Source: Candidatus Doudnabacteria bacterium RIFCSPHIGHO2_01_FULL_46_14 (GTDB lineage: Bacteria; Patescibacteriota; Doudnabacteria; UBA920; 2-01-FULL-46-14). Taken from it: a DNA stretch of 64,000 bases. Location of the stretch: positions 4,108 through 68,107 of the forward strand of contig MFEK01000007.1 of the NCBI GenBank assembly GCA_001779925.1, read 5' to 3'. The translations under genes and the position numbers were made by a program. Within the stretch, counting starts at the first letter, position 1, and each line of letters begins with the position of its first letter. This document shows positions 1-64,000 of the stretch, one piece after another. The notes beneath the pieces are model-generated. The model was not told the DNA's origin and ran no database searches. It saw only the letters and a list, made by a program, of their open reading frames with translations.

Positions 1-342
1 GATTGGAATCGCAGTGATGGAAGGCGAGTTTCGCGGCAAAAAAGCAGTGGTAACCGTTGAAATGTTTGCTAGCCCGACGGAGACAGTGGCAGCCAAATAA
101 TTTACCATATTAGAAATGCCTTTCTAATATGACGAGCATTTCAGGCTAGCCCGGTAGTGAAAGTTCGATAGGCCGGAAAAAAACGGTTGAATCGAATTTA
201 ATATCGAACTTCTACTATCCGGGGTTAGTTTGATCAGGGTAGCCCGCACAAAACGGGCAAAAAAGGAGACTGATTTCCAAAAACAGGGTCTCCCAAAAAT
301 CTTATTGGATTTTTGGGGTGATCTAGAAGTCTTTCTCTAACA

Positions 343-376
343 AAACCCCCGCCGAATCGGCGGGGGTTTTGTTTTA
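343..376. terminator. GC hairpin plus T-run; likely bidirectional terminator
   Basis: aaaacccccgccgaatcggcgggggtttt followed by T-run, downstream of the 401..1078 minus-strand gene. Confidence 0.6.
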
Positions 377-400
377 TAACGCAGAACTTGCAAGCTCTGA

Positions 401-1078
401 TTATTTTCCAGTCACATCATCCTCAATCGCGTCCAAAACTTTTTTGGCGTGATCGCGTCCTCCAAGACCAAAGGCAATACCGCCGGCAATGGCCAGCATA
501 GCCACAAACGCGCGGAACAAATCCTTAACAAAGCTGTCGGCAACGTGCAGCTCAGAGAGGGCGGCTAGAAAGCTGAAAACGAGAACTGCCCATTTCGTGA
601 TGAGCGCGAGGCTGTCTGAGGTGCGCAACCCTCCCGCTTGTAAGGCGTGGCGTACCACGCCATGTAAGAAATTGGCCGCAACCATACCGACAAGCATGAT
701 AGCGACTGCGACGATGACGTTTCCAAAATAAGGAATAACCTCACCGTACAGGAAGGCGCCGACCTGGGACAGTCCCAAAATGTCAGCTGCCGCCACAAAT
801 GTAGCGATTATGAAAAACCATTTGATTAACCAATTGCCGAAAGCGGCAACGGAGAGCTTCTTTCCTGTCCGCTCCGAGAGTTTATCGAGGCCTACGGTGT
901 TAGCCAGGCTGTCGACTTTGAGCGTTTCCAATATTTTTTGCACCAAACCGCCAAGAGCCGCGCCGATCATCCAGCCCAAGATCAAAACGATCACGGCCAC
1001 AAGGAAATTCGGCACAAACATCACCAAGCGGTCATAAAGACCCTGCAGGGAGATTGCTACTATTTCTCCAGTTGGCAT
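401..1078 (-). CDS. Integral membrane protein with repeated conserved TM-helix segments (mechanosensitive-channel-associated type)
   Basis: 225 aa, multiple hydrophobic helices and a glycine-rich repeat pattern in the translation. Confidence 0.45.
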   Translation of the reverse strand: MPTGEIVAISLQGLYDRLVMFVPNFLVAVIVLILGWMIGAALGGLVQKILETLKVDSLANTVGLDKLSERTGKKLSVAAFGNWLIKWFFIIATFVAAADILGLSQVGAFLYGEVIPYFGNVIVAVAIMLVGMVAANFLHGVVRHALQAGGLRTSDSLALITKWAVLVFSFLAALSELHVADSFVKDLFRAFVAMLAIAGGIAFGLGGRDHAKKVLDAIEDDVTGK

Positions 1079-1192
1079 TTATAGATTCACCCCCTTCCGT
1101 GTTAGCTTGTAGGAATTAGGTTGTAAGTTGTAGGTCAGGTTCAGGTTCCCTATTCCTACCGGCTACAAGCTACTAGCTACCAGCTGTTAATG

Positions 1193-1630
1193 CTATTCTC
1201 CTAAAATTTGTACTAACACCCGGCGCGCTCTGCCGCCGTCGAGCTCCACAAAGAATATGCTTTGCCGCTCGCCGAGCATGAGCTTGCCGCCTTCAACCGG
1301 TACGGTTTCGCTGTCGCCTAAAAGGAAAGCTTTAACGTGCGCATGGCCGTTGGAGCGCTCGTCTGCTTTGACCTTGGAGCGCATCTCAAACAAATCATGC
1401 GCGTAATTAATGTCGATCGGCGCGGCTCTGTAAAGCATTTTCATAATATCCTGCTTGAGCAAAGGCTCGTTGTGGTTTACCCGTATGGCCGCGGTCGTGT
1501 GCGGACAAAAAATCACAGCCACGCCGGATTTAACCTTGCTTTGTTTTACGGCCTTGGCAACCTGGTCAGTTATGTCAACGATCTCAAACTGGGTTGTAGT
1601 GTCGATTTTTATTTCTTCATTGTAAGTCAT
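1193..1630 (-). CDS. YjbQ/UPF0047 family protein
   Basis: 145 aa with typical YjbQ-family length and motifs (FCPHTTAAI..., GHAHVKA...). Confidence 0.65.
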   Translation of the reverse strand: MTYNEEIKIDTTTQFEIVDITDQVAKAVKQSKVKSGVAVIFCPHTTAAIRVNHNEPLLKQDIMKMLYRAAPIDINYAHDLFEMRSKVKADERSNGHAHVKAFLLGDSETVPVEGGKLMLGERQSIFFVELDGGRARRVLVQILGE

Positions 1631-1640
1631 ATGTGTTTTT

Positions 1641-1712
1641 TCCCTCCCCTTGCCGTGTCCGCCGTAGCTTCAGCGGAGGCTGGGAGGGGGAGGGTTAGGG
1701 AGGGGTGAAAAT
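1641..1712. repeat. GC-rich palindromic hairpin element (family A), intergenic copy
   Basis: tccctcccc...ccgccgtagcttcagcggaggctgggagggggagggttagggaggggtgaaa; the same 3' module recurs at 20290-20325, 50617-50650 and 51784-51815. Confidence 0.8.
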
Positions 1713-1927
1713 TATTCTCCGATTCTTTCCTTAATTCTGCCTAGCCTGGTTGTTATAATCACCGCGGCCAGAGTCACCAAAATCGCATATAGAAAAAGAG
1801 AAAGTACGCCTTTCCCTTTTGGTATAAATTGTTCAATCAATTTTTTTATTGCTTCGTTCCACGCCAGCGCCGCGACCAAGCCAAAAGCCGTGCCAACCAT
1901 CGTCAAACTTTCACTAACAATTTTCAC
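1712..1927 (-). CDS. Small membrane protein (GTG start)
   Basis: 71 aa with two hydrophobic helices, preceded by a conserved TTTTAACGGGGTGA box upstream of the start. Confidence 0.4.
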   Translation of the reverse strand: MKIVSESLTMVGTAFGLVAALAWNEAIKKLIEQFIPKGKGVLSLFLYAILVTLAAVIITTRLGRIKERIGE

Positions 1928-2164
1928 CCCGTTAAAAATTCCTGTTAATTAAAAAGTTAACGTCGAATAACTTATTATTTAGAGTATATAGCCTGTATAT
2001 CGAACAACAAATATTTCTAACGGGGTTCATTTTTACTTTTTTGTTTTGCTCTACCCGGCATCAGCCGTAGCTTTGAACTGCAGGCGAACGCCCTAGTAAC
2101 ACTACAAATAATATTTTTATTTCAACAGCTTGCACTTATCAATATAATTATAGCAAATTTTACC

Positions 2165-3565
2165 TTAGTTGTCAAGGAATTTTTCTGCGGCTGCGCCAAC
2201 AGCTTCGGAAAACGAAGGGTAAGCGTGAATCATGCGAGCCATAGTGGTCACTGGAATTTTCCCTTTCATTGCCAGAGCAATTTCGTGAATGAGCTGGCCA
2301 GCGTTCTGTCCGGCGATGTGTCCGCCGAGAACCTCCATGGTTTTGGCATCAACGATGATTTTCACAAACCCGCGAAAATCCCTCTCTATAAGGTAACGTC
2401 CCAATCCGCCGGTGCGGAAGCTCTCCGCCCGGTAGTTTAAATTTTTAAGTTTTGCCTGCGCTTCGGTTATGCCGACAGATGCAACCTCTGGTTCGCAAAA
2501 CGTCACGCGCGGGACTACGTCATAGTTGGTTTTCTCTTCATGATTGTGGCAAATGTTGCGTCCTACCAGATCTCCCTCGTAAGCTGCGGTATGCGTAAAC
2601 TGCCAATTACCGGCCGCATCCCCTGCCGCCCATATGTGCGACTGGTTGGTTTGCAGATATTCATTCAGCTTGAGCCGGCCTTTATTGTCTACCTCAATTC
2701 CTGCAGCCTGAAGATTTAGATCAAGATTCGCACGTCTGCCGGTCGCCACCAAAATCTCATCTGCCGCAACCTCTGTCTCTTCGCCGTTCGATTTGATTCG
2801 AATAGATTTGGCGCTGGCCAATCTGTGCGCGAACATGATCTCGCAGTTGGTATGGATTTCCGCGCCGCGCTTTGCCATGTCCTTGGCCACGAGGTCTGCG
2901 ATATCCGCATCTTCCCGCGGCAAGATCTGAGGATCGCGCTGCAGGACAACAACGCGCTTCCCAAAGCTGAGAAAAAGCTCTGTGAATTCCATACCGATCG
3001 GTCCCCCGCCGATGATAATGATGGACTCTGGCAAGCTTTCTGCTTTGACTGCAATATCAGAAGTCCAAAACCCAACATCCGCCAGACCTTCAATGGGAGG
3101 AATAAATTCTTTGGAGCCGGTGCCGATGACCGCGTGGTTGAAAGAATATTTTTTGCCACCAATTTTTAATTCATGCTCAGAGATAAATTCCGCTCTCCCC
3201 CATATGAGATCAATGCCGGCATTATGGAGATTTCTTTCAATGCGTGGCCCAGTCAGCTGATCCACTACGCCTTGCCGAAACATCGCGATCTTTTTGAAAT
3301 CAAATCTTAGATTGTCCATTTCAATACCAAACTCGGCTCCTTGCTGGGCCATTTTGTAAATATGCGCAGATTTGAGCATGGCCTTCGTAGGCACGCAGGC
3401 ATAGTTCGGACAATGTCCCCCAAGCTTGTCTTTGAACTCTTCCACAACCGCGACCTTCATATTCGCGCGCTTCGCCACGAACGCAGCTGACCCGCCGGCG
3501 CTGCCTGAGCCGATCGAGATCAAATCATAATCGAATTTGTGGGGCATTTTTGCTATTTGTTTCAA
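2165..3565 (-). CDS. FAD-dependent pyridine nucleotide-disulfide oxidoreductase (dihydrolipoyl dehydrogenase/glutathione reductase family)
   Basis: 466 aa; N-terminal GSGSAGG FAD motif, redox-active CPNYAC (CX4C), second GGGPIG NAD motif, C-terminal dimerisation region with HAYPS. Confidence 0.75.
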   Translation of the reverse strand: MKQIAKMPHKFDYDLISIGSGSAGGSAAFVAKRANMKVAVVEEFKDKLGGHCPNYACVPTKAMLKSAHIYKMAQQGAEFGIEMDNLRFDFKKIAMFRQGVVDQLTGPRIERNLHNAGIDLIWGRAEFISEHELKIGGKKYSFNHAVIGTGSKEFIPPIEGLADVGFWTSDIAVKAESLPESIIIIGGGPIGMEFTELFLSFGKRVVVLQRDPQILPREDADIADLVAKDMAKRGAEIHTNCEIMFAHRLASAKSIRIKSNGEETEVAADEILVATGRRANLDLNLQAAGIEVDNKGRLKLNEYLQTNQSHIWAAGDAAGNWQFTHTAAYEGDLVGRNICHNHEEKTNYDVVPRVTFCEPEVASVGITEAQAKLKNLNYRAESFRTGGLGRYLIERDFRGFVKIIVDAKTMEVLGGHIAGQNAGQLIHEIALAMKGKIPVTTMARMIHAYPSFSEAVGAAAEKFLDN

Positions 3566-3598
3566 AAAATAAATCCGCTTTGCCGGTATTATACCAGA

Positions 3599-4105
3599 TT
3601 ACTGCCAATTCATTCCTACGCAATACCAGTTCCCGGCGCCATCATAACAATCTTCACCGCCAGGATAACTGCCTTCCGGCCACATCAGCAGATAATAGCT
3701 TTGCCCGCTTTTTTGAGTTCTGTAGTGATACGGGGAAGGAAAATATGTCGGAGGGGATGTGCTCAAGGGATCAAGCGGCAATTTGCTCGTATACGGAGCA
3801 AGCTTGGTTTGCAAATCAGTCCAGCAGCCTTCGTAGCCTGGATAATAGGTAGCCCAGGAACCACTGCAATTAACAGACCCGCCTCCATCATACCTTGGAT
3901 ATACGCCATTGTTCGCGTCATAATACAGCTCCAGAGCATTTTGCAGCTGATGCAAATCCGCCACTCGCCGCGAATTTCTGGCTTTTAGCCTTGCACCGTT
4001 GAGCGATACCAAAATAATGCTGGCCAAAAAACCAATCACGCTGATGACCACCAAGAGTTCGATCAGCGTGAAACCGGAATTTTTGTGATTGGATTTTTGT
4101 CTCAT
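3599..4105 (-). CDS. Type IV pilin/pseudopilin-like protein (prepilin N-terminal cleavage/methylation domain)
   Basis: GFTLIELLVVISVIG N-terminal motif after a short basic leader; Cys-rich C-terminal half. Confidence 0.7.
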   Translation of the reverse strand: MRQKSNHKNSGFTLIELLVVISVIGFLASIILVSLNGARLKARNSRRVADLHQLQNALELYYDANNGVYPRYDGGGSVNCSGSWATYYPGYEGCWTDLQTKLAPYTSKLPLDPLSTSPPTYFPSPYHYRTQKSGQSYYLLMWPEGSYPGGEDCYDGAGNWYCVGMNWQ

Positions 4106-4125
4106 GCTCGTTATCCCTAGTCCCA

Positions 4126-4647
4126 TTATAATTCAGGGTGTCGGTAATGGTCAAACACTTCTCTTGCGCCCCAGGGCTTGGTTTGCTCGATTGAGAACCC
4201 CAATTTTTCTACATGCTCGTTTATTGTCTCTTGACTGGGCCCTTCGATTTCTAAATAAGTCGGGAAATCAGAAAAGGTGTCGATCTCAAATCTTAAATCT
4301 TTTAAACTATAAGAAATTCGATGCTTGTTAAGCGGATAGCCTCGTTTTTCTCGAAAACCTACTGCCTCGAGAATTTTTTTGGTGGATTCATAATCACCGA
4401 CCTCTGTCTGAAGCTCTTCGGAAATTTTCGCGCCCGTTGTGCTCAATAGCTTTTTATGAGTTAATTCTGCGCGATCCCCTACCCGGCGCAGCCGCAACAT
4501 TTCACCTTTACCGAGCTTCCCATCCGGAAAATCAAATCCTGTCCAAGAAACCTCGCCGTCAAAAATCTTCTTTGCCCCAAGAGCGGCTAGTTTCTTTTGG
4601 ACGTCTTTAACATCAATTTCTAAAATCTTTACCTCTATCTCGTTCAT
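4126..4647 (-). CDS. CYTH-domain protein (class IV adenylate cyclase / triphosphatase-like)
   Basis: Translation begins MNEIEVKILEIDV...; EXEXK-like start and length typical of CYTH. The ORF-track N-terminal extension overlaps tRNA-Trp and was trimmed. Confidence 0.55.
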   Translation of the reverse strand: MNEIEVKILEIDVKDVQKKLAALGAKKIFDGEVSWTGFDFPDGKLGKGEMLRLRRVGDRAELTHKKLLSTTGAKISEELQTEVGDYESTKKILEAVGFREKRGYPLNKHRISYSLKDLRFEIDTFSDFPTYLEIEGPSQETINEHVEKLGFSIEQTKPWGAREVFDHYRHPEL

Positions 4648-4653
4648 ATTTAT

Positions 4654-4727
4654 TGGCAGGGGATGAGGGAATCGGACCCCCGTATCTGGTTTTGGAGACC
4701 AGTGTTCTACCACTGAACTAATCCCCC
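4654..4727 (-). tRNA. tRNA-Trp (anticodon CCA)
   Basis: Cloverleaf readable on the minus strand: GGGGGATTAGTTCAGTGGTAGAAC...CTCCAAA...GGTTCGATTCC...CCA; anticodon loop CUCCAAA. Confidence 0.8.
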
Positions 4728-4824
4728 TCGCCTCGGAATTATAGCCTTTTATTGACGGATTTGCTATACTTGCTAATATTAGTCCTAGGCTATTAAAAAT
4801 TAACAAATTAAACAAATGGGAAAA

Positions 4825-5097
4825 ATGACCAAGTCAGAGATCCTCTCCGCCCTCGCGGAAGGCACCACCATGAGCAAAAAAGAGATTGGTGAATTCATGG
4901 AAAAGGTAGCAAACCTCGCCTACAAAGAGGTTAAAAACAACGGGGAATTCGTGCTTCCGGGACTCGGCAAGCTCGTCAAGATCAAGCGCGCCGCTCGCAT
5001 GGGCAGGAACCCTGCCACCGGTGAGTCCATCTCAATCCCGGCCAAAACAGTGGTGAAATTCCGCGTGGCCAAAGCAGCGAAAGAAGCAGTTCTGTAA
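4825..5097 (+). CDS. hup: DNA-binding protein HU
   Basis: MTKSEILSALAE...GRNPATGESISIPAKTVVKFRVAKA, the canonical HU/IHF fold signature. Confidence 0.85.
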   Translation: MTKSEILSALAEGTTMSKKEIGEFMEKVANLAYKEVKNNGEFVLPGLGKLVKIKRAARMGRNPATGESISIPAKTVVKFRVAKAAKEAVL

Positions 5098-5115
5098 AAA
5101 AATAGTCAGATTTTA

Positions 5116-5141
5116 AAAACCCGCCTCATCGGCGGGTTTTT
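5116..5141 (+). terminator. Rho-independent terminator of hup
   Basis: aaaaacccgcctcatcggcgggttttt. Confidence 0.7.
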
Positions 5142-5206
5142 GTTTACTCTGTCCTCGCGTCGGGGTTATTTCTTTCACCCTACGGGTGATCTCCCGCAGG
5201 GAGACA

Positions 5207-5283
5207 TTTTACTTCTTCATCTCTTTGTGCGGGGTGTGCTTTTTGCACCACTTGTCAGCCAAAGGCTGATCTGCCGCGGGCAC
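5207..5283. repeat. Partial duplicate of the rpmG 3' end (last ~13 codons plus stop, minus strand) fused to a 30-nt hairpin motif TTGTCAGCCAAAGGCTGATCTGCCGCGGGC
   Basis: Reverse complement reads ...DKWCKKHTPHKEMKK*, a diverged copy of the rpmG C-terminus. The motif recurs at 48013-48052 next to the duplicated tRNA-Ser half. Confidence 0.6.
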
Positions 5284-5293
5284 GCTCTTTGCA

Positions 5294-5461
5294 ATAATTA
5301 AACTACTTCTTCATCTCTTTGTGGACTTGGTGTTTTTTACACCACCGACAAAATTTCTTCAGCTCCAAGGCGTTTGGAACAGCTTTCTTATTTCGAGTGG
5401 TATGGTAGTTGATCCGCTTGCAGACTGTGCACTGCAGCTTTACTAAATTTTCCTGGGCCAT
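5294..5461 (-). CDS. rpmG: 50S ribosomal protein L33
   Basis: MAQENLVKLQCTVCKRINYHTTRNKKAVPNALELKKFCRWCKKHQVHKEMKK (55 aa), below the ORF-track length cutoff. Confidence 0.8.
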
Positions 5462-5485
5462 AATTATTTGTTGCTCATCATTAAG

Positions 5486-5911
5486 TTACTGATTATTAGT
5501 CATTATTCTAACCGTTTCTTTGCCTTTTGCCAAGTCCTTGCCGCCGGCCAGTTTCCAGCCGGAATCCACGGGCTCAAAAGCTGCGACTGTGCGGTATCTG
5601 CCCTTCCCGGTCTCAATGAGGATTCGAAAAACATTATGCGTGTCATGATAGATAACGTAAGCATGGGGATCCCCTTTTACGAATTCCAATTCTCTGACTA
5701 TCCATGTTTCGGCAGTCGGCGGAGTTGGGGAAAGGTCATTGATCTGGCCGGCTATCTCTAAGACTGCTTCTGGATAGGACTCGCTGCTTAAAATTTGCCG
5801 TTCAAATTTATTCTCAGGCGGCTTTGTAATTTTCGGCAAAAAATAAACGGCGATCAAACCAGCTATGACAAACACAACGATGAGAATGACTTTTTTCATA
5901 ATGGAGCCCAC
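5486..5911 (-). CDS. Hypothetical membrane-anchored protein
   Basis: 141 aa with an N-terminal TM helix and no recognisable motif. Its 5' end overlaps the tRNA-Thr 3' exon by 11 nt, so the true start may be internal. Confidence 0.35.
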   Translation of the reverse strand: MGSIMKKVILIVVFVIAGLIAVYFLPKITKPPENKFERQILSSESYPEAVLEIAGQINDLSPTPPTAETWIVRELEFVKGDPHAYVIYHDTHNVFRILIETGKGRYRTVAAFEPVDSGWKLAGGKDLAKGKETVRIMTNNQ

Positions 5912-6164
5912 GAGCAGAATTGAACTGCTGACCTACTCCTTCATTCTATACCTCTCTTTATTTAACACATTATTAGAGGATTAGACTGTATCTTAATCCC
6001 GACATACCGCCGGGATTCCCTTGTCAGTCGTTCGAGCGCCAAATCAGCGCTACGGTCTTGATCTTGTGCAGACCTTTAACCGTTATTCGGGTGACGCCCA
6101 GAGATTACTCTTTGGGCGGGCAATTTCTACCATGGAGTTGCTCTACCAGCTGAGCTACGTGGGC
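5901..6164 (-). tRNA. tRNA-Thr (anticodon GGU) interrupted by a 188-nt intervening sequence between positions 36 and 37
   Basis: 5' exon 6129-6164 reads GCCCACGTAGCTCAGCTGGTAGAGCAACTCCATGGT. 3' exon 5901-5940 reads AAGGAGTAGGTCAGCAGTTCAATTCTGCTCGTGGGCTCCA. The acceptor, anticodon stem (ACTCC/GGAGT) and loop (AUGGUAA) only form after removing 5941-6128. Confidence 0.6.
5941..6128 (-). ncRNA. Candidate group I intron in the tRNA-Thr anticodon loop
   Basis: The 5' exon ends in U and the intron ends in G. P7-like pairing GACTG...CAGTC. An R-like segment CGACTGACAAGGG and an S-like segment AAGATACAGTCTAATCC resemble group I core elements. The 188-nt size is close to the smallest known bacterial tRNA introns. 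Confidence 0.45.
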
Positions 6165-6221
6165 AGGCTTTCAAATAATAATCGAAATATCGGGATTCTT
6201 CAAGACCGTCACAAGAATATT

Positions 6222-6308
6222 TCCTCCCCTGGATGGGGGAGGAATTGAGGAAGAGGTGTAGGAAACGTCATCACCCCCACCTAACCTCCCCCCTCAAGGG
6301 GGAGGAAT
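6222..6308. repeat. GC-rich palindromic hairpin elements (family A), two hairpins
   Basis: ttcctcccctggatgggggagga ... cacccccacctaacctcccccctcaagggggagga. Confidence 0.8.
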
Positions 6309-6313
6309 AAATT

Positions 6314-6922
6314 CTATTTTACCTTTGCGTATTGGCGGGTGACCCAGCCGGTGCTACCGTTTGCGAGCCTGATCTCATACCAGCCCTTGGTCTCATTTGT
6401 GGAAATAAGGATGTACGCTTCACCCGGCTTGACCTCGCCGATCTTTGCAAAATTCGTGCCAGGCCCTTTGCGAACATTTAGAAAATTTGTTGGAGTCGAA
6501 AGAATTTCCACCACTTGCACAGGAGCCGCAGGCTGTACGCCGGCTGGCGGAGTGGGCTCAGCAGCAGTGGTTGTCGGAGTCGTTGTGGCCGGAGGCGGCG
6601 GGCTCGCCGTGTCGTCGGGGATTGTAATTGTAGGCGCGGAATAATCATCCGGGGACGTAGTCCGAGTGTTTAAATAAAATAAAATTGCCGCGCCCGTAAG
6701 CCCCCCGAGAATCATCGCATAAAGGACGGCTTTTGCCAGTCGGTGATGGGACTCGGGCATGATGATCTTGGAATCAAGCAGTCGCCGCTCTGTTAATACG
6801 GTTGCGTCCTGTTTTTTGGGTACTGGTTTTTTCCTGGGCTTGCGAATCGGTACCGTTTTCCCAGAAACGGGACTGGAATTAATGTTTGGGTCTGAAGGCG
6901 TGCTTTCTATATTATCAGGCAT
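6314..6922 (-). CDS. Membrane-anchored protein with Pro/Thr-rich linker and C-terminal bacterial SH3 (SH3b)-like domain
   Basis: TM helix at 60-80, P/T-rich stretch, C-terminal GWYEIRLANGSTGWVTRQY. Confidence 0.5.
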   Translation of the reverse strand: MPDNIESTPSDPNINSSPVSGKTVPIRKPRKKPVPKKQDATVLTERRLLDSKIIMPESHHRLAKAVLYAMILGGLTGAAILFYLNTRTTSPDDYSAPTITIPDDTASPPPPATTTPTTTAAEPTPPAGVQPAAPVQVVEILSTPTNFLNVRKGPGTNFAKIGEVKPGEAYILISTNETKGWYEIRLANGSTGWVTRQYAKVK

Positions 6923-6935
6923 ATTTTAATTTTAA

Positions 6936-7676
6936 TTAACTTTTTAATGGCAAAGTGAAAATAAAAGACGTTCCTTTTCCTTCCTCAGAATCAAAACTGA
7001 TTTTCCCGCCCATAATCTCTACGAGAGATTTCACAATAAAAAGGCCCAGTCCGGTGCCGTCAGGAGAGAGCTTGAGGATGTTATGGCTGCGGAAAAATTT
7101 ACCAAAAACCTTAGCTTGTTCGCTTTTCGGAATCCCGACCCCGGTATCGGAGATTGATATTGAAACATTGTTTCCTTTCTTTTCCAGAACCACGCTGATC
7201 TTGCCGCCGCGCGGCGTATATTTAATGGCGTTAGAAATGAGATTCGCCATAATGCGGCTGAGTTTATCCGGGTCAGTCTGTACAAGCGGAAGAGGCCCAT
7301 TTACGATTTGGTAATCAAGGGACACTCCGGCTGTTTTGATGATCATGCTGTGATTGTCAATAATTTCTTCCGCTATTTTTTCAATCTGCATGGGTCTGAC
7401 CTCCAGATGGATCTGCCCTTCCTGAATTCGGGAGACATCGAGCAAATCATTAACCAAACCGATGGCCCGTTCGTTGGAGCGGTAGATTTCCCGCAAATAT
7501 TCTTCCTGTTTTTTGGCCAATTTCCCCGCGCGGCCGGCAAGCAGAATCTCGCAAGACCATTTCACTGCGGAAAGAGGCGTGCGAAGCTGGTGACTGGCGA
7601 GCGTAACAAAATCATACTGGATATTTTGCAGATTTACTTTTTCGCCTGAACCTAAAAGATTTTTGAGTTTACCCAT
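6936..7676 (-). CDS. Histidine kinase (HisKA + HATPase_c, no sensor domain)
   Basis: H-box SHQLRTPLSAV, N/G1/G2 boxes (NAIKYT, DTGVGI, GTGLGL). Confidence 0.8.
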   Translation of the reverse strand: MGKLKNLLGSGEKVNLQNIQYDFVTLASHQLRTPLSAVKWSCEILLAGRAGKLAKKQEEYLREIYRSNERAIGLVNDLLDVSRIQEGQIHLEVRPMQIEKIAEEIIDNHSMIIKTAGVSLDYQIVNGPLPLVQTDPDKLSRIMANLISNAIKYTPRGGKISVVLEKKGNNVSISISDTGVGIPKSEQAKVFGKFFRSHNILKLSPDGTGLGLFIVKSLVEIMGGKISFDSEEGKGTSFIFTLPLKS

Positions 7677-7723
7677 TTACCTGCTGAATTTATTATGGTT
7701 AGCCAATTTATAATACACGAAAA

Positions 7724-9502
7724 TTAAACTTTCGCCACCGGCTTTACGTTTTTTTCTTCCACGAGCGGCAAACTGAAATAAAATGTAGTGCCTTTTCCTT
7801 CGGCTGAGATGACATTTACGCGCCCGCCGTGCGCTTCCACTATTCCTTTGACGATAACAAGACCAAGGCCGGATCCTTTCTTTTCGCTTTTACTGGCTGT
7901 GGACAGCTGCTGGAATTTATTGAAAAGCCTGCCTACTTCAACCTCCGGAATACCCATCCCGGTATCAGAGATGCTTATGATAAGTTCATCCATGGCGCAA
8001 ACATTGCCCTTTGCAAACACCGGCCACGGCAATTTAAGGTTTTCCGCGTGCACGCCAACGTCATCGTCCCGTTTGCAGACAAACGCGGACAAGGTAATCT
8101 TGCCGCCAGGCGGCGTAAATTTGATGGCATTGGAAATGATATTGTTAAAAACCTGGGTGATTTTCATGTCATCCAAAGCAAGCGAATCCGGAACCTCCGG
8201 ACCCACGTTCTCCACGATTTCCAAGCGCGATTCGGCAGCGAGACTGGTGAAGGACTCGATCCGCTGCTTGATAATCTTTTTGATATCGCCCGGCTTTTTG
8301 AAAACCTGAAATTTGCCAGCCTCTATTTTGGCCACATCCAAGAGATCATTCACCAGATCCAGCATAGAGGAAGAATTTACGGAAATCAGGCTGACAAATT
8401 CCTGATATTTTTTTTGCTCATTTTTTATTTTTTCGCTTTTGAGCAAATCCGCAATACTCCGTATGCCAGTCAAAGGCGAGCGGAGTTCGTGCACCATCAT
8501 CGAGGTGAAATCCTCCCGCATTTTTTCCACCTCTTTTTCGTGCGTGACATCATGGAACAGCACCACGCTGCCGATCGGCTCGTTTTTATTATCTTTTACC
8601 GGACTGATCAAAATCTGCACAAACCGCCCTTCGATCGCCACCTCGTCCTCGACAATAACCTCATCTTTCCTGATGCTTTCTTCTATCTTTGTGCGCAGAT
8701 CTAAATGATCAGAGAGTTTATCGAGAATCTCAAAAATTGTCGGATGCTCAGCTTTTATCCCCAACAGTGTCCGAGTTTGAGGATTGACAACCATAACACG
8801 GTTGGCCGGATCCACCATTAGAACACCGTCAGCCATACTTGAGACCATCGAGTTAAGTTTGCCTTTTTCGACCTCCAAAACGATCTCCAGCTTGGAGACA
8901 GCCTCGGAGGCCTGGTTCATAATTGTATATAAAATCTCCACCTCCTGACTGGTTTTATAAAGACCGGGCTTTGTCGAGGCAACAGTAAAAATTCCGGCAG
9001 GGCGGTTGTTGATAACAATCGGAATGTTGAAAAACGATTCCACCTTGGACGCGTTGGTCGGGTCAGTGACCACACCGGTAACAGTCTCATCCACATCGCT
9101 TTCCGTATAATTTTTTCCAAGCAAGGTAGAAAAAGATTTCAGCATTCGTATTCTGGCATCGGCGATAAATCCTTTGCTCACCGGCTCGGCGAGATTGACG
9201 TGATATAAAAGCCGCCCCGATTCCGTGGGCAGCATGTAAACGACCATGGAGTACGGCAAAAGATTGCCCAGGGAAGAAGAAATAATGTCTACGATTTTCT
9301 GAACATTCAGTGAATAGCCAATACGCTCTCCCAGTTCCCGCAAAATCGAAATCTCGTACATGCGGCGCCTCATCAGCTCTTCACGGTCAATCAATCGGGC
9401 ATATAAACGACGAAATTCAATCCAGGCAACAATCAAAACTACCAGGCTAAAAATGGCCGCCCAAAATATTGGATCTGTCGAAATACCAGGATTAAACATC
9501 AA
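7724..9502 (-). CDS. Sensor histidine kinase with N-terminal TM helix and GAF/PAS-like region
   Basis: 592 aa; H-box HELRSPLTGI, N/G boxes (NAIKFT, DTGMGI, GSGLGL). Confidence 0.8.
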   Translation of the reverse strand: MMFNPGISTDPIFWAAIFSLVVLIVAWIEFRRLYARLIDREELMRRRMYEISILRELGERIGYSLNVQKIVDIISSSLGNLLPYSMVVYMLPTESGRLLYHVNLAEPVSKGFIADARIRMLKSFSTLLGKNYTESDVDETVTGVVTDPTNASKVESFFNIPIVINNRPAGIFTVASTKPGLYKTSQEVEILYTIMNQASEAVSKLEIVLEVEKGKLNSMVSSMADGVLMVDPANRVMVVNPQTRTLLGIKAEHPTIFEILDKLSDHLDLRTKIEESIRKDEVIVEDEVAIEGRFVQILISPVKDNKNEPIGSVVLFHDVTHEKEVEKMREDFTSMMVHELRSPLTGIRSIADLLKSEKIKNEQKKYQEFVSLISVNSSSMLDLVNDLLDVAKIEAGKFQVFKKPGDIKKIIKQRIESFTSLAAESRLEIVENVGPEVPDSLALDDMKITQVFNNIISNAIKFTPPGGKITLSAFVCKRDDDVGVHAENLKLPWPVFAKGNVCAMDELIISISDTGMGIPEVEVGRLFNKFQQLSTASKSEKKGSGLGLVIVKGIVEAHGGRVNVISAEGKGTTFYFSLPLVEEKNVKPVAKV

Positions 9503-9526
9503 AAATTATGATCGCCGATGAAACGA

Positions 9527-9823
9527 TTACTTCGCGATTCGAGTAAGTTTGGAAAAACCGATACCACAGCATAACAGCCCCAAAATCAGCAAAGAATTAT
9601 GAACCATTTCCGGATCGGAAAACCCTATAATATTTAAAACACTGAGATTGGCAAAAGTATCAAACACCCGGTCTAGTGACTCAATTGTAAAAAAAACAAT
9701 ACCAAGGCCGATCCATTTTAGAGCCGTACCAATGAGCCCGCCGTATGATTTGGTAGTTTGCCACAGCGTGTAAGCAACCCCGATAATAATGACTGCGATA
9801 AACCCTTGTAATATTAAAACCAT
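9527..9823 (-). CDS. Small membrane protein
   Basis: 98 aa, three hydrophobic helices, conserved 5'-UTR box upstream. Confidence 0.35.
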   Translation of the reverse strand: MVLILQGFIAVIIIGVAYTLWQTTKSYGGLIGTALKWIGLGIVFFTIESLDRVFDTFANLSVLNIIGFSDPEMVHNSLLILGLLCCGIGFSKLTRIAK

Positions 9824-9929
9824 TTGTTTGTATTTTTTACCCCGTTAGAAATCCACGTTAATAATTGAACTCTTAAAATTATTCTTAAAATAAACTACAT
9901 TCCCGCTCAAGAAAGATCGACATAGATTT

Positions 9930-10208
9930 CTAACTGGGTAAATTCAATTTTATGCCGGGATATTTGGCGAAAACCGGATTCAAAATATTTTTTACGATCG
10001 CGCCGGAGAGCGCGATGTATTCGTCAACGAGTTTCTGAAGAATCGCCTGAGCATTATTTTCATCAATGCTGAGAACCTCTCCCTTGTCGCTGAGCTTCAA
10101 GCCCGCGACGTTTGTTGCTTTGCGAATGGCAATCTCCGGACCGAGAATATCCATTTGTTTGCTGATAATCTCCTCAATGAGTTTTTTGTAATCCTGGTCG
10201 ATAGCCAT
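9930..10208 (-). CDS. Hypothetical protein, likely co-transcribed with the response regulator
   Basis: 92 aa immediately downstream of the 10209..10613 gene. Confidence 0.3.
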   Translation of the reverse strand: MAIDQDYKKLIEEIISKQMDILGPEIAIRKATNVAGLKLSDKGEVLSIDENNAQAILQKLVDEYIALSGAIVKNILNPVFAKYPGIKLNLPS

Positions 10209-10613
10209 TTAAGTAGCCGCGGCTCCTGTGCCGCGCCCCCTGGCAATCACGGTTTTGACTTTATCAAGCAAATCTTCGAGTTTATAATTGGCTTTTACTA
10301 AATAATCCATAGCGCCGAGGGACAAGGCCTCCGAAATTCGCTCGTAATCCGAAAGGTTGGTCAAAATTACAACAGGAATATCGCGCAGCTCACTATCCCC
10401 TTTTAAGCGCTGCAGCATTTCCATACCGTCCATTCTCGGCATGACTAAATCAAGCAGGATCAAATCCGGATGGAACGATTTGACCTTATCCAGACCGTCC
10501 TGCCCGTCGACAGCGCCTCCTACGTCATAGCCGCCGTTTAAGAGCTCTTCTTTAAGAGCGGTAAGTAAGATTTCCTCATCTTCGACCACGAGAATCTTCG
10601 CTTTATCTGCCAT
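10209..10613 (-). CDS. Response regulator, receiver domain only (CheY-like)
   Basis: ILVVEDEE...D at position 54 in LDLVMPRMDG...K105 pattern. Confidence 0.85.
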   Translation of the reverse strand: MADKAKILVVEDEEILLTALKEELLNGGYDVGGAVDGQDGLDKVKSFHPDLILLDLVMPRMDGMEMLQRLKGDSELRDIPVVILTNLSDYERISEALSLGAMDYLVKANYKLEDLLDKVKTVIARGRGTGAAAT

Positions 10614-10672
10614 ATTGCAATTGTCCTTTTGATTTCAAACTAAAGTATTAAGTTATTGTATTATATCATGCT

Positions 10673-10701
10673 TTGACTGTTTGTGTCAAAATTGATAGAA
10701 T
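10673..10701 (+). promoter_or_regulatory. Sigma-70-like promoter for the tRNA-Thr/tRNA-Tyr pair
   Basis: TTGACT, 17-nt spacer, TAGAAT, about 65 nt upstream of tRNA-Thr. Confidence 0.5.
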
Positions 10702-10766
10702 TCCTGACGTGCCACCTTAGCTCTCCGACCGCAGTCGGAGTCCGACTTTGGTCGGACAGTCAATAT

Positions 10767-10842
10767 GCCGGGATAGCTCAGCTGGTAGAGCAGCTGTTTT
10801 GTAAACAGCAGGTCGCAGGTTCAAGCCCTGTTCCCGGCTCCA
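10767..10842 (+). tRNA. tRNA-Thr (anticodon UGU)
   Basis: GCCGGGATAGCTCAGCTGGTAGAGCAGCTGTTTTGTAAACAGC...GGTTCAAGCCC...CCA. Confidence 0.85.
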
Positions 10843-10843
10843 C

Positions 10844-10929
10844 GGGCGGTTGGTAGAGTGGTCTATTACACCAGACTGTAAATCTGGCGGCTTATGCCTT
10901 CGGGGGTTCGAATCCCTCACCGCCCACCA
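10844..10929 (+). tRNA. tRNA-Tyr (anticodon GUA), class II with long variable arm
   Basis: GGGCGGTTGGTAGAGTGG...CCAGACTGTAAATCTGG...variable arm CGGCTTATGCCTTCG...GGTTCGAATCCC...ACCA. Confidence 0.85.
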
Positions 10930-10930
10930 C

Positions 10931-10958
10931 AAAAAAATCCTCTCATGAGGATTTTTTT
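10931..10958. terminator. Bidirectional rho-independent terminator
   Basis: aaaaaaatcctctcatgaggattttttt. Confidence 0.7.
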
Positions 10959-11053
10959 GTTTGTCACCATAACATCACACATTATTAGCATACGAATGCT
11001 GTCAATTACCAAAACTTCACCCCTACCGCCAAGGGAGAGTGGAATATCAATGA

Positions 11054-11569
11054 CTATTCGACGATCAGCTTGCCTTTCATGCCTGCGGCGCGGTGGATGG
11101 AGACGGAACAATAATACTCGAACGTGCCGGTTTTGTCGGCGATAAACTCCACAGAAGTTTTAGTGCCTGGGTTCACTCTTTCCGTATTGGCTTTGAATTC
11201 ATCCACTACCCAGTCATGAAACCCGTCAGTGCTTTCGAAATTGATTAACACCCTATCCCCATTTTTCACCTTGATTTCGGTCTGCGAGAATGAAAAATTC
11301 TTTCCAGTGATATTAAAAACTTTGGCTGGCGCTACATCCACGTCTCCCATGTCATCTTTAATTGGTCCTCCATCTGGGTCAGCCGGGGGTGGCGTGGGTG
11401 TTGGGGCAGGAGGGTCAATCGGCGACACTGGCGGCGGTTCAGGCATTGACTCCATGACCTCCCCTATCCCCTCCTCACGGAGAGCGGAATCAGACTTCTT
11501 GTTTTGCATCACATAAATTATCCCTCCGACAGCCGCTAGCAATAAAATTAAAATTACAATTTTCTTCAT
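11054..11569 (-). CDS. Cupredoxin-like (plastocyanin/azurin-type) copper-binding protein, membrane-anchored
   Basis: N-terminal TM, Pro-rich linker, then FHDW...YYCSVSIHRAAGMKG with the His/Cys/His/Met ligand pattern. Confidence 0.6.
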   Translation of the reverse strand: MKKIVILILLLAAVGGIIYVMQNKKSDSALREEGIGEVMESMPEPPPVSPIDPPAPTPTPPPADPDGGPIKDDMGDVDVAPAKVFNITGKNFSFSQTEIKVKNGDRVLINFESTDGFHDWVVDEFKANTERVNPGTKTSVEFIADKTGTFEYYCSVSIHRAAGMKGKLIVE

Positions 11570-11597
11570 GATTTCTTTTGTTACTTGTTAATTGTTG

Positions 11598-12458
11598 CTA
11601 GTTGTTTGTTTGGTATTTTAATTGCATTAATTTTTCACGAGCCAAAGTATTTGTCGGCTCGATCATTAATACTTTCTCCAGGAGAATTTCCGCCTCATCG
11701 CGACCCCCCTTTTTTACCAGAGCCTCTGATAAAATTATCACGGCTTGGGTATTTTCTGCATCCAAATCCACAGCCTTGCGATAATTGAGAATTGCTTCTT
11801 CGAGATGCTTTTTGGCCTCCAGAGTCATTCCCAGGTCGATATATCGGCGGGAATTCTCCGGCTCGAGATCGATAGCGCGCTCGTGAGCGCTGATCGCTTT
11901 GTCATACTGCTTGTGGTTATGGTACGCCTGTCCGAGACTGGCATGATAATGTCCTTTATCCGGGTAGTGCTTGATCAGAAACCGAAAAGTTTCTATTGAT
12001 TCTTTGGTTTTGTTTTGCGCCAAATAAAGCTTCCCTAGATAAGCGAACGCTTGCTCATTATGGGGATCTTTTTTTATAGCCTTAATAAAATGCTGTTCAG
12101 CATCAGCATGTTCACCCTGCTCAAGAAGCTTTTCTCCTTGTTTTATAAAAAACTCGGCTGTTCCGGGAGCCGCGCTTTTAAACGACGGCAATTTCAGCTT
12201 GGGTCGGGGCAAATGAAGTTTGGACAGATGTTTCGGCAGGAAACCCAGCGGCTGGGTTTTTCGGGAAAGCTCTTTGACCTCCAAAACAAAATGCCAGAGT
12301 TTTTGCGAGAGGATCCGCAGCCATTTTATGGTAAAATTTTCAAAATCTCGCAGCAGCACGGGCATGGGGAAGCGGAGCTCCGGTGTCCGGCGAAGCACAA
12401 TCAAAATTATGCCTGCCAATGAAAGCACAATTAATAATTGTGGGATAAACAAAAACAT
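11598..12458 (-). CDS. TPR-repeat protein with N-terminal TM helix
   Basis: Repeated AxxxYxxAlxxxP TPR-like 34-mers (HFIKAIKKDPHNEQAFAYLGKLY, etc.). Confidence 0.6.
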   Translation of the reverse strand: MFLFIPQLLIVLSLAGIILIVLRRTPELRFPMPVLLRDFENFTIKWLRILSQKLWHFVLEVKELSRKTQPLGFLPKHLSKLHLPRPKLKLPSFKSAAPGTAEFFIKQGEKLLEQGEHADAEQHFIKAIKKDPHNEQAFAYLGKLYLAQNKTKESIETFRFLIKHYPDKGHYHASLGQAYHNHKQYDKAISAHERAIDLEPENSRRYIDLGMTLEAKKHLEEAILNYRKAVDLDAENTQAVIILSEALVKKGGRDEAEILLEKVLMIEPTNTLAREKLMQLKYQTNN

Positions 12459-12473
12459 TTTTGATTTTGAAAT

Positions 12474-13070
12474 TTATTCGCCTAAAACGTAGCGTGTGAA
12501 TCTGCGGATTTGGATATTTTCCCCGATGGTAGCAATCTTTTGATTAACAAGCTCCTTGATGGTTATGTCTGGATCTTTGACAAACGGCTGTTCTAAAAGG
12601 CAAATTTCCTGAAAATATTTTTCTAGCTTTCCTTCCACGATTTTTTCGATGATATTAGCGGGTTTGGACTCTGCCACAATCTGCTCGCGGTAAATACTCT
12701 TTTCTTTTTCCACTAGATCAGTCGGGACATTCTCTCGCGCCACGTAAAGCGGGTTTGATGCTGCGACATGTAGCGCCAAATCGTGGGCCAGGGCTTTGAA
12801 ATCCTGATTGCGCGCCACAAAATCGGTTTCACAGTTGATCTCTAAAAGCACGCCGATGCGTCCCTCGCCGTGAATATAAGATTCGACAAGACCCTGACCA
12901 GTCGCGCGATCAGATTTCTTTCCGGCTTTCAAAACCCCCTTCTTGCGCAAAACCTCTACGGCAGCGGACACATCCCCCCCGGATTCAGACAAAGCAGTTT
13001 TGGCATCCATTACCCCGGCGCCTGTCTGTTCGCGCAAAGCCTTAACTTGTTCAGAGTTGATTTTAATCAT
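12474..13070 (-). CDS. tsf: Elongation factor Ts
   Basis: MIKINSEQVKALREQTGAGVMDAKTAL, UBA-like N-terminus and EF-Ts core. Confidence 0.9.
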   Translation of the reverse strand: MIKINSEQVKALREQTGAGVMDAKTALSESGGDVSAAVEVLRKKGVLKAGKKSDRATGQGLVESYIHGEGRIGVLLEINCETDFVARNQDFKALAHDLALHVAASNPLYVARENVPTDLVEKEKSIYREQIVAESKPANIIEKIVEGKLEKYFQEICLLEQPFVKDPDITIKELVNQKIATIGENIQIRRFTRYVLGE

Positions 13071-13073
13071 TGC

Positions 13074-13811
13074 TTATTTTTTCGGCAATGCCGACGTATC
13101 CGCCATAGGGACTGCGGCAACGGGCATCTCCAATTTACCCTCATTAACTGCAGCCGCAACCGCATCGCACATTAGGCTGATGGCTTTTATTGAATCATCG
13201 TTGCTGGGAATGACATAATCAATATCTTCCGGGTCAGAATTTGTATCCAGGAGGCCGATCACTTTGATTTTGGTCTTTTGCGCTTCTGTGACCGCGATCT
13301 TGTCATGATTAATATCCACCGCAAAAATCGCTTCAGGAAGTTTTTTTAGATCCTTGATGCCTTCAAAAAGATTGGCCAGTTTGGAGATCTCGCGCTCGAT
13401 GAGCAGTCGTTCTTTTTTGATATATTTTGTCTCAAAATCCGGACTCACTGCCAATTTCTGCAGCCGTTCCAATTTCTTGATGGTCTTCTGGATGGTTTTA
13501 AAATTGGTAAAAGTCCCGCCCAGCCAGCGGATCGTGACATAAGGCATGCCGCAAGAGACAGCGGCTTTCTTGACTGCGTCCTTTGCCTGGCGTTTGGTAC
13601 CGACAAACAATACCTGGCCGCCTTTTTTTGCAACTTCCCGCACGTGGTCGAGCGCCTTTTTCAGCTGTTCGAGAGTTTTTTCGAGATTGATAACGTGGAT
13701 GCGGTTGCGAGTAGTAAAAATGTACCGCTGCATTTTCGGATTCCACCGGCTGGAGAGATGTCCAAAATGCACCCCTGCTGTGAGCAGTTCTTCTAGTGTT
13801 GGGTAAGTCAT
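13074..13811 (-). CDS. rpsB: 30S ribosomal protein S2
   Basis: LLTAGVHFGHLSSRWNPKM..., VDINHDKIAVTEAQKTKIKVIGLLDTN. Confidence 0.9.
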   Translation of the reverse strand: MTYPTLEELLTAGVHFGHLSSRWNPKMQRYIFTTRNRIHVINLEKTLEQLKKALDHVREVAKKGGQVLFVGTKRQAKDAVKKAAVSCGMPYVTIRWLGGTFTNFKTIQKTIKKLERLQKLAVSPDFETKYIKKERLLIEREISKLANLFEGIKDLKKLPEAIFAVDINHDKIAVTEAQKTKIKVIGLLDTNSDPEDIDYVIPSNDDSIKAISLMCDAVAAAVNEGKLEMPVAAVPMADTSALPKK

Positions 13812-14032
13812 TGACGAGCTTTCTAGGATTTAGCTTGCCAGCTTTTTAGCCTGGCAACGGAATCCTTCCCTTAAACCTCTTCATCTCGTCATTTTTTTCC
13901 GGGAATTCGTTTTTCCCTCAGGAATCGCGAATCAGGGCCGAAAAAATCAGAGAGAATGTGTGATTAATAATACTTGAACGATTATAACAAGAATGATTAA
14001 CCTGCGCAAGGCCCGTCTAGCCGGCCATGCCC

Positions 14033-14061
14033 TTGCAAGAATCCTTTTTGCCTGTTATAAT
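14033..14061 (+). promoter_or_regulatory. Sigma-70-like promoter of rpmE
   Basis: TTGCAA, 17-nt spacer, TATAAT, 10 nt upstream of the rpmE start. Confidence 0.55.
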
Positions 14062-14071
14062 TTCGCTACTT

Positions 14072-14359
14072 ATGAAAAAAAGTTTACACCCAACATATTA
14101 CTCCTCTGCCAAAGTCGTTTGTGCTTGCGGCAATAGTTTTACCACCGGATCCACGCGCGAAGAGATCCATGTGGAAATTTGTAGCGCCTGCCATCCTTTC
14201 TACACCGGTAAACAGAAGCTTGTCGACACTGCCGGCCGCGTGGAAAAATTCCAGAAGCGCATGAAACAAGCAGAGACATCAGTCAAACTCCATATCTCCA
14301 AAAAACACAAGCTCACCAAAAAAGCTGAAGCAAAAGCTGCCAAAAAGGTAGAAAAATAG
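14072..14359 (+). CDS. rpmE: 50S ribosomal protein L31 with Lys-rich C-terminal extension
   Basis: [49 protein letters not shown]. Confidence 0.8.
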
Positions 14360-14437
14360 ATTAGCGATCTGCGAACAGCGATTGGCGATTTGGTTTTTCC
14401 CGATCGCTCTTCGCCAATTGCTCATCGCTTTATTTAT

Positions 14438-15487
14438 ATGAATTCAAATTATCAATCCATCCTCGACGAATACTCTGATATTCAAAAAAAACTCTCCGAA
14501 GCTTCTGACGGTGAGCAGTTGCGAATATTGGGTAAACGGCAAAAAGAATTGGATAAGGTAGTCAAAAAAATTCAAGAACTGAACGAAATAGAAAAACAGT
14601 TGCAAGAAAACGAAAAATTACTCAAAGATGAGGAGTTAAAAAATATTGCCGAAGAAGAGAAGCAAATCCTTAATTCTAAAATCTTACTTCTTAATTCTGA
14701 ACTTCAAAAAGCCCTAATCCCCCGAGATCCGCTCGACGAAAAAAACGCCATCCTGGAAATCAGGGCTGCTGCCGGCGGCGATGAATCCGGGCTATTTGCC
14801 GCGGAGCTGTTTCGCATGTATCAAAAATATTCCGAATCAAAGAGCTGGAAATTCTTTATTCTTTCGTCGAACCACACCAGCGTCGGAGGGTTCAAAGAAG
14901 TTATTTGTGAAGTCCGAGGCGTAGGATCGTATGGACATTTAAAATATGAGTCGGGCGTACACCGCGTTCAGCGTGTCCCGGAAACCGAAAAATCCGGCCG
15001 GGTCCATACCTCCACCGTGACTGTAGCGGTTCTCCCGGAGCTCGAGGAAAAAGATTTTGAAATAGACCCCAACGATTTAAAAATGGAGGCAACCACCTCA
15101 TCCGGCCACGGCGGACAGTCAGTCAACACAACCTATTCAGCGATCCGAATCACCCATATTCCTACGGGAATTATGGCCCAGTGCCAGGATGAACGGTCGC
15201 AGGTGCAAAACAAAGAAAAAGCCATGCAGGTTATCCGCGCGCGTGTTTACGAATACGAGCAGGAAAAAAAGAACAAGGAACTGCGCGAAAAACGCCTCTC
15301 GCAGATCGGCACTGGGGATCGTAGTGAGAAAATCCGCACCTACAATTTCCCGCAGGACCGCGTAACGGATCACCGCATCAACCAGAATTTTGGCCAAATA
15401 AACAATCTCATGGAAGGCAATATTGAACCGGTCATCCAGGCGCTGATTGCCGAGGATCAAAAGAGAATGTGGGAGTCAAAGAAATGA
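14438..15487 (+). CDS. prfA: Peptide chain release factor 1
   Basis: GGQ motif ([11 protein letters not shown]), RF1-type [22 protein letters not shown]. Confidence 0.9.
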
Positions 15488-16398
15488 CAATCCGGGAAGC
15501 CTTCGTTTGGACGGAAAAAAAAATAAATAAGGCAGATTCACCTCAGTTAGATGCTGAGGTTCTTTTGTCACATACCATAAAAAAATCCAAAGAATTCCTT
15601 TTTGCCAATCCGGACTTCAAACTTTCTAGCTTACAGTTTTCCATTTACAGGTCACTAATTCAGAAGCGCGATAGGCACTGGCCGGTCTCTTACCTCATCG
15701 GCCATAAAGAATTCTACGGCTTGGATTTCAAAGTCACACCCCATGTCTTAATTCCAAGACCGGAGACGGAATTGCTGGTAGAACTCGCGATTCAAAAGAT
15801 AAAAAACAAGCGATTAGCGATTAGAAATATCCTCGACATCGGCACTGGAAGTGGCTGCATTATCACAAGCATTGCTGTCATTGCGAGCCAGAGGCGAAGC
15901 AATCTCAAATTCTATGCGACGGATGTTTCAAATTCCGCTTTGAAAATTGCGAAGTCAAACGCACGTCGTCATAGCGTCGCAAAAAAAATAAAATTCCTCC
16001 ACAGCAATTTACTCTCAACCCTACCAGCTACAGCCTACAAGCTACCATCTCTGATTCTCGCCAACCTCCCCTACCTTACCCCTTCGCAATATAATTCGAA
16101 TCTTGATCTAAAACACGAACCACGCGCGGCATTGGTCGCAGGCCCAGATGGACTGAAATATTACCGGAAATTGTTTCGACAAATTCGTAACTCCCCCAAC
16201 CCCTCTTACCCTAAGAGGGGAACTCCTCCCCTTAGCCTAAGGGGAGGTAGGGAGGGGTTATTGACCCTCCTGCTGGAACATGACCCGTCGCAAACCTCCA
16301 AACTAAAGTTTCTCACCAAACAGTATTTTCCCCAGGCCAAACTGAAATTCCACCGCGATTTATCCGGTCTCAATCGAGTTCTAGAAATAAATCTCTAA
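15469..16398 (+). CDS. prmC: Release-factor glutamine methyltransferase PrmC/HemK, carrying an in-frame repeat insertion
   Basis: [13 protein letters not shown] motif, NLPY catalytic motif, LLLEHD tail. The family A palindromic element at 16189-16262 is translated in frame. Confidence 0.8.
16189..16262. repeat. GC-rich palindromic element (family A) inside prmC, in frame
   Basis: aactcccccaacccctcttaccctaagaggggaactcctccccttagcctaaggggaggtagggaggggtt. The first module is near-identical to 30089-30122 in dnaE; both encode [11 protein letters not shown]. Confidence 0.8.
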
Positions 16399-16470
16399 TT
16401 TCTTGGAAAAACTAGCAATTGCTAGAAAAAACAAGATTCGTTAAAAGAATCAGGGTTTGACGTGATCGAA

Positions 16471-16499
16471 TTGACATAATTAGACTGACAAACTAAAAT
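16471..16499 (+). promoter_or_regulatory. Sigma-70-like promoter for the 16531 gene
   Basis: TTGACA, 17-nt spacer, TAAAAT; AAGGAGG RBS 6 nt before the ATG. Confidence 0.5.
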
Positions 16500-16530
16500 A
16501 TAGAATTCCAGAATCCCCAAGGAGGCTGCG

Positions 16531-16842
16531 ATGACTACAAGCGTTGTAGGCGTGGAAATTGTTGAGCGTTTAATCGCTCTGACTGTTCGCGTTCCAGATG
16601 AATGGGTGGCACCCTTGATGAATGCTCTCAAGAATGCTCGCCTCATGACTCTTGAGCGGTTCGGAATGGATGTCACATATCCGAATCCTGAGGGAAGAAA
16701 TCTATACTTCAGGGTGCCGGTAAACAAAGAAACCGAGTTCACAGATTTCCTGCGCCGATTCTGTATAGAACGACAAATCGGTCACAAAGTGCCCGTCACA
16801 AGCATAAGTGTTAGGAATGTGGGGCACAGACCACTGAGCTGA
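16531..16842 (+). CDS. Hypothetical protein
   Basis: 103 aa ORF with a strong RBS and promoter, followed by a terminator hairpin. Confidence 0.4.
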   Translation: MTTSVVGVEIVERLIALTVRVPDEWVAPLMNALKNARLMTLERFGMDVTYPNPEGRNLYFRVPVNKETEFTDFLRRFCIERQIGHKVPVTSISVRNVGHRPLS

Positions 16843-16870
16843 GAGCAAGAAAATAGTCGCCGACGAGTAT

Positions 16871-16916
16871 CAGGCACAAATCACCATTTGCTTTTGGTGG
16901 TCTGTGCCTGTTTTTC
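16871..16916 (+). terminator. Rho-independent terminator
   Basis: aggcacaaatcaccatttgcttttggtggtctgtgcctgttttt. Confidence 0.55.
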
Positions 16917-16964
16917 TTATTGCGCAATATTTGCGAAAAAAGCGGAAATGGTGTAGGATAGGTT

Positions 16965-18059
16965 ATGGACGACAAAATCCGGCTAGGACTCACCTTTGAT
17001 GACGTACTTTTAGAGCCCAGAGAATCTGGGGTGGTGAGAGACGGTGTCCGGCTCGAAACAAAACTCACAAAGAAAATAAGATTACAAATTCCGATTCTTT
17101 CCGCAGCCATGGATACGGTATCTGAAACCGCCATGGCTGTTTCGTTGGGTAAATTGGGCGGCATGGCTGTCATCCACCGCAATTGTTCCATTGAGGCCCA
17201 GGTTAAAATGGTTCGAGACGCCAAAAAACATGACGTTCTTGTGGGCGCTGCTGTTGGCTCTTATGATCTCGAGCGGGCCAAGGCCCTCGACAAAGCTGGC
17301 GCGGATGTAATCGTGGTAGACACAGCTCACGCGCATAATTTGCAAACTATCGCAGGCGCAAAACAAATTAAAAAATCAATTCGAGCAGAGCTGATCGTCG
17401 GCAATATCGCCACCAGCGAGGCGGCCTCGGAACTAGTCAAATTTGCTGATGCCATCAAGGTCGGCATTGGCCCTGGCTCCATCTGCACCACACGCGTGGT
17501 GGCCGGCATTGGCGTTCCCCAACTCACCGCGATTTTGGATGTGGTAAAAATCGCGAACAAAAAAAATATTCCGGTGATTGCTGACGGTGGTATGAAATAT
17601 TCCGGAGACATTGTGAAGGCTCTTGCCGCTGGCGCTTCTACTGTAATGCTTGGTTCTATGCTAGCGGGTACAAAAGAGGCGCCGGGGCAAGTCGTTAAAA
17701 TTGACGGGAAAGAATTCAAATCCTACCGCGGCATGGGCTCTCTCGGTGTAATGCACGGCGGTAAATCTTCTGATAGATATTTTCAAAAGAACCCCCTCTT
17801 CATCTCCCCCTTATTAAGGGGGAGAAAGAGTGGGGGTTATGTGCCGGAAGGCGTGGAGGCCGTGACGCTTTACAAAGGAGAATTACAAGACGTAATTTTC
17901 CAGATTACCGGAGGCCTTGCAAGCGGCATGGGCTACATTGGCGCGCGCACCATTGCCTATATGCCAAAAAGGGCCAAATTCATACGGATAACAAACGCTG
18001 GTCTCAAAGAGTCTCACCCCCATTCTATAACAATAATTAAGCGTTCACCCAATTATTAA
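16965..18059 (+). CDS. guaB: IMP dehydrogenase/GMP reductase family enzyme (short form lacking the CBS subdomain), with a small in-frame repeat insertion
   Basis: [11 protein letters not shown] catalytic loop, ...SSDRYFQ...GYVPEGVE. A 15-aa insertion ([15 protein letters not shown]) is encoded by the palindromic element at 17792-17837. Confidence 0.75.
17792..17837. repeat. GC-rich palindromic hairpin element inside guaB, in frame
   Basis: accccctcttcatctcccccttattaagggggagaaagagtgggggt. Confidence 0.75.
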
Positions 18060-18065
18060 TGAAAA

Positions 18066-18150
18066 ATGTAAATATCAAAGATCAAAGTGACAGTGTAAAA
18101 TTTTAAAATTTTTAATTGTCATTTTCCATTTTGATTTTTCAATTTTAAAT
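18066..18150. repeat. AT-rich palindromic intergenic element, copy 1
   Basis: aatgtaaatatcaaa...tgacagtgtaaaattttaaaatttttaattgtcatttt; a second copy lies at 48400-48480. Confidence 0.7.
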
Positions 18151-18158
18151 TTACTCAA

Positions 18159-19151
18159 TTGCCCAAAATCACCAAAACCCAACGAGCAGAGCTTCATACC
18201 CATCTTGGCGCGGCTGTGGATCCGCCGATTCTCTGGTCAATCGCCCACCGCCAAGGCATCAAACTCCCAACAAAAAACTATTGGGATTTTGAAGACATGA
18301 TCACGATTGATCCAAACGAGAAAAACCGGAACGTAGGCGAGCTGGATAAAAATTTCTACCATTGGACCGAGCTTATTCAGTCTTCTCCCGAAGCCGTGGA
18401 AGAATCTGTGAAAAGCATTATCGGCGGCGGCTACCGTAAAAACAACCTGGTGCTTCAGGAGCTTCGGTTCAACCCTATGAAACGAAACCGCGGCGGTGAA
18501 CGCGATCTGGACCATATCATCATGTCCGCGATCTGGGGTCTAGACAAGGCTCTCCTCGAATACCCGCACGTGAAAGCCGGCATCATTCTGATGATGGGCC
18601 GCACCCTTACCTTAAAACAAAACGAGATCATTCTGCACAAAGCCATTAAATACAAAAATGAAGGCGTCATCGGTATCGATATTGCTGATCCTCAAGTCAA
18701 ATCATTCTCTATGAAAGAACACGCTAGACTTTTCCAAAAAGCCAAAGCAGCCGGCCTCGGTCTCACTATACACACTGGCGAAGAGGGCGATCTTGAGGAA
18801 ATGCGTTATGTGGTAAAAGAAATCAAGCCGCATCGAATCGGCCACGGCGTGATGGCTGCGCGCGACCCTCAACTCATGCGGGAAATTGCCAAAAATAAAA
18901 TCGTCTTGGAAATTTGCCCAACCTCAAATCTGCGCAACAGCGTAGTCAAAAACGTTGGGGAGCTCAAAAAAATAATCAGGGATCTAAAAAAACACAAAGT
19001 CCGATTTACCATCAACACAGACGGCCCGGAAATGTATCGTACCAATATTCATAAAGAACAAGAATTTCTGATTAAAAATAAAATCCTAAGCCCCAAAGAG
19101 GTGGCCCAGTGTACCAAATGGGCATTTGAAGCATCGTTCATAAAAAATTGA
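18159..19151 (+). CDS. add: Adenosine/adenine deaminase family protein
   Basis: ELHTHLGAAV, IHTGEEGD, TINTDGPEMY, the amidohydrolase metal-ligand pattern of adenosine deaminases. Confidence 0.7.
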   Translation: MPKITKTQRAELHTHLGAAVDPPILWSIAHRQGIKLPTKNYWDFEDMITIDPNEKNRNVGELDKNFYHWTELIQSSPEAVEESVKSIIGGGYRKNNLVLQELRFNPMKRNRGGERDLDHIIMSAIWGLDKALLEYPHVKAGIILMMGRTLTLKQNEIILHKAIKYKNEGVIGIDIADPQVKSFSMKEHARLFQKAKAAGLGLTIHTGEEGDLEEMRYVVKEIKPHRIGHGVMAARDPQLMREIAKNKIVLEICPTSNLRNSVVKNVGELKKIIRDLKKHKVRFTINTDGPEMYRTNIHKEQEFLIKNKILSPKEVAQCTKWAFEASFIKN

Positions 19152-19270
19152 TCTAATTGCTCTAATTTCTAATTGACTAAACAATGCCACAAATCCCAAT
19201 CCCCAATTAGACATTCGCTTTTTGGGTATTATTTAGAAATTAGGTTAATTAGAATAATTATAAATTCTTT

Positions 19271-20908
19271 ATGATTTACGTTCTTGATTTCGGTTCTCAA
19301 TACTCCCATCTCATTACTCGCCGCATACGCGAGCTCGGCGTACTTGCCGAATTGGTCGCGCCCAATATTTCTCTGGATAAACTGAAATCCGCAGACGGCA
19401 TTATCCTCTCCGGCGGACCGCAAAATCTTTCGGACAGCGACGCGCTCCGCGTGGACAAAAAAATCTTTAACCTAGGCGTTCCTATCCTTGGCATCTGCTA
19501 TGGCATGCAGCTGACGGCTTACGAGCTGGGCGGCCGCGTGAAGGCGGGTAAAAAACGCGAATACGGGCCGACTGACATTAAAATAATAAAACCCGGCAAA
19601 CTGTTTGCTGGACTCAAGCCAAACCAGCGAACCTGGATGTCACACGGAGACCAGGTGGTCAGACTGCCGAAAGGATTCACAAAAATTGCCGGCTCAGTAA
19701 ACTGTCCGATCGCGGCTATGTCCAACCAGGCAAAAAACATCTACTGCCTGCAATTTCATCCTGAGGTCATCCATACCGAGAATGGGAAAAAAATCCTGGA
19801 AAATTTTATAAAAATCACGGGAGCGGCCAGAACCTGGTCAATGAAAGATTTTATTGCTAAAGAAATCGACAAAGTAAAAAAACAAATTGGCAGAGATAAA
19901 GCGATCTGCGCGCTGTCCGGCGGCGTGGATAGCGCAGTGGCTGCAAAAATAGTTTCCAAGGCTATCGGCAAAAATCTCATTTGTATTTACGTGGACACTG
20001 GCCTCATGCGCCTTGGCGAAACCGCGCAGATCAAAAAGTCATTCAAAAACCTCAGAGTCGTTAATGCCGAGAAAGAATTTCTTGCCAAGCTCAAAGGCGT
20101 CACTGACCCAGAAAAAAAGCGTAAAACTATTGGCGAGCTGTTTATTCGGATTTTTGAACGCGAGGCAAGGAAATTGTCACCCCCACCTAGCCTCCCCCCT
20201 CGAGCCTACCCCAAAAGCGAGTACGCTTTCGGGGGACCCCGGCAAGGGGGAGGAAAAAGAAACAAATTCCCCTCCCTTACTGTGCCCGCCGTAGCTTCAC
20301 GCGAAGGCTGGGAGGGGAGGGTGAAATTTCTTGTCCAGGGCACGCTGTATACTGACGCGGTAAGCTCTGGCGTATCAATTGGAAAAACGGCTGCAGTCAT
20401 CAAATCGCATCACAATGTCGGCGGTCTTCCTAAAAAACTGGGGTTCAAACTCATCGAGCCGCTCCGTGATTTGTACAAATACGAGGTCAGAAAACTCGGC
20501 CGCGAGCTCGGCCTTCCCAAATCGATTTATAACCGCCAGCCCTTCCCCGGTCCCGGGCTCGGCGTCCGAGTGATCGGCGAGGTCACAGAAGAAAAACTGG
20601 AACTCCTGAAAAAAGCAGACGCTATTGTCTGCGAGGTAATTGAGAAATCCAAAATCGCCGTTGATCAATATTTTGCCGTACTGCCAGATATTCGGTCAGT
20701 CGGGGTTCAGGGTGATTTTCGCACCTATGGCTGGCCAATCATTATCCGCGCGCTGAATACCGCTGACTACCTCACGGTCCACTGGGCAAAAATTCCCCAT
20801 CCGATTCTGGAAAAAATCTCCACCCGCATCACCAACGAGGTTCGCGGCATAAACCGTGTGGTTTACGATATCACCTCCAAACCCCCTGCCACGGTGGAGT
20901 GGGAATAA
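19271..20908 (+). CDS. guaA: GMP synthase (glutamine-hydrolysing) carrying a ~150-nt in-frame repeat insertion
   Basis: Class I GATase N-terminus (GICYGMQL), PP-loop SGGVDSAV, C-terminal KPPATVEWE. A 48-50 aa insertion lies between REARKLS and KFLVQGTLY relative to canonical GuaA. Confidence 0.9.
   Translation: MIYVLDFGSQYSHLITRRIRELGVLAELVAPNISLDKLKSADGIILSGGPQNLSDSDALRVDKKIFNLGVPILGICYGMQLTAYELGGRVKAGKKREYGPTDIKIIKPGKLFAGLKPNQRTWMSHGDQVVRLPKGFTKIAGSVNCPIAAMSNQAKNIYCLQFHPEVIHTENGKKILENFIKITGAARTWSMKDFIAKEIDKVKKQIGRDKAICALSGGVDSAVAAKIVSKAIGKNLICIYVDTGLMRLGETAQIKKSFKNLRVVNAEKEFLAKLKGVTDPEKKRKTIGELFIRIFEREARKLSPPPSLPPRAYPKSEYAFGGPRQGGGKRNKFPSLTVPAVASREGWEGRVKFLVQGTLYTDAVSSGVSIGKTAAVIKSHHNVGGLPKKLGFKLIEPLRDLYKYEVRKLGRELGLPKSIYNRQPFPGPGLGVRVIGEVTEEKLELLKKADAIVCEVIEKSKIAVDQYFAVLPDIRSVGVQGDFRTYGWPIIIRALNTADYLTVHWAKIPHPILEKISTRITNEVRGINRVVYDITSKPPATVEWE
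20176..20325. repeat. GC-rich composite palindromic element (family A) inserted in frame in guaA
   Basis: cacccccacctagcctcccccctcgagcctaccccaaaagcgagtacgctttcgggggaccccggcaagggggaggaa...ccgccgtagcttcacgcgaaggctgggaggggagggtgaaa; near-identical to the intergenic copy at 50675-50755. Confidence 0.85.
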
Positions 20909-20960
20909 ACACTGTGCGGTGTTAGCGTACTAGTATGCTAACACTGTCTACTGAAATGCG

Positions 20961-20987
20961 ACCGCCTTGATACAAAGGCGGTTTTTT
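20961..20987 (+). terminator. Rho-independent terminator of guaA
   Basis: accgccttgatacaaaggcggtttttt. Confidence 0.7.
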
Positions 20988-21046
20988 GATAAATTTAGCT
21001 ATTGTTCCTACCAAATTTGCAATGATCTTTTTCAGGAGGACTGTAA

Positions 21047-22500
21047 TGACAAATAAAGAAAAGTTTCTACACGAGGCCCGGGAAGCTCAAGTTCTAGGAA
21101 TGGTTGGCGGCGCCGGAGGCGATGAATCGAAGGGACTCTGGACAGCCAGGGTCATGGATGGGTTCGACGCGGTAGCGCGGTGGGGAGGCGGTCAAAATGC
21201 CGGCCATTCTTACGGAGATTTCTCTCTGCATCTCATTCCCATGGGTGCGGTGAAGGGAATCCCCGGCTACATCGGGCAAGGATGCTTGGTCAATGCCGTC
21301 GGCGCGATTCAAGAATTGGCCGGAATCAACGCTCGGTTCGGAATAATGCCTCAACTGCGCATTGACCGAAACTGCCCGCTGTGGACGCCTTATCATCGGT
21401 ATTTAGAAATCTACATTGAAAAAATCAAGGATACCAATGCCACCGGCTCAACCGGCCAGGCAATCGGGCCCATGGCGGCATTAGATCTTCTCAGGACCAG
21501 TGTCCGAACAGGGATGCTGCTCCGGCCAGATCTGCTCCGAGACGGGATAGAAGAGAGCTACGACATCTTGCAGCCCATTTTCTTTCAGATGCAAGATCTA
21601 AAGTGGCTGGGAGAGGTAGAACATCCTGAGAAAGTCTGGACGACTTTGCTCCATGAATCCTCAGCCTTGCATCCTTTCATCACCGATGTCGGATTTGAAC
21701 TGAGAGAATTGCTGAAAAATGGAAAGCGGATCGTTGCAGAAGGTCACCAGGGCACAATGCTCGATCCGAAATTCGGCACATGGCCATTCGTTACCGCTAC
21801 ACCATGTACTGCCCACAGTATCAGCTATGGACTCGGCCTGCCGCCAAATATCCGCCAGCAAGTACTGCTCGTTACCAAAACCATGCCGACAAGAGTTGGC
21901 GCCGGTCCGTTCCCTTCGGAAATTTGGGACCGGGAATCGGCGAAAAACTTTCCCACTCTTCATCCCGAGCTTTTTCGGGACGGAGAGCCGCGCACCACTT
22001 TTCTGGAAAGTATTCGGAGAAAGATGAACGCCGAAATGTCGACAGATGCGGCAACCGCAGCGGAAATTTCCCAATATTTTCAGGTTCTGGCCAAGGAATT
22101 CGGCAGAACCACAGGTCGCGGCCGCAGTGTTGGCTATTTCGATGTCCCATGGCACCGCTATTCCATCATCATCAATGATGCCAAATGGGTGGCCCTCAGT
22201 CTTCTCGACGTGCTGTCAGGTCTGAAACGAATCCGGTACGTCAAGGAGTATTGGGTTGACGGGAAACGCCTCAAAGACGGCGAGGTTCCAGCATCTTGGA
22301 CTTCAAAACTGCAGGCGTACGCCGCCGACATCGACTGGGACTGCTGGCCAGAGAATATCTACAGCTGTAATTCCTGGGGAGAGTTGCCAGATGGAGCTAA
22401 AAAGTATGTAGAAAGGCTCCAGGAAGCTCTCGGCACCCCAATTCTTGCGACCAGCACGGGTCCAGAGGAAGATTCCTGGATGATGGTCAATATCGGCTAG
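21047..22500 (+). CDS. purA: Adenylosuccinate synthetase-like protein (divergent, extended)
   Basis: GGAGGDESKG P-loop analogue, RWGGGQNAGHS, LHLIPMG, matching PurA GDEGKGK / QGGHNAGHT / LHLIPSG. Confidence 0.6.
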
Positions 22501-22509
22501 AAACTTGGC

Positions 22510-22556
22510 TCCCTCGAAAATTGCGTTTTAGGCGCAGTTCGAGGGAGTTGTTTTTT
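22510..22556. terminator. Bidirectional terminator hairpin
   Basis: ctccctcgaaaattgcgttttaggcgcagttcgagggag followed by a T-run. Confidence 0.65.
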
Positions 22557-23289
22557 ATTTCTTTTCGGCTTTTTCTTCGGCTTTTGTTTCTTTCTTTTCC
22601 GCTTTTTCCGCCTTGACGGATTCGGCAGAGACGCCTTCGCCTTCAACAACAGCTTCTGGTACTTTCGTAAGAGCCTCTACCGCGGCTTTTTCCGCCTCAG
22701 CAGTCGGCTGTTCGAGAGAAGCAAGTTCTTCTTCGGAACGCGGCGCCTGCACAGAGACAATCATGTCATCCGGATTGCCTAAAATTTTCACTTTATCGGA
22801 AACCTTCACGTCAGCAAGCCGGATCGTATTTTCAAAAGTTTTTAAACCCGTCAGATCAATCTCAATCTTGTGCGGCAGATCCGCAGGCAAAGCCTCTACC
22901 TCAATCTCATTGGCGACTTTGAGCAGAATCCCGCCGAGCTCTTTGACTGCCGGGGCGATGCCAATAAATTCCAACGGCACCTTGGCATGCGTTTTCTTCG
23001 TCAAATCCACCTCATAAAAATCCACGTGAATCGCTTCATCGCGCATAAAGTGCTTGGCCACGTCGTGAATCAGAACCTTGGTTTCCGTCTTGCCGTCGAT
23101 TTTCAGATTGACCAGGGTATTTTCTCCGGCTTTCCGGTAGATTTTATCAAATGCCTTGGAAGCAATCTGAAGATGCACTGATTCTTTTCCCGAACCGTAA
23201 AGAACGGCCGGGAGAATGCCCTGCTTGCGAAGTTTGATATTTTGTTTGCCCAGAACAGTGCGTGCCTGAGCTTCAATAACTAGTTCCAT
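22555..23289 (-). CDS. rplY: 50S ribosomal protein L25/general stress protein Ctc with acidic/Lys-rich C-terminal tail
   Basis: MELVIEAQARTVLGKQNIKLRKQGILPAVLYG..., the L25 fold signature. Confidence 0.8.
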   Translation of the reverse strand: MELVIEAQARTVLGKQNIKLRKQGILPAVLYGSGKESVHLQIASKAFDKIYRKAGENTLVNLKIDGKTETKVLIHDVAKHFMRDEAIHVDFYEVDLTKKTHAKVPLEFIGIAPAVKELGGILLKVANEIEVEALPADLPHKIEIDLTGLKTFENTIRLADVKVSDKVKILGNPDDMIVSVQAPRSEEELASLEQPTAEAEKAAVEALTKVPEAVVEGEGVSAESVKAEKAEKKETKAEEKAEKK

Positions 23290-23293
23290 AAGC

Positions 23294-23440
23294 TTTACGA
23301 ATTACTAATGAGTACGAATATACGAATTCGTACATTCGTAATTGATTCGTTATTCGTAAAACAAATAATAGCAAATAAAAAACCCGCAGTCAAGGGGCGG
23401 ATTTGTAAATTCGTATTGATTAGTAATTCGCAGGGATCAG
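23294..23440. repeat. TACGAAT-heptamer palindromic element (family B), empty copy plus partial extra arm
   Basis: ttacgaattactaatgagtacgaatatacgaattcgtacattcgtaattgattcgttattcgtaaa; arms are reverse complements of each other. Confidence 0.8.
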
Positions 23441-23793
23441 CGTATTACCCCGGCAAAATTGCCATCGAATGTTTCCAGAAAATTGTGAAATTCCATAACT
23501 TCGTCCACGGTAATCTGGTCAGCGTCGCGGAACCGGGCCGCATCAGCGCTCGTCAGGTCTGTAACCATGCCCACCGAGAAAATTTCCGGTCCATCCATGG
23601 AAATGCTAAATACCACCGAGCTTTTGCAGCGCTCACAATCTGTATGAACCAGCATGGATGATTCCTCGGTTTTCTCCATGCCCTTGGTTTCAATGACATT
23701 AGTATTTTCCGCATTATATTTGGCCGCACAAATCGGGCAGTGAAGCACCAGCGCCAAGAGTTCTATCATTTTTTGGATATTTGTTTCCCGCAT
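23437..23793 (-). CDS. Hypothetical Zn-ribbon protein
   Basis: CPIC...CERC cysteine pairs in 118 aa. Confidence 0.35.
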   Translation of the reverse strand: MRETNIQKMIELLALVLHCPICAAKYNAENTNVIETKGMEKTEESSMLVHTDCERCKSSVVFSISMDGPEIFSVGMVTDLTSADAARFRDADQITVDEVMEFHNFLETFDGNFAGVIR

Positions 23794-24076
23794 TTCCTCA
23801 AAATTCTCTATTCTCTCTCCTTGTTCCTATTATACACCAAAAATACCTCTTTGACAAGCTCTCATGGTTAAAAAAAAATCGGCAGAGATCTCTCGTGAAA
23901 AGAGACCCCCTGCCGATTGTGCTTAACCGGTTGGGACTACTTGCACCCGATTTTTGAGCAGACGTTCGCTGCCCCCAGCAACTACCTCTGATTTTTGTGC
24001 ATGTGCGGTTTACGCTTCTTGCGTCTGCCGTTTTTAGGCTGATGAATGGTTGCGGTCGGATCGAAAGGCTTTGCCC

Positions 24077-24484
24077 TTAGAATTTTTGCAGAAATTGGGC
24101 GGGGGTGAGGATTTTTATGCCCCGAAAAATTTTCAAGTTCAAAAGTTCCAGGTCGCCGGTAACGATAAAATCGCAGCGACCTTCCGCTGCTGCTTCCAGT
24201 ACCCGATTGTCGTCTTCGTCCCGCAGTTCCCTCAGAATAAAGCTCGGGTGAACAAATTGAAATGCCTGCTTTATTTCAGATTCAGTTTGGATCAGACGCT
24301 CGTTTGAGAATTTGAATTTCTTTGCAAAAACATCCAAAACTTCTGCGAGCAGGATAGGAGATGTGATCGCTATGAAACGGCTCTCGATGAGCAAATCAAT
24401 TATCTGCTGTGGTTTGCCGCCGTAAAGAAACGCGGAAATGAGAATATTGGAATCAAGAACGGCCTTGACTTTGCCGTTTACCAT
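24077..24484 (-). CDS. vapC: PIN-domain toxin (VapC-like)
   Basis: VLDSNILISA (acidic D in PIN motif 1), ...TGD.. near the C-terminus, 135 aa. Confidence 0.7.
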   Translation of the reverse strand: MVNGKVKAVLDSNILISAFLYGGKPQQIIDLLIESRFIAITSPILLAEVLDVFAKKFKFSNERLIQTESEIKQAFQFVHPSFILRELRDEDDNRVLEAAAEGRCDFIVTGDLELLNLKIFRGIKILTPAQFLQKF

Positions 24485-24718
24485 GTCGATATTCGTAAAC
24501 TATCCGGTTTACATCTTCCTCGCTTTTAATCCCCATTTTCCGCCCGATTTTTTGGCCATAGGCGAACAGGTCTGCCCATTTTTCTTTCTGAGCCAAATAA
24601 ACCCGGACTGCTTCACGAATAAATTCACTGCGATTTTGATACTCGCGCTTAGCTGTTTGATCTATTTTCCTCACCAGCTGATCTGGCAAAGCAATATTGA
24701 AAGTTTTAGTCTTCACCC
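24453..24718 (-). CDS. vapB: Ribbon-helix-helix (CopG/RHH) antitoxin, overlapping vapC start
   Basis: FNIALPDQLVRKIDQTAKREYQNRSEFIREAVRVYL, an RHH beta-strand/helix pattern; GTG start; 32-nt overlap with the toxin gene. Confidence 0.6.
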
Positions 24719-24832
24719 CGTTTTAGAAATAAATAATTAATCGCTCAACCCCACTGAAACACCATGCGTTTCTAACGGGATTCATATACATATATTGTAT
24801 ATGATACATACATAATTGTCAAGCCCACTCAC

Positions 24833-25933
24833 CTAAAATCTTACAGGCGTGGAATGGATCGACAGGCTTTGCACAAGACCCACGAGTATGAAGGTTATGA
24901 CGAGCGAGGAACCGCCGTAGCTGAGGAACGGCAGAGTGATGCCGGTGACCGGCAAAAGCCCCAAGTTCATGCCAACGTTAACCGAGATCTGGGTGAGGAA
25001 CAAAAAAAACACGCCTGCGGCCAGGTAATTTCCGAAGCTGTCCGAGCTACGCTTCATCAGGCGCAATATTCGAAACAAAATCACCCCGAAAAATAGCAAA
25101 ACGAGAAGGCCGCCGAGAAGACCGAGTTCTTCTACGGTGGAGGCAAAAATAAAATCAGTCTGGCGCTCGGGCAGGAACTTGAGCTGGCTTTGCAGGCCGC
25201 GCGCCAATCCCCGTCCAAAAACACCGCCCGAACCAACCGCGACCATGGACTGGATCACATTGTATCCCCTGCCTAAAGGGTCTGCGGTCGGATCAATAAA
25301 AGTATGCAGACGGTCTTTCTGATAATCATGAAGGACAAACTGCCAGGAGGCCGCGGACGCGACCAAAAAAATCAAAAGCAAATATAAAAAAAATCGCTTG
25401 GGAATGCTTACCACAAGAAGCACCCCGCCCCAAATGCCCAGATGCACTATCGCGGATCCCAGATCAGACTGAAGCATGATAAGTCCTACCGGAATTGCTG
25501 CATATACAAACGACCAGGCAACGTAACGGAATTTGCGCAAGAAGGACTCTTTTCCTTGAAAATATTTTGCCAGAATAATGATGAGTGCCAGTTTGGACAG
25601 TTCCGCGGGCTGGAAATTTATCGGCCCAAGGGAAAACCAGCGCCGCGATCCGCGGATGTCTTGCCCAACCAGCAGAACGCCGACGAGTAGGAGGAGTGAA
25701 AAAATATAAATCCAGGAACTGGTTTTTCGAAAAAAACGGTAATCAAGGGAGCTGAAAAAAAACATGCCCGCAAGGCCGATGACAAGCGCAGCGATCTGCC
25801 GCATCCAAAGCGAGGATTCCGTCCGCCCGGCAAATCCCGTGGAATAAATCATCATAATCCCCACTGCGGAAAGCGCTAGCGCCGATGCAAAAAAAATCCA
25901 GTCAAAATTTTTAAACCCTTTTTCCCAAATCAT
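24833..25933 (-). CDS. SEDS-family peptidoglycan glycosyltransferase (FtsW/RodA)
   Basis: 10 TM helices, conserved GLQSQLKFLPE...DFIFA and LPVTGITLPFLSYGGSS motifs. Confidence 0.85.
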   Translation of the reverse strand: MIWEKGFKNFDWIFFASALALSAVGIMMIYSTGFAGRTESSLWMRQIAALVIGLAGMFFFSSLDYRFFRKTSSWIYIFSLLLLVGVLLVGQDIRGSRRWFSLGPINFQPAELSKLALIIILAKYFQGKESFLRKFRYVAWSFVYAAIPVGLIMLQSDLGSAIVHLGIWGGVLLVVSIPKRFFLYLLLIFLVASAASWQFVLHDYQKDRLHTFIDPTADPLGRGYNVIQSMVAVGSGGVFGRGLARGLQSQLKFLPERQTDFIFASTVEELGLLGGLLVLLFFGVILFRILRLMKRSSDSFGNYLAAGVFFLFLTQISVNVGMNLGLLPVTGITLPFLSYGGSSLVITFILVGLVQSLSIHSTPVRF

Positions 25934-26760
25934 CGCCAGCCGGGATCAAGCGGATTGACGTCAGCCATGACCTCGATTTGCCCCACAGCTGAGGGAAAAA
26001 GCTCGCTGCGGGGAACCGGCCAGAAAACCTTGGAATACCGGCTTTCAAAAGGCTGAAGATCATCAAGAACTGTTTGATTGACGGCCAGGACTGTTTTATT
26101 GTCGCTTGCGAAAACTACAACCGGCACCGTTACCCGCTTGACGCTAAACGAATTGGAATTTTTGACGAGCGCTTCCACAAAAAATTTTCCATCGCTGTCT
26201 CCTGATTGTTTTTGCAAAATATCAAACTGCGGTTTGAAATCAGTAACAGCGCGCGTCCATTTCACATCTTTGATCGTAAACAGAGCCTCGATCGGTGTTT
26301 CCGCAAGGGCAACCGCCGGCACGACGATGAATTTACTCGCTCCTCTGAGAAGGAAACTACTGCCTGAAACTGTATTCAACACAACCCCGTTTTTGTTTTT
26401 AAAAACAAACTCATAATCAAAGCTTCTAGCGGATAGATCAGCATTCGGGTTAAACACTCGCGCGTAAACCGAAAAAAAATCCGACGTTCCTACGGGGAAA
26501 AAATCTCTGCCGGCGATTTTTAAATCTTGCGGATGTACAGGATTTGAACTGACTGGAATAATCGGAAGATTGGCAATGAAAGATCTGGCCAACTGCTTTC
26601 TCAAAATAATCCCTGCCGGAATGCTTAAAATAATAACAGCAATCAAAACATAATACCAAATTTTTGAGGTTGACTGAAACTGCTGGTAGAGATCCATCAA
26701 AAAAGCTTTTTCTTTGAACTGGAAATCTTCTTTCTCCGGCAGTTTTGGGATGTTTATCAT
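25930..26760 (-). CDS. Hypothetical membrane-anchored protein, translationally coupled to the SEDS gene
   Basis: 276 aa with N-terminal TM; 4-nt overlap with the downstream gene. Confidence 0.4.
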   Translation of the reverse strand: MINIPKLPEKEDFQFKEKAFLMDLYQQFQSTSKIWYYVLIAVIILSIPAGIILRKQLARSFIANLPIIPVSSNPVHPQDLKIAGRDFFPVGTSDFFSVYARVFNPNADLSARSFDYEFVFKNKNGVVLNTVSGSSFLLRGASKFIVVPAVALAETPIEALFTIKDVKWTRAVTDFKPQFDILQKQSGDSDGKFFVEALVKNSNSFSVKRVTVPVVVFASDNKTVLAVNQTVLDDLQPFESRYSKVFWPVPRSELFPSAVGQIEVMADVNPLDPGWR

Positions 26761-26799
26761 GAGGTTATCGTATGCTCCTAAATAGATTATAATATAATT

Positions 26800-26886
26800 A
26801 GCTACGAACTACGAATTTTTTACGAAAATACGAAAAAGAACTGATTTGTTCGTAATTTCGTAGCCTTATTTCGTAATTTCGTAGCC
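26800..26886. repeat. TACGAAT-heptamer palindromic element (family B), empty copy directly upstream of dnaE
   Basis: gctacgaactacgaattttttacgaaaatacgaaaaa...gttcgtaatttcgtagcc (right arm duplicated). Confidence 0.8.
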
Positions 26887-26887
26887 T

Positions 26888-29800
26888 ATGCAATTTACGC
26901 ATCTTCACGTCCATTCACACTATTCCCTACTCGATGGGTTATCAAAAATCCCGGATCTTATAAGCGCCGTGCAAAAAAAAGGCATGGAGGCCGTGGCTCT
27001 GACAGACCATGGGGCGCTTTATGGTGCGCTCGAGTTTTACAAAGCAGCCCGACGCTCGGGTGTAAAGCCGATTATCGGCCTCGAGGCTTATGTGGCGCCA
27101 GGTAGCATGCTGGAAAAAAAGACTCCGGCCGACGCGGATTATTTTCACATGATCTTGCTGGCCCGCAATAACGAAGGCTACCAGAACCTTTTAAAGCTCG
27201 TTACCGCATCACACCTTGAAGGGTACTATTACAAACCACGCATTGATAAAAAATTACTCTCACAGTACTCATCCGGCCTGATCGGCCTATCAGGGTGTCT
27301 GCGCGGCGAGATTGCCCGGGCGGTCGCGGCCGGCAATTTTGATTCTGCAAAAAGAATCGCCCTGGAATACCAAAATATATTTGAGCCGGATGGTTTCTAC
27401 CTGGAACTGCAGAGAAACCTCGAGGAACCTCAGCAACAAACCGTCAACGACGGCCTAATCAAAATTTCCCGCGAGACTTCGATTCCGATCGTGGCAACCA
27501 ATGATGCGCACTACCTCAACCCGGAAGATAACGCGGCCCAGGACATCCTGGTTTGCATCGGCACCGGAACAACCGTAGAACAAACTGACCGTCTGGATAT
27601 GAGAAAAATGAAACTGCACCTGGCCTCGCCGGAAGAAATGGCAGAGCTATTTTCTGATATTCCCGAAGCGATCGCTAACACGCAAAAAATCGCGGACATG
27701 GTAGACCTGACGCTTTCCTTGGAAAAACGCCATTTCCCAAGCTTCCCGGTACCGGAAGGACAAAACGCGGAAGACTATCTGGAAAAGCTTTCGCTTAGAG
27801 GATTGAAAGAAAAAAAACCAGACCGCGAGCTCCCCGCAGAAATTTTGACCCGGCTGAACTATGAGCTTGATGTCATCAAAAAGAAAGGATACGCCGGGTA
27901 TTTCCTGGTAGTCGCGGATTTTGTAAACTGGTCGCGTGCGCGCGGCATTATCAGCACCACGCGCGGCTCTGCGGCCGGCTCTCTGGTGGCTTACGCGCTG
28001 GGCATTACGACCCTGAACCCTATAGAATACAAACTGCCGTTTGAGCGCTTTCTTAATCCCTACCGCCCCACTCCCCCCGATATTGATATGGATTTTGCCG
28101 ATAATCGCCGAGACGAGGTTTTAAATTATGTCAGCGACAAATACGGCCGCGATCGGGTTGCGCAAATCGTAACGTTTGGAACCATGATGGCCAGGGCTGC
28201 GGTACGCGATGTTGGCCGCGCTTTAGGCGTTGCGTATTCGAAATGCGACCGAATCGCGAAGATGATCCCCTTAGGCAAGCAGGGTTTCCACATGACCATA
28301 GAAAAAGCTTTGACGCTTGCGCCGGAGCTCAAAGAAGCCTTTGACCGCGACCAGGAGACGCGAAACCTCATCGAGCTTGCGCGCAAAGTCGAAGGCTGCG
28401 CCCGGCATGCTTCAGTCCACGCCGCCGGCGTGGTCATTGCCCCGACAAGCTTGTCCTCCTATACCCCGCTGCAGCTTGACACTGACAACAAAAACATCAT
28501 CACTCAATATGACATGCACTCTGTGGAAGAAGCGGGCCTTGTAAAAATGGATTTTCTGGGGATCCGCAACCTTTCCATTTTAGGAAATGCGGTCGAGGTG
28601 GTCCGCACTTCACGCGGTATTGATATTGATCTGGGAAAAATTCCGCTTGATGATCCGAAAACCTACAAACTGTTGTCCCTAGGGCGCACCATGGGAGTGT
28701 TTCAGCTTGGAGGAAGCGGTATGACCAAATATCTTGTGGATCTCAAACCCACGAACATCTTTGATATCATGGCCATGATATCTTTGTACCGCCCCGGCCC
28801 CATGGAATCGATTCCGGAATTTATCCAGAGAAAACACAATGCCGCGCTGATCACTTATATTGATCCGCGGCTCAAAGAAATTTTGGATATGTCCTATGGA
28901 GTCATCACTTACCAAGAAGACGTACTGCTGACCGCAATCACTGTTGCGGGATACACCTGGGAAGAAGCCGACAAGCTCAGAAAAGCAATGGGCAAAAAAA
29001 TCCCAAAAGAGATGATGGCCCAAAAAGAAAAATTTATCCAAGGAGCGATCACGGGAGGCTTGTCCTCAGAAAAGGCGGTCAAGCTTTGGGCTCTCATCGA
29101 ACCGTTTGCGGCTTACGGCTTTGGCAAAGCGCACGCTGCCTCTTACGCAATGGTAGCCTACCAAACGGCTTATATGAAAGCCAATTTTCCGGTCGAGTTC
29201 ATGGCCGCGGTCATGACTGCCGAGGCTGGGGATAATGAAAAAGTTGCGCAGGCAGTCAATGAATGCGCCAGTCTGGAGATTGAGGTCCTGCCGCCTGATG
29301 TAAACGAATCCCTGGCCAATTTTACCGCCATAAACGATCGCCAGATTCGCTTCGGCCTCAATGCCATAAAAAATCTTGGCTCAGACGTCATTGAGACCAT
29401 TATCGCCGAACGCGCTAAAGGAGGTGAATTTGCCTCGCTGGGTGATTTTGTTCGCCGCATGAAAACCCGCAATTTCAATAAAAAATCCTGGGAAGCGCTG
29501 GCGAAAAGCGGTTCGCTGGACAGGTACGGAGAGCGCAACCAATTGCTTTTGAACACCGAGATCATCCTCGAATACGCAAAGGCCGAACAAAAACAGCTGG
29601 CCTCCGGCCAATCCATGCTCCTCGGCGGCGCCACTGCCGCGGCTCAGGAACTGCTATTGAGGAACGCGCCGCAGGCCTCAGACCAGGAAAAACTTTCCTG
29701 GGAGAAAGAGCTGCTCGGCCTGTATGTTTCCTCGCACCCTCTGCGCAGCCATCGCGCGCTTCTGGAAAAATACTGCAAGCCGATTAATGTCCTTTCCATT

Positions 29801-30508
29801 GCGGACGAAAACCAGTATTTCACTATCGGCGGCATCATCACCCGCATCCAAAACATTCTCACCAAAAAAGGCGATCAGATGTGTTTTGCGGATATTGAGG
29901 ACGAAAGCGGCAAGCTGGAGCTGGTTGTGTTTCCGAATGTTTATAGTGAATCCAAATCCTTGCTCGCGGTAGACCAAATCCTTCTCACGAGAGGCAAGAT
30001 TTCCGATAAAGATGGGGAAATAAAACTGCTGGTGGATTCTATGAAATTGATTGGAGACGCGGATTTGGAAAAATGGGTTAACACTCGTAACTCCCCTAAC
30101 CCCTCTTACCCTAAGAGGGGTATTGCCCCCCACCTAACCTCCCCCACTGCCTACTCCGCCGAAGTGGCTACGGAGGCCGGACAGGGGGGAGGAAAAAATG
30201 CAGGGGATTTCCCTCCCCAGAACAGGACTTACTCTTCTATCTTCCCTCCCCCCGGTGAGGAGGGACTGAGGGAGGGGGGGCGCGTTCTCAAAATCAAAAT
30301 CCCCAAAACCGCAGACCCGCAGGTGTTTAACAAATTAAAAATCGTGTTCAACAAATTCCCAGGCGAGGTGGCCGTGTCCCTCGTCATCCCCGACCGCGAA
30401 GGAACGGAACGGGAAGTGAAAACTGACTTTAAAGTAGACAGCACCGACCTGTTCAAAACCGAGTTGCGGGAACTCTTACGCCAGAGCATCCAGCACGTCA
30501 AGTCTTGA
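26888..30508 (+). CDS. dnaE: DNA polymerase III alpha subunit with a ~190-nt in-frame repeat insertion near the C-terminus
   Basis: PHP domain (HLHVHSHYSLLDG), polymerase core, OB-fold region. The C-terminal region contains translated family A palindromic elements at 30089-30281. Confidence 0.9.
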   Translation: MQFTHLHVHSHYSLLDGLSKIPDLISAVQKKGMEAVALTDHGALYGALEFYKAARRSGVKPIIGLEAYVAPGSMLEKKTPADADYFHMILLARNNEGYQNLLKLVTASHLEGYYYKPRIDKKLLSQYSSGLIGLSGCLRGEIARAVAAGNFDSAKRIALEYQNIFEPDGFYLELQRNLEEPQQQTVNDGLIKISRETSIPIVATNDAHYLNPEDNAAQDILVCIGTGTTVEQTDRLDMRKMKLHLASPEEMAELFSDIPEAIANTQKIADMVDLTLSLEKRHFPSFPVPEGQNAEDYLEKLSLRGLKEKKPDRELPAEILTRLNYELDVIKKKGYAGYFLVVADFVNWSRARGIISTTRGSAAGSLVAYALGITTLNPIEYKLPFERFLNPYRPTPPDIDMDFADNRRDEVLNYVSDKYGRDRVAQIVTFGTMMARAAVRDVGRALGVAYSKCDRIAKMIPLGKQGFHMTIEKALTLAPELKEAFDRDQETRNLIELARKVEGCARHASVHAAGVVIAPTSLSSYTPLQLDTDNKNIITQYDMHSVEEAGLVKMDFLGIRNLSILGNAVEVVRTSRGIDIDLGKIPLDDPKTYKLLSLGRTMGVFQLGGSGMTKYLVDLKPTNIFDIMAMISLYRPGPMESIPEFIQRKHNAALITYIDPRLKEILDMSYGVITYQEDVLLTAITVAGYTWEEADKLRKAMGKKIPKEMMAQKEKFIQGAITGGLSSEKAVKLWALIEPFAAYGFGKAHAASYAMVAYQTAYMKANFPVEFMAAVMTAEAGDNEKVAQAVNECASLEIEVLPPDVNESLANFTAINDRQIRFGLNAIKNLGSDVIETIIAERAKGGEFASLGDFVRRMKTRNFNKKSWEALAKSGSLDRYGERNQLLLNTEIILEYAKAEQKQLASGQSMLLGGATAAAQELLLRNAPQASDQEKLSWEKELLGLYVSSHPLRSHRALLEKYCKPINVLSIADENQYFTIGGIITRIQNILTKKGDQMCFADIEDESGKLELVVFPNVYSESKSLLAVDQILLTRGKISDKDGEIKLLVDSMKLIGDADLEKWVNTRNSPNPSYPKRGIAPHLTSPTAYSAEVATEAGQGGGKNAGDFPPQNRTYSSIFPPPGEEGLREGGRVLKIKIPKTADPQVFNKLKIVFNKFPGEVAVSLVIPDREGTEREVKTDFKVDSTDLFKTELRELLRQSIQHVKS
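30089..30281. repeat. GC-rich composite palindromic elements (family A) inside dnaE, in frame
   Basis: aactcccctaacccctcttaccctaagagggg...ccccccacctaacctccccc...ggacaggggggaggaaaaa...cttccctccccccggtgaggagggactgagggaggggggg. Confidence 0.85.
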
Positions 30509-30562
30509 CCTCCTAATTGAATTTCCGTATCCTTCATCTGACCATAATCCAAGGAGGATACG

Positions 30563-30946
30563 TTGAAAATTCTATTGTTTGCACCTTTCGGCCACGACAA
30601 GCTCAGCTCGTTAGCGCAAGCGCTAAAAGACGACACAGTTAAAATCTACTCCGAACTCCAGGCCGCTGATCTGCTGGAAGTCATGGATACCTTCGATCCA
30701 GAGCTCGTAGTAATGTTCTGGGATGGCTCAGACTCGTCAGAAGAAAAGAGAACAATGTCCAACCGGTGCTGGGATCTAATCCGAATCGTTAGGCGATACC
30801 GCAGTACCATTTGGGTAGTCGATGATTATTATCCCCATGAAACCAAAGATTACCAACGTCTATGCGACAAAGTCTTCGACGAAGACTTGTTCACCCCCGA
30901 AGTTTTCGCCGCCTTGATCAAAGCCGCCAGTCCGGTGCTGGCATGA
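30563..30946 (+). CDS. Hypothetical protein (TTG start, strong RBS)
   Basis: AAGGAGG 7 nt upstream; 127 aa. Confidence 0.35.
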   Translation: MKILLFAPFGHDKLSSLAQALKDDTVKIYSELQAADLLEVMDTFDPELVVMFWDGSDSSEEKRTMSNRCWDLIRIVRRYRSTIWVVDDYYPHETKDYQRLCDKVFDEDLFTPEVFAALIKAASPVLA

Positions 30947-30984
30947 TTGACAAGTTCCGCCCAGAATCTTAGACTTTAATTACC

Positions 30985-31127
30985 GATAGCGTTTGGACGA
31001 AGCCTAACCATCTTCGGAGCAATCGGTAAATCGAGAAAGTGTCTCCGACGCAAGGTCGGAGGAAGCCGGGTGGAACCGCTCCGACCATAGTCGGAGTCCC
31101 AGCAACAAGGATGTTGCTGGTTTTTTA
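30985..31127 (+). promoter_or_regulatory. thrS leader: candidate T-box-like element with a terminator
   Basis: Stem taccgat...atcggta with ACC in the loop, GGGTGGAACCGC (T-box core-like), then terminator cccagcaacaaggatgttgctggtttttt. Alternatively the CTCCGAC...GTCGGAG hairpins belong to a small repeat family also seen at 10717-10760. Confidence 0.3.
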
Positions 31128-31217
31128 TTTAATTAAAAGCATTGTCATTCCTGACTTGATCCGGAATCCAGAACCCAATGGATCCCAAATCAAGTTTGGG
31201 ATGACAGAAATGAGACT

Positions 31218-32957
31218 ATGAAATCACTCGAAAATAATCGCCACTCACTCGCTCATCTTTTGGCTGCGGCAGTAATGGATCTGTGGCCGGATACCAAACG
31301 GACAATCGGCCCGGCGATCGACAATGGCTTTTATTTTGATTTCCAATTCTCCAAACCTATCTCAGATTCTGATCTGCCGAAAATCGAAAAAAAGATGCGG
31401 CAGATTCTACCGACCTGGGACAAATTTGAGAAGCACGAACTTTCTGCCGCAGAAGCCAAAAAAGAATATCCAGACAATTTGTTCAAACACGAACTCATTG
31501 ACGAATTTGCCAAGGACAGCGGTAAACTTAGCTTTTACAAATCCGGTGACTATTGGGATTTGTGCAAGGGCGGACATGTGGAAAGCATGAAAGAGGTAAA
31601 ACCTGATTCGTTCAAGCTCTCTCACATCGCAGGAGCGTATTGGCGCGGGGATGAAAAAAATCCCATGCTGACGCGGGTCTATGGCCTGGCGTTTGCCAGC
31701 AAACAGGAACTGGAGGAGCATTTAAAAATGCTGGAAGAAGCCAAAAAACGCGACCACAAAAAGCTTGGCGTGGACCTGGATCTATTTACTTTCTCGAATC
31801 TGGTTGGGGCAGGTCTGCCGCTATGGACTCCTAAAGGCACTATCCTCCGGGATTTACTGGATGATTATGTGTGGCACCTTCGACAAATTCGAGGTTATCA
31901 AAAAGTCGAAATCCCGCATATCACCAAAAAAGATCTCTATGAAAAAAGCGGTCACTGGGACAAATTTAAGGACGAACTCATGCGGATAAATACCCGAGAA
32001 GGACATGAATTTGCCATGAAGCCTATGAACTGCCCTCATCATATACAGATTTTTACCCGGAAGCCTCACAGCTATCGCGAAATGCCCCAACGCTACGCCA
32101 GCACAACCATGGTTTACCGCGACGAGCAAACCGGCGAACTTTCAGGACTTTCCAGGGTGCGTTCAATTACGCAAGATGATGCGCACGTTTTTGCCAGGCA
32201 TAACCAGATCAAAGACGAGATTCTCAAAGTCTGGGAAATAGTGGACGAATTTTACAGCGCATTTGGCTTTCCTATGGAAATTAGACTTTCCCTGCACGAT
32301 CCTGAGCAAAAGGATAAATATCTCGGCGATGCAAAAATTTGGAATGAAGCCGAAGATACACTGCGAGCTATCGCTAAACAAAAAAAAGTGAAGCCGATAG
32401 AAGGAATCGGTGAAGCTGCGTTTTATGGTCCAAAAATCGATTTCATGGCGAAAGATTCACTTGGACGACAGTGGCAGGTTGCAACTATTCAACTTGATTT
32501 TAATCAACCAGAACGATTTGACCTCGCCTGTGCTAACGAAAAAGGCGAAAAGGAACGAATAGCCATGATTCACGCGGCCGTTATGGGAGCTATTGAAAGG
32601 TTTATATCTATCATCATCGAGCATTTCGCCGGCGCGTTTCCGCTGTGGCTGTCCCCTGTCCAGGTCGCGATTTTGCCGATCAATGATGAGGTGGTGGAAT
32701 ATTCCGAAAAAATTGCCGCAGAATTGCGTACAGCAGGATTGAGGATCGAGCTCGACAGCCGCAACGAATCAATCGGCAAAAAAATCAGAGAAGCCGAGAA
32801 ACAAAAAATCCCCTATATGCTTATCATCGGGAAAAAAGAAATGGAAGCAGAAACAATCTCTGTACGGGGCAGGGGTGAAAAGGACCTAGGCAGTATGAGC
32901 CTGGACAAATTCATTGAGAAGATTCAAAAAGAAATCAGCGAAAAACAGATTCAATAA
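31218..32957 (+). CDS. thrS: Threonyl-tRNA synthetase (short form without N-terminal TGS domain)
   Basis: Class II motifs, HMIHAAVMGAIERF, anticodon-binding C-terminus. Confidence 0.9.
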   Translation: MKSLENNRHSLAHLLAAAVMDLWPDTKRTIGPAIDNGFYFDFQFSKPISDSDLPKIEKKMRQILPTWDKFEKHELSAAEAKKEYPDNLFKHELIDEFAKDSGKLSFYKSGDYWDLCKGGHVESMKEVKPDSFKLSHIAGAYWRGDEKNPMLTRVYGLAFASKQELEEHLKMLEEAKKRDHKKLGVDLDLFTFSNLVGAGLPLWTPKGTILRDLLDDYVWHLRQIRGYQKVEIPHITKKDLYEKSGHWDKFKDELMRINTREGHEFAMKPMNCPHHIQIFTRKPHSYREMPQRYASTTMVYRDEQTGELSGLSRVRSITQDDAHVFARHNQIKDEILKVWEIVDEFYSAFGFPMEIRLSLHDPEQKDKYLGDAKIWNEAEDTLRAIAKQKKVKPIEGIGEAAFYGPKIDFMAKDSLGRQWQVATIQLDFNQPERFDLACANEKGEKERIAMIHAAVMGAIERFISIIIEHFAGAFPLWLSPVQVAILPINDEVVEYSEKIAAELRTAGLRIELDSRNESIGKKIREAEKQKIPYMLIIGKKEMEAETISVRGRGEKDLGSMSLDKFIEKIQKEISEKQIQ

Positions 32958-33811
32958 ATAATATCTTTCGCCTGTTTGATGATTTCATAGGCCCGCAAGT
33001 TAAGACCAGCTTTGCGGTGATTTTCTGCTTCGTCGAGCAGGTCTGAGACTTGTTTGATTTTCTCTTTGCCCTGAACCGTGAGCAAAGCCTCTCGTACTAA
33101 AGTGATATGTTTGGAGAGAATGGTGCTGTGCTTGCGGATATCCGCTTCATTGGCCTGGTATTTTTCCACCATGAATCTGAAAATCTTTTCGTTTTGGCCG
33201 CGAGCTATAGATAACGCTTCTAATGCCACGGAAGGAATTTTCTCTACTGGCGCGCCTTCTTTGAGCTCGCGGAGATATTTTTCCTGAAGCCGGGTTTCTT
33301 CTTCGAATCGGTCTGCGACTGCAATCTCATTGCCGTCAATAAAGACAATCTTTTCAGCCATGTCCTCCGCGCTTTCCAAATAGTATTGGTAACGCCCGAG
33401 CGCCTGATTGAGATATTTCTCTTTCATCTCAGGAACAAACAAGAGGGCGCCAATTTCAGCCACGCGCTCGGATGCATAGGCCAATTTTTTAGCTTGCTTC
33501 TTTTTTGTGCTGAGCGTGAAAATGTTGACTGACAGCCACTCGGCTGGCTTTTCGAAAATATAAGCCAGCTCGCCAGGCAGTCGTCCCGGATCAGCCTCTA
33601 GCTCCGGCTCCAGACCGTGAGCCAGGACAGTTAAAGGCAAAAATACTATAATAATTATGATCGACAATATTCTCATCAATATGAATAATAACATTGGGCT
33701 GGAAAATCTCAAAGATGAACGCGCTACACGGCGCGAGAAAAAGAAACGGCCACGCATGCGAGTGCATGGGAGGAGCTTAAAAAAACCTAATTTGAGAGCC
33801 GTAAAACACAT
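32951..33811 (-). CDS. Hypothetical secreted/membrane protein (start probably MRILSII near 33675)
   Basis: Signal/TM segment followed by a helical domain. Confidence 0.35.
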   Translation of the reverse strand: MCFTALKLGFFKLLPCTRMRGRFFFSRRVARSSLRFSSPMLLFILMRILSIIIIIVFLPLTVLAHGLEPELEADPGRLPGELAYIFEKPAEWLSVNIFTLSTKKKQAKKLAYASERVAEIGALLFVPEMKEKYLNQALGRYQYYLESAEDMAEKIVFIDGNEIAVADRFEEETRLQEKYLRELKEGAPVEKIPSVALEALSIARGQNEKIFRFMVEKYQANEADIRKHSTILSKHITLVREALLTVQGKEKIKQVSDLLDEAENHRKAGLNLRAYEIIKQAKDIIY

Positions 33812-33911
33812 TGCTAAAATTGAACGCCGGAAGAATAAATAACTCCTCCTCGCCTCCCATTAAATTAAGGGGAGGAAACTATCCTCTTAAGATAAGCGGG
33901 GCGGAAAAATT

Positions 33912-34862
33912 ATGAAGTTGCCAAAGCTCATCATCATAACCGGACCCACCGCCTCCGGAAAGACTGCCTTGTCTTTAAAATTGGCCAAAAAAATTCACGG
34001 CGAAATAATCTCAGCTGACAGCCGGCAAATCTATCGCGGCATGGACATCGGGACGGCAAAACCGTCCCGAGATCAAAGATCAAAAATCAAAGATCAAAAT
34101 TTTTATTCCAAAGGGATTCGCCACCACCTCATTGATATTCGTAATCCTGATCAGCCCTATACTCTGGCTGAGTTCAAACGCGATGCCATAAAAGCGATAA
34201 ATACCATTGCGAAACGCGGCCGCGTCCCCTTTCTGGTCGGCGGCACAGCTCTCTACATCTGGGCTATTCTGGAAAATCCGGAAATACCCGAGGTTAAACC
34301 GAATAGCAAATTTAGAAATCTGCTTGAACGACAGTTACAGCGACACGGCGTTCAATACCTCTACAAAAAACTAATTCTAAAAGACCCCGAAGCCGCCTGC
34401 ATCATTGATCCAAAAAATCCCCGCAGAATCATCCGCGCTCTGGAAATAATGCACGCTACAGGCAAACCGTTTTCGGATTCTCGAAAAAAAGGAGCATCGC
34501 TCTTTGATTGCATGGTTTTGGGAATGAAACTGCCGCCCGCAAAATTGAAAAAAATAATCAAGCTTCGCGCAGCCCAGCAGTTACGCTCCAATCTCATTTC
34601 CGAAGTCCGAAGATTAACTAAAAAATATGGCATACAAAGGCAAGCCTTTGATGCTATAGGCTACCGCGAAATAATTTCTCATTTGAATGGGCAAATTTCC
34701 AAAGCCGAAGCTCTAAAACAAATCCAAAACAACACCTGGCATTTTGCTGGCCGCCAGATGACCTGGTTTAAAAAACTACCGATTGAGTGGATCAAAAATT
34801 ACAAGCAGGCTGAAACGAAAATCAAAACGCATTTATTCCTCCCCCTTGAAGGGGGAGGTTAG
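33912..34862 (+). CDS. miaA: tRNA dimethylallyltransferase
   Basis: P-loop GPTASGKT, DSRQIYRGMDIGTAKP. The last 9 codons and stop lie in a palindromic element. Confidence 0.85.
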   Translation: MKLPKLIIITGPTASGKTALSLKLAKKIHGEIISADSRQIYRGMDIGTAKPSRDQRSKIKDQNFYSKGIRHHLIDIRNPDQPYTLAEFKRDAIKAINTIAKRGRVPFLVGGTALYIWAILENPEIPEVKPNSKFRNLLERQLQRHGVQYLYKKLILKDPEAACIIDPKNPRRIIRALEIMHATGKPFSDSRKKGASLFDCMVLGMKLPPAKLKKIIKLRAAQQLRSNLISEVRRLTKKYGIQRQAFDAIGYREIISHLNGQISKAEALKQIQNNTWHFAGRQMTWFKKLPIEWIKNYKQAETKIKTHLFLPLEGGG

Positions 34863-34924
34863 GTGGGGATGGAGAATTTAAGTACTTCACCCCTCCCTTA
34901 ATCCCTCCCCCTCAAGGGGAGGGA
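34837..34924. repeat. GC-rich palindromic hairpin elements (family A), three hairpins overlapping the miaA 3' end
   Basis: ttcctcccccttgaagggggagg...cacccctcccttaatccctccccctcaaggggaggg. Confidence 0.8.
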
Positions 34925-34932
34925 AAATTTCT

Positions 34933-36402
34933 TTAATGTAATTTTTCTTCAAGTAACCTACTGGCCACTTGCGGGTTGGCTTTCCCTTTCATTTCCGCCA
35001 TGATTTTGCCAACCAAAAATCCAAGGGCTTGTTTTTTGCCGCCTTTATAATCCGCGACAACATTGGCATTTTTAGCGATCACCTTGTCAACAACAGCTGT
35101 AATCGCGACTTCATCAGAGACTTGGGAGAGTCCCTCGTCCGCGGCTACATGCGAAGGATCGCCGCCGGTTTCGAACATCACTTCTAGAATCCTTTTGGCA
35201 GCTGTGGTAGAGACCTGGCCTTGATGGATCATTTTGATAAGCTCAGCCAGATTCTCTGCGGTGATGCGTGAGTTCTGCGGATCAATGCCCTCGATTTTGA
35301 GTAAAGCCTGAAGATCCCCACTGATCCAGTTGTAAGCCATCTTGGCCAGCTTGGCAATATCCGCCTCCAGTCTTTCCTCCTTGAACCATTCTTCCAGTTC
35401 TGAGACAACCTCCTCAAAATAGGCAGCCAAATTTTTGTCATTGACCAGCACCCCTGCATCTCGGTCCTGCAAACTAAATTCGGAAATAAATCTTTCCTCC
35501 TTTTGAGCTGGGAGCTCCGGGAGTTCTGCGCGTATCTTTTCCACATCCCCGCGGATAAAATGCATTATTGGCAAATCAGGCTCGGGAAAATAGCGGTAAT
35601 CATGGGCCTGCTCTTTAGTACGCTGCTCGACAGTAATCCCTTTGCTATCGTCCCACCCCCTGGTTTGGCTGGTCAATTTTTCTCCGCTTTCCTGCATTTC
35701 GCTTTGGCGCTTGATCTCATAGTTGAGCGCGGCTTCCACGGATTTAAAAGAATTAAGATTTTTAACCTCGATTTTATACGGCGGCAGATCCTGACTGCCT
35801 GCTGGACGCAGAGAAATATTTGCATCGCACCGCATATGTCCTTTTTCCATGTCCGCGTCTGAAACTCCGAGATACCGGACGATGTTTCGAAGATTTTGTA
35901 AAAAAATTTTTGCTTCGGCAGGGGTTCGAAAATCCGGTTCCGTTACAGTTTCAAGAAGCGGAACGCCGGCCCGATTCAGATCCACGAGCGTGGTACTTCC
36001 CTCATGAATCAATTTCCCCGCATCTTCCTCCAGATGCGCCCGGGTGATGCGAATCGGTCGCTTTTTGCCCTCGTATTCAACAACCTGGATACCGGCCCCG
36101 CAGATTGGCTGATCAAATTGGGAAATTTGGTATCCTTTAGGTAGATCCGGATAAAAATAATTTTTCCGGTCAAATTTGCTATATTCAGGGATCTCGCAGC
36201 CCAGCGCCAAACCGACCAAAATAGCCATATGAACCGCCTCTTTATTTATGACCGGCATTGATCCGGGCTGGGCAGTGCAAACCTCGCAGATATTCCGGTT
36301 CGGCTCAGTCTCGTCCGGATTATTCGGCGAGGCGCAAAACATTTTGGATCGTGTTTTCAATTGCACGTGTATTTCGAGACCGATGACTGGTTCGTAGTTC
36401 AT
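34933..36402 (-). CDS. gatB: Asp/Glu-tRNA amidotransferase subunit B
   Basis: MNYEPVIGLEIHVQLKT..., GatB/YqeY C-terminal domain. Confidence 0.9.
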   Translation of the reverse strand: MNYEPVIGLEIHVQLKTRSKMFCASPNNPDETEPNRNICEVCTAQPGSMPVINKEAVHMAILVGLALGCEIPEYSKFDRKNYFYPDLPKGYQISQFDQPICGAGIQVVEYEGKKRPIRITRAHLEEDAGKLIHEGSTTLVDLNRAGVPLLETVTEPDFRTPAEAKIFLQNLRNIVRYLGVSDADMEKGHMRCDANISLRPAGSQDLPPYKIEVKNLNSFKSVEAALNYEIKRQSEMQESGEKLTSQTRGWDDSKGITVEQRTKEQAHDYRYFPEPDLPIMHFIRGDVEKIRAELPELPAQKEERFISEFSLQDRDAGVLVNDKNLAAYFEEVVSELEEWFKEERLEADIAKLAKMAYNWISGDLQALLKIEGIDPQNSRITAENLAELIKMIHQGQVSTTAAKRILEVMFETGGDPSHVAADEGLSQVSDEVAITAVVDKVIAKNANVVADYKGGKKQALGFLVGKIMAEMKGKANPQVASRLLEEKLH

Positions 36403-36471
36403 GTATTTATGCGATAATTCATAACTCAGTTCTCAAACCTAACTCTGACGTTTAACATACAAATTTTAAGT

Positions 36472-37950
36472 TCAAAAACCAACGGGTTTTTGCTTATGCC
36501 AATCCGTGATTTGCTGATACGCATACCCAACTTGGAAGACCAACTCCTCACCCCATTGCGGACCAAGAATCTGCATACCTATAGGGAGACTGACCGCAGC
36601 GCCGTCATCCGGCTTGCCCAAACCGCACGGCACTCCCATCGCTGCCAAACCAGCCAATGAGGCTGGGATGTTGAGCTGATCGGCGATGTAACCGAACAGC
36701 GGGTCATCGGCAGCCTTGCCGATTTTCAAAGCGACATTTGGAGTAGATGGACAAAGAAGGATGTCAACTTTCTTGAACATCTCATGGAATTCATTGACCA
36801 AAAGCCTTCTGACTTTTTGCGCTTTGGTATAGTAAGCGTCCCGATAACCGGCTGACAGCGCATAGGCGCCAGTCATTATGCGGCGTTTAGCTTCGTCACC
36901 GAACCCTTCCGCCCGGCTTTTCGCGTAGAGCTCATACAGATCGTTTGCCTTGTCAGTGGTATGTCCAAAACGGATCGAATCATAGCGGGACAGATTGGAA
37001 CTGATCTCAGACGGGGTAACGATTGCGTAGACCATGGATCCGTAGGAGGTCATGGGCAGGGAGACTTCGATAATCTTCGGTCCCAATTTTCGGATTTCCT
37101 CAATCGCCATACTGACCTTTTCCTTAACATCTTTTTCAATACCCGGAACAAAATATTCCTGCGGCACGCCGATTCGCAAACCCTTCATGCTTCGCGTTAA
37201 ATTTTTCGACCAAGCTTTGACCGGCAGCTTTCCGGATGTCCCGTCCTTGGGATCAAAACCGGAGATTGCCTCAGCGGTGATTGCCAAATCTTCGGCTGAA
37301 CGCGCGACTGTGCCCATGGTGTCCATTGAAGAAGACATGGCAATCACTCCATATCGCGAAACGCGGCCATAAGTCGGTTTCCAGCCGGAAATGCCGCATA
37401 AACTCGCCGGTTGGCGGATCGAACCTCCGGTTTCAGTGGCAAGGGCAAAAGGAACAAGACCGGCCGAGACCGCAGCCGCGCTTCCCCCGGAAGACCCTCC
37501 GGGGTTGCGCTCCAAATCCCAGGGATTGTGGACTGGGCCATAATAGGAGGTTTCAGTAGAGGATCCGTGAGCGAATTGGTCAAGGTTGGTCTTGCCGACC
37601 AGCACCGCCCCGGCAGCGCGCAGTCTGGCGACCACAGTGCTGTCATACGGGGGAACAAAATTTTCTAAGATCTTGGAGGCTGCCGTGGTTCTCACACCCC
37701 GCGTACAAAATAAATCTTTGGCTGCGTACGGAATGCCGGTGAGCATTTCCTGAGAGCCGGCTGCAATTCGTTTGTCAGCAGCTCGCGCTTGCTCCAGGGC
37801 AAGATCTTCAGTCAAAGTGATGAATGCGTTCAGATCCTTGTTGAATTTTTTTATTCGATCCAAATAATATTTGGTAAGCTCCGCCGAAGAAAATCGCTTG
37901 CTATCCAAGCCCTGTCTGAGTTCTTTGATTGTCGCCAAATGAAAATCCAT
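36472..37950 (-). CDS. gatA: Asp/Glu-tRNA amidotransferase subunit A
   Basis: Amidase signature GGSSGGSAAAV, Ser-cisSer-Lys triad context. Confidence 0.9.
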   Translation of the reverse strand: MDFHLATIKELRQGLDSKRFSSAELTKYYLDRIKKFNKDLNAFITLTEDLALEQARAADKRIAAGSQEMLTGIPYAAKDLFCTRGVRTTAASKILENFVPPYDSTVVARLRAAGAVLVGKTNLDQFAHGSSTETSYYGPVHNPWDLERNPGGSSGGSAAAVSAGLVPFALATETGGSIRQPASLCGISGWKPTYGRVSRYGVIAMSSSMDTMGTVARSAEDLAITAEAISGFDPKDGTSGKLPVKAWSKNLTRSMKGLRIGVPQEYFVPGIEKDVKEKVSMAIEEIRKLGPKIIEVSLPMTSYGSMVYAIVTPSEISSNLSRYDSIRFGHTTDKANDLYELYAKSRAEGFGDEAKRRIMTGAYALSAGYRDAYYTKAQKVRRLLVNEFHEMFKKVDILLCPSTPNVALKIGKAADDPLFGYIADQLNIPASLAGLAAMGVPCGLGKPDDGAAVSLPIGMQILGPQWGEELVFQVGYAYQQITDWHKQKPVGF

Positions 37951-37953
37951 TTA

Positions 37954-38234
37954 TTATAAAACTTTCTTAACCCGGATAAACCGACCCGAAGTCTCAGAAA
38001 TGTTTTGCAAAATGTCATCAGCGATTCCCTGTTCCTCCGCCTCATCACTGCGAAAAATATTCTCAAGCCCGGTAACCTGGGCGAGCGGTTCCACTCCTGT
38101 GGTATCAACTGTTTTAAGAATCTCGATGTAACCTAAAATTTTGTTCAAATCTATCCGGTATTTTTCCAATTCTTCTTGTTTGAGCTCGATCCTGGCGAGT
38201 TTGGCGATGTAGGCCACCTCTTCTTGAGTAATCA
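37954..38234 (-). CDS. gatC: Asp/Glu-tRNA amidotransferase subunit C
   Basis: MITQEEVAYIAKLARIELKQEELEKY...; the ORF-track N-terminal extension was trimmed to the conserved start. Confidence 0.7.
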
Positions 38235-38332
38235 TGGTTTTTGAAGCTTTATTGCTAAATGCTTGATTGACACCTCTACCCAATAGTATAAACTTAAAAG
38301 GCAGCAGCTCACAAGCATTAAATAAGGATACA

Positions 38333-38893
38333 AATATGACCCTATCATTGATCACTCTTATCGTAATCGGCCTGGCGGTTGGCTGGCTCATAGCCACCTA
38401 CAATGGACTCATTCGTTCCCGCAACCGCGTAGACGAAGCATGGAGCGACATCGAGGTTCAGCTCAAACGTCGCTATGACCTCATCCCTAACCTGATCTCC
38501 ACAGTCAAAGGATACGCGGCGCACGAAAGCGGGGTATTTGAAAAAGTCACCGCTGCTCGGACCGCGGCCATGAATGCTTCAAATACGCACGACAAATTGG
38601 AAAAAGAAAACATGCTTTCCGGCGCTCTCAAATCTCTGTTCGCAGTCGCAGAAAACTATCCTGACCTGAAAGCCAATCAAAATTTTCTGAGCTTGCAGAG
38701 CGATCTTACTGACACGGAAAACAAAATTCAAGCTTCCCGCCGCTTCTACAACGGCAATGTCCGTGATTACAATACTAAGATCCAAGTTTTCCCCACAAAT
38801 TTTATAGCCAGCATGCTCGGCTTCAGTGCTCGCGAATTTTTCGATATAGATGAAAAGGGAGTAGAGGGACAGGTCCCCCAAGTCAATTTCTAA
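38333..38893 (+). CDS. lemA: LemA family protein
   Basis: N-terminal TM then YNGLIRSRNRVDEAWSDIEVQLKRRYDLIPNL, the LemA signature. Confidence 0.75.
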   Translation, partial: NMTLSLITLIVIGLAVGWLIATYNGLIRSRNRVDEAWSDIEVQLKRRYDLIPNLISTVKGYAAHESGVFEKVTAARTAAMNASNTHDKLEKENMLSGALKSLFAVAENYPDLKANQNFLSLQSDLTDTENKIQASRRFYNGNVRDYNTKIQVFPTNFIASMLGFSAREFFDIDEKGVEGQVPQVNF

Positions 38894-38998
38894 TTGACCT
38901 AATTTCTACCCTTCGACAAGCTCAGGGAATAACTTATTTATTAGTTGGTGAGCCTGTCGAACCATAGGTCTATTAGAGATTAGGGTAATTAGAAATTT

Positions 38999-39904
38999 AT
39001 GGCTGTTGTCTATCAGCATATAACGGAAAATAAAATTAAAACTGCAGTGCTTCTGGCAGTCTTTTTGCTTCTGATAATCCTGCTTGGTTTCGTATTCAGC
39101 CAGGCTTACGGGGAGCCGACAATCCTTTATGCAGCCGTGGCGTTCAGTTTTATTTATTCGCTCATCAGCTACTATTTCAGCGCCAACATCACTCTGTCCC
39201 TGTCGCGCGCAGAAAAGGTTGATCGAACCACTAATCAGGATCTCTATAACCTTGTTGAAAACCTCGCTATTACAGCCGGCTTGCCGACCCCGAAAATCTA
39301 TATAATCCGCGACAGTGCCATGAATGCGTTTGCCACAGGACGCAATCCGGAAAACGCAGTAGTCGTGTTTACCACCGGCATCCTGGAACGGCTTAACAAA
39401 ACAGAGCTCGAAGGCGTAGTGGCGCACGAACTCTCGCACATCGGCAATTACGACATTCGCCTCATGACTCTGGTGGTGGTACTCGTCGGGATTTTGACCC
39501 TGCTTGCGGATTTTCTGCTGAGAATGACTTTTTATGGAGGGCGGTCGCGTTCCAAAAACAGTAATCAGATGCAAGCCTTGTTTATGGTACTGGGCATCGT
39601 TCTCGCGATTTTATCGCCGATTATCGCCACCCTGATTCAGTTGTCAATTTCCAGAAAACGGGAGTTCCTGGCTGACGCTTCAGGAATATTGCTTACTCGC
39701 TACCCCGAAGGCCTGGCTTCCGCGCTGGAAAAAATTTCCGCGGATACTGAGCCGCTGGAAGCAGCCAACAAAGCCACGGCCCATCTCTATATAGCGAACC
39801 CTCTAAAAAACCGCCATGGTAGTATTGGCTGGTTTGCCGGGCTTTTTAATACTCATCCGCCGGCAGAAGAGCGCGTCAAACGGTTGCGGGAAATGAATAA
39901 ATAA
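38999..39904 (+). CDS. htpX: M48-family Zn metalloprotease HtpX homolog
   Basis: HELSHIGN (HExxH), four TM helices, downstream glutamate in EFLADASG. Confidence 0.8.
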   Translation: MAVVYQHITENKIKTAVLLAVFLLLIILLGFVFSQAYGEPTILYAAVAFSFIYSLISYYFSANITLSLSRAEKVDRTTNQDLYNLVENLAITAGLPTPKIYIIRDSAMNAFATGRNPENAVVVFTTGILERLNKTELEGVVAHELSHIGNYDIRLMTLVVVLVGILTLLADFLLRMTFYGGRSRSKNSNQMQALFMVLGIVLAILSPIIATLIQLSISRKREFLADASGILLTRYPEGLASALEKISADTEPLEAANKATAHLYIANPLKNRHGSIGWFAGLFNTHPPAEERVKRLREMNK

Positions 39905-39944
39905 CCTAAACTGCCTCCAGATAACTTTCGTTAAGGAGGCAACA

Positions 39945-40178
39945 ATGGCTTTGAAAAAACTTCGCATGATTTGCGCGGGCGGAGACAAAACGCTCGCCGA
40001 ATGGGATACGGACACTGTGAGCCCTGATCGGCTGAAAAAGATCGAGGAGGAATTCAATCAGAAGCTTTCTGCAGGCTGGTTCGCGGCTGATATTTCCGAA
40101 AAACGGGATGTACTCATCCGCGAGTTTGACCCGCAGGCCGAGATCCTCTTGATCCCGCGAGTCCAGGGCGGCTGCTGA
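39945..40178 (+). CDS. Hypothetical protein
   Basis: 77 aa; RBS AAGGAGG upstream. Confidence 0.3.
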   Translation: MALKKLRMICAGGDKTLAEWDTDTVSPDRLKKIEEEFNQKLSAGWFAADISEKRDVLIREFDPQAEILLIPRVQGGC

Positions 40179-40639
40179 TGGCCGGTCTAGCACAAAACAA
40201 TTTCCCCTTGCAAAGGATAGACATATTCGTTTATCCCTCGCAGGATGACTACGAGCGGGCCAGGGACAAGGCCAGGGATCTGCTTCGGTCAATAGTAACC
40301 GAACTGGAGTGGTCCGAACTGGAAAACAAGGGCGTGATCGAGCTGGCAGGAAAACGCGCCAGATATGATATCTCACCTTATAGCCAGACAGAAATCCGGG
40401 ATTTAAACTCCGGCCGGATCACAGCATACGCCTGCCTGCAGCTATCCATTCTGGCGCCGACCTATGACCGGATGGTCGCGGAATACCTGCTCATCAAAAA
40501 CGCGGAAGATGATTACTGGGAAACTGCAAACATCTTTTCGCGCAGGGTAGACGAGTTTGGCACCAGGACTATGCTTCTGATCGGCCTTATCATCGCGATG
40601 TTAGCGGATCTCCTGCTTAATGTTTTCCATATGCGATGA
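40178..40639 (+). CDS. Hypothetical protein with C-terminal TM helix
   Basis: 153 aa; start overlaps the preceding stop (ATGA). Confidence 0.3.
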   Translation: MAGLAQNNFPLQRIDIFVYPSQDDYERARDKARDLLRSIVTELEWSELENKGVIELAGKRARYDISPYSQTEIRDLNSGRITAYACLQLSILAPTYDRMVAEYLLIKNAEDDYWETANIFSRRVDEFGTRTMLLIGLIIAMLADLLLNVFHMR

Positions 40640-40661
40640 TGCGACACAACCGAAAGGCGCT

Positions 40662-41108
40662 CTACCTCAAAATGGTGAGCGCCTTTCTTACTGCCTCGCC
40701 GCGGAATCCGCGTCTGGCAAACGCGGCCGACAGCTGTTCGTAAGCTGTTTTTTTTTGTTTCAGCAATTTTTTTAAAAGCCTTTGGGCTACCGCCATCTCC
40801 TCTTCCAGGGTAAAAAACTCTTTCAACGCGTCGGCCGCAATATCCTCCGGAATCTGTCTTTGAGCCAGCTTGACTTTAATGCCATAATAACCAAAATCTT
40901 TGTAACGCTTGAGGTTTTCCACAAAAATTTCAGCAAAGCGCTTGTCATTTAAAAAATCCGACTCTTCGAGTCTGCGCAGAACCGGCAAAATATCGCCGTC
41001 TTTGAAGCCGCGGGTCTTCAGCTTACGGTGCAGCTCACCCGTGGTGTGAAACCTGATTGATAAAAGCTTAATGGCTTTTTCGTAAACTTTTTCGTTAATT
41101 TCACTCAT
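40662..41108 (-). CDS. recX: RecX-like regulatory protein
   Basis: Three-helix repeats typical of RecX (YEKAIKLLSIRFHTTGELHRKL...); the ORF-track N-terminal extension was trimmed. Confidence 0.5.
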   Translation of the reverse strand: MSEINEKVYEKAIKLLSIRFHTTGELHRKLKTRGFKDGDILPVLRRLEESDFLNDKRFAEIFVENLKRYKDFGYYGIKVKLAQRQIPEDIAADALKEFFTLEEEMAVAQRLLKKLLKQKKTAYEQLSAAFARRGFRGEAVRKALTILR

Positions 41109-41230
41109 GGTATACTTATAATCATAACACGGCGGCCTCTCCCTGCCCCCGGCTACCATCCCCAGGCCTGGAGAAGGAAAGGAAGGGGTCCAATCCACAT
41201 TCGACATTCTAAATTCCATATTCGAACCCA

Positions 41231-43705
41231 ATGACCGATTTCATAAACGAAAAATTTTCCTCTCGGGCCAAAAATGCCCTAAAGACTGCACAAAAAATCT
41301 CTGAAGAGCTCGGCTATACCTATATCGGCTCTGAGCATTTACTATTTGGAATAGTGGTAGAGTTCAGCTCGTTTGCCTCTGAGGTAATTCTCAAAAATAA
41401 GATCAATGAAGAATTGCTACGCATGGAGCTCATCCGGCGCAGAAAACAACCTCTTTTTCCGGAAGCAAAGATTACTCCCGACGTCAAAGCATGCTTGGAA
41501 AGAGCGGCTATTATTGCAGCAAAATATCAATACCAGTTTATAGGCACCGAACATTTTCTTTATGGAATAGTAGACAGTGAAGATAATGAAGCAAGGAGGA
41601 TCCTCACTGCTCTTGGCATCGAGCCGCGGGAGATTAAAAAAAACTTGCTTTCCATTTTTGAAAATGTCTCCAAATTTCCAGATCCGGTGATGCGTGAAAC
41701 CCCCAGGATCCCGGATGAGCCAAATATGGCAGGTGGCGCTCTCAGCTATTTCACGACCGACCTTACCGCTAGGGCCAATGCTGGACACATTGATCCGCTC
41801 ATCGGCCGAAAAGATGAAGTCGAAAGACTCGTTAGCATTCTCGGACGGCGCCACAAAAACAATCCTGTCCTCATTGGCGAGCCAGGCGTTGGCAAGACTG
41901 CGATTGTTGAAGGGCTGGCCCTGGCAATCAAACAGCGAAAGGTTGCCCGGAATCTTCTTGGCAAACGAATCTTGTCTCTTGATCTGGCACTGATGGTCGC
42001 AGGATCAATGTTCCGCGGCGAATTTGAAAATCGCCTCAAGCAGGTACTGGAAGAAATAAAAGAATCAACTGATGTAATCTTGTTTATTGACGAATTGCAC
42101 ACCCTTGTAGGCGCAGGAGCCGCGACAGGCAGTCTTGATGCTGCCAATATTCTTAAACCTGCCCTGGCACGCGGAGAAATACGCGCGATCGGGGCCACGA
42201 CTCTGTCGGAATATAAAAAACATATCGAGACTGACCCTGCTCTGGAGCGCCGGTTCCAGCCGATCGTTGTTCGAGAACCAACTCCTGCTGAAGCACTCGA
42301 GATTCTCAAGGGTCTGCGGCCTCATTACGAAAACCACCATGGGGTAAAAATCACGGAAGATGCCCTGGAAGAAGCCATAAAACTCTCCGTGCGCTATATT
42401 GGCGAGCGTTTTTTGCCTGACAAAGCTTTGGACCTGATTGACGAAACTGCGGCTTTCCATAAGATGCACCATGATCAAAAAAATCTTGATCCCGGATCTG
42501 AAAATCCCCAGGAGAATCTTGAATATCTGGTAGCGCAGAAGCGGCTGGCAGTGCTGAACCGAAATTTTGAAAAAGCGACTGTTCTCCGCGGCCAGGAAAA
42601 CGTACTTCTCAAAAACCTCGACAGCGCGAAAAAAAACGAAACTGATAAACCTCCTATTTTAGAAATATCCAAATCGCATATTGCCGGATCGGTAGCCCGG
42701 ATAACAGGCATTCCTATTGAAGCACTACGGGCCGCCGACCGTTCGCATTTAAAAAACCTGGAAAAAAGGTTGAAAACCAAGATTCTGGGCCAGGATAACG
42801 CTATCAAGGAAATTTCCTCGGCGATCCGCCGCTCACGAGCCGGAATCTCTTCGGCCACGCGACCTTTGGGCTCTTTTATGTTTCTCGGGCCTTCCGGAGT
42901 TGGTAAAACCCTCCTTGCAAAAATACTGGCGCGCGAACTGTTTGGAGACGAAAAGGCCTTGGTGCGGATCGATATGTCAGAATTAATGGAGCGTCACAAT
43001 GTCGCGCGCCTTATCGGCGCTCCGGCAGGGTACGTGGGATTTGAGGAAGGCGGCCGGCTCACGGAAACAATCAGAAGAAAGCCCTACTCCATAGTGCTGT
43101 TTGACGAAATGGAAAAAGCTCACGCAGACGTGTTTAATCTGTTGCTGCAAATTCTCGAAGAAGGAGAACTCACCGATGCTGCCGGAAAAGTTGTGAATTT
43201 CCGCAATACCTTGATTATCATGACCTCGAATATTGGCCTCAGTACGTTTAACAAAGCCGCGCGCGGCTTTGGCTTTGACAGAGACAGGAAATCGAAAGTA
43301 AATTTTGAACAGACTGCAGAAGCGGTACTCGATGAAGTCAAAACGAATCTGCGTACGGAATTTATAAACCGGATAGATAAAATAATCGTGTTCGAACCGA
43401 TCAAAGCTGAGGAACTTGAAAAAATTGCGGTCTTGGAAATGGAAAAATTGAAAAAACAGCTCTCAGAACTCGGCATTCACCTAACTGCATCACAAAAAAC
43501 CTATGAGTATCTGGCGAAAATAAGTTTTGACCCGGAGCAGGGGGCGCGAAAAATCCGTAAAAACATACAGGAACAGGTGGAAGATTTGATAGCAAAAAAA
43601 ATTATCGCAGGCAGCATCAAACCCGGTCAAAATATCGAACTCACTCTCAAAGGCAATAAAACAAAAGCTTTGCATGTTCAAATCGTGGACCGGATCACTG
43701 CTTGA
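41231..43705 (+). CDS. clpC: Clp/Hsp100 ATPase (ClpC/ClpB family) with tandem Clp_N repeats and two AAA+ modules
   Basis: Two Walker A sites (GEPGVGKT, GPSGVGKT), Walker B (DELH), sensor and arginine-finger regions. Confidence 0.85.
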   Translation: MTDFINEKFSSRAKNALKTAQKISEELGYTYIGSEHLLFGIVVEFSSFASEVILKNKINEELLRMELIRRRKQPLFPEAKITPDVKACLERAAIIAAKYQYQFIGTEHFLYGIVDSEDNEARRILTALGIEPREIKKNLLSIFENVSKFPDPVMRETPRIPDEPNMAGGALSYFTTDLTARANAGHIDPLIGRKDEVERLVSILGRRHKNNPVLIGEPGVGKTAIVEGLALAIKQRKVARNLLGKRILSLDLALMVAGSMFRGEFENRLKQVLEEIKESTDVILFIDELHTLVGAGAATGSLDAANILKPALARGEIRAIGATTLSEYKKHIETDPALERRFQPIVVREPTPAEALEILKGLRPHYENHHGVKITEDALEEAIKLSVRYIGERFLPDKALDLIDETAAFHKMHHDQKNLDPGSENPQENLEYLVAQKRLAVLNRNFEKATVLRGQENVLLKNLDSAKKNETDKPPILEISKSHIAGSVARITGIPIEALRAADRSHLKNLEKRLKTKILGQDNAIKEISSAIRRSRAGISSATRPLGSFMFLGPSGVGKTLLAKILARELFGDEKALVRIDMSELMERHNVARLIGAPAGYVGFEEGGRLTETIRRKPYSIVLFDEMEKAHADVFNLLLQILEEGELTDAAGKVVNFRNTLIIMTSNIGLSTFNKAARGFGFDRDRKSKVNFEQTAEAVLDEVKTNLRTEFINRIDKIIVFEPIKAEELEKIAVLEMEKLKKQLSELGIHLTASQKTYEYLAKISFDPEQGARKIRKNIQEQVEDLIAKKIIAGSIKPGQNIELTLKGNKTKALHVQIVDRITA

Positions 43706-44381
43706 TTTTGTTTTTCCAGTGTTTTGCCAGGGGTGCGCGCGCGAAGGCTCTTACCTCTGCCTGCCCTGCCAAAACAGAATCGAATCCCCTATCCATCGCT
43801 GCCCTGTTTGCAGTAAAAATTCTGCCCTCGGGCAGGTTCACCACGAGTGCGCCAATCCCAAGACAGCCTTAAACGGCCTAATGGTCGCGGCTGAGTATCG
43901 CACACCTGCTGTCCGCAATCTCATCTGGCAGCTCAAATACAATTCAGTACGCGATATCAGCCAAACAATCGCGCTCGTCATGGCTGATTTTATCATCAAA
44001 AATGACCTTGCGGATTATTTTGCGCAGAGTACGATCATCGCCGTTCCGACCCATAAAAAAAGACTGCGTTTCCGGGGGTTCAACCAGGCCGAAGAGATCT
44101 CCAGACATTTCGCGGCCAGTCTTGGACTCGAGTACTGCGAAGCACTAGTCAAATCCAAACCAACAACCAGACAGGTTGATCTGCAAAAAAATGAACGCCT
44201 GGAAAATCTTAAAGGCGTGTTTGAACCCTATACCTCCCTGCAAACTGAGAAGGTGCTGGGTAAAAAAATTATCCTTGTGGACGATGTAGCCACCACTGGT
44301 ACGACGCTGAACGAATGCGCTCTGGCTTTGCAAAAATTGGAACCAGCGGAAATCTGGGGCCTTGTAGTGGCAAGAAATTAA
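43674..44381 (+). CDS. comF: ComF-family phosphoribosyltransferase (competence protein ComFC-like)
   Basis: N-terminal double zinc ribbon (CxxC...CxxC) and PRTase motif ILVDDVATTGTT. Confidence 0.7.
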   Translation: MFKSWTGSLLDFVFPVFCQGCAREGSYLCLPCQNRIESPIHRCPVCSKNSALGQVHHECANPKTALNGLMVAAEYRTPAVRNLIWQLKYNSVRDISQTIALVMADFIIKNDLADYFAQSTIIAVPTHKKRLRFRGFNQAEEISRHFAASLGLEYCEALVKSKPTTRQVDLQKNERLENLKGVFEPYTSLQTEKVLGKKIILVDDVATTGTTLNECALALQKLEPAEIWGLVVARN

Positions 44382-44393
44382 TAATCCAAAACA

Positions 44394-44422
44394 AAAAACA
44401 GATCAATACGATCCGTTTTTTG
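44394..44422. terminator. Bidirectional terminator between comF and the tRNA-Arg trailer
   Basis: aaaacagatcaatacgatccgtttttt. Confidence 0.5.
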
Positions 44423-44525
44423 GTGCCCCCGCGAAGAACCCCAGTAGTAGAACGGATTACCGTTCACTACGGGGCAAGTCGAACTTCTCTACACGGCACT
44501 TGCCCGGTACTAAAATATGCGTAAT

Positions 44526-44602
44526 TGGTGCGCTCGACAGGGATCGAACCTGTGACCTCAAGCTCCGCAAGCTTGCGCTCTATCCAACTGAGCTACGAGC
44601 GC
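44526..44602 (-). tRNA. tRNA-Arg (anticodon GCG as read)
   Basis: GCGCTCGTAGCTCAGTTGGATAGAGCGCAAGCTTGCGGAGCTTG...GGTTCGATCCC...GCACCA; anticodon loop UUGCGGA. Confidence 0.75.
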
Positions 44603-44656
44603 ATATTTTTAGTACCTGGGTCCATTGAGCTACGGGGGCGCTTGAAAAATTATAAC

Positions 44657-44685
44657 AAAAACCCCAGATTTTGTCTCGGGGGTTT
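44657..44685. terminator. Terminator hairpin downstream of the minus-strand sigma/anti-sigma operon
   Basis: aaaaaccccagattttgtctcgggggttt. Confidence 0.6.
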
Positions 44686-44702
44686 GAAATCCACGATTTT
44701 TA

Positions 44703-45560
44703 TTACTGCACTGCTTCGGGCTCGTTGTTTTCGTCAATGGTGACTACATCGCCGAGCTGAGTATCGGTTTCGACCGGCGTATCTTTTACGACCGGACTCT
44801 TTATTATTTTCTTACTCTTTGCAGGAAAACTGGGAACACTTGAGGTGGTTTTTGGCGTTGTCGTAGCCTCAGTCACATTTTCTTCTCCAGCGCTCACTGT
44901 TGTGCCCTTGACCTCTTCACTGGTCAATTTCGTTATAGATTCTTTGGTGCTAATGATGGCATGCTCTACTGCCTCTTTGACCTCGCTCGTCGCGCCAGAA
45001 CCCACGCTGGTCAAAACTTTTTCCTGTTCAACCGCCACCTCAGTAGCCTCATTTGTCAGCTCTGGTCTGACCTCAAAAACAGCCACCACCTCTACCATTT
45101 CTTCGGTTGAAGTCTTTAAAGCCGCCAAAGTATCCTCGACAATCTTTGTGTCTTTCTTGGCTTCCACGAGAGTTTTTACTTCCGCAAGTCTGCGCTTGGC
45201 ATGTCTGATGCTAACCTTGACCTTGGCTTCATCAGTGACGGCAGCAACCTTTTCCACCTGTTCAGCTACGATCTTGACCGGATACAGGGTTTCACCAGGC
45301 TGGGCATTGGCGACCGACCCTACCATAGTCAAAGCCAAAATCACCACCATGACAGTAGCCCCGATTCTGGCAAGAGTCCGCGGCAAAAATAGGTATTTCC
45401 ATACCGGCAGGCTGATTTCGGCTTTGTCCTGCAGTCTCGCGGCTATTATATAATTATGGACGCGCTGCCAAACCTTTTCTTTATCAGAAAAAGGCAAAAG
45501 CTTCCGCGGCAAACCCGCGGACATTTGGCTTATTAATTTTTCGAACTCATTATCATTCAC
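44703..45560 (-). CDS. Putative anti-sigma factor (cytoplasmic N-domain, one TM helix, extracytoplasmic helical domain)
   Basis: Downstream of the ECF sigma gene; TM at ~60-85; conserved 5'-UTR box upstream. Confidence 0.45.
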   Translation of the reverse strand: MNDNEFEKLISQMSAGLPRKLLPFSDKEKVWQRVHNYIIAARLQDKAEISLPVWKYLFLPRTLARIGATVMVVILALTMVGSVANAQPGETLYPVKIVAEQVEKVAAVTDEAKVKVSIRHAKRRLAEVKTLVEAKKDTKIVEDTLAALKTSTEEMVEVVAVFEVRPELTNEATEVAVEQEKVLTSVGSGATSEVKEAVEHAIISTKESITKLTSEEVKGTTVSAGEENVTEATTTPKTTSSVPSFPAKSKKIIKSPVVKDTPVETDTQLGDVVTIDENNEPEAVQ

Positions 45561-45633
45561 CCCGTTAGAAATCCTATGTTAATTATTTTACTTTAAGTCT
45601 CGATTTTTCCTACCACTCCCGTTAGCGAGATTT

Positions 45634-46203
45634 CTAACGGGGTTCATATTTTAAAATCTTTTTTAGTTCACTAATGGCTCGATGCTGGATAACGCGGATC
45701 GCGCCTTCTGATTTGCCAAGTATCTTGGCGATATCAGGATTGTCGAGCTCCTCGAGAAATTTGAGCTTGATGACGATTTGTTGTTCTTCGGTTAGCTGGC
45801 CGAGATTTTCCAAAAAGGCTTTTTGCTGAAAAGACAGATTCGTCCGGTCAATCATATTGTCTTCGTACTGCAGGACATTCTCCAAAAGACTGATGTCCAC
45901 GTTCTCTTTGCGGGAACGGTAATAATCGATCACCAGGTTTCTGGCGATCTGGTAAATCCAGCCGTTGAAGGCTTGGGCTTCCTGGATTTTATCCAGCTTG
46001 TCCCAGACTTTGATAAACACCTCTGAAACCAGGTCTTCGGCTGCTTCCTTGTGATTGACCCGGAAATAGATAAATCTATAAACCTTTTGAAAGTACAGAT
46101 CGTAAATCTGGCCAAAAGCTATCTCATCGCCATTTTTGGCTCTAAGGACGAGCGCTTCTAGGTTTTGAGAATTGCTGTTTTGGTCCACAAATTGCTGGAT
46201 CAA
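45634..46203 (-). CDS. ECF-type RNA polymerase sigma factor
   Basis: Sigma-70 region 2 (FIYFRVNHKEAAEDLVSEVFIKVW) and region 4 HTH (ELDNPDIAKILGKSEGAIRVIQHRAISELK). Confidence 0.8.
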   Translation of the reverse strand: MIQQFVDQNSNSQNLEALVLRAKNGDEIAFGQIYDLYFQKVYRFIYFRVNHKEAAEDLVSEVFIKVWDKLDKIQEAQAFNGWIYQIARNLVIDYYRSRKENVDISLLENVLQYEDNMIDRTNLSFQQKAFLENLGQLTEEQQIVIKLKFLEELDNPDIAKILGKSEGAIRVIQHRAISELKKILKYEPR

Positions 46204-46327
46204 TGATTAAGACGAGCCACAATGAGAAATGTTTCAAAGTGGAATCTATATTACACCATATATCGAGAAAAAAATCCAGCCCTAGGCTGGTCAGCCTCGG
46301 GCTGAAAAGCTGATTGTAAAAGTTGAT

Positions 46328-47341
46328 TTAGTATTTGCTCTTTCCGGTGTTAACAATGAGAATTTTCTTACCTCGCGGCAGCATTCTTTGCAGCTGCAGC
46401 AAAAGGGCCAATCCCGCAATCCCTGAGGGCTCGCAATTGACGTTATTGCGGCTGGCCAGAGCCAGAGCTTTGTCGAGGAAATTCTCTTTTAGCTGGTAAA
46501 TGCGGCTTTTTGCGCCAATTAAGCCGCTGTAAATATAATACTTTATCCACTGCTCGGAATAGTTGGCAAAAGGAAGAAACGGAGCATAAAGCTTATCAGC
46601 CTTGCTCTTCGGATCACTGGTAGTTGCGCCCAAGAAAGAGCAATCCCTCAGAGTTTTTTTGTTGCCTTTGAACCTCGGGTCGCGGGCTCCGTACTGGAGC
46701 TCTTTCTTTACGATGTTTAAAAGATTTTCATAGAGCTGTCCGGTACCAAATGGTAAAAACACGTAATTAGCGTCACTATTGATAATCTCGTAGCTCATCC
46801 AGTCATAAAACCTGACAGTAGGATCATAAGCTTCATTAGAGGTAATATCAAATCCTTTCGGATTCCTGGTGAGGCGCAAAATATCTTGCCAATCAAAAAC
46901 TTTTCGTCTTAAGGTCTCTAAAAAAATCCGGCAACCGATTTTTTTTAGACTGCTGACTACTTTCGAATCAGTCCGTGAATCCATGAGCACCAGCAAATCA
47001 GGCAGATGGTATTGTCTAAGCTTGGTTTGGATAGCAAGAGCTGCAGAGCCAGAGCTCAAAATCGACAAATGCGGGAGTTTGTTTATTAAACCTTTCTTTT
47101 TGGCGAGTAAAAATTCGCGGTAAGTAACTACCATCTCCCAGGCCATGCGGTCCTTGTGCGTGCCCGTCAGATTTACACTTTCGTCTTTCAGCCAAACATT
47201 GGAAAAACCCTGCACATTGATTTGGTAGGTCGGCGTAGCAGGAAACCTCGGGTTTTCCGGAGGAAACTCTGGCCGGTTCGGATCATTCTCGGAAGCAACC
47301 AGGATAGATTTTAATATTTTTTCTTCTGCTTTGCTGAGCAT
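46328..47341 (-). CDS. PLP-dependent enzyme, fold-type II (Trp-synthase beta / threonine synthase-like)
   Basis: LKDESVNLTGTHKDRMA with the lysine in the THKDR context; glycine-rich loop FGTGQ. Confidence 0.55.
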   Translation of the reverse strand: MLSKAEEKILKSILVASENDPNRPEFPPENPRFPATPTYQINVQGFSNVWLKDESVNLTGTHKDRMAWEMVVTYREFLLAKKKGLINKLPHLSILSSGSAALAIQTKLRQYHLPDLLVLMDSRTDSKVVSSLKKIGCRIFLETLRRKVFDWQDILRLTRNPKGFDITSNEAYDPTVRFYDWMSYEIINSDANYVFLPFGTGQLYENLLNIVKKELQYGARDPRFKGNKKTLRDCSFLGATTSDPKSKADKLYAPFLPFANYSEQWIKYYIYSGLIGAKSRIYQLKENFLDKALALASRNNVNCEPSGIAGLALLLQLQRMLPRGKKILIVNTGKSKY

Positions 47342-47366
47342 CTATTGTTTACCAATATTATCCGTC

Positions 47367-47456
47367 TGGCGGAGGAGGTGGGATTCGAACCCACGAGACC
47401 CCTGACGGGGTCGCAGATTAGCAATCTGCTGGTTTAAGCCGCTTACCTACTCCTCC
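47367..47456 (-). tRNA. tRNA-Ser (anticodon GCU), class II
   Basis: GGAGGAGTAGGTAAGCGGCTTAAACC...GCAGATTGCTAATCTGC...long variable arm...GGTTCGAATCCCACCTCCTCCGCCA. Confidence 0.8.
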
Positions 47457-47474
47457 GCTAGAAGGACAATCAAT

Positions 47475-47942
47475 TTAAAATTTGAGTGTTCGGGAGATTT
47501 TGTCGGAGATTCGCTCTTCCCGGTCCAAATCCTCCGGAAGATAGTCTAGCAGGAAATCGCGCACCTCGGAAGGATTCTGGTCTTCAAGCTGGAGGGTCAG
47601 AAAACGGTTCAAATACGCGGAAGTTTCGAAATTCACCGTCTTTATATCCGGCGGTTCATACACCAACCAGAAAGTTTTGACTTGCTGATAAGGAATATGT
47701 GAATCATTCATGGTTACGCCGCGCGGCCCTAGAATGATGCGCATCTGACGAGGCTTGGCGCGGGAAAAAAAGAATGCCATGAGAAAGAGCAAGATAAACA
47801 TCATTGCCGTGAGAAAATCCTTTTTAAAGAAAAAGTACCCCACTAGAAGCGCGCCAAAAATACCAAGTACCAGATACCATTTTGGGCCTTTTGGGTAGTG
47901 GATGAATTCCGGTGCTGACCAAATTATCTCTTTCTTTTCCAT
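47475..47942 (-). CDS. Hypothetical membrane protein
   Basis: 155 aa, two TM helices. Confidence 0.35.
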   Translation of the reverse strand: MEKKEIIWSAPEFIHYPKGPKWYLVLGIFGALLVGYFFFKKDFLTAMMFILLFLMAFFFSRAKPRQMRIILGPRGVTMNDSHIPYQQVKTFWLVYEPPDIKTVNFETSAYLNRFLTLQLEDQNPSEVRDFLLDYLPEDLDREERISDKISRTLKF

Positions 47943-47985
47943 AACCTTATTTTATCATATAATTAATAGTGCTACGAGGTGGGGT

Positions 47986-48023
47986 CGCATAGCGGTTTAG
48001 TGCACCAGTCTTGTCAGCCCAAG
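47986..48023 (+). pseudogene. Duplicated 5' half of tRNA-Ser(UGA): acceptor, D-arm and anticodon stem up to CUUG
   Basis: GGTGGGGTCGCATAGCGGTTTAGTGCACCAGTCTTG versus the intact gene at 48302 (GGTGGGGTCGCATAGTGGTCGAGTGCACCAGTCTTG): 32/36 identical. Confidence 0.6.
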
Positions 48024-48028
48024 GCTGA

Positions 48029-48316
48029 TCCGCCCCGGGCGGAAAAACCAAAAACTATACGCATTATGTTTACATACTAAAAAGTGAAAAAACGGGAAAA
48101 CTCTACAAAGGCAGCACGGATGATTTGAGGAAAAGAATACTTAACCACAATGCTCGCAAAGTAAATTCCACAAAAGGCGGGACACCATGGAAATTGATAT
48201 ACTATGAAGCATTTATCTCAAAAATGGACGCAAGGAGAGAGGAGCTATTTTTAAAAAGCGGAAAGGGTCGCGAGAGAATTAAGTGGCTATTTAATCAAAA
48301 TGGTGGGGTCGCATAG
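48029..48316 (+). pseudogene. GIY-YIG endonuclease-domain ORF with no in-frame ATG/GTG/TTG before the GIY motif (possibly degenerate)
   Basis: Frame reads ...HYVYILKSEKTGKLYKGSTDDLRKRILNHNARK...GTPWKLIYYEAFISKMDARREELFLKSGKGRERIKW. The GIY...YKG, R, E, N core is intact. An in-frame TGA lies at 48026; the first candidate start (TTG 48125) is after the GIY motif; the stop lies inside the downstream tRNA. Confidence 0.55.
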
Positions 48317-48391
48317 TGGTCGAGTGCACCAGTCTTGAAAACTGGAACGGGTGAAAGCCCGTCGAGGGTTCGAATCCCTCCCCCACCGCCA
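48302..48391 (+). tRNA. tRNA-Ser (anticodon UGA), class II
   Basis: GGTGGGGTCGCATAGTGGTCGAGTGCACCAGTCTTGAAAACTGG...ACGGGTGAAAGCCCGTC...GGTTCGAATCCCTCCCCCACCGCCA. Confidence 0.85.
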
Positions 48392-48399
48392 TAGAAAGT

Positions 48400-48480
48400 T
48401 CAAAATGTAAATATCAAAATGTAAAATGACAGTGTTTAAATTTTAAAATTTTTAATTGTCATTTCGATTTTTACACTTTG
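48400..48480. repeat. AT-rich palindromic intergenic element, copy 2 (upstream of recG)
   Basis: aaaatgtaaatatcaaaatgtaaaatgacagtgtttaaattttaaaatttttaattgtcatttcga. Confidence 0.7.
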
Positions 48481-50612
48481 CATTTTACATTATCATGTTA
48501 TCAATAAATGATTCTGTCTCCAAACTCCACCTTGTTAAACCTGAGCACCTTGAGGCCTTATCCAAGCTTGGCATTAAAACCGTAAAAGATTTACTGTATC
48601 ATTTTCCCCGGGACTGGCAGGATCTTTCGGAAATTAAAAAGATTTCCGAGATACGGCCAGGGGAAAAGATCAGCATCAAGGCTCGAGTTAAACATCTGAG
48701 CATTCCTGGCTTTCCTTTTCGCAGGGTCAAGATCACGGAAGCCCTGCTCGAGGATGAAACCGGAAATGTGGTCGCGATCTGGTTTAACCAGCCGTACATA
48801 AAAAATTCGCTTCGCTTGGGAAATGAATATTATTTCAGCGGCAAGGGTCAGATTTACGCCACAAAAAAACAGCAAACCCTCCAGCTGACGCATCCCACAT
48901 TTGAGATGGTACGCGAGGAAACAATTCATGTTGCCGGTCTTATCCCTGATTACCCGCTCACAGAAGGTATAACCCAAAAACAAGTCCGCTATTGGCTTAA
49001 ACAAGCTCTGGAATCTTTGCCGCAGCTCATAGAGATCCTGCCGGAAAAGTTGAAGAAAAAAATGAAGCTTATCGGGCACACGGAGGCAATAAAAAATCTA
49101 CATTTCCCTGATGATGCAGCCCATCTCAAAAAAGCAAAAAACCGCCTAGCTTTTGAGGAGTTATTTCTGTTTCAGCTGGCTTTCCAAAGCTATAAAAAAA
49201 CGTTAAAGTGCCTGCCGGCACCGGCAATCCAATTCGACAAAAATCTGGTAAGCCAATTCGTCGAGAAACTTTCGTTTCAGCTCACTGCCTCCCAGCGCCT
49301 CTCTGCCTGGGAAATCCTCAGCGACATGGCAAAGCCCCACCCTATGAACCGGCTCCTGGAAGGAGAGGTCGGCTCCGGGAAAACCGTAGTCGCCGGACTG
49401 GCTATGCTGGAAACGGCTACGGCCGGCTATCAATCGATATTGCTGGCACCGACGGAGATTTTGGCCTGGCAGCATTACCAAACCCTGGAAAAGCTTTTTG
49501 CGCATACTGGCATTAAGATTGCTTTGCAAACACGAAGTCATAAAATTGGGGAGATTAGGGAAATAAGGGAAGGCACGATCAAAATAATTGCAGGAACTCA
49601 TGCCCTTCTCCAAGAGCGGATCAGTTTCCATAAAATCGGTCTTTTAGTAATCGATGAACAGCACCGGTTTGGCATCAAACAGCGGCAAGCATTGCTTCGC
49701 GGACAAGCCGAGTTAGTTCCTCACCTATTAAGTATGACTGCGACCCCGATCCCGCGCACGCTCGCTCTGGCATTTTACGGAGACCTGGATATATCAAAGC
49801 TGAAGGAACTGCCCTCGGGAAGAAAAAAAGTCATCACGAAATTGGCATCGCCTGAGAATCGCGTGCTCGCCTACGAAGTTGTCAGAAAGGAATTGCAAAG
49901 AGGCCGACAGGCTTATGTGATCGTGCCGCTTGTCGGAGAAACAAGCGATTTATCACCCCTCCCTAACCCTCCTCCTCAAGGGGAGGGAAATACAAATGAA
50001 ACAAAATCAGTAATTACAGAGGTCGAAAAATTAAAAAAAATTTTCCCAGAATTCCAGATCGGCCTTCTTCATGGCAAAATGCCCGGCGAGGAAAAGAAAA
50101 AAATCATGCAAGTATTTTCCGCCAAAGGCGGATCCGCAACCGGCGGAAAAGCTCATAAAATAGACATTCTCGTTTCCACGACCGTGGTCGAGGTCGGCGT
50201 AGATGTTCCAAACGCCACGATTATGATCATCGAGAACGCAGAACGGTTCGGCTTGTCGCAGCTGCACCAACTACGCGGTCGGGTTGGAAGATCACACCTG
50301 CAGTCTTTGTGCGTGCTGTTCGCCGGCCTCTATTCCGAAACGACACGGCAGCGCCTGGAAGCAGTCGTGAATAGCAATGACGGATTTGAGCTTGCGGAAA
50401 TTGATTTGAAGATGCGCGGCGCCGGCGAAATACTCGGCACCAAGCAGTCCGGTTTTATTCCCTTCAAAATCGCCTCGCTCAGCGACGAAAAAACAATCGA
50501 ATCAGCAAAAAAAGAAGCCCTGGCTCTTTTGGAGCAGGACCCTGAACTTGAGAATTATCCAATGCTGATGAAAAAGGTTGCGGAGATTTCAAAAGAAGCC
50601 CATCTGGAATGA
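48456..50612 (+). CDS. recG: ATP-dependent DNA helicase RecG with small in-frame repeat insertion
   Basis: Wedge/OB N-domain, helicase motifs GSGKT, DEQHRFG, TATPIPR, QLRGRVGR. A 13-aa insertion SPLPNPPPQGEGN is encoded by the palindromic element at 49954-49988. Confidence 0.9.
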   Translation: MSFRFLHFAFYIIMLSINDSVSKLHLVKPEHLEALSKLGIKTVKDLLYHFPRDWQDLSEIKKISEIRPGEKISIKARVKHLSIPGFPFRRVKITEALLEDETGNVVAIWFNQPYIKNSLRLGNEYYFSGKGQIYATKKQQTLQLTHPTFEMVREETIHVAGLIPDYPLTEGITQKQVRYWLKQALESLPQLIEILPEKLKKKMKLIGHTEAIKNLHFPDDAAHLKKAKNRLAFEELFLFQLAFQSYKKTLKCLPAPAIQFDKNLVSQFVEKLSFQLTASQRLSAWEILSDMAKPHPMNRLLEGEVGSGKTVVAGLAMLETATAGYQSILLAPTEILAWQHYQTLEKLFAHTGIKIALQTRSHKIGEIREIREGTIKIIAGTHALLQERISFHKIGLLVIDEQHRFGIKQRQALLRGQAELVPHLLSMTATPIPRTLALAFYGDLDISKLKELPSGRKKVITKLASPENRVLAYEVVRKELQRGRQAYVIVPLVGETSDLSPLPNPPPQGEGNTNETKSVITEVEKLKKIFPEFQIGLLHGKMPGEEKKKIMQVFSAKGGSATGGKAHKIDILVSTTVVEVGVDVPNATIMIIENAERFGLSQLHQLRGRVGRSHLQSLCVLFAGLYSETTRQRLEAVVNSNDGFELAEIDLKMRGAGEILGTKQSGFIPFKIASLSDEKTIESAKKEALALLEQDPELENYPMLMKKVAEISKEAHLE
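49954..49988. repeat. GC-rich palindromic hairpin (family A) inside recG, in frame
   Basis: cacccctccctaaccctcctcctcaaggggaggg. Confidence 0.8.
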
Positions 50613-50616
50613 GTCT

Positions 50617-50765
50617 TTTCCCCTCCCTTGATGGGAGGGGTAAGGGAAGGGTGAAATTTAATTATGCCACCCCCCACCTATAACCTCCCCCATCGAGCCT
50701 ACCCCAAAACCGAGTACGCTTTTCGGAGACCCCGGCAAGGGGGAGGAACTAAATTCAGGGGGATA
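50617..50765. repeat. GC-rich composite palindromic element cluster (family A), intergenic
   Basis: cccctcccttgatgggaggggtaagggaagggtgaaa...caccccccacctataacctcccccatcgagcctaccccaaaaccgagtacgcttttcggagaccccggcaagggggaggaa; 80-nt core about 90% identical to the guaA insertion. Confidence 0.85.
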
Positions 50766-51766
50766 ATTCCAAAGAATACAAATTACCCGCGCCGTCAATA
50801 TAAAAGAGGATGTCCTTGAATGGATGCAAAAACGCGTCGCGGACAGGACCGCCGGGAAAACTGCCCCAGTCTTTGACATCGCCGGTTCTGGTATTTTCTT
50901 CTTTCAGCAAACCATTGGTCGCGAATATCACACCGCCGCTATCCCTGCTCCATATCGCAAAATCGGTACTGGCGATGCTAAAATCCTTTCTCTGCTTGGT
51001 GGCAAAATCATAGAACCAAAATACCAAAACCCCTGCCTTGTTTTCGCTGACCAAAAGCTTGCTACCGTCCGGAGAAAACCGAGTATTTTCATACCTGCCG
51101 TTATCCGCAATATTGCTGAATGTTGACGCGGCCAGATCAACATGAATCAAAGGCGAGGTTGTGGCGTTTGCAAACATCACAAGCTCCAGCTTGCGCGGAT
51201 GCGCGACAAGTCGATAGTCGGACCGGAACAGGTCGCCGATTTTGGCAAAATTACTGCTGTTGATATCAGAAATTTTCAGTTCGTGATTATCGCCTATTAC
51301 CCAATCATAGGCAATTCTGGCATCGCCGGCGAGGATAACCGGCTCGCGAATATTGTCCGGATACTGCGAAAGCTGTTTATCACTGGCGCGAACATAAGTG
51401 TAGCGAAGGTGTCCGTCAATATTTTGCGCAACGATGAAATCACTGCCTTTTTCCTGCCATTGTACGTCCGAGGGATTTTTTATGGTTTCCGGAAGGATAA
51501 ACTCTTCGCGTGCTCCAGATTCAAGATTTACGCTAAGGATTTTACCATCCAGAGTCAGGTACCATACCCGCTCTCCGTTGAATGAAGGAACAGCCGAGAC
51601 AACCTCTTGGGCTAGTATTTTTTGGGCAGGGTTCTCGTCAGAAACAGTATTCTCAGGCGCAGGAACCGGTACGGTATCGCGATTGCGGCGAATATAAAGA
51701 AAACCGAGACTCAATATCAGCAGTATAGTGAGAATGACCGTGGTGATTATAAAAATTTTTCTCATT
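50755..51766 (-). CDS. Hypothetical membrane-anchored protein, possible beta-propeller repeats (start MRKIFII)
   Basis: N-terminal TM then repetitive beta-rich sequence. Flanked on both sides by family A elements; the ORF-track N-terminal extension into the repeat was trimmed. Confidence 0.4.
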
Positions 51767-51783
51767 GTACATCTCCTGTCTTT

Positions 51784-51866
51784 TCCCCTCCCTTGATGGG
51801 AGGGGTTGGGGGAGGGTGATAAATTAGACAGTTCACCCCACCTTACCTCCCCCCTCAAAGAGGGAA
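51784..51866. repeat. GC-rich palindromic element cluster (family A), intergenic
   Basis: cccctcccttgatgggaggggttgggggagggtgataaa...caccccaccttacctcccccctcaaagaggg. Confidence 0.8.
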
Positions 51867-51914
51867 GAACTAAAACAATATTGGGAATTATATACAAAGC
51901 TACCCTAAAGTAAA

Positions 51915-52148
51915 TTACTCTGTTGCTGGTGGGGCATACTTAAAAATATAAGTCCGCTTTACCGCCGCCGCACAAGCCTTACGGCCTTCCTCATTAAAAT
52001 CAGAACTAGAGCAATACCTAATACTGTTTATCACTTCCAAATTATGCTTTTGAATCCCGATATACAGATTAAATCCAAACAACAAAATAGACAGCCCAAA
52101 GAATACCAGTAGTGTAAACCTGAACCAATTTTCTTTAATAAATCTCAT
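51915..52148 (-). CDS. Small membrane protein (77 aa, MRFIKENWFRF...)
   Basis: The upstream part of the 135-aa ORF-track ORF is occupied by a tRNA gene, so the start was moved to the internal Met with a TM helix. Confidence 0.3.
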   Translation of the reverse strand: MRFIKENWFRFTLLVFFGLSILLFGFNLYIGIQKHNLEVINSIRYCSSSDFNEEGRKACAAAVKRTYIFKYAPPATE

Positions 52149-52233
52149 AACTCTTGACAATCCTGTGGATACTTGATAATATATTCTTTCGTTCTTTGTT
52201 ATACTAACTTTAGCAGTTTTTGAAATAATGGCC

Positions 52234-52318
52234 AGCCTCGCACGGGATTCGAACCCGTATGTCCGCCACGGACGATAGTTTTCTAAACTATTGCGTATAC
52301 CAGTTCCGCCAGCGAGGC
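52234..52318 (-). tRNA. Class II tRNA (Leu-like body) with unusual anticodon loop UUAGAAA (reads as AGA), T discriminator, no encoded CCA
   Basis: GCCTCGCTGGCGGAACTGGTATACGCAATAGTTTAGAAAACTATCGTCCGTGGCGGACATACGGGTTCGAATCCCGTGCGAGGCT. Perfect 7-bp acceptor, D-arm like tRNA-Leu, long variable hairpin, canonical T-arm. Confidence 0.5.
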
Positions 52319-52405
52319 ACAAAGCCGCTCAAAGTGCAGATTAGGATTTAACGATAAAGTTCCAACGAGTCCTTTCTTCCTAATCTGCGCCCTGGGCGGC
52401 TTTTA

Positions 52406-53158
52406 TTATGCGTCAGTAGTATCAGGTGGTCGAGGAGATTTTTTGGATAAATAGTCTTCAGCTACGGCTTTCAAGTCTTTTAATGCTTGACGATATTTGG
52501 CACTCAATTCGTCATCAAAATTTGTATCGCTTTGAAAATCAGGCGGCACAAGCAAGGTAAATTTTCCATCTACGATTTTAATCGGAAATAAACCAGATGG
52601 CGTATGCGGCTGATTATGAATAACATTCGGAGTTTTGGTTGAACTTTCTGTCCGTGCCTTTTTTTCTGCCCTCGGCTGTCGTATTCTGGAAACTACCGAT
52701 CCCTCCTCTTTTAATCCTGCATATTCCAACAACCGATTAAATACGGGAATTGCTGTTCTGACTAATCGCCCCGAAAGGCCATATTGCGCTATGAACTCAT
52801 TGTTAAGATCGTCGGGCGATAAATCCTGCGGTGCTTCAACTACGCTAAATAGTTTGTGATATGCGGCTCTAACGATTTTTTCAAACTCTTTTTTGCGAAC
52901 ATCGCCTTTCAATCGCACTTTTTGAAAAAGCTCCGTCGGTTTGCCTTGTTCATCTATTAGTCCCAAAAAGCGCAAAGCATTCACGGCAAGGAGAGCGTCA
53001 GTATCCCCGAATCCATACCCTGTAAAAATGGACTGATTAATTTCAGCGTAATTACGGGTAGAAATTAGCTCAATCGTTTTATCCAGCTTCGCTACGCTGA
53101 AATACGGCGGCTTCATTTGCCTGGGATTTTCAGTTTTGGTGTCTTCTTGGTCGGTCAT
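52406..53158 (-). CDS. Hypothetical protein
   Basis: 250 aa, no recognisable motif; adjacent to the IS element. Confidence 0.35.
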   Translation of the reverse strand: MTDQEDTKTENPRQMKPPYFSVAKLDKTIELISTRNYAEINQSIFTGYGFGDTDALLAVNALRFLGLIDEQGKPTELFQKVRLKGDVRKKEFEKIVRAAYHKLFSVVEAPQDLSPDDLNNEFIAQYGLSGRLVRTAIPVFNRLLEYAGLKEEGSVVSRIRQPRAEKKARTESSTKTPNVIHNQPHTPSGLFPIKIVDGKFTLLVPPDFQSDTNFDDELSAKYRQALKDLKAVAEDYLSKKSPRPPDTTDA

Positions 53159-53409
53159 ATAGATAGAGGGTAATATAATGCGAGGATAAAGTCAAGGGGG
53201 CTGGAGTAGGCTCGTATTACTTTTTTCACTAGATTCAGCATATATCCTAAACTTGAACTTGTCAAATGGTTAAGTCCAAGTGTCATACTTGAATTAGGTA
53301 GAATGTGATAAATTAGTCATTTCTCTGACCGCATAATGGCTTATTTTAGCCAATTATTTATCCACAATTCGGACTTGACAACCCCACAATACTGATATAT
53401 ATTGCATAT

Positions 53410-54333
53410 ATGAACAACATTAAGCCCAAGACACTAATAGACTTCTTAGCCAACTTCAAAGATGAGACTACCTGCCAGAGATACTTTGAGGAGGTTCGCT
53501 TCCGAAACGGCCAGTATTGCGCCCATTGTGGCCATACCACTATCTACCGCTTCAAGGACGGCAAACGCTTTCGCTGTGCCGATTGCCGCAGGGATTTCAC
53601 TATCAAAACCAATACAATCTTTGGTGAAAGCAAAATTCCCCTGCAAAAATGGTTTATAGCCATTTATCTGCTCTCTACATCTAAAAAGGGCATTTCCTCG
53701 GTTCAGCTTGCTAAACAAGTTGGCACTACCCAAAAAACGGCCTGGTTCATGGATCACCGCATAAGGGAGGCCATGAAACAAAACAAAGGCCAGCTATTCG
53801 GGACTGTGGAAGTGGACGAAACCTATATCGGCGGTAAAGAGAAAAATAAGCACTTCAATAAAAGAGCTAAAGGCACGCAAGGCCGAAGCACAGAAACTAA
53901 AACGCCAGTCATGGGTTTAATTCAGCGCGGCGGCAAAGTCAAAGCGTCTGTGTTGGAAAATGTCAGCATGAAAGTTATTGAGCAGAACATCGTTGACCAT
54001 GTAAAGCCAGGCTCAAAAATTTACACTGACGATTTCCTATCATACTCACGAATTAAAAAGCTCTACCCGCACGAAGCCGTAAAGCACGGCAAAGGTGAGT
54101 ATGTCCGGGCAGGCGGTATTCACTCAAACAGCGTGGAAAGTTTCTGGGCGATTTTCAAAAGGGGTTATCATGGCACATACCATAAAATGAGCCGGAAGCA
54201 CTTACAGAGATATGTTGATGAGTTCGTATTTCGCTTCAACGCAAAGGCAGTAGATTTTGGCGAAACCTTTAGCGATATGGTTATGAAAGTATCGGCCAGC
54301 GAAACATTGCGCTACAAGGCTCTAGTAAAGTAA
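53410..54333 (+). mobile_element. IS1595-family transposase gene (N-terminal zinc-ribbon plus DDE domain)
   Basis: FKDETTCQRYFEEVRFRNGQYCAHCGHTTIYRF...RFRCADCRRDFTIKTNTIFGESKIPLQKWFIAIYLLSTSKKGISSVQLAKQVGTTQKTAWFMDHRIREAM, the hallmark IS1595/ISXO2 N-terminus. Terminal inverted repeats not resolved. Confidence 0.8.
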
Positions 54334-54676
54334 AATCTATGTATGAGCAGAAAATCAAAAATTCACGAGCCAATCCCTGTTAGTTTTGACAAAATCCTAA
54401 CTGGTATTGCGGATGAGAAAAAACCTCGTAAGCATAAGGAGCGAAAGCGCAAAGTGCGAGGGTATAAGAAAAAAGCATGAGAAATTGGATTAAAGAAACC
54501 TGGTTCAAAATTATAATCGCCACTTTTCTATTAGTCGTGTGCTATTTTCTTATCTACATTACTTTCAAAGGATTTCCTGTTTGCAATACTGATCCAAAAA
54601 CATCTCTAATTTTAAGACACGGTTGCAAAACTTTTTAAAAGTTTAGGGTAGCTTTGTATATAATTCCCACAATATT

Positions 54677-55987
54677 CTATTCTGAATTAATTGGCCCGCT
54701 ATCTTGTTCGCATTTGCGTAGGCTAATGTAAACATGATCAGCATTTTTGTCAGCACAAGAAACCTCGTCGGCATTAACAGTCTCACATACTGCACGGTTC
54801 AAGGCAATGCCTAAAACCTCACTGCAATACTGAGCGGCTTGCAAAATCTGCCCGCCCATCACGGCTTCATTGCCCACACCCTCACTGCCGGCAAAATCTG
54901 CAGCTAATGCCCCGGTTTTGCCAAGTGCTCCGCCATAATGGCAGGAATTAACTGGATAGGCACACTGACCGCAGATTTCCGCACCCCTGGTATAGTTGCA
55001 GACCTCGCCGCCTTGCTCAAAGGTCGAAACCCCTCCCGCATCAGGCGCTTGCGTACGAATGCAGGAAACAAGCCGGTCAAGGTCCGGATCGGTGCGACGC
55101 GGATGCGGCGCATTGTTTTGCTGGGCCAAAATCTCCGGCGCACTGCACATGGCAGTCAAACCGCTTTCCACGATTCCTGCGACACTGCCCGTCACTCCCG
55201 ACAGGCTCCCGCCGACGCTATTCAGCGAGTCGCAGACCTGCTTGGGAACCCCTATATATTCCGTATAATCAAAAGCTTCCAGAAGCGATAGCAGCCCTTG
55301 CGGATTGCAGACTATATAGAGAGGCCAGACAATAAAAATAACCAGGAGCAAGACTACCAATAAAATCGCACCAAGATCTATGACAGCCAGCTGAACCTTC
55401 TGCGCTATCGAGAATTCGCCAAACAGTTTTGATCCGAGCTTCGAAGCCAAAAAATGCGCATTCAAATATAAAAAAGGAATTATCCATCCGAATAAAGTAA
55501 GAATGCTGACCCAAAATGCTGTGAAAGCAGTGTACAATAAATACCAGCTGGCAGAGCTTTTGGCGATATTAGTCAAGCTTTCACCCTGCATTGCGCCTGA
55601 TATCGCTCCTCCCAGGGCTGCCGATTTTCCGCCGCTCATTTTTCCAACCTTGCCTTTGTATTTAGTTTTATTGAAAGCTTTCCTTGCAAGCCCTTTGCCT
55701 TGAGCAAATTTTGCAGCTTGACCGCCAGCAAAACTTGACGCGGCTTTGCGCCCGGCGCCATGATGGCCTGTTCCAGCTTCCTTAAAACCATGAGCCCCTT
55801 CACGAAATTCGTCGGCCAGGTCGTGCTGGCCTGCCATATAAGCGCCAAGTTGGCCGGCCCTCATGGCGTATTTACCAAGCTTCAAAAGCCGTTTTTTGTT
55901 TTTGCTGCTTGTAAGTTTGTCTAGATTATGCAGCTCTTCTTCGGTCAAGGTTGCCATAATACCTTCTCTTAGTTGCAAATTGATCAA
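54677..55987 (-). CDS. Membrane protein with Gly-rich N-terminal region, two TM helices and Cys-rich C-terminal domain; last gene of the VirB4 operon
   Basis: 436 aa, TM helices at ~150-180 and ~205-235, 12 cysteines in the C-terminal 150 aa. Confidence 0.4.
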   Translation of the reverse strand: MINLQLREGIMATLTEEELHNLDKLTSSKNKKRLLKLGKYAMRAGQLGAYMAGQHDLADEFREGAHGFKEAGTGHHGAGRKAASSFAGGQAAKFAQGKGLARKAFNKTKYKGKVGKMSGGKSAALGGAISGAMQGESLTNIAKSSASWYLLYTAFTAFWVSILTLFGWIIPFLYLNAHFLASKLGSKLFGEFSIAQKVQLAVIDLGAILLVVLLLVIFIVWPLYIVCNPQGLLSLLEAFDYTEYIGVPKQVCDSLNSVGGSLSGVTGSVAGIVESGLTAMCSAPEILAQQNNAPHPRRTDPDLDRLVSCIRTQAPDAGGVSTFEQGGEVCNYTRGAEICGQCAYPVNSCHYGGALGKTGALAADFAGSEGVGNEAVMGGQILQAAQYCSEVLGIALNRAVCETVNADEVSCADKNADHVYISLRKCEQDSGPINSE

Positions 55988-56948
55988 AAGTCTTGTCTAC
56001 CAGTCTGGCCAGTGTTTTATTTCGCGTGATCATTTTCCCCGCTTTGAAAAGCGGAGCGTAAATTTCCCTCCCTATCCCGGCTGTCCTTGCCACAGCAGCG
56101 CTTCTTGTCAGGATCTTTGCTCCAAGAACCGAACCCTTGACTGCTTTGGTGCCGATTGCACCAACGCCGGTCATGTCTAGAATGAAAAAACTGCCTCCTT
56201 CTAAAGCGTGCAAAGCGCGCTTCCAACCGGACAATTTTTGTCCATCTAACGTTTTTCCCTTTACTGCTTCAACCAGCATTTTCGCAGGACCAATGACAGG
56301 AATGAAATCAATGCCTGTGGAAGCGATTTTTTTTAATCTCCCGCCGTCGCCTGCCTCCTCTGCTTGTTTAATTTCTTTTACGGTGCTATCAAAGCTCTCT
56401 TTCGGGATAGCTAATTTGAATTTTTCTACTACTCCCAGAGCAGTCTTTGCCAGATTTTTATAATCAGAGCCGTCTTCGACTTTATCGAGCGCCTGAGATA
56501 TCTGTGGCGCAAGAGTGCGCAGTTTTTCCAATATCTCCAGCGATTTTTCGGAAAAAGTTTTTTTCTCGCGCAGGCTTCCAAAAAAAGCCAGCGCTTCTTG
56601 GGCGAATCTTTCTGAGGCTGTATCCAGGTCTTTTGATTCAAAAACTTCTGATAGAACCCGGCCCAGCTCCTGCTCGGCGGTTTTATCAACAACTGGCTCA
56701 GCATCAGATTCGGGGTTATCTTCCACATTTTCCCTTAAACCGATTGATGCTCTCACTTCTTGAATCTTTACTTCGTCATCAGCTTCTCTCTCGTAGACTG
56801 TGGCGTCCCACGCCGCCTCTCCTTCTTCATCATCCAAAGCTTCTTCCATAGTTGTGATATGTGGTGTTGCCCGCAATTCCCGCAAACCCTCGCGGAATTG
56901 ATGGGTTTTATCGAGATCGGCCTGGTTTTCCTGAAGTCTTTCCGTCAT
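55926..56948 (-). CDS. Acidic hypothetical protein, translationally coupled to VirB4
   Basis: 340 aa; start overlaps the VirB4 stop (ATGA). Confidence 0.4.
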   Translation of the reverse strand: MTERLQENQADLDKTHQFREGLRELRATPHITTMEEALDDEEGEAAWDATVYEREADDEVKIQEVRASIGLRENVEDNPESDAEPVVDKTAEQELGRVLSEVFESKDLDTASERFAQEALAFFGSLREKKTFSEKSLEILEKLRTLAPQISQALDKVEDGSDYKNLAKTALGVVEKFKLAIPKESFDSTVKEIKQAEEAGDGGRLKKIASTGIDFIPVIGPAKMLVEAVKGKTLDGQKLSGWKRALHALEGGSFFILDMTGVGAIGTKAVKGSVLGAKILTRSAAVARTAGIGREIYAPLFKAGKMITRNKTLARLVDKTFDQFATKRRYYGNLDRRRAA

Positions 56949-58759
56949 TGCTTTTCCCCTTCCATCTCCTCTTTGGCGCGGTCGATTTCCATGCGCTGGC
57001 GGGGGTCGGTCGTGATGATCTGGTCCTCGGTGTAGGAGGCTACAATGCGGATCGCGGCGTGTTTGAGGCCGGCAAAAAAGATGCCCTCGCCAACCTCGCT
57101 CTCCAATAGCAGATATTTTTCCCCTTCAGTCAGGAAAAAGGTCTGGGCCACTGTGTCAATCGCGGCCGGCGATTGTTTTAAAAGAAGCTGGATGGACGAG
57201 TTGGTAACAATCGGCCGGCCATAGGGACTCGCCAAAAAATCTGACACGTCCTGAGTTATAGTTGTAACCCCCAAATAATATTTCCTAGCGCGTTTGACTA
57301 GCCCGAACAAAAACCTGGCAGAGTCCTCGTGCTGCATCATCCACCACGCTTCATCCACGACAAGGATGCGCTTCTTCAGAGACGAACGCACTTCATTCCA
57401 AATAAATCCGAGAACGACATAGATCGCAATCGGTCGAAGGCTATCCTCCAAATCGCGCACGGAAAAAACCACCAGCTGATTATTCATATTAATGTTGGTG
57501 GACTGGTTGAAAATTCCGGCAAACGTGCCTTCCACGTATTTGCCCAGCCGCTGGGCCAGAGATTCCGCTCCGGTTATGCCGGAAAGAACATTGACTAAAT
57601 CCTGCATGGTGGGCATTTCTTTGCCGACAAAATCACTCCCCGGAGTAATGTCGCGCGTGGCATAAGTTTCCCAGAGAGCGCGATCCAGCATGGCTTCTTC
57701 CGTGGGATCAAGCTTGCCGAGCATGAGACCCATGAGTCCCATGAGGCTGATCACGGCTGAACGCAAAATATCCTCTGGCGATTCATCCTCGATGCCCTTT
57801 GGCAGATCAAATGGATTGATGCGCGAGTTCGAGTTGAGCGACACGTTCAAGAACGACCCGCCGACCGCCTCAGCCAAATGCTTGTATTCATTTTCCGGGT
57901 CAATCGCGATCACGTCCGTGCCGAGCATCAACGAGCGTAAAATATCAAGTTTTATAGCGTACGATTTGCCGGCACCTGATTTGGCGAAAATCACAGAGTT
58001 GGCATTTTCCATTTGAAACCGGTCAAAAAGTATCAAGCTGTTATTGTGGCGGTTGATACCGTAAAGAATTCCGTCATTGGAGCTAACCTCTGCCGACACA
58101 AACGGAAAAGTCGTGGACAACGGGCCAGTATTCATATTCGCGGTTATGGCAAGCTCATCGCTGCCCAGGGGAAGCGTGGAATTGAACCCTTGCTCTGCCT
58201 GCAGAACCGCCCTTTTACTGACAATGAGCTTGGAAGATAAAAGCGATTCCACGTTTGCCGATATCTTGTCGAGACTAGCCAGATCATCAGCGTAAATCGT
58301 GTAATAAAGCGCGAAACGGAAATAACGCTCCGTGCCCTGCATCAGAGCGTCGCGCAGCTCCTCAACATCGCGATAAGCTGTTTCCAGCATCGGATCCCGC
58401 ACTGCTCCTTTCTGCTGGTTCATGGAAATGGTTGCCTGCAGCTGCCCGACTTTGTTTTTTAGTTTTTTCATGACCACGTCCGTTTCCATGGGATAAATAA
58501 ACATGGAAATATCCATGGGCTGGTCAAGGTTGATGAGCGGCGACAGCCAGTTGGAGGAGAGAAAACGCGGATAGGTCAGCACAAAAAAAGTACGCGCGTA
58601 TTTGCCTGAAACCTGGATATGCGTAGATTCGATCTGCATTGCGGAAGGCGCGATCAGATCGAGAAGCGAAGTCATGCCTTTTTTAAAGGCTTGCTCGGCC
58701 TCCAATATCTCGCGGCCGACAGCGGCTTCAGTAGATTTATTTTTGTTGAATAATTTCAT
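56945..58759 (-). CDS. virB4: VirB4/TraC/TrbE-family type IV secretion ATPase
   Basis: Walker A AKSGAGKS, Walker B/hallmark LVVDEAWWMM (DEAW), 604 aa. Confidence 0.75.
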   Translation of the reverse strand: MKLFNKNKSTEAAVGREILEAEQAFKKGMTSLLDLIAPSAMQIESTHIQVSGKYARTFFVLTYPRFLSSNWLSPLINLDQPMDISMFIYPMETDVVMKKLKNKVGQLQATISMNQQKGAVRDPMLETAYRDVEELRDALMQGTERYFRFALYYTIYADDLASLDKISANVESLLSSKLIVSKRAVLQAEQGFNSTLPLGSDELAITANMNTGPLSTTFPFVSAEVSSNDGILYGINRHNNSLILFDRFQMENANSVIFAKSGAGKSYAIKLDILRSLMLGTDVIAIDPENEYKHLAEAVGGSFLNVSLNSNSRINPFDLPKGIEDESPEDILRSAVISLMGLMGLMLGKLDPTEEAMLDRALWETYATRDITPGSDFVGKEMPTMQDLVNVLSGITGAESLAQRLGKYVEGTFAGIFNQSTNINMNNQLVVFSVRDLEDSLRPIAIYVVLGFIWNEVRSSLKKRILVVDEAWWMMQHEDSARFLFGLVKRARKYYLGVTTITQDVSDFLASPYGRPIVTNSSIQLLLKQSPAAIDTVAQTFFLTEGEKYLLLESEVGEGIFFAGLKHAAIRIVASYTEDQIITTDPRQRMEIDRAKEEMEGEKQ

Positions 58760-58762
58760 GGT

Positions 58763-58828
58763 TTTACGAATTACGAATATTTACGAATGTACGAATTCGT
58801 AAATTCGTACGATTCGTTATTCGTAAAG
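58763..58828. repeat. TACGAAT-heptamer palindromic element (family B), empty copy between virB4 and the upstream gene
   Basis: ttacgaattacgaatatttacgaatgtacgaattcgtaaattcgtacgattcgttattcgtaaa, a perfect central palindrome gtacgaattcgtac. Confidence 0.8.
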
Positions 58829-58830
58829 CT

Positions 58831-59508
58831 TTATTCATTTATCTCTATCCCCTTAATATTATCAGCGTGCAGGATGGAGGCAGAATCCAGGTTATAGGCC
58901 TGGTAAAGGAGCTCAACTAGTTCCTCCGTGGTCAGCAAAAGCGAACGCAGTCCCACACCGCCGAGCTCTGATATAACGTGATTGGTGCGCTCATCCAGCT
59001 TGGTCTTCGCGCGATGGAAATCTCCCTGAGAGGTTGCAATCTGGGAAAGCGGATTGAAAAAGGTTCTAATCCTTGACCCCCAGGTTTGTTTTACCGGCTG
59101 GGCCGAATACGGCACCACGACATAGAAATTTTTCTGCATGATATTGGCAAACTCCACAAGCTTGCCGACGTATTCGATGTACTCGGTCATTTGGATCCGC
59201 AGCAGCTCATTGGTTTGTCCAGCGGCCAGGCCTTTGAGCTTCTCCAGATAACCGCCGATGTCGAGAATGCGCGAGTGGATCAAAATCTGCAAAGGAAAAT
59301 CTATGGAGTTGAGCATGCCCTGATAAGCGCTAACTAGCGCATTTTGCTCGTCTTCCGATTTTAGAGCGAAATTCGTCGAAGACACCGCGATAACCGCGCG
59401 CAGTGAGCCGTCTTTTAGTACCAATGTGTCTTCTTTTATTTCCGCCACATTGATATATTTTTGGGTGGAATACGAGGGGCCTTTAGTTTTTGCTTTTTGC
59501 ATTTCCAT
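58831..59508 (-). CDS. Hypothetical protein of the T4SS-like operon
   Basis: 225 aa, no TM, no motif recognised. Confidence 0.35.
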   Translation of the reverse strand: MEMQKAKTKGPSYSTQKYINVAEIKEDTLVLKDGSLRAVIAVSSTNFALKSEDEQNALVSAYQGMLNSIDFPLQILIHSRILDIGGYLEKLKGLAAGQTNELLRIQMTEYIEYVGKLVEFANIMQKNFYVVVPYSAQPVKQTWGSRIRTFFNPLSQIATSQGDFHRAKTKLDERTNHVISELGGVGLRSLLLTTEELVELLYQAYNLDSASILHADNIKGIEINE

Positions 59509-59511
59509 AAT

Positions 59512-59617
59512 GGCTACGAACTACGAAATGAATACGAAAATACGAAACGAATCTTGAAAATATTGTATATAAATAAATGGATTAGCGTCATTTTTTCGTA
59601 TTTTCGTAAGGATTCGT
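59512..59617. repeat. TACGAAT-heptamer palindromic element (family B), empty copy with 45-nt AT-rich spacer
   Basis: ggctacgaactacgaaatgaatacgaaaatacgaaacgaa...tttcgtattttcgtaaggattcgtagttcgtagc. Confidence 0.8.
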
Positions 59618-60043
59618 AGTTCGTAGCAGCCGTTCTTCTTCCGCGCTCTGCGCATCCAAAATGTAAGCTAAATTTTTAAGCCGCGATGCGACTGGGGCGT
59701 CTTGTGATCCTACGGATTCCTGAACCGCGGCTTGTTGCTGCTTGTGCACTGTTATGGCGCTCCCCTGTCTTGAAAAAACGCGATACCGCGGCGCTGTCAC
59801 GAAACGCATGAGGTTGGGCAGATTGACCAGCAAGGATCGGCCGTTGAATTTATAGAAAGTTACGGGCAGGATGACCAGAAGCGTTAAAAGCATTAAAATC
59901 GCAAAAATAAAACCAACTCCGAAAATCACCCAATAGACGAGCCCCAGAATCCCGCAAAAAATCAGCATCAGAAACTGCTTGACAGTCAGGTGCGGGAGAA
60001 TCTGATCCTCAACATCTACGAATTGTGGGAGAGAATACTGCAT
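59588..60043 (-). CDS. Small two-TM membrane protein (position consistent with a VirB3/TcpE-like T4SS component)
   Basis: 151 aa, two adjacent TM helices (FLMLIFCGILGLVYWVIFGVGFIFAILMLLTLLVILP). Confidence 0.4.
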   Translation of the reverse strand: MQYSLPQFVDVEDQILPHLTVKQFLMLIFCGILGLVYWVIFGVGFIFAILMLLTLLVILPVTFYKFNGRSLLVNLPNLMRFVTAPRYRVFSRQGSAITVHKQQQAAVQESVGSQDAPVASRLKNLAYILDAQSAEEERLLRTTNPYENTKK

Positions 60044-60044
60044 A

Positions 60045-60522
60045 GGCTACGAATTACGAACGAATACGAAAAATACGAAATTATTGAGCATTGACAATTC
60101 TTTTATACGCAACCCCATTAGCAGTAAAGTTTGCCAAGATTCCTAAAGATAAATTGAAAGCTTTCAAATAACCAAGAACCTGTTCAATGTTTTTATTCGA
60201 AAAGTTTCTGCCGTTTTTTATTTCCAGTATTACCTTGTCTTCAATAAGAAAATCGAGAAAATACTTACCTATTTTAGTATCTTGGTACTTTAATTCTATA
60301 GGCACCTGCTCTTTAAACTTTAAACCGCTTCTTTTTAATTCCACATTATTTAAAGCTCTCTGGTAATGCTTTTCGAGATAGCCGCTTCCCAACTCTTTAG
60401 ATACCTTAAATAAAACACCCATTATTTGATAACTCAATTCCGGATATATTAAATCCTTTCTTTTTAGGAGGGTTTTTTGCACTTTTGTTTCGTATTTTCG
60501 TAAGTATTCGTAGTTCGTAGCC
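60045..60522 (-). mobile_element. Family B palindromic element carrying a GxxExxY gene between inverted TACGAA-repeat arms
   Basis: Left arm ggctacgaattacgaacgaatacgaaaaatacgaaa (60045-60080) and right arm tttcgtattttcgtaagtattcgtagttcgtagcc (60486-60522) are reverse complements; a tandem extra right arm lies at 60565-60600. Confidence 0.65.
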
Positions 60523-60524
60523 AA
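60081..60524 (-). CDS. GxxExxY-family protein (PD-(D/E)XK nuclease-like)
   Basis: IYPELSYQIMGVLFKVSKELGSGYLEKHYQRAL...GKYFLDFLIEDKVILEIK...LGILANF; paralog of 61430..61825. Confidence 0.75.
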   Translation of the reverse strand: MATNYEYLRKYETKVQKTLLKRKDLIYPELSYQIMGVLFKVSKELGSGYLEKHYQRALNNVELKRSGLKFKEQVPIELKYQDTKIGKYFLDFLIEDKVILEIKNGRNFSNKNIEQVLGYLKAFNLSLGILANFTANGVAYKRIVNAQ

Positions 60525-60601
60525 TTTATTATAGCATAAATTGAAAAAATAACAAAAAACCTCCTTTTCGTATTTTCGTAAGTATTCGTAGTTCGTAGCC
60601 T

Positions 60602-61390
60602 CTATAATCTCTTGAGATTCGTCCGGAAATCGGTCAGGGTCTCGAATTCCTCACGCGAAAGCTCCGTGTTTTTTTCGTGGTTCAGAAGAGCCATACCAAC
60701 CTTGAGATAGGATTTATGCAAGGGGCTTTTTTCAAACGCTAGAAGGATTTCTTCCGCAGGAATCCGTTTCGCTATCAGAGATAAGATATATTGATTTAGA
60801 TTTTCCAAAAATACATAGATGGAAGATTCGCGTCGGAGATCCTCCATAGACAGAGACGCCAGCTTGGCAAGCTCGGGAATGACAGGCTTTTGTGGAATGG
60901 CGTCAGGCCTGCGAATTGATGCTGGAATGTTGAATTTGGAATTTGGAATATCGGCTTTTGGTATTGTGGATTCTTTCTTTACCGGAAGTGGAATTTGCGG
61001 TTTGGGTTTTTCAATATTCAATATTCGAGATTCTATATTCTTTTGTGCGGGCGGAGCAGGAGGCTCGGAAATCCGCGGACGATTCATTATAGTCGGAGCG
61101 GGTGCTTGAGGCGCAGGTGGTTTTATATCAGTAACAGGCGCCCGTAACTCCCTCTCTCTACCTCTTAGATCAAGAGGGGGTTGCCCGCCTCGACTCGCTC
61201 CGGCGAGGCTGGGGGGGGCGTTATTGAAAACTTTTGACGGCAGCTTTATTGATAAAATCCGGTCAAGCTCTTTTATTTCCTGCTCAGTCATTCTGGGCAA
61301 CAAAAATAGCCATTCTTTCTTCTCGGTCATTGATAACATACTGGATGACTCGATTCTTTGTTTGATCTGAGTAAACTGTTCTGGGCTCAT
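60602..61390 (-). CDS. Proline-rich hypothetical protein
   Basis: 262 aa with a P-rich central region (PPAPPAQ, KPKPQIPLP). Confidence 0.4.
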   Translation of the reverse strand: MSPEQFTQIKQRIESSSMLSMTEKKEWLFLLPRMTEQEIKELDRILSIKLPSKVFNNAPPSLAGASRGGQPPLDLRGRERELRAPVTDIKPPAPQAPAPTIMNRPRISEPPAPPAQKNIESRILNIEKPKPQIPLPVKKESTIPKADIPNSKFNIPASIRRPDAIPQKPVIPELAKLASLSMEDLRRESSIYVFLENLNQYILSLIAKRIPAEEILLAFEKSPLHKSYLKVGMALLNHEKNTELSREEFETLTDFRTNLKRL

Positions 61391-61394
61391 CTAG

Positions 61395-61858
61395 GTTTTA
61401 CGAATAACGAATCAATACGAATGTACGAATTATAAATTCACCAGCCTCTTAAAATGTAGTTTACGTGGAGCAAAGTAGGCTAGAATGCCCAATCTTAGTT
61501 TGTTTGCATGTAAATACTGTAATACTTGATCTATATGTGCCTTGGCAAAACGATCGCCTTTCTTGATTTCCAGAATAACTTTATCCTCTATCAAAAAATC
61601 TAAAAAATTCTTACCGATGACTTGACCATTATAAATGACAGGTACACAGACCTGTTCTCGAAAATCGAGACTACTATTTTTTAGAGCTAACGCTATTGCC
61701 TTTTGATAGGTCTTCTCACTTAAACCATAACCGATTTTGTTATAAACGTCGAACAGTATTCCTGTTATTTGATAACTTAACTCAGGATAAACAATATCCT
61801 CTCTTTTCAATACGGGTTTCGTCATTCGTAAATTCGTACAATTCGTTATTCGTAAAGC
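61395..61858 (-). mobile_element. Family B palindromic element (second arm subtype) carrying a GxxExxY gene
   Basis: Left arm ttttacgaataacgaatcaatacgaatgtacgaat (61395-61432) and right arm attcgtaaattcgtacaattcgttattcgtaaa (61823-61858) are reverse complements. Confidence 0.65.
61430..61825 (-). CDS. GxxExxY-family protein (PD-(D/E)XK nuclease-like)
   Basis: VYPELSYQITGILFDVYNKIGYGLSEKTYQKAI...GKNFLDFLIEDKVILEIKKG...LGILAYF. Confidence 0.75.
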   Translation of the reverse strand: MTKPVLKREDIVYPELSYQITGILFDVYNKIGYGLSEKTYQKAIALALKNSSLDFREQVCVPVIYNGQVIGKNFLDFLIEDKVILEIKKGDRFAKAHIDQVLQYLHANKLRLGILAYFAPRKLHFKRLVNL

Positions 61859-61864
61859 TTACAA

Positions 61865-63196
61865 CTACACTTCTTCTTCTAGCTTCTTCTCCAGCTCCTG
61901 CAGCTTTTGCTCCACTCTGTCATCGCCGGACACTACCTGCCCGCCTTCCTCCTTACTGCCGGCCCGCGCGACCGCCGCGTTTACGGAAAATGATCGCTCC
62001 TCCTCCTGTATTTTATGAAGCTCCTCTAGGGTTGAGGGTTTGGCTACGGGTGAAATAGGCCTTGGCGGAACCGCAGGCGCGGGAGGCATGGCTGCGCGCG
62101 TCATAACTCTGCCGGCCGAAGGCAGGTTAGGCATCAATTTCGGCGGCCTGGGCGGCGGAGGGAGAACTCTCTTGGGCGATTGGCGATTGGCGATTGGCGA
62201 TTGGGTCGGCGGTATTTTGCTAGTCGCTAATCGCTGTTCGCTAATCGCTGAGCTGGGCCTTATCTCGCTGATGAGCTCTCGTGGGGTCAGCCCCTGCGCC
62301 TGTGAATTGGCAGGAGGAGGCTGAGGTTTCACAGCCGCTGGTGGAGGCGGGGTCTGCTGCGGTCTGGGAATTTGAGGCGGCCTAACCTGCGATGCTGAGG
62401 GCGAGCTGGCCCTCGGTATAGGTACGGTAACATGCTCGGCTCTGTAATATGGCGCTGTCCTAGGAATTTGCGCTGCCGGTAAAAAGCTTTTCAGCCAATC
62501 ATATAACTCAAGCACTCTCCTCAGAATAGTCTTTTCGTCCTCGCGCAGTCCCCTAACATTCGGACTATGGGTGACGTAGGACGCGCGCTCGACCCCTCCC
62601 CTTTTGACCTGGCCGCCCGTAGTACCCGCAAGCGACACAGAGTACTGATTGTAATCAATGATCCAGTTCGAGACAATAGGATCCTCGTCATGTTCCCTGC
62701 CTTTGAGCTTCAAGCTTACTGTGCCGAGATACTCCTCGCTTGTTTCCATGGCTTTTACCAGCGTCTTGGCAATTTCCTGCTGGCCGTCGGGAAATTTATA
62801 GTAGACTAAAAAGAGATCATTGATCTTTTGAGTGATGTCAAAATCGAGAACCTCCATAGTAGAAAGAAGATTCTCTTTCATAAAAGTTGAAACATCGTTG
62901 GGGGACATCATTACTAAAAAGCAAGCTTTGAGAACGGACAGGAGGCGCATATATTCCTCAAAGATATCTGGCCTTTGGTTCACCAGGTCGGGAATTTTTT
63001 CCAGATGCTTATGCAGGATCTGCAATGCCCGCGAAGCATCAGCGCTGTCGCTGCTGTCCGCCGTGTCCATAACAAATAGCTTCACCTGTGCCATAATCCG
63101 TTCATCGCCAAGCCATTCAGGCTTGAGCAATTCAAAATTCTTCCAGGTAATGGAGGCGATATTTTGAGGAGTCAGATTTTGCTGTTCGTTGGCCAT
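61865..63196 (-). CDS. Proline-rich protein with C-terminal coiled coil
   Basis: 443 aa; structured N-domain, then PPQIPRPQQTPPPPAAVKPQPPP..., C-terminal EEERS...KLQELEKKLEEE. Confidence 0.4.
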   Translation of the reverse strand: MANEQQNLTPQNIASITWKNFELLKPEWLGDERIMAQVKLFVMDTADSSDSADASRALQILHKHLEKIPDLVNQRPDIFEEYMRLLSVLKACFLVMMSPNDVSTFMKENLLSTMEVLDFDITQKINDLFLVYYKFPDGQQEIAKTLVKAMETSEEYLGTVSLKLKGREHDEDPIVSNWIIDYNQYSVSLAGTTGGQVKRGGVERASYVTHSPNVRGLREDEKTILRRVLELYDWLKSFLPAAQIPRTAPYYRAEHVTVPIPRASSPSASQVRPPQIPRPQQTPPPPAAVKPQPPPANSQAQGLTPRELISEIRPSSAISEQRLATSKIPPTQSPIANRQSPKRVLPPPPRPPKLMPNLPSAGRVMTRAAMPPAPAVPPRPISPVAKPSTLEELHKIQEEERSFSVNAAVARAGSKEEGGQVVSGDDRVEQKLQELEKKLEEEV

Positions 63197-63199
63197 ACT

Positions 63200-64000
63200 T
63201 TATGGAGTAATGATGGTCGGACCACCGGGATTAGTGCCTCCAGGGCTTGGATTTGCTCCCGAAGGCGGCGCGCCAGGAACATTTCCGGGCGTTCCCGGTG
63301 CATTAGGTCCAGGTGTGGTCAATCCCGGCCCGCCGCCAGGAAATGTGGTAGTGCTTCGCGCTCCGCTGCCAAAACCCGTTGGAGGCGTGATTATTGGTTG
63401 CGCCGCACCTCCTCCCTGGCCTGCCCCGCTCCCTCCTCTGGCACTTCTTGGTTCCCCTGGCAGGTCGCTAATATTAATTCTTTCGATTGCTCCTTGGCCA
63501 GCAGAAGGAATCCCCTTAGCATCAAGATACTCATTAAAATTTGTAGCAAAATGACTGCGTTGTTCATAGGTGAATAAACGATCGCTTCCTGTTATGGCAT
63601 TGAACATTTTTCGGTTCAAGCGTGCAGTTGTTACCATCTTGTCCATGCCACGGATGTGCTGAGTCTGCTGCTCTTCTAATAATTCTTTCTTATGCGTGTC
63701 ACCACCGGACTTTGCCGTGATATCTATGTTCGTTTGTTTGACAATGTCATAATCAGGCAGTTCCCATTTACCTGTAGCAGAGTCCTGCAAAGCCCCGAAA
63801 CCCTGCAGTAAACGGCCCTGGCTTTCATGGATACGAGCGGTAATAGATTCGATGATGTTTGGCCCGACTTCATGGGTCAGCATTGAACCTAAAAGGTTCA
63901 TCCTAGTCCAGCCCTCATTTGGGTCCTGGTCGTCAATCACGGCTGCCTCAATATTTCTCGCATGCGTACCGGCATTGCCGCGCCGCAGCTTGATATGCGC
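63200..64000 (-). CDS. Hypothetical Gly/Pro-rich C-terminal protein, 5' end beyond the window
   Basis: The frame stays open upstream of the GTG at 63938 to the window edge; C-terminal GGGPGLTTPGPNAPGTPGNVPG repeats; stop overlaps the next gene start. Confidence 0.4.
   Translation of the reverse strand, partial: AHIKLRRGNAGTHARNIEAAVIDDQDPNEGWTRMNLLGSMLTHEVGPNIIESITARIHESQGRLLQGFGALQDSATGKWELPDYDIVKQTNIDITAKSGGDTHKKELLEEQQTQHIRGMDKMVTTARLNRKMFNAITGSDRLFTYEQRSHFATNFNEYLDAKGIPSAGQGAIERINISDLPGEPRSARGGSGAGQGGGAAQPIITPPTGFGSGARSTTTFPGGGPGLTTPGPNAPGTPGNVPGAPPSGANPSPGGTNPGGPTIITP

Follow-up and report, generated by a model that had tools for sequence, protein, structure and literature searches.

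A probable chromosomal type IV secretion operon of Candidatus Doudnabacteria with long hairpin elements at four gene junctions

Type IV secretion systems (T4SS) have already been described in the Patescibacteria, where the repertoire comprises a VirB4 of MPF-FATA ancestry, abundant TrsD, PrgI and VirB6 (Quinonero-Coronel et al. 2025, PMC12102498). Relaxases are generally absent, having been found near virB4 in 15 cases across the dataset, and in the class ABY1 the genes comF, recG and radA lie next to those of the T4SS (PMC12102498). In Southlakia epibionticum ML1 the T4SS genes are essential (cited in PMC12102498). A separate body of work has described the architecture of the intervening sequences (IVS) of 23S rRNA and their excision by RNase III (PMC4990558), and both kinds of system bear on the locus reported here.

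The window (the whole stretch of 64,000 nucleotides analysed) ends in a region, 54677-64000, that very probably represents the distal two-thirds of a chromosomal T4SS operon of Candidatus Doudnabacteria (Patescibacteria/CPR) on which hairpin elements are superimposed at the junctions. As a secretion system the cluster is ordinary and belongs with those already described (PMC12102498); what is unusual is the presence of long hairpin elements at four gene junctions, with a small nuclease gene inside two of these elements. All of the minus-strand ORFs expected were found, and they are listed here together with the hairpin elements (E1 to E4):

63200-64000, minus strand: C-terminus of a VirB6/TrbL-like protein (partial ORF, frame open to the window edge)
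61865-63196, minus strand: p443, 443 aa, 10.8% Pro
61391-61864, minus strand: E4, subtype 1 (5' arm 61826-61864, ORF 61430-61825 in the loop, 3' arm 61391-61429)
61430-61825, minus strand: GxxExxY ORF of E4, 131 aa
60602-61390, minus strand: p262, 262 aa, 11.8% Pro
60044-60601, minus strand: E3, subtype 2 (outer 5' arm 60563-60601, duplicated inner 5' arm 60485-60521, 3' arm 60044-60080)
60081-60524, minus strand: GxxExxY ORF of E3, 147 aa
59588-60043, minus strand: VirB3/PrgI-like protein, 151 aa, two transmembrane (TM) segments
59513-59627, minus strand: E2, subtype 2 (ORF-less hairpin, AT-rich loop of ~30-40 nt)
58831-59508, minus strand: TrsD-like protein, 225 aa
58760-58830, minus strand: E1, subtype 1 (ORF-less hairpin filling the entire TrsD/VirB4 junction)
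56945-58759, minus strand: VirB4-type ATPase, 604 aa
55926-56948, minus strand: PT-TG protein, 340 aa
54677-55987, minus strand: Cys-rich membrane protein, 436 aa, 12 Cys, two TM segments

A preliminary description of this region, made from the sequence alone, had listed ten minus-strand genes of a minimal, conjugation-like operon. All ten ORFs exist and are read in one direction, but the 131-aa and 147-aa ORFs are, by their sequences, GxxExxY PD-(D/E)XK nucleases carried as cargo by the elements and not secretion genes. Nor is the system minimal: the operon runs ~7.6 kb past position 64000, as far as ksgA, and at least four further co-directional genes lie beyond the window (contig L001). For comparison, 80 related loci were fetched (84 counting the four copies of this genome). 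Their VirB4 proteins are 62-88% identical to that of the window, nearly all come from MAGs labelled as Patescibacteria lineages (the few other labels are probably due to mis-binning), and almost every one of the 80 loci has a VirB3-TrsD-VirB4 core.

The 604-aa protein is, on profile evidence, a VirB4 ATPase of the MPF-FATA type and CD1110 family. It scores 369.8 bits against NCBIfam NF045971 (conju_CD1110; cut-off 325), with profile positions 181-728 aligned, and also matches Pfam P-loop_TraG, AAA_10 and CagE_TrbE_VirB; Walker A (GAGKS, aa 262-266, 57962-57976) and Walker B (VVDEAW, aa 467-472, 57344-57361) motifs were located, and the earlier assignment to a VirB4/TraC-family ATPase with Walker A and DEAW motifs is thus borne out by the profile searches (Pfam, NCBIfam). 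The protein is without the canonical N-terminal ~180 profile positions. The 225-aa protein encoded beside it is TrsD, homologous to the N-terminal domain of VirB4 but a protein in its own right, as judged from its orthologue set and position, the window protein itself falling below the curated cut-off (TrsD model NF041427, E 2.2e-4). It aligns with the N-termini of VirB4 models (NF045975 positions 94-233, E 3.7e-9; NF045971 positions 1-128) and has a precomputed match to Pfam PF26593 (TraC-like). NF041427 is matched by 36/36 orthologues (best 7e-10), with all scores below the curated cut-off of 200 bits, and TrsD adjoins VirB4 in 83 of the 84 loci.

Orthologues and position likewise point to the identity of two membrane proteins whose own scores are below cut-off. 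The 151-aa protein, with TM segments within aa 15-58, is probably VirB3/PrgI-like: its own match to Pfam PrgI is modest (E 7.7e-4, 20.4 bits, cut-off 27) and 33/33 orthologues match (best 4.9e-13), upholding the Gram-positive-type order of a VirB3-like gene followed by virB4 that had been proposed. Its last ~12 codons are supplied by the 5' arm of E2, the C-terminal TTNPYENTKK overlapping the arm at 59591-59627. The partial Gly/Pro-rich ORF at the window edge appears to be the 3' end (266 codons) of the gene for a polytopic membrane protein of 1201 aa that is VirB6/TrbL-like (contig L001 6392-9997, with its start at about window-equivalent position 66805), so that the earlier statement that no VirB6 is recognisable probably no longer holds. 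One N-terminal signal-like segment and five between aa 240 and 527 make up its six hydrophobic segments; the five fall in the region matched by Pfam TrbL (E 8e-4, 19.6 bits, below the cut-off of 25.9), a family that 11/22 orthologues match (best 1.6e-7). By homology, the machine would have a polytopic channel protein related to VirB6, a membrane anchor of the VirB3/PrgI type and an ATPase split into TrsD and VirB4. No pilin, VirB8 or substrate was identified for this operon.

The remaining proteins are less readily placed. Both p443 and p262 are proline-rich, as first reported, but the suggestion that they are surface or channel components is unsupported, as neither has a predicted TM segment or signal peptide; they appear to be conserved cytoplasmic proline-rich operon proteins. 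Neither matches a family in Pfam, NCBIfam, PHROG or PADLOC or has a PDB sequence relative. In p443 an N-terminal globular domain of ~250 aa, conserved in the same position in 25 loci, is followed by a Pro-rich linker and a C-terminal coil, whilst p262 opens with a helix motif and has a Pro-rich linker ahead of its ~80-aa C-terminal domain. Full-length matches to p262 occur in closer loci (e.g. L005-L007, L009, L028, L055) and matches to its C-terminal part alone in L012, L016, L021, L026 and L059; in L012, L016 and L026 the p443 N-domain is fused to the p262 C-domain in one ORF. Of the 84 loci, 57 give a match to the VirB6-like protein, 28 to p443 and 22 to p262 at the sensitivity of tblastn.

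The 340-aa protein, whose start overlaps the VirB4 stop, carries a Pfam PT-TG domain (29.9 bits, cut-off 23.5) at aa 206-272 (56133-56333). Described earlier as acidic, it is mildly so overall (59 acidic and 54 basic residues), and it is the N-terminal half that is acidic; this half is variable and the C-terminal half conserved. With only five homologues among 5.8 billion clusters, and missing from the interval that separates VirB4 from the Cys-rich gene in L005, L010 and L026, it is a lineage-restricted accessory gene. We considered and rejected a polymorphic toxin, as only ~68 residues follow the PT-TG domain, all five homologues conserve them, and the next gene encodes the conserved Cys-rich protein, which is not immunity-like. 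The latter is indeed a Cys-rich membrane protein, with a Lys/Gly-rich N-terminus, followed by two TM helices and then by a disulfide-rich domain at the C-terminus (aa 268-436, 54680-55186). It has 14 homologues, the distant ones carrying Pfam PF18895 (T4SS_pilin), and in these a membrane/pilin-like segment aligns N-terminal of the shared Cys-rich domain. Within that domain S348-C349-H350 and H418 are invariant and D364 nearly so. Its model (pLDDT 86.2, pTM 0.83) has its best PDB and BFVD fold matches, albeit weak ones (E 0.13-1.4, TM 0.40-0.55), among L-Ala-D-Glu peptidases and M15 carboxypeptidases; the extracellular domain is therefore possibly a peptidase of the M15/LAS type that may cut peptidoglycan.

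The sequence TACGAANNACGAA is present in 12 copies in the window where 0.01 would be expected, and 10 of the 12 lie within 58765-61854. The repeats build the four hairpin elements, of two sequence subtypes, with stems of ~30-35 bp. It had been stated that every gap in the operon is occupied by a palindromic element: this is true of all gaps of at least 36 nt (six gaps, four elements), but three junctions offer no usable gap, namely VirB6-like/p443 (3 nt) and the 604/340 and 340/436 pairs, which overlap. The repeats themselves are real, although "palindromic elements" understates hairpins that are able to carry ORFs and that vary between genomes. In E4 the arm duplex has a stability of -34.7 kcal/mol and the ORF matches PDDEXK_3 (9.1e-31) and TIGR04256 GxxExxY (1.1e-30), with its D...ExK block FLDFLIEDKVILEIK at 61562-61606. 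E1 corresponds to E4 minus the loop ORF (arms 97% and 89% identical, D6 and D7; MFE -25.9 kcal/mol, z -5.8). E3, built of a direct repeat (D1) and inverted repeats (I2, I5), has arm duplexes of -40.1 and -39.4 kcal/mol; its ORF matches PDDEXK_3 (1.5e-31) and GxxExxY (3.6e-32) and has an alternative GTG start at 60482. E2 (MFE -42 kcal/mol, z -7.1) has arms that align with those of E3 and with a hairpin at 26800-26887. That each subtype has one ORF-bearing copy and ORF-less copies with near-identical arms suggests, at the level of sequence, autonomous and non-autonomous mobile elements.

Without exception, an element copy lies between protein-coding genes or at the end of one, and an Rfam scan of the window returned tRNAs only, with no 23S rRNA around the hairpins. 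Just beyond the window, an element on contig L001 carries in its loop an IVP ORF of the S23p/four-helix-bundle family. Related genomes have other hairpins at other junctions, with nuclease or 23S-IVS-type four-helix-bundle ORFs. The VirB3/TrsD junction is shorter than 40 nt in 55/74 loci, with an IVP ORF in six and a GxxExxY ORF in four. L005, the closest other species, lacks a hairpin at the TrsD/VirB4 junction, where its two genes overlap (ATGA); the hairpin that L006 has at this junction is not the same as E1. The small ORFs are on the operon side of VirB4 in 33/35 cases and co-oriented in 34/35, counts drawn from the T4SS loci alone, which are phylogenetically related, so that independent events are overcounted. 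As a side observation, the RecG protein of L010 has a GxxExxY domain inserted in-frame.

What does the machine do? Conservation of the cluster as a core-genome feature, together with the lack of a nearby relaxase or coupling protein, indicates that it is most likely a non-conjugative translocon serving an epibiotic lifestyle, like the homologous genes of Southlakia epibionticum. The earlier label "conjugation-like" is better replaced by that of a chromosomal Patescibacteria T4SS (PMC12102498), as nothing points to conjugation as its function. Were the cluster instead the transfer module of a Firmicutes-type integrative conjugative element or a plasmid remnant, engaged in conjugal DNA transfer, one could understand why VirB4 scores best against a conjugal-transfer family known from CTn elements of Clostridioides, why TrsD, PrgI and VirB6 occur together as they do in MPF-FATA conjugation systems and why an IS1595-type transposase lies directly downstream. 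The IS1595 unit is, however, separate from the cluster, and this reading is highly improbable: no relaxase or coupling protein (VirD4/TcpA) was found with Pfam and NCBIfam in ~74 kb around virB4 (the operon, the contig genes upstream of it and ten further large ORFs of the window, which are housekeeping genes), as the preliminary description had held for relaxase and coupling protein, nor was an integrase found in the ORFs scanned (window plus 10 kb beyond). The GC content matches that of the surroundings, the flanks are the housekeeping genes ksgA, uvrD and recG, and many of the 80 loci have these same flanks on the ksgA side and on the recG side (ksgA is upstream in all seven that extend that far); relaxases near virB4 are in any case confined to 15 cases in the dataset of PMC12102498. 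A T4SS of the competence type, comparable to ComB of H. pylori or to archaeal Ced and importing DNA from the host or the environment for nucleotide salvage and recombination, would need neither relaxase nor coupling protein, and would fit with the convergent recG downstream in 55 loci, with uvrD upstream and with comF, recG and radA beside the T4SS genes of ABY1 (PMC12102498). Such a gene neighbourhood is circumstantial, however, and VirB4 matches the CedB/CedD import ATPases weakly (E 3e-11), over ~70 residues of the P-loop region alone and far below cut-off. The cluster contains no ComEC or ComB-specific component, and the PT-TG and pilin-linked Cys-rich proteins suit export or surface roles at least equally well. 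We regard DNA uptake as somewhat unlikely.

The hairpins, for their part, appear to be sporadic insertions with the architecture of 23S rRNA IVSs, given that they vary among relatives, that almost all of their ORFs are co-oriented with the operon and that junctions are tight in most genomes. Ordinary host regulatory structures (REP-like stabilisers or attenuators), with small ORFs that are independent genes located there by chance, would account for each hairpin ending within ~9 nt of a start codon, for the promoter-like site in E3 (a putative TTGTTA-16-TGcTATAAT with extended -10, 60528-60555), for the ORF-less hairpins ahead of the L25 and dnaE genes and for the failure to find a target-site duplication or transposase for the hairpins. 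We nevertheless consider this unlikely, because presence, position, arms and cargo differ among close genomes whose flanking genes are 60-88% identical, most genomes have junctions below 40 nt or overlapping genes, ORF-bearing and empty copies within this genome share arms that are 89-97% identical, the same architecture hosts two unrelated ORF families, and RecG of L010 contains the GxxExxY domain in-frame. Sporadic IVS-like insertions on the operon transcript would form ~30-bp duplexes of the kind cleaved by RNase III. Stem stability did not differ between sense and antisense (p = 0.98) and so gives no sign of selection for an RNA structure; the elements may act at the level of RNA or of DNA. 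To our knowledge, IVS-type hairpin elements have so far been characterised solely as 23S rRNA intervening sequences. A bolder proposal, which we offer tentatively, is that these elements are a Doudnabacteria mobile family that prefers T4SS intercistronic junctions, with RNase III cutting the secretion mRNA at each. Their arms would be tandem ~7-nt repeats, the elements either empty or with a GxxExxY or S23p-type ORF and, inserted in the sense orientation, they could provide genes with stop and start codons, and promoters too. If true, IVS biology would reach from rRNA to mRNA and re-wire the expression of an essential host-interaction machine.

Compared with the Patescibacteria T4SS (PMC12102498), the operon has in common an MPF-FATA-type VirB4 adjoined by TrsD, a PrgI/VirB3 gene upstream, a probable VirB6 nearby and, downstream of VirB4, a gene whose distant homologues bear a T4SS pilin domain, all in a chromosomal setting with recG in the neighbourhood and no nearby relaxase or coupling protein. 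It adds the Doudnabacteria-specific p443 and p262, the PT-TG protein and the Cys-rich putative peptidase domain; a term search of PMC12102498 found no mention of hairpin and ORF insertions at junctions. With the MPF-FATA conjugation systems (pGO1/pSK41 TrsC-TrsD-TrsE, pCF10 PrgI-PrgJ-PrgH and C. difficile CTn2 CD1110) it shares the order VirB3-like, TrsD, VirB4, homologous VirB4, VirB3 and probable VirB6 proteins and a candidate cell-wall hydrolase downstream of VirB4 (TrsG, PrgK and CwlT in those systems). The putative hydrolase here is not a lytic transglycosylase/CHAP protein, however, the cluster resides neither on a plasmid nor on an integrative element, and the searches gave no sign of a relaxase, oriT, coupling protein, adhesin or VirB8-like protein.

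The hairpins are most readily compared with the 23S rRNA IVSs of Coxiella, Leptospira and Salmonella (PMC4990558), which likewise have terminal inverted repeats forming a stem of ~28-35 bp, arms made up of direct repeats ~7 nt long, a loop that holds a small ORF and a sporadic distribution. IVSs are sited in helix 25 or 45 of 23S rRNA, whereas the hairpins here lie between protein-coding genes; and IVSs carry S23p, an ORF type shared by the element just beyond the window, whereas the window copies have a GxxExxY nuclease or no ORF. REP/BIME and MITE palindromes are also short, multi-copy, imperfect and found between operon genes, with ORF-less copies outnumbering ORF-bearing ones. The stems here are much longer, the cargo ORF lies in the loop (that of REP/BIME is a RAYT transposase encoded elsewhere) and, in contrast to REP/BIME and MITE sequences, the arms are nearly wholly different between related genomes.

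The minus-strand genes that the preliminary description placed between positions 54677 and 64000 were all recovered in the ORF list, and its view of them as the core of a type IV secretion system (T4SS) is right, subject to several corrections to the identities of the components. The 604 amino acid ATPase carries the reported Walker A and DEAW motifs (GAGKS at amino acids 262–266, VVDEAW at 467–472) and scores 369.8 bits against the NCBIfam VirB4 profile NF045971 (CD1110 family; cut-off 325 bits), with the alignment limited to profile positions 181–728. The 225 amino acid protein encoded upstream of VirB4 matches TrsD/TraD as well as the N-terminal profile positions that VirB4 lacks, a TrsD match being found in 36/36 of its orthologues tested (best 7e-10), so that TrsD and the truncated VirB4 jointly cover one canonical VirB4. 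A division of VirB4 into two genes by a 71-nt hairpin was considered and rejected, because TrsD and VirB4 are separate in 83 of 84 loci, hairpin or not; the split is an arrangement already known (PMC12102498).

The 151 amino acid, two-TM VirB3 candidate is weakly PrgI-like when searched alone (E 7.7e-4) and all 33 of its orthologues match PrgI (best 4.9e-13). No VirB6 had been recognised previously, yet the partial Gly/Pro-rich ORF, which runs open to the window edge at 64000, encodes the C-terminal end of a 1201 amino acid TrbL/VirB6-matching protein. Five hydrophobic segments lie within the matching region; the TrbL match is below cut-off for this protein (E 8e-4) and is found in half of its orthologues (11/22, best 1.6e-7).

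An exact-sequence look-up with the 443 amino acid protein (p443) identified contigs that carry this locus, among them a 69-kb one in ENA (L001). Upstream of the 1201 amino acid gene are a 127 amino acid 23S_rRNA_IVP/four-helix-bundle gene (hereafter IVP ORF), three genes whose products (623, 316 and 320 amino acids) are secreted or anchored in the membrane, and then ksgA and uvrD. The operon therefore continues beyond the window up to ksgA, and the term 'minimal' does not suit it. Its start is made up of the three secreted or membrane-anchored proteins (L001 2182–5982, window-equivalent about 67215–71015): the 320 amino acid protein has an N-terminal TM anchor and Asp-rich DxDxDG-like motifs, the 316 amino acid protein IPGLKD repeats and the 623 amino acid protein a signal peptide. 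No family assignment was found for any of the three, which are candidates for surface or adhesion parts of the secretion system.

A genome-collection scan with VirB4 yielded 80 loci at 62–88% identity, nearly all from MAGs with Patescibacteria lineage labels (Doudnabacteria, Falkowbacteria, 'Saccharibacteria'). The remaining large window ORFs scanned are housekeeping genes (guaA, guaB, thrS, gatAB, clpB, prfA, dnaE, recG), accompanied by tRNAs. In the window, recG is convergent with the operon and about 4 kb downstream of it; 55 of the loci have a recG match, and those examined for strand have it in the convergent orientation.

The two proline-rich proteins, p443 and the 262 amino acid p262, had been proposed as surface or channel components. 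We looked for a TM segment, a signal peptide and a family match in both and found none, leaving that role without support. Their operon position is conserved, and in three more distant Doudnabacteria a single ORF joins the p443 N-domain to the p262 C-domain:

L012, 5970–7502: fused p443/p262 ORF
L016, 5092–6564: fused p443/p262 ORF
L026, 6566–8164: fused p443/p262 ORF
Window, 60602–63196: counterpart of the fused ORF

In the closer genomes, where the genes are separate, the junction holds a small PD-(D/E)XK nuclease gene (GxxExxY ORF; window and L007), an IVP ORF (L006) or nothing (L009, L028). A homologue search with p443 returned only three proteins, probably swamped by the Pro-rich region, and PDB sequence and profile searches with p443, p262 and the Cys-rich protein gave low-complexity noise only.

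The PT-TG domain of the 340 amino acid protein exceeds the Pfam cut-off, yet the protein has only five homologues. It has an NCBI record under a Candidatus Doudnabacteria MAG, and its gene is missing at the equivalent operon position in L005, L010 and L026. Its C-terminus is conserved rather than polymorphic. Classification as a classical polymorphic toxin was rejected for this reason; in our view the protein is an accessory specific to the lineage or a candidate substrate. The 436 amino acid Cys-rich protein has 14 homologues, the distant ones joining the same C-terminal domain to Pfam T4SS_pilin; in the window the gene for this pilin-linked domain is downstream of VirB4. Within the domain, SCH (348–350) and H418 are invariant and D364 nearly so. 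The structure model is confident (pLDDT 86) and its best PDB/viral matches are M15 L-Ala-D-Glu peptidases and DD-carboxypeptidases, at E-values of only 0.13–1.4. A putative role as a peptidoglycan peptidase, VirB1-like, is plausible.

The secretion genes are interrupted by repeats. The sequence TACGAANNACGAA occurs 12 times in the window against 0.01 expected, ten of the copies lying within 58765–61854. Clusters of ACGAA and TTCGT pair into four inverted-repeat elements (E1–E4) at operon gene junctions, each folding as a long stem on the operon sense strand. Their arms fall into two subtypes (89–97% identity within a subtype), with one ORF-bearing and two empty copies of each in the window:

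E1, 58760–58830: hairpin without ORF, arm subtype 1
E2, 59513–59627: hairpin without ORF, arm subtype 2
E3, 60044–60601: GxxExxY/PDDEXK_3 nuclease ORF in the loop, D...ExK block intact, arm subtype 2
E4, 61391–61864: GxxExxY/PDDEXK_3 nuclease ORF in the loop, D...ExK block intact, arm subtype 1
23296–23362: empty copy, arm subtype 1
26800–26887: empty copy, arm subtype 2

The preliminary description had a repeat in every intergenic gap. This holds for all gaps of at least 36 nt, which consist of element sequence, but three junctions are gapless: the VirB6-like gene is 3 nt from p443, and the 340 gene overlaps both 604 and 436. The elements run up to the ends of coding regions or into them; in the VirB3-like gene the final ~12 codons, and in the VirB6-like gene the first codons, are arm sequence. 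Beyond the window, the IVP gene sits inside a third hairpin unrelated to subtypes 1 and 2. The two empty copies outside the operon each end a few nt from a start codon, that of the L25/Ctc gene (minus strand) for 23296–23362 (MFE −28.0 kcal/mol, z −6.2) and that of dnaE (plus strand) for 26800–26887 (MFE −28.8 kcal/mol, z −5.3). No known RNA family was found at the hairpins in Rfam, and PADLOC, run on the small ORFs with a defence system in mind, gave only weak Cas4-like nuclease-core matches.

Among the 80 other loci, 19 contain a total of 35 IVP or GxxExxY ORFs. On the side of VirB4 where the operon lies there are 33 of them (p = 1e-7 in a binomial test against flank length), and 34 point the same way as the operon (p = 2e-9); phylogenetically, these events are non-independent. 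The junctions occupied differ between genomes. That between VirB3 and TrsD is shorter than 40 nt in 55/74 loci, and holds an IVP ORF in six and a GxxExxY ORF in four; that between TrsD and VirB4 is an ATGA overlap in the closest species (L005), a TACGAA hairpin in the window and a GTAAGC-type hairpin in L006. In the cases inspected, the flanking arms are mostly inverted repeats of short tandem units whose sequence varies by genome. A metagenome scan with the TACGAA arm found, among the matches listed, mixed organisms and repeat clusters beside IVP ORFs (e.g. L135, L156, L200). From these comparisons we infer that the elements are insertions, mobile or formerly mobile. In a related Doudnabacteria MAG (L010), RecG (13811–16423, minus strand) contains a complete in-frame GxxExxY nuclease domain of about 150 amino acids, with the DEQH box (...VVDEQHRFGV..QR) on one side and the conserved segment ...SMTATPIPRT... 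on the other; intein-like flanks were not found there.

How the elements might act was approached from several directions. If the structure were selected in RNA rather than DNA, an asymmetry between strands in stem stability and G-U pairs might be seen; there is no difference, the mean stability being −28.0 kcal/mol in sense and −28.1 in antisense (p = 0.98), and a DNA-level hairpin mechanism is therefore as possible as an RNA-level one. Displacement of Shine–Dalgarno sites by the hairpins has little to work on, as almost no window gene has such a site to displace: the motif lies within 25 nt of the start in only about 5 of the 45 genes checked across the whole window, and because of this scarcity translation initiation in this genome seems largely SD-independent. 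Promoters offer another possibility. The 5' arm of E3 is duplicated, enclosing a promoter-like TTGTTA-16-TGcTATAAT, and internal promoters may go with the hairpin elements or with the sites at which these inserted. Promoter-like −10 boxes are also seen just 5' of the hairpin 5' arm ahead of virB3 in L005, L010, L014, L021, L024 and L077, some (e.g. L010, L014, L021) in the extended TGnTATAAT form that matches the window site at 60528–60555.

Other repeats lie near the operon. A perfect 28-nt inverted repeat (51882–51909 and 54642–54669) brackets a region (51882–54669) lying between the T4SS operon and recG that is possibly an inserted IS unit, either composite or with cargo:

52234–52318, minus strand: tRNA
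DUF5343 gene
53410–54333: IS1595-type transposase
53 amino acid ORF

A second, G-rich palindromic family, CCCCTCCCTTGATGGGAGGGG..., flanks the ORF at 50755–51897 (copies at 50613–50654 and 51778–51819) and also occurs inside recG (48456–50612) and dnaE (26888–30508), where it is apparently translated in-frame as ...SPLPNPPPQGEGN...-type insertions in RecG and the DnaE C-terminus.

The secretion system has a close counterpart in the literature. A system described across Patescibacteria (PMC12102498) has VirB4 proteins that form a clade of MPF-FATA descent. TrsD is its most abundant accessory component, and PrgI, VirB6 and VirB2-like pilins also belong to it; VirB8 and VirB1 are scarce and relaxases almost absent. 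Several of its genes are essential in Southlakia epibionticum, and in class ABY1 it co-localises with recG, radA and comF. The window operon is of the same kind, with recG again a neighbour, and its secretion system is therefore a kind already known, neither minimal nor, despite the earlier comparison with conjugation modules, conjugative in appearance. It adds a further well-resolved example, with components assigned, of a recently described T4SS on which the epibiotic way of life in a very large and for the most part uncultured section of the Bacteria is thought to depend, and the TrsD/VirB4 split, the p443–p262 fusion and the pilin-linked Cys-rich domain could guide work on it.

It is the hairpin-with-ORF elements that merit follow-up. 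In term searches of an open-access library and of PMC12102498, elements of this type were not found described in operons. For about 30 years it has been in question where 23S rRNA intervening sequences (IVSs) come from, whether they move and what they do, and the same holds for the 'four helix bundle' and 'GxxExxY' genes, which are very common. Less expected is IVS architecture in a protein-coding operon, with clear presence/absence polymorphism and paired ORF-bearing and empty copies, features that make the mobility and RNA-processing questions directly testable. A more novel reading is that IVS-type hairpins form a family of mobile elements that settle by preference at the gene junctions of the T4SS operon, where RNase III would cut the transcript; we put it forward tentatively and think it less likely than not. 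In the Coxiella 23S rRNA IVS, which is excised by RNase III, the stem is 28–35 bp long, its arms consist of ~7-nt repeats and the loop has a small ORF that can encode an S23p/four-helix-bundle protein (PMC4990558); by analogy, duplexes of the RNase III type would be expected at four junctions of the operon transcript. The window elements are like the Coxiella IVS in architecture, with stem, repeat arms and loop ORF, and differ from it in location, lying in an mRNA operon.

Follow-up and report, generated by a model that had tools for sequence, protein, structure and literature searches.

GxxExxY nuclease genes and their mirrored TACGAA arms form a single unit that may represent a family of compact selfish cassettes

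The genes of GxxExxY nucleases and the mirrored arrays of TACGAA hexamers flanking them form one evolutionary unit, which is inherited together and has sometimes moved between phyla. In the window, i.e. the whole stretch of 64,000 nucleotides that was analysed, two such cassettes and several gene-less copies lie between genes of a secretion operon of a groundwater candidate-phyla bacterium. Mirrored arms were detected at 63 of 77 testable GxxExxY homologues (82%) in Patescibacteria, Bacteroidota and other phyla, but only at 2% of 101 control ORFs of the same loci (Mann-Whitney p 1e-25); about 18% of the homologues are without detectable arms. As the same gene-plus-arms unit is found across many phyla, it looks like a widespread selfish cassette, and we consider it fairly probable that it represents a compact selfish cassette family, IVS-like or REPIN-like, with gene-less derivatives. 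A published description of GxxExxY genes with TACGAA arms was not found in the literature, and the family is apparently undescribed.

The motif TACGAA/TTCGTA occurs 68 times in the window versus 23.6 +/- 4.9 times in dinucleotide shuffles, none of 100 of which reached 68, and the clusters named in the original prediction are therefore real. About 48 of the 68 copies are inside these clusters (23296-23358, 26803-26883, 58765-58825, 59515-59625, 60048-60079, 60489-60519, 60567-60597, 61399-61429 and 61825-61854), and the other approximately 20 correspond to chance level. Left and right arms are mutual reverse complements, as had been claimed, but they are not the plain TACGAAT/ATTCGTA heptamer arrays that had been proposed: each arm of about 35 nt consists of four hexamers with start-to-start spacings of 7, 10(-11) and 8. 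Two clusters bracket nuclease genes of about 395 nt and of the PF13366/TIGR04256 (GxxExxY) type. The 131-aa gene was found on 13 contigs from independent ENA, JGI and Logan assemblies, and the arm clusters match in six read-out contigs wherever their sequence covers those positions, so that the cassette is not an assembly artefact.

Could the arrays simply be local regulatory spacers of one operon, or a chance effect of composition, with the nuclease genes as unrelated neighbours? Five of the seven loci are indeed within a single operon, but the motif is in large excess over shuffles, clusters are also found around 23.3 and 26.8 kb, homologues in at least 60 other genomes have these arms on both sides too, and there are orthologous operons without arms. 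With arms at homologues in many genomes, rare at control ORFs and missing from orthologous operons, this explanation is refuted, and we assign it a next to negligible probability. The original prediction had named arms confined to this operon, with armless GxxExxY genes elsewhere, as an outcome that would speak against it; it holds in this respect, because GxxExxY genes elsewhere have the arms too and these are not restricted to the operon.

Cassette 1 (61394-61860) lies on the minus strand. Its 5' arm (61825-61860; sense orientation AAGCTTTACGAATAACGAATTGTACGAATTTACGAA) has four units, one of them degenerate, and the stop codon of the 443-aa host gene (61865-61867) is 4 nt beyond this arm as delimited. 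The gene (61430-61825, minus strand) encodes a 131-aa GxxExxY / PD-(D/E)XK nuclease; its ATG is located within the innermost arm unit (TACGA-ATG), and its TAA adjoins the 3' arm (61394-61430, minus strand; plus-strand sequence GGTTTTACGAATAACGAATCAATACGAATGTACGAAT). The 262-aa host gene starts 3 nt past the 3' arm as delimited (start codon at 61390). Cassette 2, also on the minus strand, has a proximal 5' arm at 60487-60522 (sense strand GGCTACGAACTACGAATACTTACGAAAATACGAAA), a gene at 60081-60476 and a 3' arm at 60045-60080, 1 nt past which the PrgI-like gene starts (60043). The predicted element sizes of 464 bp (61395-61858) and 478 bp (60045-60522) are correct. As to the predicted gene lengths of 131-147 aa, the lower value holds but the upper does not: the ORF of cassette 2 is open through the arm up to a TTG at 60524, which results in the listed 147 aa, but the conserved domain begins only at residue 29 of this ORF, and the GTG at 60476 gives about 131 codons. 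The proteins of the two cassettes are 55% identical. A further arm at 60565-60600 (minus strand), originally taken for a paired palindrome, is a solo distal 5' arm that exactly duplicates 60488-60522 (35/35 identical) and begins 1 nt past the stop codon of the 262-aa host gene. Between it and cassette 2 there is a host promoter-like site (TTGTTA-16-TATAAT, 60528-60555, minus strand), which is also present in the cassette-free ortholog L091.

The assignment of the cargo to the GxxExxY family was borne out by profile matches of both window ORFs to PF13366 PDDEXK_3 (109.6 and 107.1 bits, cut-off 22, E 1e-31) and TIGR04256 GxxExxY (111.1 and 106.3 bits, cut-off 35, E 1e-30 to 4e-32). The metal-binding catalytic D-E-K motif and the N-terminal GxxExxY helix are conserved, with D76, E86, K88, E37, G34 and Y40 invariant among 55 sequences. 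The AlphaFold model (pLDDT 92.6) has a restriction-endonuclease-like alpha-beta-beta-beta-alpha-beta fold, and in fold and profile comparisons the protein is most similar to DNA nucleases, Cas4 and restriction enzymes. The comparison of the window copy with its L091 ortholog gave a pN of 0.16 and a pS of 0.81, similar to host genes. Judged from its sequence, the protein is thus predicted to be an active enzyme under purifying selection. A solved structure or a characterised member of the PF13366/TIGR04256 GxxExxY family was not found. A phage- or defence-associated nuclease was considered and rejected, as there was no match in PHROGs, at most a weak Cas4-core similarity in PADLOC (E about 1e-4), and no match in IMG/VR searched with the arm pattern.

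Gene and arms have evolved jointly. The 7-10-8 spacing of four units is mirrored in both arms, and in all loci except two the arm preceding the gene reads TACGAA on the coding strand. Arm subtype and protein clade go together (Mantel r 0.32, reached by 0 of 2000 permutations), and whole protein clades have switched all eight units jointly to TACGGA, TACTAA or TACAAA. The arms are often more conserved than the protein; those of L027 (Gribaldobacteria) and L063 (Aminicenantia) are 97% identical, their proteins 76%. Between the two arms, complementarity reaches 90-100% at hexamer positions but only about 10-35% in the central spacer (n=7 loci), and the constraint therefore acts on the hexamers rather than on overall stem stability. 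The nuclease of the cassette probably recognises these hexamers. Distant homologues (about 30% identity) are associated with other repeats, in one case with direct repeats. The same arm-gene-arm design, with other repeat units, is found in the fetched loci at genes for four-helix-bundle proteins (“23S rRNA IVS protein”); one such cassette is just outside the window (L001 4641-5024), more are present in relatives, and there four-helix-bundle genes with inverted heptamer arms occupy the same operon junctions. As these non-nuclease proteins share the design, mobilisation may be due to an enzyme other than the protein encoded in the cassette.

Both nuclease genes of the window have gene-less copies with their own arm subtype, and these copies retain the two distinguishable ends of the resident gene's cassette. 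The GGC-TACGAA subtype is represented by a pair at 59512-59627 (arms 59512-59547 and 59594-59627, loop of 46 nt), within which the PrgI-like ORF stops and 3 nt beyond which a TraC-like gene begins. A pair of the TTT-TACGAAT subtype at 58761-58830, with abutting arms and the centre TACGAATTCGTA, separates the TAA of the TraC-like gene from the ATG of VirB4 and is missing in the orthologs L087-L091 and L143. Another abutting TTT pair (23291-23362) adjoins the gene at 22555-23289, with 1 nt between it and the start codon, and has its two distinguishable ends in reversed order relative to this neighbour. The paired arms predicted here do exist, but a third, degenerate arm (23396-23432, 85% complementary to 23298-23330), located past a terminator-like hairpin, had been overlooked. 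The pair predicted at 26800 is likewise real (GGC/AGC subtype, 26800-26887), except that two half-arms in tandem make up its right arm; the ATG (26888) of a 1206-aa gene is 1 nt past its end. The fetched DNA (1.38 Mb) contains 75 exact TACGAA arrays adjoining GxxExxY genes and about 14 located elsewhere (10 solo, 2 gene-less pairs), and gene-less copies are scarce outside this genome, judged from the small flanks sampled. We infer that gene-less arm pairs derive from the resident cassette of the same subtype.

Within host operons, the cassettes have the sense orientation and are placed at stop/start junctions. The arm edge is at a median of 3 nt from the upstream host stop codon and 8 nt from the next start codon. 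Neighbours are co-oriented in 55 of 62 cases upstream and 53 of 61 downstream, although this co-orientation (89%) is not higher than that of ordinary neighbouring genes in the same loci (84%, p 0.21). The variation between relatives that was expected from a mobile element was found, as orthologous operons differ in the presence or absence of elements at all four junctions; L087 has one clean empty site, an ATGA stop/start overlap, and the insertion at the p443/p262 junction is common to the window and L091. At two junctions, host sequence is replaced and not simply interrupted or duplicated, and arms displace Shine-Dalgarno sequences that element-free orthologs possess. Host promoters or terminators lie between solo distal arms and the rest of the element, an arrangement that a single cut-and-paste event does not explain.

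Which known type of mobile element could account for this? The originally proposed transposon/MITE pair is supported by the terminal inverted repeats, which extend 2-4 nt past the outermost hexamer, the gene-less derivatives and the insertion polymorphism, but not by target-site duplications or a transposase. Flank matches of 0/1/2/3 nt (30/9/5/2 cases) do not exceed those of shuffled pairings (29/11/3.5/1.2), and the sole ORF of the cassette is the 131-aa PD-(D/E)XK nuclease, with no DDE, HUH, serine or tyrosine transposase or recombinase. With host sequence replaced in addition, a classical TIR transposon is not supported. The homing cassette, the second original proposal, does not apply in the classical sense, as neither an intron nor an intein is present and the insertion sites have no sequence or consensus target in common. 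A homing endonuclease gene in an intron or intein is rejected, as the ORF is free-standing and Rfam matched tRNAs alone in the whole window, with neither rRNA nor intron ribozyme. Beside 16 homologous loci, no rRNA was found either; the elements sit between protein-coding genes.

What alternatives exist for a selfish cassette? The arms might function mainly at the RNA level, as a processing or translational-coupling stem, with a GxxExxY protein that binds UACGAA or cuts the stem, so that the cassette is removed from or tolerated in mRNA like an IVS in rRNA and DNA mobility is incidental. The sense orientation, the arms adjoining host stop and start codons, the displaced Shine-Dalgarno sequences and the excision of the Coxiella IVS by RNase III agree with this idea. 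So do the strong predicted stems: the minimum-free-energy fold of the whole cassette pairs both arms, gene-less hairpins fold with a z of about -6, and the start codon of the cassette gene is inside the predicted stem. However, arm mismatches have no strand asymmetry (47 are compatible with G:U pairing on the coding strand and 54 on the antisense one), the spacers lack complementarity, the D-E-K motif is intact and the best matches are DNA nucleases, one gene-less copy is inverted relative to its adjoining gene, and in L088 and L093 the 5' arm is upstream of an internal promoter, whose transcripts therefore would lack it. We consider a mainly RNA-level role unlikely.

A structural parallel to the favoured selfish cassette is the 23S rRNA IVS. 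In Coxiella, a four-helix-bundle ORF follows tandem heptamers (GACAGAT x3) in an inverted-repeat stem cut by RNase III; the IVS is transcribed within host RNA and is viewed as a selfish element of unexplained mobility (PMC4990558). Like the IVSs with S23p/four-helix-bundle ORFs of Coxiella, Leptospira, Brucella and Xanthomonas, the cassettes have a small ORF in an inverted-repeat stem with adjoining short repeat arrays. In contrast to them, the cassettes reside in an mRNA operon and not inside a 23S rRNA helix, their ORFs belong not to the S23p/four-helix-bundle family but to the PF13366 nucleases and are under purifying selection while the Coxiella ORF is decaying, their arms use one conserved hexamer at fixed 7-10-8 spacing whereas the IVS heptamers are arbitrary, and their stems are predicted, whereas RNase III cleavage is known for the Coxiella IVS. 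This parallel, the sense orientation, the stop/start placement and the 7-10-8 arms had been overlooked in the original prediction.

In REP/REPIN-RAYT systems, reportedly described by Nunvar in 2010 and by Bertels and Rainey in 2011, an enzyme gene is likewise flanked by inverted copies of a dispersed repeat, hairpin-forming gene-less doublets are scattered in intergenic DNA, each gene has its own repeat subtype, and targets are not duplicated. It is conceivable that the palindromes are useful host elements, such as mRNA stabilisers or insulators, and that the nuclease is a domesticated, single-copy, vertically inherited maintenance enzyme flanked by its own repeats, and not an autonomous parasite. 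This would fit a window in which each arm subtype has a single gene and several gene-less copies, a purifying selection long enough to saturate synonymous sites, and the p443/p262 insertion shared with L091. On the other hand, close relatives lack the elements and have direct stop/start overlaps at these junctions, which indicates that the elements are dispensable, nearly identical arms occur in different phyla, and in most sampled genomes the gene is without nearby gene-less copies. Moreover, the enzyme is a PD-(D/E)XK nuclease of about 130 aa and not an IS200/IS605-like HUH/Y1 transposase such as RAYT, and the four-unit arms, the operon stop/start junctions and the distribution centred on Patescibacteria and Bacteroidota differ as well. 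We regard such a domesticated system as quite improbable.

Other systems resemble the cassettes in single aspects. Correia/NEMIS hairpins of Neisseria are RNase III substrates, and they and other MITEs are, like the gene-less copies, short palindromes co-transcribed with neighbouring genes and variably present between strains; unlike the cassettes, Correia elements duplicate a TA target and are without a gene of their own. PD-(D/E)XK homing endonucleases (e.g. I-Ssp6803I) and Rpn/PDDEXK_2 putative transposases are, like the protein of the cassettes, small nucleases encoded by a selfish insertion or linked to its spread. PDDEXK_2 is listed as putative transposase (PMC3424549). The cassettes differ in that they have no self-splicing intron, use diverse insertion sites, belong to another Pfam family (PF13366), and have the putatively recognised repeats flanking the gene itself. 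In cyanobacteria (STRR), Beggiatoaceae and Bacteroidetes (TAACTGA), intergenic repeats with 7-nt units form arrays directly upstream of start codons, as the arms do, and their patchy cross-phylum distribution suggests horizontal spread (PMC4679880), but they are direct repeats with no described cognate gene, whereas the arms are mirrored pairs tied to one protein family.

As to how such a selfish cassette would move, we infer a mode in which the eight hexamers are putative binding sites of its own nuclease, probably as a dimer or higher oligomer. The nuclease would cut DNA at or between the arms, and host repair or recombination could then copy the cassette, or copy the ORF into gene-less palindromes, without transposase-type strand transfer. 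In polycistronic RNA, the arms could pair to an interrupted stem of about 33 bp, so that the cassette bulges out as a loop and the host stop codon comes to lie next to the start codon; RNase III may cut this stem, as it does in the intervening sequences of 23S rRNA. Looping out or cutting would leave the operon unharmed by the insertion.

A more far-reaching idea, to which we give very little weight, is that the cassettes are protein-dependent intron-like mRNA elements, with a nuclease that reads the eight UACGAA/TACGAA units in the folded stem and cuts the cassette out of the operon transcript. If this were true, the host stop/start junction would be restored, possibly re-ligated by a host RNA ligase, and the nuclease would also be responsible for copying the cassette into further stop/start junctions at the DNA level. 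The cassettes would then be a bacterial counterpart of the archaeal bulge-helix-bulge intron/EndA system, and the principle would extend to the four-helix-bundle cassettes and to the 23S rRNA IVSs.

The excess of TACGAA/TTCGTA units in the window is real, with 68 copies against 23.6 +/- 4.9 in shuffled sequence and about 48 of them in the clusters that had been named beforehand. The shuffle test rules out chance or base composition as the source of this excess, and an assembly artefact is ruled out by the identical layout in independent assemblies. As proposed in the original prediction, the arms are mutual reverse complements, and the two ORFs enclosed by them (61430-61825 in cassette 1, 60081-60476 in cassette 2, both on the minus strand) match the profiles PF13366 (PDDEXK_3) and TIGR04256 (GxxExxY). 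Other details had to be revised. The arms were thought to be plain heptamer runs, but each consists of four hexamers with start-to-start spacings of 7, 10-11 and 8, and the supposed palindrome at 60565-60600 is a solo arm, i.e. an exact duplicate of the arm at 60488-60522, with a promoter-like TTGTTA-16-TATAAT between the two. Of the gene sizes initially given as 131-147 aa, the lower value holds, while the 147-aa ORF is open through an arm and its real product has about 131 aa.

The arms in the window fall into two subtypes. The first, with the ends (A)AGC-TTTACGAAT...ATTCGTAAA-AC(C), is found in cassette 1 and in the gene-less copies at 58761 and 23291, and the second, with the ends GGC-TACGAA...TTCGTA-GCC, in cassette 2, in the solo arm and in the copies at 59512 and 26800. 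The gene-less copies of subtype 1 retain two distinguishable cassette ends and differ from cassette 1 essentially only in the ORF, from ATG to TAA. An ORF relic in the loop of the copy at 59512 is not convincing, as by eye only ATGACG is in common. A third arm is present at the 23294 locus, and the right arm at 26800 is made of two half-arms. The window holds no further GxxExxY or four-helix-bundle genes, and tRNAs are the only known RNA families detected in it.

Species-representative genomes were scanned with a GxxExxY alignment, which yielded 80 loci from many Patescibacteria classes, Bacteroidota and a Pacearchaeota bin, and also from MAGs labelled Gammaproteobacteria, Bdellovibrionales and Aminicenantia. 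When the 110 nt upstream of each gene were compared with the 110 nt downstream and scored against shuffles, a flanking inverted repeat well above the shuffled level was detected in 63 of the 77 testable loci versus 2% of 101 control ORFs from the same loci (Mann-Whitney p 1e-25). The possibility that GxxExxY genes elsewhere lack such arms thus does not apply to these 63 loci. The build of the arms is constant, with four TACGAA-type units upstream on the coding strand, their mirror image downstream, and a modal spacing of 7-10-8. In 1.38 Mb of fetched DNA, of which about 0.95 Mb had been picked via VirB4 alone, 75 exact arrays adjoin GxxExxY genes and about 14 lie elsewhere (10 solo, 2 gene-less pairs). 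Gene and arms are therefore a unit of conserved architecture. Distant plasmid-borne homologues (about 30% identity) also have flanking repeats, albeit of other sequence; the homologue of Bacteroides finegoldii, at a radA-GxxExxY locus (L168), is associated with CAGAGGAC arrays, and a homologue from Fusobacteria with direct repeats.

Arms and gene co-evolve. An arm subtype is common within a protein clade, all eight units are switched together to TACGGA, TACTAA or TACAAA in whole clades, and the distances between arms correlate with those between proteins (Mantel r 0.32, a value reached in 0/2000 permutations). At times the arms are better conserved than the protein and near-identical between phyla; in the loci L027 and L063 from other genomes, the arms are 97% and the proteins 76% identical. 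The complementarity of the two arms is 90-100% at the hexamer positions, and the central 3-nt spacer is mostly non-complementary (n=7 loci). An RNA-specific G:U asymmetry between the arms is ruled out, as 47 mismatches are G:U-compatible on the coding strand versus 54 on the antisense strand, i.e. there is no strand bias. The co-varying subtypes, the constrained hexamers and the absence of a strand bias therefore argue for a sequence-specific reading of the hexamers rather than for selection of the RNA stem alone, and they point to a recognition of each hexamer that is symmetric on both arms. The cassette's own protein would be the obvious candidate for this reading.

The cassettes are placed at stop/start junctions. 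The outer arm edge lies at a median of 3 nt past the upstream stop codon and 8 nt ahead of the downstream start codon, in 30 of the 63 loci both edges fit tightly, and every copy in the window adjoins a stop and/or a start codon. Cassettes are co-oriented with the upstream neighbour in 55/62 loci and with the downstream neighbour in 53/61. This is not significantly above the co-orientation of neighbouring genes in the same loci (89% vs 84%), and the cassette thus behaves like an ordinary operon gene and not like a randomly oriented insertion. Element-free orthologs have GGAG-type sequences ahead of their start codons, which are displaced by the arms. In the predicted fold of the whole cassette, the paired arms form an interrupted stem of about 33 bp with the stop and start codons of the host genes at the base, and also the gene-less copies are predicted to fold, with a z of about -6.

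The window is part of a Candidatus Doudnabacteria genome (Patescibacteria/CPR) of Rifle groundwater, and the 131-aa protein has a 100% identical counterpart in a RIFCSPHIGHO2 bin. In the window, a type IV secretion-like operon is encoded on the minus strand at 55.9-64 kb, with genes for a 443-aa protein, a 262-aa protein, a PrgI-like protein (151 aa), a TraC/TrsD-like protein (225 aa), the VirB4 ATPase (604 aa) and a PT-TG protein, in this order from upstream to downstream. The 225-aa gene (58831-59508) matches the N-terminal region of VirB4/TrsD and is separate from VirB4 (56945-58759). A split of VirB4 by the palindrome at 58763 is ruled out, as the two genes are separate also in element-free relatives, where they overlap by ATGA; the two-gene arrangement is a conserved layout of these CPR operons and not made by the palindrome. 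Just downstream of the operon, the plus-strand ORF 53410-54333 has, on the matching contig, the annotation of an IS1595-type transposase (Zn_ribbon_IS1595 + DDE_Tnp_IS1595).

Eighty orthologous operons were obtained in a metagenome scan with VirB4, and among the relatives both filled and empty junctions were found at three positions, which bears out the anticipated insertion polymorphism. At the TraC/VirB4 junction, the 70-nt palindrome of the window is replaced by an ATGA stop/start overlap in L087-L090 (VirB4 88% identical), by spacers of 4-6 nt in L091 and L143, and by unrelated heptamer palindromes in L092-L094. Cassette 1, located between the 443-aa and 262-aa genes, is common to L091 and missing in L087-L090, and cassette 2, located between the 262-aa gene and PrgI, is common to L087-L090 and L143, whereas in L091 the host promoter alone remains. 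More distant operons are free of any of these elements. The original prediction had compared the elements with a minimal transposon, and target-site duplications do not occur beyond chance (46 loci). The insertions are also not simple. The last approximately 12 codons of PrgI are replaced by arm-encoded residues; in the stretch 59588-59640, the ORF ends inside the arm with ...LLRTTNPYENTKK and lacks the native C-terminus, which reads LLRTGEASNKWLNEV in L091. The native DNA at this end of PrgI, CTACTGCGAACTGGCGAA, is similar to the start of the arm, CTGCTACGAACTACGAA, and is a possible pseudo-target site. Distal solo arms enclose host promoter/terminator regions in the window (60523-60600, 23362-23432) as well as in L088 and L093.

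Judged by its conserved positions, the GxxExxY protein resembles an active DNA nuclease. Its catalytic residues are intact, and G34, E37, Y40, D76, E86 and K88 do not vary among 55 sequences. Between the window copy and the L091 ortholog, which occupies the same junction, pN is 0.16 and pS 0.81, which is comparable to the host genes (VirB4 0.095/0.70, TraC-like gene 0.21/0.78), and the gene thus has long been kept by purifying selection. The orthologous GxxExxY copy of L087-L090 (e.g. L088 5390-5790) carries a frameshift near codon 20, which could make it a pseudogene in this lineage. The family comprises 17,485 clusters at 50% identity among 1.8 billion representatives, and many members of about 265 aa in the protein library consist of two GxxExxY domains in tandem, natural fusions that hint at a dimeric working unit. 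A search for solved structures related by sequence gave none. A known defence system is ruled out, as PADLOC returned only a weak Cas4-core similarity, and so is phage carriage, with 0 hits of the arm pattern in viral contigs and zero PHROGs matches for the protein.

What known elements resemble these cassettes? The 23S rRNA intervening sequence (IVS) of Coxiella has been described as a selfish element, in which tandem GACAGAT heptamers precede the S23p ORF and the inverted-repeat stem is cut by RNase III (PMC4990558). Repeats and a small ORF in an inverted-repeat stem are common to both, but the GxxExxY cassettes contain a nuclease ORF and reside in mRNA, and an rRNA context was ruled out at 16 loci. 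By their arm-gene-arm design, the GxxExxY cassettes are therefore a variant of the IVS that bears a nuclease gene and resides in mRNA. In the same operon, just past the window end (L001 4600-5080), a four-helix-bundle gene (PF05635, "23S rRNA IVS protein") lies between inverted GGAATAT-type heptamers, and the host gene after it begins at an ATGA overlap, with its reading frame open through the 3' arm. Inverted 7-8-mer arrays accompany about 13 of 18 testable four-helix-bundle genes in the fetched loci (inverted-repeat z of 4 or more), with a different unit in each cassette, and all these cassettes are sense-oriented at operon junctions. AATTTCT-type and CAAAAAT-type units occur in window palindromes as well as around four-helix-bundle genes of fetched loci, and these window palindromes could be relatives of such cassettes that lack the gene.

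Several other palindromes were noted. TCTAATT/AATTTCT palindromes with loops of 60-65 nt lie between co-directional genes at 19146-19259 and 38885-38997, and their unit recurs on either side of a four-helix-bundle gene in L100 and L102. AAAATGT/CAAAGAT-type palindromes are located at 18058-18151 and 48405-48499, with a similar unit around four-helix-bundle genes in L143 and L146. Two MITE-like elements (1926-2026, 9836-9942) have ACCCCGTTAGAAAT...ATTTCTAACGGGGT terminal inverted repeats and loops of about 60 nt. GC-rich palindromes (CCCCCT.../...AGGGGG) are present at 17790-17838 and 34836-34926, and in L094 (2440-2620) a pair of TACGAAT arms has a similar element nested in its loop. Within the 262-aa gene, a TGGAAT/ATTCCA heptamer palindrome (60920-61045) is in frame, coding ...NIESRILNIEKPKPQIPLPVKKESTIPKADIPNSKFNIPAS..., and the orthologs in L088 and L091 are without it; this palindrome, apparently inserted in frame into a variable linker, resembles the Rickettsia palindromic elements.

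Mechanistically, the cassette nuclease could bind the hexamers and cleave DNA at or between the arms, and host repair would then copy the cassette, or the ORF into gene-less palindromes. The palindrome centre TACGAATTCGTA would be split, and hence protected, after filling, and the RNA stem would limit the harm to the operon via translational coupling and/or RNase III processing. A main weakness of such a nuclease mechanism is that the non-nuclease four-helix-bundle genes have this design as well. We file the cassettes as IVS-like, REPIN-like selfish elements. In the literature covered by our incomplete searches on GxxExxY, PDDEXK_3, repeat sequences, heptamers and IVS proteins, the association is not described.

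GxxExxY/PDDEXK_3 is a large family without known function that is little mentioned in the literature searched, and the proposed conserved ligand, with four TACGAA units at 7-10-8 mirrored on both sides, provides a concrete biochemical hypothesis for it, be it at the DNA or RNA level. Three puzzles, namely the role of the ORFs in 23S rRNA intervening sequences, the origin of intergenic heptamer arrays, and the abundance of intergenic palindromes in the tiny genomes of the candidate phyla radiation, are joined here as one class of stop/start-junction cassettes. If the nuclease is specific for the switching 6-nt unit (TACGAA, TACGGA, TACTAA, TACAAA), the family would offer a natural series for the evolution of recognition specificity.
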